Assembly: GCF_964213995.1 (NCBI RefSeq)
Contig: NC_135830.1
Coordinates: 11,098,001 to 11,162,000, forward strand
Length of the DNA: 64,000 nucleotides
Direction of reading: 5' to 3'
DNA from: Mustelus asterias
Taxonomy: Eukaryota
Position 1 is the stretch's first letter, and the number at the start of each line of letters is the position of its first letter. Made by a program: the position numbers and the translations under genes. This document shows, piece by piece, positions 1 through 64,000 of this stretch. The notes beneath the pieces were generated by a model. That model ran no database searches. It was given only the letters and a program-made list of their open reading frames with translations, and was not told the DNA's origin.

Positions 1-191
1 GTATTGTTCTTTGTTGGAACAGAGGCAGAGATGGAAGATTCTTATTAACGGCGAAAAATCTTGAAGAATTATAACTGATGGGAGGAAATTACAATGAAAT
101 TAAACCAAATTGAAGTGGGAGTAACATCAACCCGAAAGGTCAAGTTACCGAACTTGGGAATTGCTGGGCATTACTTCTTCGATTGCCATGA

Positions 192-684
192 GCTATTTGT
201 TCTCCTCTCTTCCACTGCGGTATCCCATGTGTGTAGTTCCAGTTCTGAGCTTTGCAGTGTCTTCAACTCTCAAATCCCGATTTTCAAGTGAAAATGTCTT
301 TTCTGCTTTGTTCACCGAGACAACAAATCTCCCTCCGCTGGAGATCCGCTCCCTGGTTGTCCCGGTCGGGGTTTTTCTAAAGAAATGGCCATTTTCGAAA
401 TCATAAACTCCAGAGAAAACACAGATGATGGTGGGAGACTGACACTCCTTCCTGATCACCGCTGCCGGGCTCTGTGTCACTGACTGACTGAAACATCCTG
501 GAAATTAAACACAGAGAGTTTATTGGACCACCAGAGCCGAACCATACAACGGCGTTAAAATCCTAGGCAGTGCCTGCAATAGGGATGGACTGGGGCAGCA
601 CTTTATTCAATCCACAGGATGTGGGTTAATGTGATCGATACTCACGGGTAAACAGATACACAGGGTGAAAACAAGGATTCCCAT
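192..684 (-). pseudogene. NAR-TCR V segment (IgNAR-like V of the TCR delta locus), pseudogene
   Basis: Leader exon 684-646 (MGILVFTLCICLP, GTGAGT donor); V exon from 497 after CAG. Translation SVTQSPAAVIRKECQSPTIICVFSG...FFRKTPTGTTRERISSGGRFVVSVNKAEKTFSLENRDLRVEDTA resembles VNAR (short, no CDR2) and has the extra FR1 Cys typical of NAR-TCR V. The YYC motif is missing (GACACTGCAAAGCT, apparent deletion between ACTGCA repeats) and the leader/V phases do not match. RSS-like element at 192-231. Confidence 0.85.
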
Positions 685-1319
685 CGCTCTGCTGCCTGGA
701 GATGATGATTCACATGACAGGGAGCTGGAGACTGCAGAGCTGGACTGCTTTGGGAGACTGGACATTAAAGCTGCACTGAAATTCTTCACACCCAAGCATC
801 TGTAAATCAGGCCATGCCCACCGTTCAAATAAAGCTCAAGGATTTAAATGGGGATCCCAGATGTGAACTTTCAGTCAAAACGCCCGGGCAGCTAGAATCC
901 AGAGATTCACCCCGCGACCGACAGTCGTGAATGCCATGCTCCACTTGCTCTCGACTTGATTATTTTTGTTATTAATTCAATGGATGTGGGCGATGCCAGC
1001 GAAACCTGACCAACTCGGCCCCCGGAAATGAATCTCAGACCTCAATAAAGCTACAGTTAAGCACGCTCTCTCGAGTATACTGACTGAGTGACTGATTTCA
1101 CTCGTCCATATTTAATCCTGTCTGCCAAAGAACTTCAGCTGTCCAGGGCCCTCATTTGAATCTGATTTAAATATCTGGCGGGTACATTAAGGATTGCGTC
1201 ACTGCCGGAAAACAAAGGAGAAGGAAGTGATTTTAACCAATTGAACCATGTGTGGGTCTTTGTCCTGTTTCGGGTTTGAAATTATAATCGAAAAGAGCGG
1301 TTCGGGCTCGGAAGCAGCC

Positions 1320-1768
1320 ATGCAGATATTCAGAATCTGTATTATGTTTGGGATAATTATTGTCGGTAAGGATGATTCCAATCATGTTCCATTCAGATTG
1401 GCGTTATATTTTATATTAACACGCGATTTTTTCTTGCTCCCAAACACATGACAGATCAGAGTGATGGAGATTCAGTTACTCAGTCCCAGTCTTCAGAGAG
1501 CGGGAGAGAAGGGGAAACCGTGACTATAAAATGTACCTATCACACTACAGAAGAAATGTATTATGTCTATTGGTACCTGCAGCTACCAGCGAAGGAGCCC
1601 GAGTTTGTTGTGTGGAGACGGTCTTGGGATGTTGTGGAATGGAAAGGCTCGGCGTTAGGAAACCGTTTTGCTTCAGACCTCCAGCTGTCAGACTCCACCG
1701 CAAGTTTAACCATCATGGACTTGCAGACGACCAACGCTGCCATTTATTACTGCGCTCTCTCTGAGACT
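1320..1768 (+). CDS. TCR alpha/delta V segment (TRAV/TRDV-like), apparently functional
   Basis: Leader 1320-1365 (MQIFRICIMFGIIIV, G|GTAAG); V exon 1455-1768 DSVTQ...TIKC...YWYLQ...AAIYYCALSE. Open frame, C23/W41/C104 present, phase-1 intron. Confidence 0.95.
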
Positions 1769-1807
1769 CACAGTGATTGAAAAGAGTACCGACCCTGTAC
1801 AAAAACT
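1769..1807 (+). promoter_or_regulatory. 23-bp spacer recombination signal sequence (RSS)
   Basis: CACAGTG + 23 nt + ACAAAAACT. Confidence 0.95.
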
Positions 1808-1974
1808 GTCTTCCGATTGAAACTGCTGTTCCTGCCTGCTGAGGTTGTCGAGAATCTGGGACAAGTGCAATCACAATGAGGCTGCCAACCCTTCAAACAC
1901 ACACACAGAGGAATCCAATTAACCTCTGTCAACTGCTGCACTCGTAATCAGTAAACTAGAAGCTGCCTCAGCTT

Positions 1975-2226
1975 TTATTAATCTCGTCCCTGTATTAGTA
2001 ATAACTTTATTAGACTTTTCCTCAGTTTACATTAATCTAGACCCGGCATCAGTAATAACTGTACTAGACCATTTCAGTGTATATTAATCTCGATCCCGTA
2101 TCAGTAAAATGTTGTGTTTAATTGTTTGACTTTTGTGTTCTGCTTGAATCATAAATTGTTTCCATTCTTTGGTCAGGAGCATTTCTAACGAATTAATCTG
2201 TTTTTATTAATCTCGTCCCTGTATTG
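1975..2226. repeat. degenerate short tandem repeat (ATTAATCTCGTCCCTGTATT core)
   Basis: Core recurs near 1978, 2031, 2083 and 2206. Confidence 0.55.
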
Positions 2227-3125
2227 GTGTAGTGGACTGTGAGGAAGGTTTTCAAAGCTTGCAGAGGGATTTGGACCAACTAGAAAAATGGGCTGCAAAA
2301 TGGCAAATGGAATTTAACGCAGACAAGTGTGAGATATTGCACTTTGGAAGGACAAACCAAAGAAGAACGTACAGGGTAAATGGTAGTACTCTGAAGAGTG
2401 CAGTTGAACAGAGGGATCTGGGAATACAGGTACAGAATTCCCTAAAAGTGACGTCACAGGTGGATAGGGTCGTAAAGAGTGCCTTTGGTACATTGGCCTT
2501 TATAAATCGGAGTATCGAGTATAAAAGTTGGAATGTTATGGTAAGGTTATATAAGTCATTGGTGAGGCCGAATTTGGAGTACTGTGTACAGTTTTGGTCA
2601 CCTCGTTACAGGAAGGATGTAAATAAGATTGAAAGAGTGCAGAGAAGGTTCACAAGGATGTTGCCAGGATTTGAGAAGCTGAGTTACAGAGAGAGATTGA
2701 ATAGGTTGGGACTTTATTCCCTGGAGCGTAGAAGATTGAGGGGAGATTTGATAGAGGTGTTTAAGATTTTGATGGGTATAGATAGAGTGAATGCAAGCAG
2801 GCTTTTTCTGCTGAGGCTAGGGGAGAAAAAAACCAGAGGGCATGGGTTAAGGGTGAAAGGAGAAAAGTTTAAAGGGAATATTAGGGGGGGCCTCTTCACG
2901 CAGAGAGTGGTGAGTGTGTGGAATGAGCTGCCGGATAAAGTGGTAAATGCGGGGTCACTTTTAACATTTAAGAAAAACTTGGACGGGTTCATGGATGAGA
3001 GGGGTGTGGAGGGATATGGTCCAAGTGCAGGTCAGTGGGACTAGGCATAAAATGGTTCGGCACAGACAAGAAGGGCCAAAAGGCCTGTTTCTGAGCTGTA
3101 ATTTTCTATGGTTCTATGGTTCTAT
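2227..3125 (+). mobile_element. 5'-truncated CR1 LINE (ORF2 C-terminus + 3' tail)
   Basis: ORF 2232-3044 LQRDLDQL...WQMEFN...RPNLEYCVQFWSP; (TTCTATGG)n tail. Confidence 0.95.
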
Positions 3126-5168
3126 TGAAATTTAGCCATCAGCTTATTTTGTCTATTTCTCAAAGGTTAACTTCATTCTGTCCCATCGAGATGTTTTGAC
3201 CATGCAGATGTGAAAACCTGTTCTCAGCAACTGTAAATGTTGACAGTTCACCTTAGGCACTAATTGCGGTGTGTCAATCATGATTATTAAATGCCCACTG
3301 ACTGCACACAACATCCAGTGCAATGAGAGAATTTTAGATTGAATATGAGGGGGTAAGCGTTGCTGCTGTTGGCGCGAAACTGTCAGTGAGAGTTGATTTA
3401 ATCGCACCATATTTCTAAATGCTGCATTCAGACGATAGCAAAATAAACCCAGAAACTTATGTCTGTACATTAGGAGACTGAACGTTCAGAGTGTTCTCTT
3501 TGTAATTGTCTCCTGTGATTTAGGCGTGCCTGGTAGTTTCCTTTCTCGGCCATTACAGGGGGCAATCACATTGCTGTGGGTCTTGAGTCACAGATAGGCC
3601 AGACCAGGTAAAGATGCCAGATTTCGTTCCCTAAAAGACTTCAATGAAGGAGATGAGGTTTTATTTGCGACAACCAACGAACACCATTATTAAGACTAGC
3701 CTGTTGTCAATTACATCATGTTTCTATTAATTCGTTGAATTGATTATGCTTCACCGGCTGCCATGGTGAGAACTGAACCTCTGCCCTGACATCATCAGGG
3801 TCTTTGAATTTCGGAACTAATGGCATTGCTGCTGCATCACCATGTTGCATAACTGCTAAATTAAAATGGAAATTGTTTTTTTGCATCTCCGTGAACCTGA
3901 CCACAGCTTCAGCGTCGAACGCTGGTTGAAAAAATCTGAAAGTTATTGAAAAAAAGGCAGATCAGGCAAGTAATCCGAAGACCGTTTTGTCACGTACATC
4001 ATTGTTGATCTGTCGGTGTCGGTCACTTTCAGGGGCTTACTGTTTTACATTGCATTTCATTGCTTTATGATATACTGTAACATTTCCATGATTTCTGTTC
4101 TCCATATTTTTCTCAGCTCTCACCACTTTACAACACTTCCTCTCTAACTCCCACACGAGGGGCACAACAACAGCTGAAAATCTTGAGGTTATTGCTGCCG
4201 TCTTCCTGATTTCTTAGCAAGTATTTGTCAGAAACCACTGCTCATGTTTGCAAACCGCAAACACTCGGTTCAACTCATATATTTCATCGTTTATTTTTCA
4301 AATTGGAATAACTGACATCCTGTGGTTTTCGCTTTCCTTCGCTCAAAGAATAGCAACGAGGTCATAAAAAACCCTCTTATGTAGAATGTGGATGAGGAGA
4401 GACTGAGGATAGAGCTTGAGCAGGTTAATAAGCCAAATGGCCTTAAAAGTAAAGGAAAGCGGTTTGGAGTCCAGTCAAATTTTGCACGCGAGGAACTGGG
4501 GAGCCTTTTAGGGAACTGAGCTCAAGTGCTGTTATTGGGTTGGAACAGAAACCCCAGTTTGGTTATTTAAAACCCCAGGGCCCCAGGGCCAGGCCGAAGG
4601 TCGAGCCAGGCAATTGGCATTACTTGCGGCGAGAGAGAAACTGAAAAATATGTCTGCAGGCCCGCATAGTGCAATGCTGAATTTACTATTTCTGCCAACA
4701 ATGATAGACGGAGAAGGGATTTCGAGTCCATACAGCCTGTCCCACAATGCAAATGGAGTAAATGTGAAGTGCAGTCACTATTGCAATGCAGGAAAGAGTC
4801 GCTATGCCCACAACAAGATCCCCGGTGATGTGACCATCTTTTGCAGCTTGTCGAGTGAGATTTAAATCTCTTTGATAACTGCCCTGCTTTAGAAACTAGT
4901 GAGGTGAGCTGTTTAAGAACCTCCAGAAAGGCCAGGCGGAGCCTCCATTTAGTAGCGTTTCTGAGCAATTCAGTGCGGAGACGATCCGACTCCATTTGCA
5001 CTGGCAGTGTAAGTACCAGGTGGAATATGGTCTCAAGTCTCTGGAGGGAGATGTGAATCCATAACTTTCTGAATTACAGGCGATAGAATTGAGAAATGTA
5101 ACAGTTACCTCGAAGCCGCGTATGGAACGTGAACTGGAGACATCAACTGTGTCATTTTTATACGGTGA

Positions 5169-5646
5169 GGTCTTTGTGCAACGACAAATGAATTCTAAAC
5201 TTCTGTGTCTCTGAACAAGCAGAAATAGACTGCGATGTCTTGGATTTATGCTCGAGTAATCGTTAAAGGAAAGTTATTTCCTGAATTCATCTGACCAGCC
5301 TCGTAATGTCCCTTGGCAAAATCTGCGTCTCTTCTGTCGCTTCTATCTCGATACAAAATAAAATATGGAGCCCGTTCCGTGTGCTATCAGTACCAGTAGA
5401 GATCGGGATTATAGGATCTTGTTGTGTAGCTGCAATCCATTTTCACACTATCGCCTTCAGTAATATATAGTGCAGTCTGAGCCAGTAATCTCTTTGAATC
5501 AGATGTGTAGAAATACAGATATATTTACTATTGAAATATTTTAACTTAAGTGACTGATGCACAGAAAGTTAAAACAGAAGGCGAGGAAGGATCTTATGAT
5601 TTTCTTCCCAGTACAAAGTAGCTGTGCAAAAACTGGGAAGCATCAT
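5169..5646 (-). pseudogene. TRAV/TRDV-like pseudogene with 23-RSS
   Basis: EGDSVKMDCSY...LYWY** (TGA TAG)...FPLTITRA*IQDIAVYFCLFRD. RSS CACAGAA (5207-5201) + 23 + ACAAAGACC (5177-5169). Degenerate leader near 5646-5595. Confidence 0.85.
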
Positions 5647-5658
5647 GTTACCCGAGTA

Positions 5659-6835
5659 CTTCAAAACATTGCCTGAAAGACTGATGGAAAGCGTATGCAT
5701 TGATAAATGACTGGGTGCATGTGGAAAAAATACAGAAGTGCAGGACGAAGGATATGTAGCTGGTCTGAAGGAATAGCTCTTGCAGACGAGTAGTACGAAG
5801 AACGTGGCCGAATGCCTTCCTTCTGTGTCGTTTTATCCAGTGATTCAATAAATCATATCCAATCCTAACTCCGGCATAAACAATCGTTCCTGTTGTTGTC
5901 TCTCGTTCAAAATCCTAAAACTGCCTCCAGAATAGCACCGCGGAAGCACCTGCACCATTCACACTAACGTGGATCAGGATGAGACCACAATGTGTTTATG
6001 TGAAGTTGGCGATGGACAATAAATGGTGGTCTTGCTATAATCGCCGATAACTAGAGAACAGATGCAACAAATCAAAAACATATGGCACCTTATAAGAATC
6101 AGCTGGTTTCTCTACCTGCACCACCTGACTGCGTCACTGCTCTGGGCGGGGCTGGTGTTTGGCATTTCACCCCACCCCCTCCCTCCATACACCGCTTAAT
6201 CATGAAATATAACATTCGGGCATGTAATTTGTCATTGAGCTTCTTTCAAGGTGCCGAAAAAGGAAAATGGCGAATGAGAGAATCTGGGAGAGTAAAAGCG
6301 GGCCTGAAATAGAGGAAAAATGCGAGAGCAAACAAGACACAAATAAAAAAAGGAAAGGATGAATGATGCAAACCGAGGAAGAAATTATGTGCTGATTCTT
6401 ATAAGGTGCCATATGTTTTTGATTTGTTGCATCTGTTCTCTAGTTATCGGCGATTATAGCAAGACCACCATTTATTGTCCATCGCCAACTTCACATAAAC
6501 ACATTGTGGTCTCATCCTGATCCACGTTAGTGTGAATGGTGCAGGTGCTTCCACGGTGCTATTCTGGAGGCAGTTTTAGGATTTTGAACGAGAGACAACA
6601 ACAGGAACGATTGTTTATGCCGGAGTTAGGATTGGATATGATTTATTGAATCACTGGATAAAACGACACAGAAGGAAGGCATTCGGCCACGTTCTTCGTA
6701 CCACTCGTCTGCAAGAGCTATTCCTTCAGACCAGCTACATATCCTTCGTCCTGTACTTCTGTATTTTTTCCACATGCACCCAGTCATTTATCAATGCATA
6801 CGCTTTCCATCAGTCTTTCAGGCAATGTTTTGAAG
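5659..6835. repeat. long near-perfect inverted repeat (arms 5659-6103 and 6391-6835)
   Basis: 445-bp arms are reverse complements with about 3 visible mismatches; 287-bp spacer. Explains the twin ORFs MNHWIKRH on opposite strands. Confidence 0.95.
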
Positions 6836-7195
6836 ATCATAACGACACGCTTTGATATATCATACATTTCTCCAGCATTTCTATTTATCGATCATCTTAA
6901 ATCAGTATCATCTCATTGTCGTCCCTGCTTCCCATGAAAATAATTTTTACTCATTTGACTCTCACAAATTTGGATACCTGATTTAAATTTCAGCTAAAGT
7001 TTCTTTTTTTGTCAAGGGAACCAATTCCGTTTCTCTACTCACTCCGAGTAACTGATGTCTATAATCCTTGACGGCATTTTGCCAGAACAAAAGTATGTTT
7101 TTGAATCACTATATGAACGAGGGATGCTTTTTTTCAAGAGTCGCTGGATTGAAGATGCCTTTGCGAACCTCCCCGGCTTCGTAGTGGTTTGACAA

Positions 7196-7795
7196 GGGTT
7201 TTGTACGGGTCACACCCGGTTTGAGGCACCGTGATCCTCAATCCACTGAAATAGAGGGCACTGTCTTTTGTCTCCACTGCAGAAATTGACAAAGGGAAAA
7301 TCTTATATAGACTGAAATGCCAAGCATCGAATTTTCCTTCGGCACACTCGGCTTCCTTGCGTGTGGTGTTATCCCAGTGCAATAATGGCTGGAGTGGCTG
7401 GTTCGGGTAAAGCCGGTACCAGTAGCGATCCAGATCAACAGAAATGGAGTTGTAATTACGGCTCAATTCCAGGTTAGTTCCTTCGGCTACCTTCAACTGA
7501 CGTTGAATCTGTGTTACCGAACTCCCTTGGAATATACCTGCAATATGCAAATAGTATGCAAAACATTCAGGTAACCCCCTGATTAATGACAAGCATCCCC
7601 CTCTCCCCTCTTTCAAAATGAGGAAAATCAATCACAATCTAACTATCACATTTGGATTATTTACACCAGAGGAAAGAATACATTTCAGTATTTAGATAAT
7701 ATAGGGGGAAGAATGACAAGTCATATTAAGAAGTGTTTCACATGTTCCAATTTACCGAATAGAAATGAGATCACGAGAAGCTTAACTGGTGGCAT
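7196..7795 (-). CDS. TRAV/TRDV-like open V segment lacking both canonical cysteines (ORF/likely non-functional)
   Basis: Leader 7795-7756 MPPVKLLVISFLF G|GTAAAT; V exon from 7537 SSVTQ...LELSRNY...YWYRL...DSALYFSGLR. RSS CACGGTG (7233-7227) + 22 + ACAAAACCC. Confidence 0.85.
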
Positions 7796-10024
7796 CTCTA
7801 AAGTGCTGCCACTATATTACAGAATCTAATGTGCAAGTCTTGTTGACCACGTGCCCACACTGAATTTAACTTCCTTGGAACACGATCACACCAATGATGC
7901 TCCGAAACGCTGTTCAGAACAAACAGCAGAAATGACTCAGTGAAAGACAGGAACAAGAAACACACAGTGAGCGCCAGTCCTGTTGGCTCACAATGATCAG
8001 ACTTTGTGCGCGCATCAATAACTGATGTAGGATAATTGTAATATAAACAATTGAATGATGTAACCTAATAGATAGAACATTCTCTAGTGCAATATAAACA
8101 TGCTGCGAACTTGTGTCATATGATTAGAGAGACTATCTAGTGCAGCAGAAACTGGGAAGAGCCTCAAGCATTATAAACAGCGGTTTTATCTAGTCCACTA
8201 GTAAGTAATGCAGTGTCAAGTGTAGCATAAGGAGAATAATAATGAATCAGGCTCCACGACAGTACACCTGAACCATAGTTATGGTCCAACTGCCACCAGG
8301 TGGACGCAGAATGCTATGACACCAGTTTCTCTGACCTCTTCTGCAGCTGGAATTCTCCCGTCCCACTGCAATGAACGTAGATTTGGCTGAGCAACAAATT
8401 ATCTGTTCTCTTTGGCAGCTGAATTCTGACCGAAGTCTTTCACCCATTTTGTGCGATGGTTGCGGGTAAACACACCGGTGTGAAACACATCTGGAACAAC
8501 TAGACATACAGATGTCGGGTCCCACCTGAACAATGCCTTGGGATATCTGTGGAACTCAGAATGGAGACCAGCATCTCGTCCCCAGAACATTTCAAGATAT
8601 TTAAATATAAGGATTAAAATGAAAACTTGGATGAAATTGGATTAATTGGATTAATAAGAGTACATCTGTCTGAGGGTGCTTGATTTGAGAATTATCAAAG
8701 CAGAGGAAAACAAGTATTTATATAAGAGACTATGGGTTGAATAATATTGTGTAGAAAAATATGTAAGAACTATAGAAGAAGTGAGTACAAAGTGGAGAGA
8801 GGGAATATAAGTTGCAACTATTTGTAGGGATGCTATTAAGATACCATAACATCAAATAGGAAGACCCCAGTATAACGATAGGAGGGCCGCTGAGCACAGG
8901 AGGATAGGAGCAGCTGCTGCTATAGCCACACCCATGTAGAGAAAGCAGACTCTCCCAAAAGGGCAATGTGCTGAAAAAAACTGCTCTTTTAAAAACTCAA
9001 ACAGAGAAGCAACATTACGCTGAACTGAAGAAGGCTTTCCCAAACTGTAAAATAACCCGCAGATGGTAACTATAATCTGCATTTAACTCATAGCGTTATA
9101 TAATTTCGGATGTTGCTTGAGAAAGGGAAAGTTCTCATAGGGCAGATAGCTGTACAGCTGGGATGAGGGTTAACCTCATGAGATACTGTCTGTGTGTAGC
9201 CAATTTTGTCGTTACGTCCTCTGCTGAAGCTTATTATAATCTTTCTTGTGTGCTTGTTTTAAGTGAACAAATTTCCATCATTAATTATTTGCAATAAGAC
9301 TGGTCCACGTCTCACTATTTTCCATTTTTTTTACATGATATCAAATAGAAAATTTGCATAATTAAGAATTGGTATTCCAATTCATTCTTCTCGGTTTTGG
9401 GATACCCTCCCATTTAACATCAGCGAGGCTCTTAACAAACACACAGCAGTGGGTGCAGGTACATCTATAGGTTGACCTCCCAGATTCATTGTAATCGAGG
9501 AGTTCCATCTAGCTGCTTCAGAATGTTGCCAGAGGTCCATTTTCTTTCTCAGGATGTCAACCTTCTGGCTTCAGAATTTCTATTTAACTAAGATGACCAC
9601 ATCCACCACTCTCATCGGCAAATGTTCCCGGTTCCTGAGCACACGCTGTGGAAAAATGTTGCTCTTGTATCCGGCCCCCACGCCCCCGTCCAACATTGCC
9701 TGTAATCTTAAAAAAAAAACTCCGCTCCCCGCCTCAAGTTTCGTTAGTACCATCAAATAATGGGAATGCTTTTTCTTTATCTACATGAACAAAGCCTGTC
9801 TTAACCTAATCCACCTCGATTAACTCTCCCCTCAATCTCTTTCTCTCCCATGAAGGACAACATCTCCACGTTCAAACTTCTGGCTACTTTGTGAACTTCT
9901 CAAACTAATCTGACATCAAATAAATTTCCTCATGGAATTTAAATATAAGTCGTCAACTTTCGAAAAGCTTTTCTATGGAACTTAATTGTGTTATGAAATT
10001 CTTAGTGCTATACATAGTTTAAAG

Positions 10025-10783
10025 TCAACGACTTCAGGAAGCGCAGCGGAGGACATGCCTTTGTCTATATCAACGGGGATGAATTAGAAATGGTCGAGAC
10101 TTCAAATTTCTCGGTGTCCAGATCACCAACAACCTATCCTGGTCCCTCCATGCCCGCGCTATAGTTAAGAAACGCCTCTACTTTCTCAAGAGGCGAAGGA
10201 CATTTGGCATGTCTGCTGCGACCTTTACCAACTTGTACAGATGCACCATAGAAAGCATTCTTCCTGGTTGTAAAACACCTTGGTATGGCTCTGCTCTATC
10301 CTGGACCGCAAGAAACTGCAGAGGGTCGTAAAGGAAACTCAGTCCGTCACGCAAACCAGCCTCCCATCCATTAACACTGCCTGCACTTTCCGCTGCCTTA
10401 GAAAAGCAGCCAGTATAATCAAGGAGCCCTTGCAGACCGGACATACTCCCTTCCACTTTCTTCCGTCGGGCAAAAGATGCAAATGTCCGAGGACACATAC
10501 TAACCAACTCAAGAGCAGCGTCTTCTCTGCTTTTCCCTGAAAAGATACAAAAGTCTGAGGACACACACCAACCAACTCAAGAGCAGCACCTTCCCCGCTG
10601 CCATTAAAATTTGAATGAACCTACCTCATATGAAGTTGATCTTTCTCTAGATATGACTTTAAACTACATTCTGCACCCTGTCCTTTCATTCTCTATGTAC
10701 GGTATGCTTTGTATGTATAGCACGCAAGAAACATTACTTTCCATTGTATACTAATACATGTGACAATAATAAATCAAATCAAA
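10025..10783 (+). mobile_element. Rex1/Babar-type LINE 3' fragment
   Basis: Degenerate YRCTIESIL/ITPWYG region and (AAATC)n tail; same family as 15.8 kb and 33.8 kb copies. Confidence 0.8.
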
Positions 10784-11132
10784 CGAACTTTTTAGAAATT
10801 GTTGCACCATTTTGAAAAGTATTTTTCCATACTACTTACCCTGAAGTTTTTGACGATTTAAAAAGAAGCTTAAACGGATTGAAATATTTTTTCCAAACAA
10901 TTTGAGAATTCGTCACTTAAAAAACACGTTTAAACTTTTATGATGAGAAAATTACAGTAGAATCTGACTTTAAAAAAAGCAACATCTGTTGAAAAGCAAT
11001 TAAACATACATTTGTCGGGCGAAGCTGACTGAAGTTGATTAACATTTTCCGGAATCGGTCTAAAGTTATCGCAGACCTTTTCTTTAATCGACAGTAACGT
11101 GGAGTATGTGAACTACTGATAAAGTCTTACAT

Positions 11133-11188
11133 CGAGCCAGCCAGGATTCGGGGCTGGAATCTCCTGATCCATAGTCGGGTGCGTTATC
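11133..11188 (-). pseudogene. tRNA-Arg(ACG)-like sequence, 3' part (5' part at 13994-14011), split by CR1 insertion
   Basis: Minus strand GATAACGCACCCGACTATGGATCAGGAGATTCCAG...CCTGGCTGGCTCG resembles vertebrate tRNA-Arg-ACG; 5' GGGCCAGTGGCGCAACGG lies on the far side of the CR1s. Confidence 0.8.
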
Positions 11189-11195
11189 GGTTATG

Positions 11196-13995
11196 GAGTC
11201 ATAGAGTTATAGAGGTTGACAGCATGGAAACAGGCCCTTCGGCCCAACTTGTCCACGCCGCCCTTTTTTTTTAAAGCCCCTAACCTAATTCCAATTAAGA
11301 ACATAAGAACATAAGAAATAGGAGCAGGAGTAGGCCATCTAGCCCCTCGAGCCTGCCCCGCCATTCAATAAGATCATGGCTGATCTGACGTGGATCAGTA
11401 CCACTTACCCGCCTGATCCCCATAACCCTTAATTCCCTTACCGATCAGGAATCCATCCATCCGCGCTTTAAACATATTCAGCGAGGTAGCCTCCACCACC
11501 TCAGTGGGCAGAGAATTCCAGAGATTCACCACCCTCTGGGAGAAGAAGTTCCTCCTCAACTCTGTCTTAAACCGACCCCCCTTTATTTTGAGGCTGTGTC
11601 CTCTAGTTTTAACTTCCTTACTAAGTGGAAAGAATCTCTCCGCCTCCACCCTATCCAGCCCCCGCATTATCTTAGAGGTCTCCATAAGATCCCCCCTCAT
11701 CCTTCTAAACTCCAACGAGTACAAACCCAATCTCCTCAGCCTCTCCTCATAATCCAAACCCCTCATCTCCGGTATCAACCTGGTGAACCTTCTCTGCACT
11801 CCCTCCAATGCCAATATATCCTTCCTCATATAAGGGGACCAATACTGCACACAGTATTCCAGCTGCGGCCTCACCAATGCCCTGTACAGGTGCATCAAGA
11901 CATCCCTGCTTTTATATTCTATCCCCTTCGCAATATAGGCCAACATCCCATTTGCCTTCTTGATCACCTGTTGTACCTGCAGACTGGGCTTTTGCGTCTC
12001 ATGCACAAGGACCCCCAGGTCCCTTTGCACGGTAGCATGTTTTAATTTGTTTCCATTGAGATAGTAATCCCATTTGTTATTATTTCCTCCAAAGTGTATA
12101 ACCTCGCATTTATCAACGTTATACTCCATTTGCCATATCCTCGCCCACTCACTCAGCCTGTCCAAATCTCTCTGCAGATCTTCTCCGTCCTCCACACGAT
12201 TCACTTTTCCACTTATCTTTGTGTCGTCTGCAAACTTCGTTACCCTACACTCCGTCCCCTCCTCCAGATCATCTATATAAATGGTAAATAGTTGCGGCCC
12301 GAGTACCGATCCCTGCGGCACGCCACTAGTTACCTTCCTCCAACCGGAAAAACACCCATTTATTCCGACTCTTTGCTTCCTGTCGGATAGCCAGTCCCCA
12401 ATCCACTTTAACACACTACCCCCAACTCCGTGTGCCCTAATCTTCTTCAGTAGCCTTTTATGGGGCACCTTATCAAACGCCTTTTGGAAATCCAAAAACA
12501 CCGCATCCACCGGTTCTCCTCCATCAACCGCCCTAGTCACATCTTCATAAAAATCCAACATGTTCGTCAAGCACGACTTTCCCCTCATGAATCCATGCTG
12601 CGTCTGATTGATCGAACCATTTCTATCCAGATGCCCTGCTATCTCCTCTTTAATAATGGATTCCAGCATTTTCCCTACTACAGACGTTAAGCTGACCGGC
12701 CTATAGTTACCCGCCTTTTGTCTCCTTCCTTTTTTAAACAGCGGCATAACATTAGCCGTTTTCCAATCAACCGGCACTACCCCAGAATGCAACGAGTTTT
12801 GATAAATAATCACTAACGCATCCACTATTACCTCTGACATTTCTTTCAATACCCTGGGATGCATTCCATCCGGACCCGGGGACTTATCCACCTTCAGTCC
12901 CATTAGTCTACCCAGCACTGCCTCTCTGGTAACATTAATGGTATTAAGTATTTCTCCTGCTGCCAACCCTCTATCGTTAATATTTGGCAAACTATTTGTG
13001 TCCTCCACCGTGAAGATCGACACAAAAAACTTATTTAAAGACTCAGCCATATCCTCATTTCCCACTATTAACTCCCCCCTCTCGTCCTCCAAGGGTCCAA
13101 CATTCACTCTAGCCACTCTATTCCTTTTTATATATTTATAAAAACTTTTACTATCATTTTTTATATTAATTGCTAGCCTAGCTTCATAGTCTATCCTTCC
13201 TTTCTTGATCGCTTTCTTATTTGGCTCATGTACCTCTATACCCATCGAACCCGTGTAACTATCTAAATGCTTTTTAAAAGACAAAATTGTACCCGCCTCT
13301 ACGACTGCCTCTGGCAGCTTGCTCCAGACACTCACCACCCTCTGTGTGCAAAATTGTCCCTCTGGACACTTTTGTATCTCTCCCCTCTCATCTTAAACCT
13401 ATGCCCTCTAGTTTAAGAATCCCCTACCTTTGGGAAAAGATACTGACTATCTAGCTGATCTATGGCGCTCATTATTTTATAGACCTGCATAAGATCTCCC
13501 CTCAGCCTCCTACGCTCCAGAGAAAAAAGACCCAGTCTATCCAGCCTCTCCTTATAACTCAGTCCATCACGTCCCGGTAGCATCCTAGTCAATCTTTTCT
13601 GCACTCTTTCTAATTTAATAATGTCCTTTCTATAATAGGGTGACCAGAATTGCAGACAGTATTCCAAGTGTGGCCTTACCAATGTCTTGTACAACTTCAA
13701 CAAGACATTCCAACTCCTGTATTCAATGTTCTGACCGATGAAACCAAGCATGCCGAATGCCTTCTTCACCACTCTGCCCACCTGTGACTCCACCTTCAAG
13801 GAGCTATGAACATGTACCCCTCGATCTCTTTGTTCTGTAACTCTCCCAACGCCCTACCATTAACTGAGAAAGTCCTGCCCTGGTTCAATCTACCAAAATG
13901 CATCACTTCGCATTTGTCTAAATTAAACTCCATCTGCCATTCGTCAGCCCACTGGCCCAATTGATCAAGGTCCCGTTGCAATTGATCAAGATCCC
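11196..13995 (-). mobile_element. outer CR1 LINE fragment (11196-11296 + 13221-13995), interrupted by a younger CR1
   Basis: ORFs 13413-13799 and 13796-14101 carry CR1 ORF2 motifs; its 3' UTR/tail continues at 11196-11296. Confidence 0.85.
11297..13220 (-). mobile_element. young 5'-truncated CR1 LINE with uninterrupted RT-domain frame
   Basis: About 600 codons without a stop: KSPGPDG, NYRPVSLT, FLDFQKAFD, GVPQGSVLGP, KFADD; (TTCTTATG)n tail. Confidence 0.97.
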
Positions 13996-14879
13996 GTTGC
14001 GCCACTGGCCCACATAGATCGCAATTGCGACAGTGTTTACCTACTGGTTTGACGCTCTGACATCTGGCAAAAGTTTTGTCAAAACGTATTCGTTTACCCA
14101 TGCAAAAAGTTGCATCATTGTGATTTTTAAAATTAATTTAAAGTCGTCTCTCATGGCCCTTGAATTGAGTTGCTGTTGGAATTCAAACTCTAGTCTCTGT
14201 ACCTGCATCCTTTTTCTCGGCATTATAAGTCTGTGACAGTAACACTATGCGGCCAGAAAACACTCCCCCCAGTTAATCAACGAACGAATATTAGCTAAAT
14301 AGAGTATCTTACAAGCATATGACATTGGCTCTTACAGATTCCTCAGAATAAATTCAGGAAAAAATAGAAGAGCTGAAAATTCTCTACACGCTGAGCAGGA
14401 ACATACATACACCTATTTGGACTCAGCGCACATTTTATCAATTCATTCAGTGGCTACAAGAACAAGTCAGAGCCTTTGAATTCTCGCGTTGCAGATTCGT
14501 CGAGTTGAGTTGGAACCCAATGTGCGGAGTGAGAACAAACGTCTGTTGTTTCCGATGGTTCTTTGCACATCAGCAAGCTTCGTGTTTCTATTTCCACTGA
14601 GTTAATTGGAACCGAGAAATTACGAAACACCGCATTTGGTTCTGAAAACGGATGCCTTGCTATTACTGGGGATGTGCTTGAAGCTGATGTTGCGTGTGGG
14701 CCCGGGTCCACATGATTTGTGTTGTTTTGTTGGCTGCAAATTATTAAATTTCCTTGATAATGAGAGTAACAGTGGGGTACAGAGAGTAAAATACCTACTC
14801 AAATAGAAGCGGGAATTCCAGGGAAGGAAATACATATTTAAAAATGTCAGAGCGTGTGATGCGAAGTGATGCATTTTGG

Positions 14880-15660
14880 AACATGAATGCGAAGTGATGC
14901 ATTTTGGGAGAAATAATGTAGGGAGGGGTTATACAATAAATGGCAGAGTCATCAAGAGTATAGAAACACAGAGGGACGTGGTGTGCAAGTCCACAAATCC
15001 TTGAAGGTGGCAACACAGGTGGAGAAGGTGGTGAAGAAGGCATATGGTACGCTTGCCTTTATAGGACGGGGTATAGAGTATAAAAGTTGGAGTCTGATGA
15101 TGCAGCTGTATAGAACGCTGGTTAGGCCACATTTGGAGTACTGCGTCCAGTTCTGGTCGCCGCACTACCAGAAAGACGAGGAGGCGTTAGAGAGAGTGCA
15201 AAGAAGGTTTACCAGAATGTTGCCTGGCATGGAGGGTCTTAGCTATGAGGAGAGATTGGGTAAACTGGGGTTGTTCTCCCTGGAAAGACGGAGAATGAGG
15301 GGAGATCTAATAGAGGTGTATAAAATTATGAAGGGGACAGATAGGGTGAATGGTGGGAAGCTTTTTCCCAGATCAGAAGTGACGATCACGAGGGGTCACG
15401 GGCTCAAGGTGAGAGGGGCGAAGTATGACTCAGATATTAGAGGGATGTTTTTACACAGAGGGTGGTGGGGGCCTGGAATGCGCTGCCAAGTAGGGTGGTG
15501 GAGGCAGGCACGCTGACATCGATTAAGACTTACCTGGATAGTCACATGAGCAGCCTGGGAATGGAGGGATACAAACGATTGGTCTTGTTGGACCAAGTAG
15601 CGGCACAGGCCTGGAGGGCCGAAGGGCCTGTTTCCTGTGCTGTACTGTTCTTTGTTCTTT
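14880..15660 (+). mobile_element. CR1 LINE 3' fragment
   Basis: ORF 14983-15516 RPHLEYCVQFWSP; TGTTCTT tail; nearly identical to the 40.0-40.7 kb copy. Confidence 0.93.
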
Positions 15661-15780
15661 ATGTGAGAAACTGAGAAACATTTATTCAAAATGCAGCAAT
15701 AGAACAAATGGGCATGAATTCAAAATAGTAAAGGTTTACATTTGGGTGAAGGTCGGTTAAAGTCTACTATACTCCTCATA

Positions 15781-16678
15781 CACCTATGACTGTATGGCCA
15801 AATTCCCCTCCAATTCGATTTTCAAGTTTGCTGACGACACTACCGTAGTGGATCGGATCTCAAACAATGACGAGACAGAGTACAGGAATGAGATAGAGGA
15901 TCTGGTGAACTGGTACGGCAACAATAATCTTTCCCTCAATGCCAACAAAACGAAGAAGATTGTTAGCGACTTCAGGAAGCGTAAAGGAGAACATGTCCCT
16001 GTCTGCATCAAAGGGGACGAAGTAGAAAAGGCTGAGAGCTCCACGTTTTTAGGTGTCCAGATCACCAACAACCTGTCCTGGTTCCCCCATGCCGACACTA
16101 TAGATAAGAAAGCCCATCAACGCCACTATTTTCTCAGAAGACGAAGAATATTTGGCATGACTCTCACCAACTTTTACAGATGCACCATAGAAAGCATTCT
16201 TTCTGGTTGAATCAGAACTTGGTATGGCTCCTGCTAAGCCCAAGCCCTCAAGGAACTACAAAAGGTCGTGAATGTAGCCCAATCTATCACGCAAACCAGC
16301 CTCCCGTCCATTGACTCTGTCTACACTTCCCGCTGGCTTAGCAAAGTAGCCAGCGTAACTAAGGGCCCCACGCACCCCGGACATTCTGTCTTCCACCTTC
16401 TTCCGTAGAGAAAAAGGTACAGAAGTCTGAGGTCACGTACCAACCGACTCAAGAACAGCGTCTTCCCTGTTGCTGTAAGAGATGTGAATGGACTTACCTT
16501 GCATTAAGTTGATCTTTCTCTACACCCGAGCTATGACTGTAACACCACATTCTAAAATCTCTCGTTTCCTTCTCTATGAACGGTATGCTTTGTCTGCATA
16601 GCGCGCCAGGGACAATACTTTTCAGTGTATGTTAATACATGTGACAATCAAATCAAATCAAATCAAATCCAATCAAAT
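15781..16678 (+). mobile_element. Rex1/Babar-type LINE 3' fragment
   Basis: FKFADDTTVVDRISNNDETEYRNEI...FYRCTIESIL; (AAATC)n tail. Confidence 0.85.
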
Positions 16679-18695
16679 TGTCTACCGCGCAGACAGAATG
16701 AAGAAATAGAGGGGAGATCGCACAATATGGATACAAAGAACTCGATAAACTGCGGAATTGTCGGGTTTCCTGAAAGAATCGACCAAGATGAACCCCGCAG
16801 TTCGTGTGGTTTATCGGTCTTAGTGACATAATTCAAAAAAGGTTAGGAGTTAATCACGTTGCTGTGTGTCTGGAGTGAGGGCGTATACGGACGGCAGGTT
16901 TCCTTCACTCCATATCATCATTAAGCTAATTGGGAATTTATACCAATTATCTAGTGTCAGGATCACCACTTATTGCACCTTTAATTCCACATGATTATTT
17001 GGTTAACTGGATTCAAGTTTCCTCCTGATGTGATCGGAATCCAAATCATTAAGGTGGATTAATAATCCAGTTCTCGTGGATAACTGCTCTGCAACACATC
17101 ACTGTGTAATTGAAACCGCTCCTGGCGTACAGAGGAACACGGTGGTGGTTCTCCCTCTTGTGGCCATGTGAGGTAAATGTTCTGCCTGGGACATCTCTGA
17201 ATTCTCAGATTACTGAGTATCTTGTTGCAGGATAATGCTGCTGTGTCTTTTCTTGTTCCGATTATTCTTATTATAATAATATTATGCTTAATTCAGACGG
17301 ACCTATTCATGGAACTTCAGTTTGAATCCTTATTATTTTTTCTCCTATTTTGAATGTCCCAGGCTTATCTGTTAAAACATAATCACGTTTCACAATTTGA
17401 AGCCATAGCAATTGTTGTAGGTAAAAAACCTCTGACACTATTAGGAGATCAAAATGCAGGTTTATTTTCACAATTGTGGGAGAAGTGAGGTTCCTAACAG
17501 TGGACCCAGGCCTTCTCATCGAACACAAGTAAGAACAGAGTTTATATATGTCCCGGGCCCCGCCCCCATTACATTGCAATTCTCTAAGATGTCTGTCATT
17601 GTTCATGGTGAGAGTCTTGTTGTTTTAGCAGTATCTTCCTCTGCGCAGTTTGTCCGATCTCCAAGGCCACGATTGTTCGTCATTTATATCCTTGAAACAA
17701 CATCACAGGTTTTGCACAAACAAGTTAACTAATATACATACAAGTTTGTATAATACTTTATATCAGGATAAGATGAATAACGTATGATGAATATATATAT
17801 GAATCTATGGTGATTCAAAGACAAAAGGCATACATGTCAACTCCATCGTGTTAAACAAAGGTACATAAAAATGGAGGTTGTTTAGCTTAACTCGAGCTGG
17901 GTTAATCGCATTTCCTGATAACAAATGGAGACAGAGGAATAGCTGTTTCTTTTATCTGGCACAGACATGAAAAACACCGAACTCTGACAAAAACATGGAC
18001 TCTGCAGTGTTCTAAACAAAATCACAGAGTTCGGGTCTTAATGCTTAAGTGTGACAAGGGTCATTAACCCATTCCCGACTGCAGCAATACTGATAAGATC
18101 CGGACTCTTTATAAAGGCCTGTACACACACCGAAAGGGTGTAAATTTGACTCCTGACTCTCAATTATCTGGTAGAATGTCGGATTTCAGTGTAACTGCTT
18201 CAATTTTAAACTTTTCTCACGGTTGCCGTTATTACTTTTTGTCCAACGTATGAGGTGTCCCTAATGGGGTTCGGGGAACTTGTCAAAATGGGTGACTGGA
18301 AGAAATTGCATGTTCTACTTTCTGCACTTTCCTGGAACGTGGTTGAGGGAGAGCGGGGCTCTGAGACACAGAGAGGAGGAGGCAGACACTGGAGGGCAAA
18401 AGATTAGAGATTGTCAAACAGACACCGAGACGAACAGAGAGCTGGAGACTCAGAAAAACAGACAGGAGGAGACAGAGAAACACTCAGATGCTGTAATTGG
18501 GCTACAACTAACATTGTTGGGTGGCCATTTCCTGAGAACACTGTGAAACCAGCCAATCCTGTTATTGGCAACGCCCCTTAGTTTCCTAACATAGAAAGCC
18601 TGCCCGTAATAGAAAACTACTTCTTCATGCCAGAGTACAAGAGTTGGCATAATTTTAAAATTTTGCTTTTTCTGTACAATTCTAAAACGGCAAAC

Positions 18696-19151
18696 ATTTT
18701 CTCCAAACGCTGTTTACTAATATTGTTGGCTTTGTTGCCCGCTGAGTCTGTGTTGAATAGTCATTGTCTGTTCCCAGCGTTCATTACCAGAAATTGAATA
18801 GATTCTGTAATATGTTGCAGGAACGAATGACAAAGATGAGATGTTCCAAGGTCCCCCCGAATTAACGATACAGGAAAGACGGACCATAACACTGGGCTGC
18901 AGTTACTCGACGGCTGATGTTCGAACTCTGCTCTGGTACAACCAGCCTCGCGGGGAAGATCCGACATATTGATTGACGATATATAGCGCAGTGTGAAGAT
19001 TCTCCGGATAGATTTTCTGCTGTTTTGCACAAGAAAACATAAAATGGTTCCCTCAAATATCGCCGGAACACTTCTCTCTGACAGCACTGTGTCTTTCTGT
19101 GCCATGGAGCCCACACTACTGCAGAGGTTCAGAGAATCCCGTAGAAAAACC
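18696..19151 (+). pseudogene. TRAV/TRDV-like pseudogene (paralog of the 36.7-37.2 kb V)
   Basis: Leader start ATG>ATT and donor GT>CT relative to the paralog. V exon from about 18821 with TLGCSY, LWY, DSTVSFCAME, plus stops and frameshifts. RSS CACACTA + 24 + AGAAAAACC. Confidence 0.88.
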
Positions 19152-19230
19152 CCAGACAGGGAGTTACATTTGGCGATCAGCAGAGGACGCGCTTTCAGCG
19201 TTGAACAGAAACGATTAGCCTGTAACAGTT

Positions 19231-19405
19231 CACAGAATCCGACAGTGCAGAAGACACCCTTCGGCCCATTGAGTCTGCGCCGACACATGAAAGGCGCTGA
19301 CCTGCCCACCTAATCCAACTTGCCAACAGAATCGAGCCAGCCAGAAGTCGAACTTGGAATAATCTGATCCGTAATCAAATGCATTATCCATTGCGCCACT
19401 GGCCT
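19231..19405 (-). mobile_element. 175-bp chimeric retrocopy: full tRNA-Arg(ACG) head (19405-19333) + LINE/SINE-type 3' tail
   Basis: AGGCCAGTGGCGCAATGGATAATGCATTTGATTACGGATCAG...GGCTGGCTCG, then ...GACTCAATGGGCCGAAGGG...CTGCACTGT..GATTCTGTG. Flanked by ACAGTT on both sides; absent from the paralogous region near 36.6 kb. Confidence 0.75.
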
Positions 19406-19767
19406 ACAGTTACAGGACCATTGCTAAAATGACACAGCACAACATTCAACAAGAACAGATGAACAGCAACTGAGAAATTGAATGAGGTCTGTTTTAACTT
19501 GCATAACCTTTTCGTGTCTGTCTAAATTAATGAGCTACACTTCCTCTTTCTACAGTCTGTTTCTTGGTCGCATTTACCATAGCCGGTGCATAGTGTCTAA
19601 TTGGTCAGAATGTGTTGCTGGATTAGGCATAGTTTGTAGAAAATAATGCATTTCACAGCGCACCGATTACACTCTCTTAGTTACAGCAGTTTATTTTCCT
19701 TTCGATTGAATATTTTCTGACAAAATTGACAACCCAGTGTTTTCGCCTCAATATAACCAGGCTTTAA

Positions 19768-20985
19768 CATAAGACCATATGAAATAGGATCAGCAGAATT
19801 CCGTGCGGCCTCTCGAGTCATTCAATGGGATCGTGGCTGACCCAACATTCCTCACATTCAGTTTACTGCCCTTTCCCCGCAAGCCTCGATTCACCTACTG
19901 AACAAAAATCTATCTATCTCAGCCTTAAATATACGCAATGACTCTGCCCCCACAGCTCTCTGTGGTAAAGAGTTTCAACGACTCACAACCCTCTGAAAGA
20001 AGAAATTGCACCTCATCTCAATGTTCCTTTTTTTTTCTGAGACTGCGCCGTCTGGTCTGAGACTCTCCCATGAGGGGAAACACCCTCACAGCATTTAGCC
20101 CCCCAAGCCTCTCAATAATCCTGCATATTTCAATGAGATCACCTCTCATTCTTCTAAATTCGAATGAGTAGAGTCCCATCCTGTTGAACCTTCCCTGATC
20201 AGAAATCCCTCTGTATTGGGGATCATCCTCGTAAAACTTCTCTGCACTACCGCAATTAAATAATATATGTCCTTAAATAAGGAGACCAAAACTGCTTACG
20301 GTACCCCAGATGTGATCTCATCAGTATCTTGTGCAGTTGCAGCAAGACTTCAGTACTGTTATACTTCAACCCCCTTGAAATAAGGATCAATGTCCCATTT
20401 GCCTTCCTGATTATCTGCTGCATTTGTGTGATTTTTGATTTTGTATTTTGTGCACAAGTACCTCTCAAGTCCCGTATGTCTCTAATTGCATAATACTCTG
20501 TTCTTTTGTTCTCCTTTCCAAAATGAACATTTCCACATTTTCCCACATTAAACTGTATTTTCATTTTTTTTTGTCTACTTACTGAACTTATCAATGTCGC
20601 AACTTACCTTTCCACCCATGTTTGTGTTATCTGCAAATTTGGCGACAGTACATTTGCTTCCTCACTCCAATTCGTTAATATATATTGTAACCAGTTATGG
20701 TCCCTGGAACCCCACCGGTACATGTCGCCAAACTGAAAACACCGTATCCAAAATTGCTGTTTCCTGCCCATTACCCAATTGTCTATCCATGCCAATATAC
20801 TACTCCCAACACAATGGGCTCTTATCTTATGACTTGGCCTTTTGTTGGGTGCCTTCTCGAACCCCTTCTGGAAGTCAAAATAGAACACATCTACTGGTTC
20901 CCCTCTATCCACTCTGCTTGAGACTTCCTCGAAAAAACTCTAAAAAGTTACTCAAACACAATTACTCTTCCCCGTTCATGAAGTC
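19768..20985 (-). mobile_element. degenerate CR1 LINE
   Basis: Fragmented ORFs GEPVDVFYFDFQKGFEK and QFWSPYLR. Confidence 0.85.
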
Positions 20986-22164
20986 GTGATTTTGGGGTCC
21001 GTTGCTACCCCATCCCTAACAATAGAACTATTCTTCTTATAAGGATATTGACGATTGGGTGTTTCCAATTACTGACGGGCGGATTCACACCTACATATTC
21101 TAAAACACCACTGGGGTCACAGGGAAGGGATTTGAGAGAGTCCTCAGGCATGACAGCCGATTCTTGATTATGAAAAATTGAAGCACTTTCCTCAATCTCA
21201 AACTCCCTTTTCCAGAAAGGACAGCGATAATGTGGTACTGGAGCACGTGAGTTGTAAGGGTGTTCAGTGGGGGCATTTCCGACAGGTAGTCGTGAAATTA
21301 ACACATTTCATCTCAATTTCAAATCATGACTTTAATCTGAAATTTTAACGCACGACAGTATGATTGTTTCTTGTTTGAACATATATTTGAGATCTGAATC
21401 ATGGAGATTTTCTCACTCAGCTACTGTCCTGAAATGTTCATACAGAAGACGTGGCTGCAATAAACATCGACCACGATATTGTATGGAGTGAAAATGTTTC
21501 ACTCTGGAACCGAATTGTGCCAAACAAGCAGCATTCACAGCTTTGGCAAAGGGTTATCTGGATTCGAAACGTCAACTCTTTTCTCTCCTTACAGATGCTG
21601 CCAGACATGCTAAGATTTTCCAGCGTTTTCTCTTTTGGTTTCAGCATTCACTGTTATGGTCTGAAGATAATCGGTGAGAGCAAAAGCAGTAACAGCACCG
21701 ATGAGATATTAGGACTCTCTCTAACTCTGAGCGGAGAAAGAAAACTCTGAAGAGTTGAGAACAGAGACTAATAGCCGGAGTTTATGAAGGAAAGCAGACC
21801 CGCAACCGTAATTTGGACTGTGTGACATCCTCCGTGTCGGGATTAGTGGAGAATCGTCAATGGATGAGCAATGAGCAGGTCCACTATCAGCCGCTCTGAC
21901 ACCTGGAGAGGAAACCGCATTAACCTTGGATCAAACTGTCACCCAACTGTTTCCAGTAACGGCCCAGAAAACAAACTGCAGAATCCGAACAGACAGACAG
22001 ATCCATTATTAAATCAGTCTACAGGTTAGGTAGAGGGCCTTCCAGTTTCTGATAAGGTGTTAATTCACACAAGGTCAGGGCTGAATATTTAGATGAGCTC
22101 CGGGAGAGATATTTCTGACCCTCAGAATAGATCCACTGACGTCACTCAGACTGCAATGTGACAT

Positions 22165-22708
22165 AGAAACATAGAAGCTAGAAGCAGGAGGAGACCATTC
22201 GGTCCTTCGAGCCTGCTCCGCCATTCATTTTGATCATGGCCGATCATCGAATTGAATACCCTGATCCCGCTCCCTCACATATCCCTTGATACCTTCAGCC
22301 GCAACAGCTATGTCTAATTTATTCTAGAAATCAGACAACGTTTTGACCTCAACTACATTCGGTGGCAGTGAATTCCACGCGTTCACCATCTGGTGAAGAA
22401 ATATCTTCTCACCTCAGTTCTAAAAGATTTACCCCTCATCCTCAAACTATGACTTCTAGTTCTGGACTCTCCCGCCATTGGAAACATTCTTTCTGTATCT
22501 GCCCTGTCTAACTCTTTTAGAATTTTATAAGTTTCTATGAGATCCCTTCTCACTCTTCTAAACTCCAGTGAATATATTCCTAACCGTCTGTGTCACTCCA
22601 CAGATGACAGACCTACTATCCCAGGAATCAGCCTGGTAAACCTTCGCTGCACTCCCTCTATAAGCAAGGACATCAGTCCTCAGATAAGGAAACCAAAACT
22701 GCACACAA
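22165..22708 (-). mobile_element. CR1 LINE 3' fragment inserted into a V promoter region
   Basis: CATAGAA tail and CCTTCGAGCCTGCTCCGCCATTCA 3' UTR motif. Confidence 0.85.
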
Positions 22709-22835
22709 TCCGTCACACATATCCGCATTCCGACGTCATAATACTAGATACTCTGACGTCACAATGTCGGATACTCTGGTCTCACAGTGCCTGGATGTAC
22801 TGATGTCACACTGCCGGGTGTACTGACGTCACAGA
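22708..22835 (+). promoter_or_regulatory. ~23-bp tandem repeat carrying CRE (TGACGTCA) sites upstream of a V leader
   Basis: TGACGTCA at 22754 and 22824; variants at 22731, 22777 and 22801; a further perfect copy at 22137. Confidence 0.7.
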
Positions 22836-23045
22836 ATGCTCTAACGCATGCGCACCCTCATCCCTCAAATCCCAGCGATGCTGCAGCTCCCTCACTGCTT
22901 TACTTTGTGATCACAAGTCCCAGAGACCCGGCTTTGGCTTTCACAGTGGAACTGGTGCTGGGCTCCGTTTCATATCCAATACCGTTGCTTTCCCAGGAAC
23001 TCTTTCGGCTTGAGATCTATTTTACACAATTCGACGTGATCCAAC

Positions 23046-23578
23046 ATGAAGTTGAGCTTCAATTTAGTGATCATTTCCCTGGATTTCATACTCTTCCCTC
23101 AGTGTAAGTGTGGTCACTGTTTCTGACAGGAATATTTCACACACCAGATATATTGTGTTAAATTATACTCTGCTTTACTGTATTGTTTTCATTGTGTATA
23201 CAATGGTACTTTATTGTGATACATTATAATGCGCTATTTTATTGCTGCATATGCACATTAACTTCCCAGGTGCTGCTGGCGGTGAAGAGGTATCGCAGTC
23301 TCCGGAGTTCGTGGTGGTTACCGAGGGAGCCACTGCAACATTCACATGTTCCACAACAGTTCCACAGATCCTATACTGATACAGACAATACGAGGACAGA
23401 ATCGTGCAGCACCTGGTGAGCGTTACCAGGGATCCGGACAGGATCACGGCTCGGTACATTTTCTAAGAGAAACGCAGCACTCTGAAAGTTAGCGATACTC
23501 GAGTGACAGGTGCTGCCACCTACATCTGTGCAGTGCAGGCACAGTGTTGTAAAGATCAATACGAGTCGTACAAACACC
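23046..23578 (+). pseudogene. TRAV/TRDV-like pseudogene, short V domain, 23-RSS
   Basis: Leader 23046-23103; V exon from 23270 EVSQSP...FTCST...LY*YRQ...IF*EK...ATYICAVQ. RSS CACAGTG (23540) + 23 + ACAAACACC. Confidence 0.9.
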
Positions 23579-24223
23579 TGCAGAGGAGCAGTCCTACTGG
23601 TTGTAGCCTGTGCTTCATCAGAAAGCTGGACATTTTATAAAACTCTCCCTGGAAAACCTCTCCCAATCTCCCAGTAAGTGAAATACACTCCTAATCTGTG
23701 TTCCTTTCTAATATCAGTCGAAAAGGAAGAAGCACTTTGAGATGTGCGTTATTGCTTGTCAAAATCCACACCAGACGCCGTGTGCTGTCCAAGGTCCTTT
23801 GTGATAATCGCTGTGCTGTTCGGTGCTTTTTAAACGTTAATTGTTCATTCCATGGGTTAAATTTAAGTCCAGATTTTTCCACATTCTGGACTTTGTCACA
23901 GAATCCAGTGAGGCAGACTCACTGTCCTTGGATCTCTTCGAGTCTGGAAGAACATCCCACAATGATCTGTTAAACTTACTGCATATCCCTTGGCTCTCGC
24001 TACGTCGGTCGGCAGATACGAATTTGGGTATTTTCCGAGATATTTGCTGACATGATATACGTCGGGGTATGGTGATAAGCCTGAAGATTTCCCAGACTGG
24101 CTCTATGTTGATTTCAACAAGGGTTTGAACAGCAATGCAAGTGATTGGTATAAAAACCTATCTTTGTAAACCTGGAAACAAGCTCAGCTAAAGACATCAA
24201 AGACACAGGACAGAGAGCGCTGA

Positions 24224-25212
24224 GGTTTTTGTGCAGGGTTTTAGCTGTAATCTAACGCTGTGCCTCACAGCACAGCAATAGACCGCTCGGTCCTCTCCAC
24301 TGAGGCCGCTTATAACTAGACTTTGTAGACTCGTCAGCAGCCGCCAGATATCGCCCTGAGATCGCATCTTTCTTCAGTGCTACTACATTACTAATTATCC
24401 ATCTTGGAGGCTCTGCCGGTTTCTGTCGATACCACTGCATGGTGTCTATAGCCTGGTCTGTATATTTGCAATCCAGCTTCGCCGAACCCCCTTCCGACAG
24501 AGTTACCGACACGGGGACTGATTTACCGCACATAGCCCGCCTGTTAAAGTAAATGAAAAATAAGATCGCGATGAAAGAGGATCGATCTATCTGTATAAGT
24601 GTGCGCGAATTTCCATTTTCCAACCTGCCCCTCTAAATATATACCTGATCTTTATCCATTTTAAATCGAAACAGAAAAACGTTGAAACGAGAAGCAGGAG
24701 TAGGCCAGTCGGCCCTTCGAGCCTGCTCCGCCATTCATTTTGGTCATTACTGATTATTGAGTTCAATATCCTGGTTCCCCATTCCCCAATATCTCTTAAT
24801 TCCTTTAGCTCCAAGAGCTATATCTAATTTCTTCTTGAAATCAGACAACATTTTGGCCTCAGCTACATTCTGTGGTAGTGAATTCCACACATTCTCCACG
24901 CTCTGTGTGGAAAGATTTCTCCTCACCTTTGTTCAAAATGGTTTACCCCTTATCTTCAAATTTTGACGGCTAGTTTTGGACTCCCCCATCATTGGGGGCA
25001 TTCTTTCTGAATCTATCCTGTCTAACCCTGTTAGAATTTTATGAGATTCTATGAGATCCCCTTCACTCTTCTAAACTCCAGTGAATATAACCCTGACCGA
25101 TTTAGTCTCCAAAAATCATAGCACAATCTATTTTATCAATCTGCTAAACTGTTTGAACGAACATAATTCATCACTTACTGTCCCAGAGCATCACCAGTAT
25201 GATCAGAAACAT
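24224..25212 (-). pseudogene. TRAV/TRDV-like pseudogene, 23-RSS, CR1 in intron
   Basis: Leader 25212-25179 MFLIILVMLWD; V exon from 24540 LDCKY...QWYRQKP...EDRAVYCCAVR with two frameshifts. RSS CACAGCG + 23 + ACAAAAACC. Confidence 0.9.
24670..25110 (-). mobile_element. CR1 LINE 3' fragment
   Basis: Same 3' UTR motif as the 22.2 kb copy. Confidence 0.8.
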
Positions 25213-25959
25213 GTCTGACCGAATCTCTGTCAGTGAATGGGAATGGAATGAGTCAGGGATTGAGAAGGAGCGAGGGGAATCGGGTTCTGTTCAGCACATT
25301 GTTCCACATACTCACAGCAGGGGGCAGGGCCATTGCGACCTCACTCAGGAAACCATCCATATTGGCTTTGCCGTTGGACCCAGGTGACTTTCAAATTAGC
25401 ATGCTTGGATTTGGAGCCCTCTGCTTAGAATGGGGGTCACTGACAGGATTTCGGGTTTGTTAATTTACATCCGAAAACACGAATATCAAGTACCTTCTTC
25501 AAGGAGGTCTACATTGAAATTGATCAGACTGAATTATATTGCTCGCTGATGTTCAGGCAATATTTAACGTTTATAAATCATATTTAGAAACCATGGAATC
25601 ATCGTTCAGTGAGACTGTCCAGATATTGGAGAAAGTAAACTGGAATAGTTCCACGGAGGACGGCATTCAATGATCAGATGATTATGTGAAAATGAAATTG
25701 CTCTTCTTTTATCAAATAATGAAATTAGTTTCTTAATTTTAGTGCTCAGAATATTTTAAAATTTGATGCAATAGATCACGCAAAACTGTTTCAAACGGTC
25801 GATCATTCGATAATCCAAGTGTGCCAGTTTAAGAGAAGGAAAAGCATAGAATGATCGTATTCATTGCTGCCCTGTCAGTTGTTCAAAGTTGGAAACACAT
25901 TGCCTAAAATGGTGGCAGAATATTAAACACAAATGTTTAGAAGGAAATTATATGTATAA

Positions 25960-26400
25960 GAAGGTAAGAACTAGGAGCAGGTGTCAGCCATCAGGTCCCT
26001 CGAGCCTGCTCCGCCATTCAACAAGATAATGGCTGATCTTTTTGTGGACTCAGCTCCACTTGCCCGCCCGCTTACCATAACCCTTAATTCCTTTACTGTT
26101 CAAAAAATTATCTATCCTTGTCTTAAAAACATTCAATGAAATAGCCTCAACAGCTTCACTGGGCAGGGAATTCCACAGATTCACAACCCTTTGTGTGAAG
26201 AAGTTCCTCCTCTACTCAGTCCTAAATCTGCTTCCCCTTATTTTAAGGTTATGTCCTCTTGTTCTACTTTCACTCGCCAGTGGAAACAACTTCCCTGCTT
26301 CTATCTTACCTATTCCCTTCATAGTCTTATATGTTTCTATAAGCTCTCCCCTTATTCTTCTGAATGTATCTTGAACAAAGATATCCCCTCATTCTTCTGA
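25960..26400 (-). mobile_element. CR1 LINE 3' fragment
   Basis: CR1 3' UTR and C-terminal coding remnant. Confidence 0.8.
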
Positions 26401-26868
26401 ATGTATCTTGAACAAAGAATCTGATCAGTGTGAAAAATGCGGGGATGAAAGATGATTTGGAGAACTTTTCCAAAGAGGCATAGATAGGACGAATGGCCTC
26501 AATCGGCGCTCCAAGATTCTAAGATTCTCATTGCATCGTGTCCCAGCCGCTCTACTTATTGTTGGACAACTGAACAATGAGCAGGCGCAGGATGGCCAGA
26601 GACTTTTGTAGATTCAACCGTCGCTAATTCCGCTCCACCAGCTCCCAGTGCAGCTGAGAGTCACCACACACTTCATTCAATATTGAGTCTGCCGTATCCC
26701 CGCCCACAGCTTCCGTTTGTTGTTCTCACTTTGACCCGATTGTGTGATTGGAAAGATTGCTGCATTCCTTTCATTGGTTGGATGAGCAATGCAGTGGGAC
26801 GGGCATCTGTATTTCTGTCTCTGACAGAGGATTCATCTCACTGCACAGTTACAGACTCAGGAAGGATA

Positions 26869-27540
26869 ATGGTGAACTATCTCATTCCGATCTTCATCAT
26901 TATCTCACTGCTCAGTAAGTAGGTTTTGGCGCAAAGGGGATCAAAGGATATGGGAGAAATGGGATCCGGTTATTGAGTTGAATGATCAAACATTGATCAA
27001 ACTGAATGGCTGGGCACGATCCAAGGGCCGAATGGACTACTCCTAATCCTATCTCCGATGTGTTTATGTATTTCCTTTCTGGAAAACCAAATGCTATTGC
27101 TAACAAATAATAATGATCGTTTTGATGACCATTTTGTTGAGGAATATTCGGCTCGTACTGATTACTTTTCTTTTTACCCTTATTTTATGTTAGAATGGAG
27201 TAGCCAAGACACAGTGGAGCAGCCGGGTGCCAAAATAATAGCTGAAGAGGAAAGTAATGTCACAGTTACCTGCAACATGAAGACGAGCACTTCTAACCCT
27301 TATGTGTACTGGTATAGTCAGAGTCCCGGGCAGCCTCCACACTACATGCTTCGTATTGTGGGAGGGAAACTGTACAGACACACCGACATCAGCGACCGCT
27401 TTTCAGCATTTCAGCATTAAATAAAACTGTCAAGATTACTGAGCTAATGATCGGCAACACGGTGATGACTGACAGTGCGGTATGTTTATGTGCCTTAGAC
27501 CCCACACTGCGATAGATATGGCGGGTCCCATACTAAAATC
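26869..27540 (+). pseudogene. TRAV/TRDV-like pseudogene
   Basis: Leader 26869-26914 MVNYLIPIFIIISLL; V exon from 27194 DTVEQP...VTCNM...YWYSQ. An 8-nt duplication (TTTCAGCA) causes a frameshift. RSS CACACTG + 22 + ACTAAAATC. GC box and CCAAT boxes at 26700-26780. Confidence 0.9.
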
Positions 27541-27565
27541 CCACAGTAAGTATTTCAGTTGGTGC

Positions 27566-27579
27566 TCAGCAGAGGGCGC
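27566..27579 (+). promoter_or_regulatory. CTCF-like motif 25 bp 3' of RSS
   Basis: TCAGCAGAGGGCGC versus CTCF core CCASYAGRKGGCRS; same motif and spacing at 19177-19190 (+) and 36670-36683 (-). Confidence 0.65.
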
Positions 27580-28185
27580 TCTCACGCCGTTAGACAGTAA
27601 CAATAAAGTTAAAATCGCCACAGCCGCAAAGGCTGGAGGCAATTTAACCTGAGGATCACACCACATCTCAGGAGAGCGGTCAAGGTTGAGGTGGCGGCGA
27701 CTTCATGAATGAACACACCGTGTACAGGTATTGAACCTATGCTGTCAGTGCTGCTTTGCGTCACAAGCCAGATATCCAGCAACTGAGCTGAACGGCAACA
27801 TTCTCATCACTTACTCTACCTATATGCGAGCATTTGTCATTCACGCACCATTTACTTCATAAGTTTCTTTGTGTTTCTTCTTGTCAAAATGCATCACATC
27901 ACATTCGCAATTTTGACTTTCTTCCTCTTCTCTTCGCATTGTTTCCCAATTTTCTGTGCTCTGTACGTATTGTTACTGCACTTTTTTGCCTTGTCCTTCA
28001 CTCATTCTGATTTGAATGTAATCTCTTCTATTTTCTTCGGATACATTTCCAACCCTTCATTTTAATCTTTTTTAAATTTTCTGATTCAAGAAATGTTTTT
28101 CTCTCTTTCGCCTTACCATTGGAATTTAATATCGCGCTTCTTGAAACGCTGTTATTCCCGCGGAGCGGTTTTTGAAAACGGTGCA

Positions 28186-28550
28186 AGTTTTGGTACGGGA
28201 CCTCCCTGTGTTTATTACACTGTGCCTCATGGTGCAGAAATAGGTGGCAGTGTCTGAAACCTGTACGTCTCTCACAGTCAGGATGCTGAGTTTGTTGCCT
28301 TCTCCGATCGAAGTAGTGATCCTCCCGTGTTGATCGGTTCCTCTTGTGGCCATCACTGGGGCGACTGATTCGGGAGCTGTTTATACCAACGCACGATGTC
28401 AAACGGAATGGAAATAGTGCAGTTCATGGATATATTCCTCGCTCCACTGATAACCATCCGTGGAGGGAGCTGCAGCAACTCAGCTTCTCCGGTCACCCCC
28501 GTGCAGATCAGAGTGAAAAACAACAAAACGTCGATGCAAATCCTGACCAT
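28186..28550 (-). pseudogene. single-exon leader+V TCR V pseudogene, 23-RSS
   Basis: MVRICIDVLLFFTLICTGVTGEAELLQLP...MNCT...WYKQ continuous with no intron; frameshift near 28355; DTATYFCTMR. RSS CACAGTG + 23 + ACCAAAACT. Confidence 0.9.
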
Positions 28551-29169
28551 TCTCAGTTCACACACAACACCGAGATCAGCTTTGAACCAGGCGATGAACA
28601 TTAACCCGGAGCCAAGTATTTTCTTCGGGTTCAGTTCAGTGCCGTGTTTATGTTGAAGTTACAACATTAGGTGGGTTCTACTTTAGCCACTCATACTGAG
28701 CGTTTCACACTGACACAGGCCTACACAGCCTCTGAGTACACACCTGACACGCCCAGATTAAATATTTCTCACGCGACACACTGCTCTCTACTGGTGAATA
28801 CTGGTAATTGCAGGGTGCAATTCTTCACTTGGATCTTCGACAAGTTGCAGTTCACAAGATAGTTATGAATGAGAACAGCTGTTTCCTCCTTCTTGTTATA
28901 GCTCTTTTATTGCGGGAGAGCTTACAACGTTCCTTCTGTTCTACGATCCAACGATTGCAGTGCATTTTGCTCTCTCGTTCTTTCTGAAGTCTCATTCCAC
29001 ATTGTGACCAGTCCCGGTGTGTTAGTCCTAAAATATCGTTCGATAATTTGGGAACTTGTGCAATGGGAACTGGTCTATCCATCGAATATTTGTTACATAA
29101 CTACAGGAGTAGAAACCTTGACAACTCATAAGAATATTTCAAAAAATAATAAGTTTGTTATCAGTGATA

Positions 29170-30074
29170 AAACTATGTTTCTGCATTTGTTCCTTCAATC
29201 AAATTTTCTTCAATAAAAACACGCGCTCCGATAATGAACTTAATGCAGTGTCCTTCTGCCCTCTCCTGGTGGAAAAAAGCACTACAATATGCAACTTTAA
29301 AATAACCTGTTTCATTTCGGGAATCAAGATTGATTCCAACAACTGCTGATCATACATTCTCCTCAGTATGAAGTATATTTTTAATTTCTCTTCTTTTTGA
29401 TTGCGCCTGGTGGTATTGAATCTGATTTTCATTGTTGCAACTCATTGATCATCCGATGTTCCAACAATCCTTTTAGAGCGGATCATGGATATTGTGTCAC
29501 TCCACCTCTATCTTCAGGAGTTCAGGTAGAAGTAGAATGGATGACATAAAATCTATTTCTAATACAAGATGCGGGTTGGGGGAATAATGGTAACTGGATC
29601 TAACATCATGAAACATAGCCAGTGTTAATTCTGACAAAATACCCGATTGATGGTGATGATCAAGCAGTTTGCCAACACCGATTTCTGCGCAACCCGACAT
29701 TTCAAAAAAAATCATGTTAACCAACTCTCGGCTGCAACTAAGCAAAGCTGCCGTTTAGACCTGCGTCCAAATCTCAGTGTTCGAAAACAGTTGAACACCG
29801 GTGCAGGTACTTTCTCAGATGTGAATACCACCAGGCGCAATTAAAAAGAAGAGAAATTAAAAATATACTTCACACTGAGGAGAATGTATGATCAGCAGTT
29901 GTTGGAATCAATCTTGATTCCAGAAATGGAACAGGTTGTTTTAAAGTTGTATATTGTAGTGCTTTGTTTTTCCACCAGAAGAGGGCAGAAGGACATTGTA
30001 TTAAGTTCATTATCGGAGCGCGTGTCTTTATTGAAGAACATTTGATTGAAGGAACAAATGCAGAAACATAGTTT
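29170..30074. repeat. inverted repeat (arms ~29170-29418 and ~29823-30074)
   Basis: Arms of about 250 bp are reverse complements with scattered mismatches; spacer about 400 bp. Confidence 0.9.
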
Positions 30075-31182
30075 GGACGAACCAACCCTTTACCGTAAAC
30101 ACGATTTTTTGTATAAGTATGCTGCGAATATTGCAAGTGATCGAGATCCTAAGGTCAGGGTCTACATGCGATGTCCATCCACTCTCATTCTGCGTAAATC
30201 TATTAAATAGCCAGTTCTAGCCCTCCATTCGTCCCATTTAAAAGATGGTGTTTGGCTATTTACCACATTGTTCTATTCAATTCTCTCAGGACTCAGTGGC
30301 CTCTTGCATCAGCTACGGTGAGTTTTCACAGTTAGAGATCAGCTCTTTTAATTTGGGCTCCGGCTATGATTCCGGAACAACATTAACTAATTTCAAATTA
30401 AAGCAAATTACTGAGGATGCTGGAATCTGAAACCAAAAGAAAAATGCTGGAATATCTCTGCTGCTTTGGCAGCACCTATAAGGAGAGAAAAGAGCTGACG
30501 TTTCGAGTCCGGATGACCCGCTGTCAAAGCTAAAAGGCATGAGAAGTGGGAGGTGTTTATACTTTTTGGTAAAGGAATGAAATATGAGTCATAGCCACAA
30601 AAACAAAGGGAAACGCCGCTAGCAGTCCAAAGAGAGACTAGTAGGTGTGAATGGCCAAACGACAGAGAAACTGAAATCAGAGGGTAAGCTGTGACAGATG
30701 AAGATAAGGAGGGAGGGGGGAGATGGATGGAAAAGAGGTAAAATTGAGAAAACGGGGGGAAAGCGAAGCAAAGGAGGAGAAAAGAAATGGAAAGGGGAAA
30801 GAGTAGGAGGCGGATAAGAAAGACAATAAAGGAATAAAAGGAAGAGAACAGTTAAAAATTAACCGATTTCCTGTTCTCACTCCGCCTTCCAGGTTGAAGA
30901 GATTAACTGGACAAGTTTGGGTCTCATCCCTGTCCAGGTCCCCGGAAGGTGAACAAACTCACTTAGTTTCTTTCTCCCGGCGCTGAGACCCAAAGGGGCC
31001 GTGCGCTGATTGGGTCATTTGAAGACAATGGAATTCTAAGGCTGGATGTCAATGAATGACGTTGTCAGCAATAAACCAATCAGCAATGGCCCGGATGTAA
31101 CTCAACTTCATACCAGCTCTTGACAATTAAAATGTTAACTTCAACAATCTCTGCTCACATCCGCCTCGGCCCCTCTGCAAAC

Positions 31183-32072
31183 ATGTCTCCTGTGACTCTG
31201 AGCTTATTCTTCACCGCTGCAGCTCTATTAACCGGCAGGTTCACAAGTTACAAACTCTGTGTTTTACGTATTTACCATTCACTGCATTCAATTGCGCAGT
31301 TCGATTAACACACTGGTAAAATATATATTAATTCTAATATCAATTAGAATCCACTTTGTCTCACCAAGGGAGGAGGCAAAATACTTCAGCTGAATGAGAG
31401 CGAAGAGTTAAAGTGGGATTGCAGGCCCCACTGTAGCCGGTGAGGGACTTTGACAAACTCGATAAACTGGATAAAAGCTTTGACAAACCCGAGATCTATA
31501 AACCCACGGACAGTTTAGTTTCCCCTTCAAATAACGTAAAGCGAAGGCGAGGATCTGATCTCCTTCGAAGGTGTTCATTTAACGGAGTGTCATTTAACCG
31601 CTGCAAACACGATCCCGTTACAACCTGCGTGTTGCGGGAAATATGTTTCTGTTTAGATCCTTTGATTCATTTTTCAGATTATTGGCCAGGGTGACGGGCC
31701 GAATCCGGCCATTAGACGAAGTGAACTCACGTCGTTTAATTTAGCATTACTCTTGTCTCTTACAGGACAATGTGGAGGAGATTCAATTTCACAGATGCCG
31801 GCTGCAGTCACAGAGAGTAAAGGAGATGATGTTCAGTTATTCTGTAATTATACAACTGCAAGCATTGACAATTATTACCTATTCTGGTACCGTCAGTGTC
31901 CCAGCGGATCCATGGAGTATCTACTGATGAGAAGCAAATATACTGGGAACACAGAGAGATTCCCAGGGGACCGTTTATCAGCGGAGCTCAATGATACAAC
32001 CCGCACCATTCAGCTGAAAATGTCTAAAACAGAGCTGGCAGACGCCGGTGTGTATTACTGCGCATTGAGTCC
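31183..32072 (+). CDS. TRAV/TRDV-like V segment, intact V exon, leader needs a GC-AG intron
   Basis: Leader 31183-31234 MSPVTLSLFFTAAALLT G|GCAGGT; V exon 31766-32072 DSISQ...LFCNY...FWYRQ...DAGVYYCALSP. CCAAT and TGACG motifs upstream. Confidence 0.9.
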
Positions 32073-32111
32073 CACAGAGGCACAGAGCTGGGCTGAACCT
32101 GTACAAAAACT
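32073..32111 (+). promoter_or_regulatory. 23-RSS
   Basis: CACAGAG + 23 + ACAAAAACT; a second CACAGAG lies at 32081. Confidence 0.9.
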
Positions 32112-32169
32112 CTCAGAGCCTCACCCAACATAACACTGCGTTCGGCAAATATTGTGATCAGGGATCATT

Positions 32170-33230
32170 GCTTTTCAAATTGGCAGGCAGTAACTAGTTG
32201 AGTGCCACAGTTACCGGCACTAGGACCCCAGCTATTCACAATATATATTAATGATTTGGATGAGGAAACAAAAAGTTTTCAGATGATACCAAGTTGGGTG
32301 GGAGAGTGAACTGCGACGAGGATGCAGGGATCCTTCAGAATGACTTGGACAGGGTGGGTGAGTGGGCTAATCAATGGCAGATGCCGTATAATTTGGATAA
32401 ATGTTGAGGTTATTCACTTTGGAAACAAAAACAGGGAGGCAGATTACAACCTGAATTGCTGTAAATTGGGAGAGGGGGAGTGTGCAGCAGGACCTGGGTG
32501 TCCATGTGCACCAGTTACTGAAACTGAAGGTAAGCATGCAGGTATAACAGGCAGTAAAGAAGGCAGATAGCATGATGGCCTTCATTTGCGAGAGGTTTCG
32601 CGTACAGGAGCAGGGATTAGTTGCTGCAATTATACAGGGCCTTGGTGATGCCACACCTAAAGTATTGTGTGCAGTTTTGGTCTCCTTTTCTGTGGAAGGA
32701 TGTTTTTTTCTCGAAGGAATGCAGAGAAAGTTTATCAGGCTGATTCCAGGGATAGCGGGACTGATGTATGAGGAGATTGACTAGGTTAGGACTGTTTTCG
32801 CTGGAGTTCAGACGAATGAGGGGAGATCGCATAGAGACTTATAAAATTTCGAACAGGACTGGACAGAGTAGATGCAGGGAGGATGTTCCCGAAGGTGGAG
32901 GAGTCCGGTACCAGGGGTCATAGTTTGAGAATTCAGGGTAGACCATTTAGGACGGAGGTGAGGAGACATTTCCTCACCCAAAGAGCCTGTGGAATTCATG
33001 ACCACAGGAAAAAAGCTGATGCCAAAACATTGAATGCATTTAAGAGGTGGCTGGAAATAGCACTTGGGGCGAATGGGACCCAAAGTTATGGGGAAAAAGC
33101 AGGATTAGGCTATTGAGTTGGATGATCAGGCATGATCCTAATGAATGGTGGAGCAGGCTTGAGGGGCCAGATGGCCTCCTCCTGCTCCTATCTTCTATGT
33201 TGCTATGTATGATAGAATGTTTCTATGTAT
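32170..33230 (+). mobile_element. degenerate CR1 LINE
   Basis: Decayed GPQLFTIY...DDTKLG...FWSP motifs; TTCTATG tail. Confidence 0.85.
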
Positions 33231-33805
33231 GATATCTGATACGTTTAATTCAATTACATACTTTCAGTTGTACTACATACGTCACAACAAAACATATCGA
33301 TGAGAATTGGCTAGTTGTTTAATGAACACAGAAATATTATAGAGCGCTTTTCTCGATGCCTGGAATGTTTGACTGTCACGGTTATGATGTACTGGAGATA
33401 ACACAGAGCACTGTATGATACATTTAATCACGAATTTTATAATGACCTGTCTGTTTATAATGGCCACAGCTGGAGGACTGGAGGACATTCAATGTGGTAT
33501 CATTCTTCCTGAAGAAAGGAAAGGATAAATCAGGAAACCACAGGCATGACAGTCTGGCATCAGTGGTGGAAAACAATTGGAAGTAATTCTGAGAAACGGA
33601 ATTCATCTGCAGTTGGAGAGGCAGAGATTAATCAAGAACAGTCAGCATGGTGTTATTTGGGGGAGGTCATCCATTTCTTGCTTGCTCAGTAAACCGAATT
33701 CAAAATCCAATTCACAGTTCGCACACGAGTGACAAACATACCCAAGCTGACAAGATAAGATATTGCATCCCATTTTAGGAACATACGAATTAGGAGCGAG
33801 ATTAG

Positions 33806-35190
33806 ACAATGCTGAGGTCTATATCTGCTTCAAGAAGACGACCATCATCCCAGAACCAAAGAACAGCTCAGCAGCGTGCCTTAATGACTATCATCCGGTG
33901 GCTCTGACATCCAGCATTGTGAAGTGCTTTGAAAGGTTAGTCAAGGCACGGATCAATTCCAGCCTCCCAGATTGCCTGGATAAACTACAGTTTGCCGAAC
34001 ACCGCAACAGGTCCACTGCAGGCGCGATCTCTGTGGCCCTGCACTCAACCCTGGAACACCTAAATAACAAAGACACCTATGGCAGACTCCTATTCATTGA
34101 CTACAGCTCAGTATTTAACACCATTATTCCTGCGAAACGCATGTCCAAACTCCGTGGCCTGGGCCTGGGCTCCTCCTTCTGCGACTGGATCCTGAACTTC
34201 CTAACCCACAGACCACAATCAGTAAGAATGGGACCAGACCTCCTCTACGTTCATTCTTTATACTGATGTCCCACAATGCTCTGTTCTCAGCCCTCCACTG
34301 TACTCCTTACAACCTACGACTGTGTGGCCAAATTCCCCTCCAACTCGATTTTCAAGTTTGCTGACGACACCACCATAGTGGGTCGGATCTCAAATAATGA
34401 AGAGACAGGATACAGAAATGAGATCGAGAATCTGGTAACTGGTGCGGCAACAATAATCTCTCCCTCAATGTCAGCAAAATGAAGGAGATTGTATTCGACT
34501 TCAGGAAGCATAGTGGAGAACATGCCCCTGTCTACATCAATGGAGATGAAGTAGAAATGGTCGAGAGCTTCAAGGTTTTAGGCGTCCAAATCACCAGCAA
34601 GCTGTCCTGGTCCCGCCATGCTGGCACTATAGTCAAGCAAGCTCACAATTATTTTCTCAGAAGATTGAGTAAATTTGGCATGTCAGCTACGACTTTTACA
34701 GATGTACCATAGGGAGCATTATTTCTGGCTGTATCAGAGATTGGCATGGTCCCTGCTCTGCCCAAGACCGCAAGAAACTACAAAAGGTCCTGAATGTAGC
34801 CCAATACATGATGCAAACCAGCCGCCCATCCATTGACTTTGTCTACACTTCTCGCTGCCTCGGCAAAGCAGCCAGCAAAATTAAGGACCCCACGCATCCC
34901 AGACATTCTCTCTTCCACCTCCTTCAATCGGAAAAAAAGATACAACAGTCTGAGGTATGTACCAACCGACTCAAGAAACAGCATTTTCCCTGCTGCCATC
35001 AGACTTTTGAATGGACCTGCTTTGCATTAAGTTGATCTTTCCGTACACCGTAACTATGAAAGTAACACTACATTACGCACTCTCTAATTTCCTTCCCTAT
35101 GAACGGTATGCTTTGTCTGTGTAATGCGCAGGGAACAATACTTTTCACTGTATACCTATACATATTATAATAATAAATCAAATCAAATCG
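33806..35190 (+). mobile_element. Rex1/Babar-type LINE fragment
   Basis: CFKKTTIIP...NDYHPVALTS...LFIDYSS...KFADDTTIVG; (AAATC)n tail. Confidence 0.88.
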
Positions 35191-36210
35191 ATTCAGCCCT
35201 TCGAGCCCGCTCCACCATTCTATATGTTCATAACAGAGCTCCATCTAATCCTAACTCCACTTCCCTGCCTTTTCCCCATAGCCCTTTATCCTGCTTTTGA
35301 TCAAATATGTATCTATCTCTTTCCTGAATCCGTTGATGTATTTTGTATCCGCTACAGTGTGACAGTGAGTTCCATAGATTTAGTAACCTCTTTGAGAAGT
35401 AGCTTCTCCTTATCTCTGTCTTGACCCCACACCCCCCACCCCACCCCCCACCATAATTACTCCATGACTATGATCTCTTGTCCTGGACTGTTCTAGAAGG
35501 GGAAACATCTGGTTAACAATTAATTTACCAATCACGTTGAGTATTTTATACACCTCAATCAAATCCCCACTCATTCGTCTGTACACCAGCGTGTATAAAT
35601 CCAAGCTACTACACCGCTCTTCATACGACAACCCCTTCAAGATATTGACGAGACCACAGCTGGAATACTGGAACCAGTTTTGGGCTTCTTATTTCATTAT
35701 TTCATTGGAAGTAGTTCAGCGAAGGTTTACGAGGATAATCCCCAGTATGGAGGGATTGTCTTACGAAGAAAGGTTAAACAGGATTGTACTCTACTCACTG
35801 GAAGTTAGAAAAACGAGATGCGACCTCGTTCAAACATATAGGATTATTGAGGGGTTTGACAGTGTAAATGCTGAGAGGATGTTCCCCTCGTGGGAGAATC
35901 TGAGGTCAGAAAACATCGTCTGAGAATAAACGAGCGCTAATTGAAAACTAAGATGAGGAGCAATTTCAATTTCTTTTTACAGAGGGTTGTGGGTCTTTGG
36001 AACTCATTGCTACAGATAACTGCGGGGCTGGAGTCATTGTGTATATTTAAGGCTGAGATAGATAGATTTTTGTTCAGTAAGCGAATCAAGTGTTACGGGG
36101 AACGGGCCGTAAAGGGTACGTGAGGAATGTTGGAACAGCCATGATTCCATTGAATGACAGAACAGACTCCAGAGGCCGAGCCTTACCCTGGCCCTTTGTC
36201 ATTTGGTCTT
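35190..36210. mobile_element. two degenerate CR1 3' fragments in opposite orientation
   Basis: Minus ORF 35410-35640 and plus ORFs 35537-36123 with GLSYEER motifs. Confidence 0.75.
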
Positions 36211-36708
36211 AAGGTTAAAGCCTGGTTCCTTTAAGCCGAAGACACTGGGCTGTCAATTCTGTCAGAAACCATTCAATCGAAAGGAAAATAAACATTGATG
36301 TAACTAAAGAGTGCAATCGGTACATTGTGAAACGTATTCATTTTCTACAAAACTGCGTCCATATCAACAACACGTTCTAATCAGAGACACTATGCACCGG
36401 CTGTGATAAATGGGACACAGAGAGTAGAGATTGAGAATGTGTTGCTCATTAATTCAGATAGACAGGAAAAGATCATGAAAATGCAAAACGTGAGTGAGGG
36501 CATAATAAATTGATTTGCGAAATTATTTTGCAGTACAAATGCAAGTTACAACGTGCCTAATACAATTCCTCTGTTGCTGCTCACCTGTTCATGTTGAATG
36601 TTGTGTTGTTTTAGAAACGTCCTTGAAATCTCACAGGCTAAAAAATTGCTTCTGTTCATCAGTGCGAGCGCGCCCTCTGCTGACCACTAACTGGAACTCC
36701 CAGTCTGG

Positions 36709-37153
36709 GGTTTTTGTCCGGGGTTCGCTATATCTCTGCACTAGAAATATACGGTACTGTCAGAGAGAAGTGTTCCGGCGAAACTTAATAGGACCGTTTT
36801 GCTTCTATTGTGCAAAGCAGCAGAACATCTCTCTGGAGAATCTTCAACTATGGCTCCTGTGCTATATATCGTCAATAAATAAATCGGAGCTTCCCCGTGA
36901 GACTGGATGTACCAGAACAGAGTCGGAACACCAGCTATCGAGTAACTGCAGTCCAGTGTTCTGGTTTGTCCTTCCTGAACCGTTAATTCAGCGGGATCTT
37001 GGGACACTTCATCTTTGCCATTGGTTCCTGCAACAAATTACAGAATCTCTCAAATATCTGGGGGAGAACGCTGGGAACAGACAGTGACTATTTAAACACA
37101 GACTCACCGGGCAGGAAAACCAACAGTATTAGTAAAGAAAATTGGGAGAACAT
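36709..37153 (-). pseudogene. TRAV/TRDV-like pseudogene lacking C104 and the RSS heptamer
   Basis: Intact leader 37153-37108 (MFSQFSLLILLVFLP) and open V to DSTVYF*. About 19 nt deleted relative to the paralog; nonamer ACAAAAACC kept at 36717-36709. Confidence 0.9.
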
Positions 37154-38204
37154 GCTTCCTGCTCAAGAATTCCACAATGTCATCAGAATTGTTAAATTAT
37201 GTCAACTCTTCTACTCTGATGTGAAGAAGTAATTTTATATCATGGGCAGTCCTCATTTATTGGGAGACTAAGAGGCGTTACCCAATGACAGGAGTGGCTT
37301 GTTGCTCAGTGTTGTCAAAAATTGGCCACCGAACAACATTGGTTGTAGCCCAATAACTTTATCTGACTGTTTCTCTGTCTGCTCCTGCCTGTCTTTCTCT
37401 GAGCTTCCGGTTCTCTGTTTGCCTCGGTGTCCATTCCGCATTCTCAATATTTTGAGCACTACTGGGCGTCCCCTCTCTGTGTGTCTCAGAGACCCTCTTT
37501 CCCTCAATCGTTTTCCAGGAAAGGGCAGAATGTAGAACATGCAATTTCTCCCAGTCTCCCATTTCAAAAAAATTCCCCAAGCCCCATTAGGGGACAGCTG
37601 GTATGTTAGCTGAAATATCATAACGAAAACTCTGAGGAAAGTTTAAAATTGAAGCAGGTGCACTGAAATCCAACAGTCTGCCTGATAAATGTGAGGTAGG
37701 ACTCAAATTTACATCCTTTCGATGTGTGGAAAGAACTTTATTGAGAGTTCGAATCTTATCAGTATTGCTGTGGTTTCAAATTTTGTAACAAGAATATAGT
37801 TCAACAGAAGGGCCTGGAATATTCAAAACAGCTAAAGCAATTCATTGATGAGGATTCAGACTGAAGTTCGTATTAGTTCCGTGCATGGCTCCACCTGAAT
37901 TTAAGTATATTGTAATTAGAATCATGAGAACAAGAAAAAATACAGCAGCAAAATCCTGCAACAAGATCCTTCAGTAACCTGAGAATTCACTGATCTCCCA
38001 GAAGAGGCCATTTACCTCACATCACCACCAGAGGACGATCCCTCAAAGTGTTTTTGTGGTCACTGCTTCAGGAGAGGGTTCCAGAACAAATCGATATATT
38101 AGGGAGCCATAATCCAAGAGAACAGGATGAATTATTGAATTGCACAGTTAAGTGACAGAGAGCAATAATGTAGAAGAACTGCTTTAATTGTTGGAATACA
38201 CAAT

Positions 38205-38385
38205 GATATGTTACAGAGCAGAAATCTAGGAGAACTGGATTGCTTGTTGGATTACACATGATGTGTCAAAGAGCAGTAATCCAGGAGAACTGGATTAATT
38301 GTTAGATTGCAGACTGATATGTTACAGAACAGTAATCAAGCAGAACTGGATTAATTGTTAGAATACACTAATATTGACAGAACAG
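38205..38385. repeat. ~55-bp tandem repeat (ATGTTACAGAGCAGTAATCCAGGAGAACTGGATT core), 3-4 units
   Basis: Visible units; a single reverse-complement unit lies at about 17050-17105. Confidence 0.7.
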
Positions 38386-39995
38386 ATATGGATGCTAAAT
38401 TTGCAGACAACACAAAGCTAGGTAGGAAAATAAATGGTGAAGTGCATGTAAGGAGACGATAAAGGGACATAAATAGGTTAAATTAATTGGCAAAGCCCCG
38501 CCAAATTGAGTATAATGTGGTCAAATGTGAAAACGTCCATTTTGGCAGGATGAATATAAAATACACTTAATATTTAAATGGTGAAAGATTACAAAATTCT
38601 GAGGTATTTTAGTATAGAGAGAAGACCAGCTTCTGACAATCAAATGCATCCGTGTAATACTGCACACAGGTCCTAAACTCCAGACACACTGAGTTAAATG
38701 TCAGAGTGTCAAAATACAAACTGTGATCAGCTAAAAGTCTTCTTTTTAGTGGAAGCAATATCACTTCTAAGCCAAATGGTAATGTGTTCAACTCCCATAA
38801 CAGATGCCTCAATTCATGATTCAACCTTTGGTCCTGTGCTCAAGGAGAGTGGTTCCATTTTAGATGTGATGATATTCCCAGAGGTAGTATAGCATATAGT
38901 ATAGTATATCATTACTAAGCTCGTAATCCAGAAGCTTGAAACAATGCTCTGGAGACAGGAGTTCAAATCCAACCGGGTAGCTCGGGAATTTCAGTTCAAT
39001 TCATTGAAAAAGCTGAAACAAAAATCATTCTGCAATTAATATGAATGATAAAGGTACCAACATTTCATCAAAGCTCACCTTGTTCACTAATGTCCTTCAG
39101 GAGCGGGAACCTTCCATCTTCCAGAGAAAATATATAAAATTGCCAAAAAAGTAGCAAGCCTGAGGATTGGGAGCCTTTTAGAATTCAACAAAAGATGACA
39201 CAACATAATTGAGGGGGGAAATAGAGTATGAGAGTAAAATTGTAGGAAACATAGAAACTGACTACATATCTGAGGAGGAAATGATCAGTAAAGACTAATG
39301 TTGGTACCTGGCAGAAGCAAGGGTAATTATAATTACAAAGAAGTGGCGGAAGAATAGAACACCCAGACTTTGGTTCAGTGTTCACAAATGAGGACAATAA
39401 TAACCTCCCAGAAGTGATAAAACACGAAGGGTCTGTCGTAGGTAAAGATACCTTTCAGTCTATTCGTAGGTCAAAATACATTGGTTTATTTTCACAATTG
39501 TGGGAGATTCGTCCGATGTCTAACACGGCCTCATTCCTTCTCAGCAAATACAGGTTAAGATATATTTATACCCCCCCCCCCCCCCCCGTCACGTTCAGTT
39601 TCCCAGGCCTCACTGGTTCCCCGGCTGTGGCTTGTCTTCCATCGTGTGAATCTTGCTGCCTTGGTGGTTTCGTGTCAAGGCCATGACTGTTGTTCTCTGA
39701 ACACAGGTGGGGTACCATACAAACGTACAAGGTTACAGTCTCGTACAAACAAGTTAACTGGCTTATAGCAATTTATATATATTCGTAGGTGCTTGTATAA
39801 TATCTATATCGATACAGTTTACGATGAGTATATATGAATGCATCATTATACGATCACAGAAGGCCCTACTGTTACACAGCAATACATAACTAAAGAATAC
39901 AAAATGGCGGGGTTAGCCGCATTCCGGAACAGATTAGCCGTCACAACATATTCCTGTATACCACAGCTGCTACCTTTATCTGCTCATGGATACAA

Positions 39996-40720
39996 AGAAC
40001 AACAAAGAACAAAGAACAAAGAACAGTACAGCACAGGAAACAGGCCCTTCGGCCCTCCAAGCCTGTGCCGCTCCTTGGTCCAACTAGACCAATGGTTTGT
40101 ATCCCTCCATTCCCAGGCTGCTCATGTGACTATCCAGGTAAGTCTTAAACGATGTCAGCGTGCCTGCCTCCACCACCCTACTTGGCAGCGCATTCCAGGC
40201 CCCCACCACCCTCTGTGTAAAAAACGTCCCTCTGATATCTGAGTCATACTTCGCCCCTCTCACCTTGAGCCCGTGACCTCTCGTGATCGTCACCTCCGAC
40301 CTGGGAAAAAGCTTCCCACCGTTCACCCTATCTATACCCTTCATAATCTTGTACACCTCTATTAGATCTCCCCTCATTCTCCGTCTTTCCAAGGAGAACA
40401 ACCCCAGTCTACCCAATCTCTCCTCATAGCTAAGACCCTCCATACCAGGCAACATCCTGGTAAACCTTCTCTGCACTCTCTCTAACGCCTCCACGTCCTT
40501 CTGGTAGTGCGGCGACCAGAACTGGACGCAGTACTCTAAATGTGGCCTAACCAGCGTTCTATACAGCTGCATCATCAGACTCCAGCTTTTATACTCTATA
40601 CCCCGTCCTTTAAAGGCAAGCATACCATATGCCTTCTTCACCACCTTCTCCACCTGTGTTGCCACCTTCAAGGATTTGTGGACTTGCACACCTAGGTCCC
40701 TCTGTGCTTCTATACTCCTG
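39996..40720 (-). mobile_element. young CR1 LINE 3' fragment
   Basis: ORF 40084-40779; (TGTTCTT)n tail. Confidence 0.93.
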
Positions 40721-40849
40721 ATACATGAGCATGAAAACACCCTAACGTAAACATGAGTTCTACAGTGTTTCTCACACAATTCCGAAATAGCACAGAATTC
40801 ACTTTGTCACTTTGAGTATTAGAATTCATTAACCCATTCCCGTCTTCAG

Positions 40850-41315
40850 GTCTAATGGGACTGCGGAACTGAAGGAAATCAGTATGAATAAGAAAATCGT
40901 GCTGGGGGAATGAATGGAGTTAAAGGTTGACGAATCACTAGGGCCTCATAATCTACATCCCACAGTAATAAAGGAAGTGGCCCTGGAAATGATGGATGCA
41001 TTGATGATCCTCTTCCAAAGTTCTATCGACTCAGGAATAGTTCATACAGATTGGAGGATGGAAAATGTAAACTCACTATTTAAAAAGGGACGGATGGAAA
41101 AAAATGGGAATTATAGACCAGTTAGCCTGACATTCGTCGCCGGGAAGGTGTTCGAGTCTATTATAAGGAAAAACGTGATAACTAACTATTTATTAAGCGT
41201 CAATGGGATTTGACAATGCAAGCATGGACCTACGAAAGGCATATCATGTTTTACTAAATCTACGGTCGTTTTTTGAGGATATAAATAGTAGAATAGATAA
41301 AGGAGGACCAGTGGT
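40850..41315 (+). mobile_element. degenerate CR1 internal fragment
   Basis: LKVDESLGP...GNYRPVSLT. Confidence 0.8.
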
Positions 41316-42884
41316 TAAGGCAATTAACTCATCTAGGGAATGTATCTGTAAAACTAATAAACCGAACTAAAATACCTCGGACGTTTTGAACTGTTTACAC
41401 TGTTCTGAGTTCCAATGGTGAAGATCAAAATTCACTGTAAACTGTTACAGAAAACGACAGATTATTTATTACCAGGCTCAGGAGAAACTGGACATTCTTT
41501 TGACTTTCTGCAAAAGAGAAGATTGACGGTCGACTTCTTAGAAGTCAGATACATTGCCGCTGTTTAGACAGGGATTTGCGATGATATTTTCAGTCAGTTT
41601 CATGGTTGTATTTGCTTACGCTGCATCAAAACATGATTCTCTTACAGATGGATAAAGAGGTTATGCGCATCAAGAAGTAATTCCTCAGATCGTTGTTTTG
41701 TATTTTTTGAACCAGATCATTTTTTTAAAAATTCCTAAGATGACAACAACGATTACTGTTCAGAGATACTGCATTCTGTTTAAAACGTTCAGTTGTGTCC
41801 TGGTGTCTGGATCGGGGACTGTTCAAAGATGAGTATTTTTAAAAATATTCGTTTTGCCTGCCAACATAAATTACAAATCGTATGGTCTTGTGAAGTTAAT
41901 CTGTTTCTTCCAAGTTCAATCCCCGCTGATATTTTTTACTGTGCATCGGCCTTGGTCTCTCACTCTTGCAGTGATTCTTAAACTGCCTCTATCTCAATAC
42001 ATTTTTGTTGTCTATGTGTTCTGTCCGCTCTCATTCTGGGTGCTGCAGCTAACTCTGTGGGACACGTGCTTGATGTGGATTTCCAGTGGCAGGAGTAATA
42101 TTGCTGGAGTTGCTGAATGGACCAACCCTTTAGAGACCTGTGGGTGCACATCAATTCTATGAAGACATCACACAGAAAATTGACTTGGTTGAGGAGTTAT
42201 TCTTCCAATTATGGATGCAATCTTAATGAACAGTAATGCAACTCTGAAATCAGGCAACGAGAGGGCAGTTAACTTGACAAAAATATCGTGAAAGTGACAG
42301 GGCGCCTTACTGAGGAAGTATCAACATTGCACTTTGCAATCAGAAAAAAAATAGTCAACCTGGCATTCCAAAGGGTTTTATTCTGCTTCTTAATTACCAA
42401 TATATCAGCATGGGAAGAGGACAAGTTATTTAGAACAAGCACAAATAAGTAATGTTACATCTTCAAGTTGGAAGGCTATGAACGGCTATTTTAATGACTT
42501 ACACAAAGAGGCAGAGTAAATGTTTGCATTCTTCTGATGTTGTCAGGCGAGGTGAACTGTAAGCCGTAAGAAAGGACCGAGAGTCTGCAAGGAAACATAG
42601 GCAGGATAACTGAGTGACAAACGAGGTGGCACCTGGAGTACTATGAGCGTAAGTATCAGGTTATTCTGTTCCGCCTTACTCATATAAAATCAAATATTTT
42701 TAAAGACCGTGAAGCATCAAAACATTGATACTTGGAGAGACTTGCACATGATTTCAAAAGTAACACGAAAAAAGACTTGTAGTACTGCTTACGGATTATG
42801 GCTGTTCGGATACCCACTTGAATGTTGTGGGGCGAATGGAACTAAGGTATATTTATTAGCCACAAGTAGTCTTACATTAATACT

Positions 42885-43146
42885 GCAATGAAGTTATTGT
42901 GAAAATGCCCTAGTCGCCACACGCCAGCACCTGTTTGTATACACAGGGAGAATTTCGCATGGCCAATTCACCTAACCTGCACATCTTTGGACCGTGGGAG
43001 GAAACCGGAGCCCCGGAGGAAACGCAGGCAGACACAGGGAGAATGTGCAAACTCCACACAGACATTGATCCAAGTTGTGAATCGAACATGGATCCCTGGC
43101 GCTGTGAGGTAGCAGTGCTGCGCACGGTGCCAATGTGCCACCCCAA
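42885..43146 (-). mobile_element. tRNA-derived SINE (HE1-like)
   Basis: Minus strand GGCAC..TGGCAC..AGCACTGCT.CCTCACAGCGCCAGGGA head and TGTGTGGAGTTTGCACATTCTCCC core. Confidence 0.8.
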
Positions 43147-45029
43147 CTGTTGGTGGTGGGGGGAATCAGTGTTCCTTTATCATCACTTATACCACATACC
43201 GAGACAAAACCATCGCTATTCAATAGAAACATGATGTTGAAATTAATGCACTCATCGCAGGCTATGCCTGGTATGTTCTAATTGCGTAGGAGGTAAGTGA
43301 CGAGTGAAGAAATTGAGTATTCTTCCTGAACAACCAATTTAACACGAAGCTTAGTCAAATATAAGAATGTTATTTGGGTTTCAGCACATTCCAAATAGTC
43401 AAACAAAATAAACATGTTCCATAAACTGTCCGTTCAAGTTCACATTAAATAAAACTTCATACCTCACTTAATTTTTTTCCTTGACGTATTTTTCAACACT
43501 ATTTTCCAGTTGGACTCTCTCCTTTACGTATGGACACCGATGTCTCATTGGGCAGTACAGTTCCTTAGAACTACTAGGATGGATTGAACCAGCAAATGGC
43601 TCCTTGTCGTGTTGGTGCTTCAGTGAGCATGTAGACCAGACGAATTCCATCCTGCAAAGAGAGAGATGAGAGCCAGCTTGTATCTGCCAGTTTCAAGTTG
43701 AGTTTGTAAACATATAAAATAATGTTTATAAACAGATAAAAGAATTGTTTTAAAAAATGCTAGAGGGAAAGAAAACAGTCCTTGAATTGCTGTTTTAGAG
43801 TTATGTGCTAAAATGTAGAGTACATACAGACTCCAGGTTGCAACATTTGTTTGAAAGGGACCAAACATCAGGTTTGACTTAGTAACAGGCCCCACAAGTT
43901 TTTGCATTTTGTTAAGATTTGAGTTAAAGAAGACATTCAGCTCAGCCTATAAGTTTAAAGTAAACACTCAGCTGAAGGGAACCTATCAGCTTTGATTTTG
44001 TTGTTGTTGTCAGCATCAAACCAATCGTGGTGCAAGAAAATTGCGAGGTCATGGCAGGTAAAAAGGGCCAGAGGAGCAGCCATCTCCAGATAATATCTTG
44101 GGTGAACATATCTAGAGGCCAGAGCAGCCTGTTAAAAAAAAAAACCATTTGTCTATGGAGCAGTTCTCCATCCCTGCCAGTTTAAAAATCGCTTAAGAAA
44201 ACTATCTAACAGAAGGATACGGGGTTAGAAAGACCTTACAGACAGCGCACAACTACTGAAGAACTCCTAAATCTGAGAATCCCATCAAGCCTGGTTGTAT
44301 AATTTATTTGAGAGTGACGAAAATTCCGTTATCGCTGTTTTGGTAATGAATGTTCCTCGTATTATTTGAACAGCATTTCAGTCGAACCGTACCTTAATTA
44401 ACATGTTAATTGTTTACTTAAAGTTCTTGGTTATTTCAATAAAATAGCTTGTTAATTATTCACTCAAAGTGATTGACAGACATTTGTCTTATTAATAAGA
44501 CTCGGAACGTTAAGTAAAAGGAGTTAGCAGCGTCACAAACAGTTTTTCCAGATTACGATGTGAGATAAAGGGGATTAACCTCTGTGTCATGACAGTCTGG
44601 TAATTTACTGAATAACAGCAAGACTGGCAAAGTTTGGACAATATTTCACTGTTACAGAAGGGCACAAAGTAAATTTTTGTCTGGAACACAAGCAGAAACA
44701 GGAATAGCGGGAGTCCATTTGGCTCGGGGGGCTCTCAAACATCCACACTTTCAATTGGCAGGTAAGTTTCCTGAACAAGTTTACTACAGAAATAACACAG
44801 GAGTTTAAATTCAGGGCTTTCGCTGCCTGGATTTAAATTAAATTCCCTGTCTCGATATTGTGCTAATTGTTGTAACTCACACTCAGTTACTGCTTTAAGA
44901 AAATTCATAATGAGACTCGGAACCTTAACTCTCTGCTTCACATTTGCTGCAAGACCTGCTGACAAATTCCAGCACTTTCTGTTTTTATTTTAGCATGAAT
45001 TACTAGCTTGATCATACAGATGAACACAA

Positions 45030-45790
45030 TAAATAGGAGCAGGAGTAAACCACTCGGTCCATCGAGCCTGTTCCGACATTCAATACCGTTATGGCTGATC
45101 TTGGAGTGCAATTCAGTTTTCCACCAGCTCCCCATGTCCCTGAATTCCCCGAGAGACCAGAAACCTGTGTATCCCAAACTTGAATGTATTTGATGATGGA
45201 GCTTCCATAACTGTCTGGCACAGAGAATTCCAAAGATTCACAACCATTTCAATAAAGTAATTTCTCCTTATCTTAGGCCTAAATGATCAGCCCACTTTCC
45301 TGAGACTGTACTGCCGTGGGTTAGATTTCCCGACGAGCAGAAGAAATTTCTTAGCCTCCACCCTATCAAACCCAATCAGACTTGTGTAGGTTTAATGAAA
45401 TCACATCTCATTCTTCCAAACTCCAGAGACTTTCGGCCCAATTTACTCAGCCTCCCATCACCCGACAAATCCCTCATCCCAGGGATCATCTGCTGAACCT
45501 TATCTGCACCGTTTCCAATGGAAACATATCCTTTATTAAATGTGAATATCATATCTGTGCAGAATATTCAACATATGGTCTCAACAAAACCCTGTGCAAC
45601 TGCAGCAACACCTCGTTATTCTTGGACTCCAGTCTGCCGTCAATAAAGACCAAAATACAATTTTCCTTCCAATCATTACCTGCAACGACATGCTAGCTTT
45701 ATGCATTCCTTGTACAAACGCATCTATTCTATTCTCAATATCGACACCTACCTTTTTCAGCTCTGCAAATATGTCTTGTTCTTATTATTT
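45030..45790 (-). mobile_element. degenerate CR1 LINE
   Basis: AGGAGCAGGAGTA...GAGCCTGTTCC 3' UTR and decayed C-terminal coding sequence. Confidence 0.75.
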
Positions 45791-45922
45791 TTTTACGAAG
45801 AAGGAAATACCTATTTGTTTTCCAAAGTTACACCCGATCTGGACCGACGCTCATCAAATGTCTCTAATTCATTTCCCAGCCCCTTTCCCACAGCTTATTT
45901 CTATCAGCTAAATTTTACTTAT

Positions 45923-45995
45923 AGGCTCTAGCGAGAATTGAACTCGCGACCCCTGGTTTACAAAACCAGTGCTATAACCACTGAGCTATGGAGCC
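45923..45995 (-). tRNA. tRNA-Thr(TGT), divergent/possibly pseudogene
   Basis: GGCTCCATAGCTCAGTGGTTATAGCACTGGTTTTGTAAACCAGGGGTCGCGAGTTCAATTCTCGCTAGAGCCT; single mismatches in the acceptor and D stems. Confidence 0.8.
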
Positions 45996-48109
45996 AAATA
46001 CTGCGACGAGCTTCTAGTAAGCGCAGTATTATCAGTGGATTGAGGACCAGGATGGGGTTTGAGGTCGGAGATTTTTGATGAATGTGGAAATGTCTGAGGT
46101 GGAGAGCAGGAAGTTAAAAGACACAACTTGAAAGTGAAATGATCTGATATGTGTATTGTGTATGTACTTGACATGTATGTTGTGTGTGTCATGTGTCTCT
46201 TCTTCAGAGTTTATTGTTAATGTTACATCTCTGACTTTTCCAGCTCTGATACAAGTTCACCCAACTGGAAGATTAAGCTTGTTGCTCCCTTCACAGAAGC
46301 TATGAGGCGTGTTTTTATTAAATGAAGAAATGAACGAAAATTTATTCACTCCGTGACTGGGATTCGAAACCGCGTCACGCCGCCGACGCTGATCACTGGA
46401 CCATCAGTGACGCTGATGTGAGAGATTTGCAATGGGTTGATCATCTCTGCACCCATTGCTTCATTTCCAATAACTTTCAATAAACAAATGTCACAATGAG
46501 GAATGACGGGAAGCGCTCATGACAGGATTTGAACCTCACCTGGAAAATCCCAATATCTTCCCTGGGCCGGGACTGCAGTCTCAATGTTGGCAATCCTGTT
46601 GTTTAAATCGGAAGATCGTCATTCGGCCTGTGCTACCGTTTGTATTCTCTATCGGAGCAACTCCACTCCTCCCAGCTTTGACAGAGAGTCATCTGGACTC
46701 GAAATGTCAGCTCTCTTCGCTCCTTACAGATGCTGCCAGACCTGGTGAGATTTTCCAGCATTGTGTCTTTTGTTTCCGATTCCGAAGTCCACAATAATTT
46801 TCTCCATTCCTTCCGCACACGTTCCTTTACCTCAACAACTGTTTACATTGGTATGTCGCTCCTCTTTGTTCATGCCAAAAACGACACGGCACAACCTTAC
46901 ATCACCATCTCTATTGTCAGCGCTTTGCGGCCGATCACTGCCTTTCTGCTTCTGTATTTGTTCTTGACCCTGTTGCACATGTGACATTTCTAGCTGTGGT
47001 GTCGACATGCAAAACTCACTCGGCTGATATTAGTGGATTTACTTTCGATCAGATAGTGAATCAGGTTATTTGTTAATAGTTTGCTGAGAGCGATAAATAA
47101 TCGTTTCCTGAGCGGGAATTGAGACCAAACAACACTGGAGAATACTGAACATAACCCATTGGACACCCAGGGTCACGAGTGAACTGTGTTTTTCAAAATC
47201 ACTTGACATATATCCCTTAATATGTCCAGTTTGGATGGAACATTCGTGACTACTTCCGCTAATGACAACACCGATTGTGCTTGCTGGGAATTGAAAATGA
47301 CAGTGAGGAGGAATAGTCCCACAAGATGCTGAAGTGATTGCGGTTTACAAAATTCTAAATAGGATTGAAAAGAGTAAACGTAGAGATTTTTTCTTCTTAC
47401 TCGCAATCGAGAACAGCATGTCAAATGTATAGATTGAGAGATGGTATATTTCAAACTGAGATGAGGAGCAACTGCTTCTTACAGGTGGTCGTGAATTTGT
47501 GGAATGCATTGCCCCATAGCGCGGTTGAGTCTGAATCATTAAATGATTTCAAGAAAGAGACCGATATATTCCTGATAATAAAAGGGATGAGGGGATATTG
47601 GAACAGAGAGGGAGGTGGATTTGAGAACAGGGAGAGATCAGTCATGAACTGATTGCATGACGGTTCAGGCTCGAAGGGGTGAATTTGCCCACTTCTGCTC
47701 CTAATTCTATGTTCCTAAGTGTAACTTTCAATTTTCAAAACCCATCAACTCATCACTGTGGCTCCAATGGTATCTACGTACATTGCATCCACAGGTTCCC
47801 CTTCATCCACAACACAACGGAGTCCTGTAAGGGACTTAGGAATGGCCCCATTACTTTAAAATTCTTTGTTTCCCTCATTTAATCTCTTCTGATTTCCACC
47901 CGGCCAGAGGCCTCCCCTCTTGTTATGCTGCTGGATAACACTTGTTTAAAACCTCCTACATTTCTAACAATTCCCAGTTATTCCCAACGAAAGGTTATGG
48001 AGCTAAAATATGAGATTTGTTTTCCTGACTTTCTGAGTTTTTCCAGCATTTTCACCTTTCACTGCAGAAGTCTGAGCAGCTTTGAATGGTGAATAACTTC
48101 ACCAGCAGC

Positions 48110-48201
48110 GGCTCGTTGGACGAGGGGTATGATTCGGGCCCAGGGTGTCAACATCCACAAACTTGCAAGCGATCTCGGGTTCACATGCCGGGCTAGAGCC
48201 C
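48110..48201 (+). pseudogene. intron-containing tRNA-Pro(AGG) pseudogene
   Basis: Decayed Pro exons with an 18-nt insert TGTCAACATCCACAAACT after AGG-G. Confidence 0.75.
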
Positions 48202-49038
48202 TCATTCTGCTGTTGTTTCGTATTGGACAAGTCATAGGTTTTATATATGTATTTTTAGTGCAAACGGTGGGATTGGTTTACGTGGGATTTGGTTTGAGAA
48301 CCTGAACACACAGTGCAGGCAATCTATCAACACAACACTCACACAAGAAAATCATGACATTAAAAGGTTAATATGCTTATGGTCATTCACTTTATTTCTG
48401 TTCACCAGTTTAGAGGACCCCATGTTAGTTGGTTCAGACAGCTGGCTGTGTGTATATTGTTATTCATACGTGGATTGTGGATGTGTACCCCACTCGCTAT
48501 TTCTGCTTTCATTGTCTCTATATATCTCCCGCAGACGCTGTCAGTCTCTCTGACTGATTTTATGACGTTGACCTCTTTTGCTCCTTGCTCTCTCCATTCT
48601 TTCGCTGTCTGTGTGTAACCAAGGTTCACTGGATTCATTTCTGCGTTTCTCCTGGGAGGAGAGATTCAGTGGGATGAGTATGTTTGCTCTGGAGTTTAGA
48701 TTAATCAGAGGTGATCTTATTTAAAAGCATGAAACTGGGAAACAGTTTGACAGTGTAAATGTTGAGAGGCTGTTCCCCCCAACCCTGGCGAAATTATTAA
48801 GAACAGAAACACAGGGTGGATGATGTAAGAGGAGTTTGGAATGTTTGGGAGAGGTGAAGCTTGGAATTGGAAGATGGGAATGATGCAATTGATGATTGAG
48901 AAGGATGGATAGGAACCTTGGGAATTATGTAGGTCGATTCATTGTAAACTTTGAAATCAGAACAAGCTGAGACACCAGATGAAAAAGCCATATTTGGCTC
49001 TATGCATTTTAGGTTATGGAAAGCAAGTTCGCCCATGT

Positions 49039-49103
49039 GCCCGGCCAGCTCAGTCGGTAGAGCATGCGACTCTTAATCGTGGGTTCGAGCCCCACGTTGG
49101 GCG
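49039..49103 (+). pseudogene. tRNA-Lys(CTT) pseudogene (about 8-nt deletion 3' of the anticodon)
   Basis: GCCCGGCCAGCTCAGTCGGTAGAGCATGCGACTCTTAATCGTGGGTTCGAGCCCCACGTTGGGCG. Confidence 0.85.
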
Positions 49104-50577
49104 TTGCTGTTTTAAAATTTGTCCCATTCCTGGGTGAATTCTGTTTCTCCAGAAGTGTCACCGCTCAAACTGAGTCTTTCTCGTTTCTACTTTGTTTATC
49201 TCACAGTTGCGGCTTTCTGACTGAAAACTGCCTCCGGTTCACTGGAAGGCGGTGTATTCAGCACTGAACTGAGCGAGAGGTTTTGTTCTCATTTATTATG
49301 AGATTTAAACACAGATCTGCGAGATTGTGTCAGTGGGAACAATAATCATCTCCATTGTAATTCAATCACTCCAGCCTTCCATCCTATCAAAAGACCGTTT
49401 GTTCTTTCCTCCTCTCCCTCTCTATTTTCCATGACTCTGTACTCGTTTGTAAACCATTAAATCACTAATTTGTTCCAGTTAGGGTCAAAGGTCAGCAACC
49501 TGAATCATTCACTCTCTTTCCCTCTCCACAGAAGCTGCTGAAGCTGATGAGTGCTTCCAACATTTTCTGTTTTGAGGTGGGATTTGCAGCAATTACAATT
49601 CCTAGTTTTGGATCACAGTGGATCACTTTTCTCTGACTGAACCTTACCTGTTTAAATAGTTAAAGGGCTGAGGTTTTAAATAATAAGACACCAGAATATG
49701 TCACCCTGTTTGACATGAAATTAAACAAAATGAGAATTAATCATTTCATAAAATGCTGCTAATGCAATGTATATTTCATTGTCAATGCCAGCATTTGTTG
49801 TCCATCCCTATTTCCCACTGAACTGAGCATTTTGTTCGGCCATTTCAGAGGGCAGTTAAGAGTCAATCACATTGCCTTGCGTTTGCAGTCCAATGGATAC
49901 CAGAAAGGGGAAGGATGGCAGATTTCCTTCTGCAAAAGATCCACATGAGTTTTCATGACAATCAGAAAATAAAGCTTCATTACTGAGACTAGCTTTCACT
50001 TCCGTTTCAGTTCTAGACTGTGGTGGGATCGTGACCTGTGAGCCTGAGCCATGGGATTCATACTCCACTGATGTTACCACTATGCCACCATCTTCCCAGA
50101 AGGGTATAAGTGTAAATCCTTCACATGGAATCAAAACGCTTAATTTCACATTGAAAACAAAGATTTAAAGCAATGTAGTGTGGAAATCAATGTCAGATAC
50201 TCAGGATACCGGGGAATTGATGAGATATCTATTACTTTCATTCAAAGACAGAAAAATGTGGTGAATCCTCAGCGTGAGTGATGAAGGAGCTGCGCTCCGA
50301 AAGCTCGTGATTCCAAATAAACCTGTTGCACTTTACCCTGATGTTGTGAGAATTCATAACGGGTACTGAAGGTCATTTCATTTACAATTCGCAATGGATG
50401 ATTTTGATAAAATTAACAACTTTCAGCAAATCGCACCGCAATCACATTGGGGATGATGCAGTGTGTTACTCTCCTGGCCTCATTGCACAAGCTCCAGAGG
50501 ATGATTGCTCAAGAACACAAACAGTTGAGCGATAAAGAGGTCGACGGCTTCATTGATCAGTGATTACCCGAGGGTAC

Positions 50578-50678
50578 GACACACACACAGACACGCACGC
50601 AAACGCACACGGACACACACGCACACACAGACACGCACGCACGCATGCACGCACAGACAGACGCACGCACGCACACAC
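50578..50678. repeat. (CA)/(CACG) microsatellite
   Basis: Directly visible. Confidence 0.9.
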
Positions 50679-50708
50679 TTGCTCAAGAATGCTCTAGCCA
50701 TCTCAATT

Positions 50709-62336: not shown

Positions 62337-63355
62337 AGTAAGAAGTCTCACAACACCAGGTTAAAGTCCAACAGGCTTATTTGGAATCATGAGCATTCGG
62401 AGAGCTGCTCCTTCATCAGGTAAGTGTAGAGGCAGGTTTCACAAACACGGCATATATACACAAAGACACAATTGTAAGATAATGGTTGGAATGAGAGTTT
62501 TTTCAGGCAATCAAGTCTTTACAGGTACAGATAATGCAAGTGGCGAGAGGGACAATCACAAGTTAAGGAGGTGCGAATTGTCTCAAACCAGGACAGTTAG
62601 TAGGATTTTGCACTTCCACGCCAATTGGTTACATGTAGTGCGACATGAATCCAAGATCCCGGTTGAGGCCGTGCTGATGCAAGCGGAACTTGGCTATCAG
62701 CTTCTGCTCGGCGATTCTGCGTTGTCCTATGTCTTGAAGGCCACCTTGGAGAGTGCTTAGCCGGACGTCCGAGGCTGAATGCCCTTGACTGCTTAAACGT
62801 TCCCCGCAAGGAAGGGAACACTCCTGCCTGGTGACTATTGTGCAGTGTCAGTTCAGCCGTTGTAGCATCTGCATGGATTCGCCGATGTACGACGCCTCTG
62901 GACATCGTTTTCTACGTATGAGGTAGACAACGTTGGCCGAGTTGCATGGGTATGTACCGTGTACCGGGTGGAGAGAATTTTCATGTGTGATGATGGCATC
63001 CATGTCGATGGTCCGGCACGTCTTGCAGAGATTGCCTTGGCAGAGTTGTTTTGTGCCGTGGTCGCTGTTTTCCTGAAGGGTGGGTAGTTTGCTGCTACCA
63101 ATAGTCTGTTGGAGTTTGCGCGGTTTTTGAAGGCAAGTGGTGGGGGTGTGGCGATGGCCTCATCGATGACATGTTGAAGGCTCCGAAGAAGATGCCGTAA
63201 TTTCTCCGCTCCGGGGAAATACTGGACGACGAAGGGCACACTGTCGGCCATGTATTCTGTTTGCCTTCTGAGGAGGTCAGTGCGGTTTTTCGCTGAGGCG
63301 CGGCGGAACTGTCGATCAATCAGTCGAGCGTCACATCCCCTTGTTACGAGGAGAT
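62337..63355 (-). mobile_element. Penelope-like retroelement 3' part (GIY-YIG endonuclease) with pLTR
   Basis: Frameshifted VPFVVQYFPG...CNSANVVYLIR...YIGE...HGLNRDLGFMSHY; pLTR at 62337-62420. Confidence 0.9.
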
Positions 63356-63489
63356 GCACCTCATTCTACTGACCTTTGCCAACTTGCTGTGTTTTAACTT
63401 ATAATAAAACCTTTATTGATAATAAAAACAGCAGAAGTTCTAAGTTCTCAGTAGGTTTGTGCTCCTGTATCTCTGTTTAAGTCCCTGCA

Positions 63490-64000
63490 TCGCTGTGTGT
63501 GTGCATCTATATCTGTCTGTGTGCCCCTTACTCTGTGCATTCCCCTGTATCGTGTATACACCGCTCTCTCTCTGTGTGTGCCCCTAAATATGTGTATGCC
63601 CAATCTCTATGTGTGTGCCCCGGGTCTGTGTATGCCCAATATCTCTGTGTGTGCCGCTGAGTCTGTGTGTGCCCCTGAATTTGTGTACGCCCCACTACCT
63701 CTCTGTGTCTGTCCCTGTATCTGTGTGTGCACCACTCTGTGTGTGTGTGTGCCGCAGAGTCTGCGTGTGCTCCTGGCTCTCTGTATGCCCCAGTATCTCT
63801 GTTTGTGTGCTCCTGTATTTCTGTTTGTGTGTGTGTGTGTGTGCCCCTCTATCTCTGAGTGCCCCTCAATCTGTGCGTCTCCCTGTATCTGTGTGAACCC
63901 TGGTATCTGTGTGAGTGTGCGTCCCTGTATCTACCTTCATGTGTGTCACTGTATATGCGTGTTTGCCACGGTATCTTTGTGTCTCTCCGTGTGTGTATGC
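63490..64000. repeat. TG/TC-rich low-complexity minisatellite
   Basis: Repeated GTGTGTGCCCCTGTATCTCT-like units to the window end. Confidence 0.85.

Follow-up and report, generated by a model that had tools for sequence, protein, structure and literature searches.

V segments and recombination signals of the locus

The window, by which we mean the whole 64,000-nt stretch of Mustelus asterias DNA analysed here (NC_135830.1), contains 11 V segments, 5 on the plus strand and 6 on the minus strand. Pfam recognized a V-set domain in 5 of 5 window V genes, the best PDB matches of V36740 are TCR alpha, and V32073 is 61% identical to TCR alpha of Stegostoma. With V-set domains, 23-type RSSs and TCR alpha/delta sequences as closest relatives, these are V genes of the TCR alpha/delta type, and context would place the V27503 family there as well. 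With V36740 and V27503 as queries, protein word searches gave no matches, and a search of the ESM Atlas returned generic V-set clusters only.

Three segments carry a CTCF-like motif behind the nonamer, and all three are pseudogenes. The TRAV/TRDV-like exon of V19112 (18820..19111, plus strand) has lost its start codon and leader splice donor and contains a stop and frameshifts; a degenerate RSS follows (19112..19151, plus strand), with heptamer CACACTA, a 24-nt spacer and nonamer AGAAAAACC (19143-19151). V27503 retains a leader exon with both ATG and GT donor (26869..26914, plus strand), its V exon (27199..27502, plus strand) is frameshifted by about 5 extra bases near 27408-27416, and its RSS (27503..27540, plus strand) consists of CACACTG, a 22-nt spacer and a decayed nonamer, ACTAAAATC (27532-27540). 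The V36740 exon (36744..37031, minus strand) is an inverted paralog of V19112 in which a 19-bp deletion has taken out the heptamer along with the codon for the second Cys, leaving a consensus nonamer (36709..36717, minus strand). V19112 and V36740 are 81% identical in their exons, whereas V27503 is 46% identical to each at the nucleotide level, in agreement with the first-pass annotation, which had assigned V27503 to a different family. Gene trees did not group V27503 decisively with the other two (support for a clade of carriers, 50/81). The families also have similar RSS spacers (13/22 and 11/22 identical). Within the paralog block of V19112 and V36740, 17 CpGs are kept and 43 are present in one copy only.

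Predicted CTCF cores and the cassette that holds them

A predicted CTCF core starts exactly 25 nt past the nonamer in each of the three genes and has the orientation of its own V gene: 19177-19190 (+), 27566-27579 (+) and 36683-36670 (-), the last behind the nonamer at 36717-36709. Position, strand, spacing and orientation are thus as first described. All matrix scores given here, and the p values attached to the sites, derive from an approximate version of the MA0139.1 matrix. By this measure the V36740 core ranks first in the window (p=2.8e-7), the V27503 core third (p=6.1e-7) and the V19112 core, which has one substitution relative to the other two, eleventh (p=7.6e-6). The published consensus CCASYAGRKGGCRS has 7 matches in the window with at most one mismatch versus 0.63 expected, a number reached in none of 100 shuffles; the sites at 27566 and 36683 each have one mismatch to it and the site at 19177 has two. 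All three copies begin the core with T, where the consensus has C. With two cores on the plus strand and one on the minus strand, the sites do not uniformly face the D/J recombination centre; the minus-strand copy belongs to the inverted duplicate, V36740, which lacks a heptamer. The other eight V segments had been reported to lack a clear motif, and the matrix scan bears this out: in the 150 nt past the nonamer none has a match better than p=3.9e-4, the best being a weak one at +28 behind V1769. Neither of the two V exons that look intact (V1769 and V32073) is followed by a CTCF-like site behind the nonamer.

The published CTCF upstream (ZF9-11) motif, CTGCAGTTCC, is a 10-mer with a permitted linker of 2-7 bp. 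The V36740 copy has a partial match to it (36693..36702, minus strand; 7/10, 6-bp linker), and in all two copies have a similar 10-mer at linker 6, matching at 7/10 and 6/10 (background 1.1% and 4.8%). The V27503 copy matches at 3/10, or 6/10 with letters from related contigs. The likeness is limited to the 3' half of the motif.

Alignment places each core in a 64-bp cassette: copy 1 behind the V19112 RSS (19152..19215, plus strand), copy 2 behind the V27503 RSS (27541..27604, plus strand) and copy 3 adjoining the V36740 nonamer (36645..36708, minus strand). Across V families the cassettes align ungapped with 46/64 and 43/64 identities, where the V exons are 46% identical. The 25 nt between nonamer and motif, which the first-pass annotation called poorly conserved, are in fact 16/25 (27 vs. 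36 kb) and 14/25 (27 vs. 19 kb) identical, compared to a mean of 6.7 and a maximum of 11 in 52 control pairs. Past the motif, the next 25 nt are likewise 16/25 identical, and beyond them identity drops to background (7-8/36). The motif is nevertheless kept better than its surroundings, as had been claimed, when families are compared (core 14/14 vs. flanks 32/50, binomial p 0.002; 13/14 vs. 30/50, p 0.008, in the second comparison); within the pair V19112/V36740 the advantage is not significant (13/14 vs. 37/50, p 0.09). Further conserved blocks lie at +10..+16 and +40..+64, and CTCF alone does not explain why conservation is as high in the 25 nt past the core as in the preceding 25. A search with nhmmer found no fourth cassette in the window (next best E 0.78); with no further copy and no Rfam match, a dispersed repeat or a piece of a tRNA/SINE was rejected for the window. 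Since the cassette is ungapped, sharply bounded and common to different V families, the three sites amount to a single inherited element, and the argument from independent retention is therefore weaker than originally presented.

Other CTCF-like sites are concentrated in the V cluster (1-38.2 kb), which has 11 with a matrix score of at least 13 versus 0.94 expected (maximum of 6 in 100 simulations); the V-free 25.8 kb has none. Eight of the 11 are not RSS-adjacent. Predicted sites include one upstream of V28224 with a core and 8/10 of the upstream motif at a 6-bp linker (28779..28813, minus strand), a two-sided site (8288..8308) that precedes the V7233 heptamer by about 1.07 kb, and one flanked by the 5' ends of V24262 and V27503 (25311..25329, plus strand). 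The matrix scan also places one upstream of V36740 (38022..38040, plus strand), and another occupies the paralogous place upstream of V19112 (17148..17166, minus strand). A pair of CTCF-like cores, 29254-29272 (-) and 29972-29990 (+), lies in the two arms of a 260-bp inverted repeat (29254..29990).

Copies beyond the window

Many more cassette copies occur in contigs of Mustelus asterias and two relatives, with the 25-nt spacing wherever a nonamer is visible; these are short pieces that were aligned because they match the motif, and since they and the window copies descend from one ancestral element, the counts are not independent. Summed contig depth, which is not copy number, peaks at 27549-27612 in all four sequencing runs (X1, 929-950 vs. 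about 200 alongside; X3, 64-74 vs. 22; X5, about 540 vs. about 100; X6, 36-41 vs. 4). A search of sequencing data listed seven runs, none of them of RNA or recorded as ChIP or another chromatin assay. Loose ends preceding the cassette pieces go on as V36740-type flank in 4/4 runs, and those listed run on into RSS-type flanks. The gap is 25 nt in the five listed loose ends that reach the nonamer or its end (two in X1, two in X3, one in X6), with 29 more loose ends beyond those listed. Among the 40 substitutions listed, of a table with 99 further rows, none falls in 27562-27585, while 27561, 27586 and 27598 do vary. The related contigs are without the insertion of about 5 bases in V27503, encode the Y-F-C codon set and have a consensus nonamer, with A at 27534 and C at 27539. 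Therefore, in-frame members of the family with better nonamers likely exist.

Two V proteins translated through the RSS, P0086 and P0153, are 46% identical to V36740 and have the tail SADGAL where the window encodes SAEGAL, at offset 25 after a dissimilar spacer. Their best possible matrix score is 19.6; of the 44 read-through tails, the remaining 42 reach at most 10.9. P0086 is known as protein only, and 1.9% of its possible codon choices score at least 13; its sequence would allow the same core, likewise at offset 25, after another spacer, and the 3' part of the cassette is also kept at the protein level. P0003 of Leucoraja erinacea, again protein only, ends in H-stop, which would allow a CCACTAG core at offset 24 and is a lead only. 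The core is absent in this register from the read-through tails of Chiloscyllium P0059 and P0015 and of ENA P0028; the tail of Callorhinchus P0117 also has no core in register, but its stop comes too early. None of 49 metagenome matches to a nonamer, 15-30 nt and a CTCF consensus had a V domain upstream (best E 1.2), and they were set aside as chance. The motif had 0 matches in 11 of the 19 files of the PMC10322711 supplement.

A possible role in V gene rearrangement

We lean slightly towards the view that one shark TCR alpha/delta V clade has inherited a 64-bp cassette with a predicted CTCF core that promotes rearrangement of its intact members. CTCF would bind with the core directed away from the V exon and would halt cohesin loop extrusion beside the RSS, and the halted loop would keep that RSS close to the RAG-loaded D/J recombination centre. 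Because the cut separates the element from the V exon, it would act on recombination and not on expression. Since V genes lie in both orientations, such an anchor would help inversional joining through diffusion-type synapsis, for which a proposal for mouse Tcrb is the precedent, and not through one-way scanning alone. The first-pass annotation proposed that an RSS-CTCF module may already operate in a chondrichthyan TCR locus. Of this proposal, the presence of a conserved CTCF-like element beside the RSS is borne out, in and beyond the window, but an array of 5 plus and 6 minus V genes fits poorly with a plain transfer of one-way RAG scanning from mouse Igh. No window carrier is intact (0/3), in-frame relatives being deduced from contig pieces. 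As pseudogenes, one without a heptamer, these three gain no productive use from the site, and the window copies are likely relics or leftover loop barriers.

The closest known systems are the CBEs of mouse proximal VH and human clan II/III VH genes (PMC6746451, PMC4914699, bioRxiv 10.1101/2020.01.01.891473). Like these, the shark element has a matching core that lies at a constant short distance past the nonamer and is oriented consistently with respect to the V gene; it is present in some V clades only, its core is conserved better than the spacer across families, and there is a CpG close to the core's 3' end. However, VH CBEs belong to mammalian IgH and are bound by CTCF, whereas the shark element is a predicted site of TCR alpha/delta V genes and its carriers in the window are pseudogenes. 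The core starts at 25 nt in the shark (23 by the counting of the mouse papers) versus 19 or 48 in human and 17-19 bp in mouse, where the sites are clan-restricted (PMC6746451, PMC4914699) and non-functional family members typically lack them (PMC6746451). Unlike VH CBEs, the shark element has a homologous spacer and 3' flank, and its sites occur in both chromosomal orientations. The mouse Tcra/Tcrd V region is the same type of locus, and in the shark window, too, sites of either orientation are predicted upstream of V genes; PMC5859386 gives the mouse sites as upstream of promoters, where most of them lie, or intergenic, unlike the RSS-adjacent shark cores. In mouse Tcrb, two V CBEs lie near an RSS (PMC5859386) and Trbv1 has a CBE (PMC10772921); there a CBE close to a TCR V gene serves as a loop anchor and promotes rearrangement, and orientation-independent synapsis is possible. 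These differ from the shark in being isolated cases in a beta locus, with no clade-wide fixed spacing reported in the available parts of the two papers.

The sites may instead bind CTCF for general folding or insulation of the locus, as one anchor of many whose RSS adjacency is inherited without control of that V gene. The eight strong sites away from RSSs, the top score on a heptamer-less gene and the 144 bound sites of mouse TRA/TRD, mostly upstream or intergenic (PMC5859386), all agree with this reading; we consider it rather unlikely, as the spacing stays at 25 nt, without gaps, in different families, in relatives and in P0086 while the spacer sequence changes, which suggests constraint on distance to the RSS. 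There is a smaller chance that the cassette controls recombination through one or more other factors, its CTCF likeness being partly incidental. The T conserved at core position 1 against the consensus, the two outer conserved blocks with the 3' part surviving in P0086, and a CTCF-free second class of elements downstream of mouse VH genes (PMC4914699) would be expected if so, yet conservation peaks at the CTCF core itself, and the +10..+16 block agrees with the 3' half of the upstream motif, with a linker of permitted length. It is more improbable still that duplication or gene conversion spread an RSS with its flank from one V family to another, a chance CTCF-like word travelling along neutrally. 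Such hitch-hiking would account for the similar RSS spacers, the sharp end of the block, the state of the carriers and the one-base decay at 19 kb, but not for a core kept better than its flanks, free of listed substitutions in related contigs, and retained with its offset by P0086 behind an unrelated spacer.

CTCF-anchored control of V choice at the RSS could be as old as jawed vertebrates, a tentative claim to which we give somewhat less than an even chance. A shark, and probably skate, TCR alpha/delta clade would have kept the site about 25 nt behind the nonamer, RSS-adjacent CBEs would be ancestral or have arisen twice (in shark TCR and mammalian IgH), and in a mixed-orientation array linear RAG scanning would not be the whole story. 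In the literature consulted, such elements have been described for IgH of mammals, and mouse Tcrb adds a few isolated cases (PMC6746451, PMC5859386, PMC10772921). A clade-wide shark TCR version, if real, would put the coupling of loop extrusion to V(D)J recombination as far back as the first jawed vertebrates, or else reveal convergence. It would also provide a simple sequence predictor (cassette present, core intact) to compare with shark V usage and a natural case for how CBEs work where V genes face both directions.

The V segments and their surroundings

Eleven V segments, each named here for the window position of its RSS, lie at 0.2-37 kb (5 plus, 6 minus), and none is present from 38 to 64 kb. 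The stretch is consistent with V genes of a shark TCR alpha/delta locus, since Pfam V-set was found in all five segments tested, the closest PDB matches of V36740 are TCR alpha chains, a Stegostoma tigrinum TCR alpha chain is 61% identical to V32073, and shark VNAR domains are the best PDB matches of V231 (253-486, minus; RSS at 231). V231, which stands head to head with V1769, we take to be a likely NAR-TCR-type V pseudogene. An open V exon with both cysteines occurs only in V1769 and V32073; the other nine of the 11 have stops, frameshifts or lost cysteines. RSS spacers of 22 nt occur in V7233 (-) and V27503 (+), and the indels listed for V27503 relatives in run contigs include no compensating insertion.

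A 445-bp inverted repeat (5659-6103 and 6391-6835, 99% identical) separates V5207 from V7233. A 665-aa open frame at 11395-13392 (-) resembles a LINE reverse transcriptase, of which many decayed copies occupy the spaces between V genes. Good-scoring tRNA-Thr and tRNA-Cys matches, with weaker tRNA-like pieces, were placed at 45923-45995 (-), 51857-51930 (+) and 19332-19406 (-); some may be SINE heads.

Predicted CTCF cores and a shared cassette

The first-pass annotation had described three CTCF-like 14-mers at a fixed distance behind RSS nonamers, and all three are present, at 19177-19190 (+), 27566-27579 (+) and 36683-36670 (-), each 25 nt from its own nonamer. Scanning the window with the core consensus CCASYAGRKGGCRS, taken from the Fig. 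1 legend of PMC6746451, gave 7 sites at no more than one mismatch (0.63 expected) and 18 at no more than two (7.3 expected), counts reached in 0/100 shuffles each. By an MA0139.1-type CTCF matrix, which also gave the site scores below, the three cores rank 1st, 3rd and 11th in the window (p 2.8e-7, 6.1e-7 and 7.6e-6). By the same matrix the other eight V genes indeed lack a clear motif, the best p inside 150 nt past the nonamer being 3.9e-4. The apparently intact V1769 has a weak CTCF-like match at 1833-1851 (+; p 3.9e-4; +28, counted from the nonamer end), not homologous to the sequence described below.

The three cores are embedded in a 64-bp block directly behind the nonamer (19152-19215, +; 27541-27604, +; 36645-36708, -). 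In ungapped, nonamer-anchored comparison of the spacer (25 nt), core (14 nt) and next 25 nt, V27503 shares 16/25, 14/14 and 16/25 positions with V36740 and 14/25, 13/14 and 16/25 with V19112, falling to 7-8/36 past the 64 bp. Means for 52 control pairs were 6.7, 3.1 and 7.2, with maxima of 11, 7 and 12. The spacer figures overturn the earlier statement that the intervening 25 nt are poorly conserved. Because these identities are far above controls while V exon identity between the two families is only 46% (unrelated families in the window, 33-52%), sequence comparison identifies the block as homologous across V families, the three cores being one cassette and not three events. RSS spacers are also similar across families (13/22, 11/22). 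No fourth copy was found in the window.

Neutral copying of the cassette appears the least probable account of it; the core is kept better than the rest in both cross-family comparisons (p 0.002, 0.008), with p 0.09 for the paralog pair. Binding by another factor is also improbable, if slightly less so. Positions +7 to +16 match the CTCF upstream motif CTGCAGTTCC, from PMC12885311, at 7/10 (36 kb copy) and 6/10 (19 kb copy) with a 6-bp linker; V27503 matches at 3/10, and AGTTCC is restored in related contigs. The upstream match, confined to the core-proximal half, is suggestive. Core base 1 is T, not C, in all three copies, and serine in the fetched V protein P0086 fits this T. The 3' third, +40 to +64 (27580-27604 in V27503 and its counterparts in the 19 and 36 kb copies), equals the spacer in conservation; it is shared between families and, at protein level, with P0086. 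Neither the T nor the conserved 3' third is explained by CTCF.

Broken carriers and copies in other genes

Productive joins cannot come from the three copies in the window. V19112 lacks a start codon and a leader donor, both lost, and has a stop, frameshifts and a 24-nt RSS spacer; V36740, its inverted duplicate (77% over 1.15 kb), has lost the second cysteine codon and heptamer to a 19-bp deletion; and V27503 combines a frameshift with a 22-nt spacer and a decayed nonamer. These defects say little against the element, because 9/11 window genes are defective anyway.

Contigs of four out of seven listed sequencing runs (X1 and X3, organism A; X5, organism B; X6, organism C) were aligned to 27181-27660 at 80% likeness. 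Summed depth, which is not a copy number, was highest over the cassette in 4/4 runs because contigs of other genes fit only about 27556-27604. A second peak, at 27245-27321, reflects a related multi-copy V family aligning only to this part of the V27503 exon. The listed loose ends of the contigs fitting the cassette run upstream into V36740-type flank; five of them (two each from X1 and X3, one from X6) extend as far as the nonamer or its end, all with a computed gap of 25 nt, and a 20-letter X5 loose end fits the same register. None of the 40 listed substitutions, with 99 further rows outside the listing, fell inside 27562-27585, short contigs having been aligned through the motif match itself. 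Longer contigs in A and B have 5 bases fewer at 27408-27416, which would keep frame, and TAT-TTC at the pre-cysteine codons of the V27503 family; contigs of A, B and partly C have a better nonamer. Intact members of this family are therefore likely, and one paralog in organism A is also broken, by a 6-base spacer deletion.

Among 153 fetched proteins, 63 are RSS read-through gene models, 44 of them long enough for testing. P0086 and its cluster mate P0153 (Logan source), 46% identical to V36740, have SADGAL where the window cassette encodes SAEGAL, starting 25 nt past the nonamer (background rate of the pattern 2.7e-4 per position), and a spacer translation quite unlike the window's. Their best attainable score in that register was 19.6, against no more than 10.9 for every other of the 44 tails; the two count as one event, at protein level only. 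The model end of P0003 (Leucoraja erinacea, a skate) is, as protein, compatible with a putative core at offset 24. No core in this register was seen in the rest of the tails, a good part of which apparently belong to bony fish; other frames and spliced models limit this test.

Possible role of the RSS-adjacent site

By the CTCF matrix, all 11 matches scoring at least 13 lie inside the V cluster (0.94 expected there); the other 25.8 kb has 0 (0.49 expected). Three of the 11 are the RSS-adjacent cores, and the other eight strong predicted sites are found between V genes or upstream of them. Among these, the site just upstream of V28224 (28779-28813, -; 28794; upstream motif 8/10, 6-bp linker) is reminiscent of the sites on the promoter side of mouse TRAV genes in Tcra/Tcrd. 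Paralogous upstream sites at 17148-17166 (-) and 38022-38040 (+) keep high scores though 8/19 bases differ; each, together with the RSS core, flanks its V gene, the two sites pointing away from one another. A 260-bp inverted repeat (29170-29425 and 29815-30074, 94%), has a CTCF-like core in each arm, the two facing in diverging directions, and is a candidate for a small DNA transposon carrying such sites. General folding or insulation is a doubtful role for the cassette site, if a better candidate than another factor or neutral copying.

Mouse VH CTCF-binding elements (CBEs) 17-19 bp behind nonamers are CTCF-bound, clan-restricted and of single orientation (PMC6746451, PMC4914699) and favour use of the adjacent VH in RAG scanning (bioRxiv 10.1101/2020.01.01.891473); mouse TRA/TRD CTCF sites are mostly upstream of promoters, and two sites in Tcrb are near an RSS (PMC5859386); loops anchored on a V-gene CBE of Tcrb can permit orientation-independent synapsis (PMC10772921). 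CTCF does not occur in PMC12227049 or PMC13433984, and full-text searches on CTCF with RSSs or TCR loci, in a largely open-access collection and at the level of listings and abstract openings, yielded no report of an RSS-CTCF element in sharks or other cartilaginous fish; 11 of 19 supplements of PMC10322711 gave no match to the motif.

We lean slightly towards a recombination role, in which CTCF bound at the shark cassette would stall cohesin beside the RSS and the stalled cohesin would raise RSS contact with the recombination centre; diffusion-type synapsis would have to contribute, because shark V genes lie in both orientations. Judged from its sequence, the shark cassette is a real and conserved, probably unreported variant of the RSS-associated CBE.
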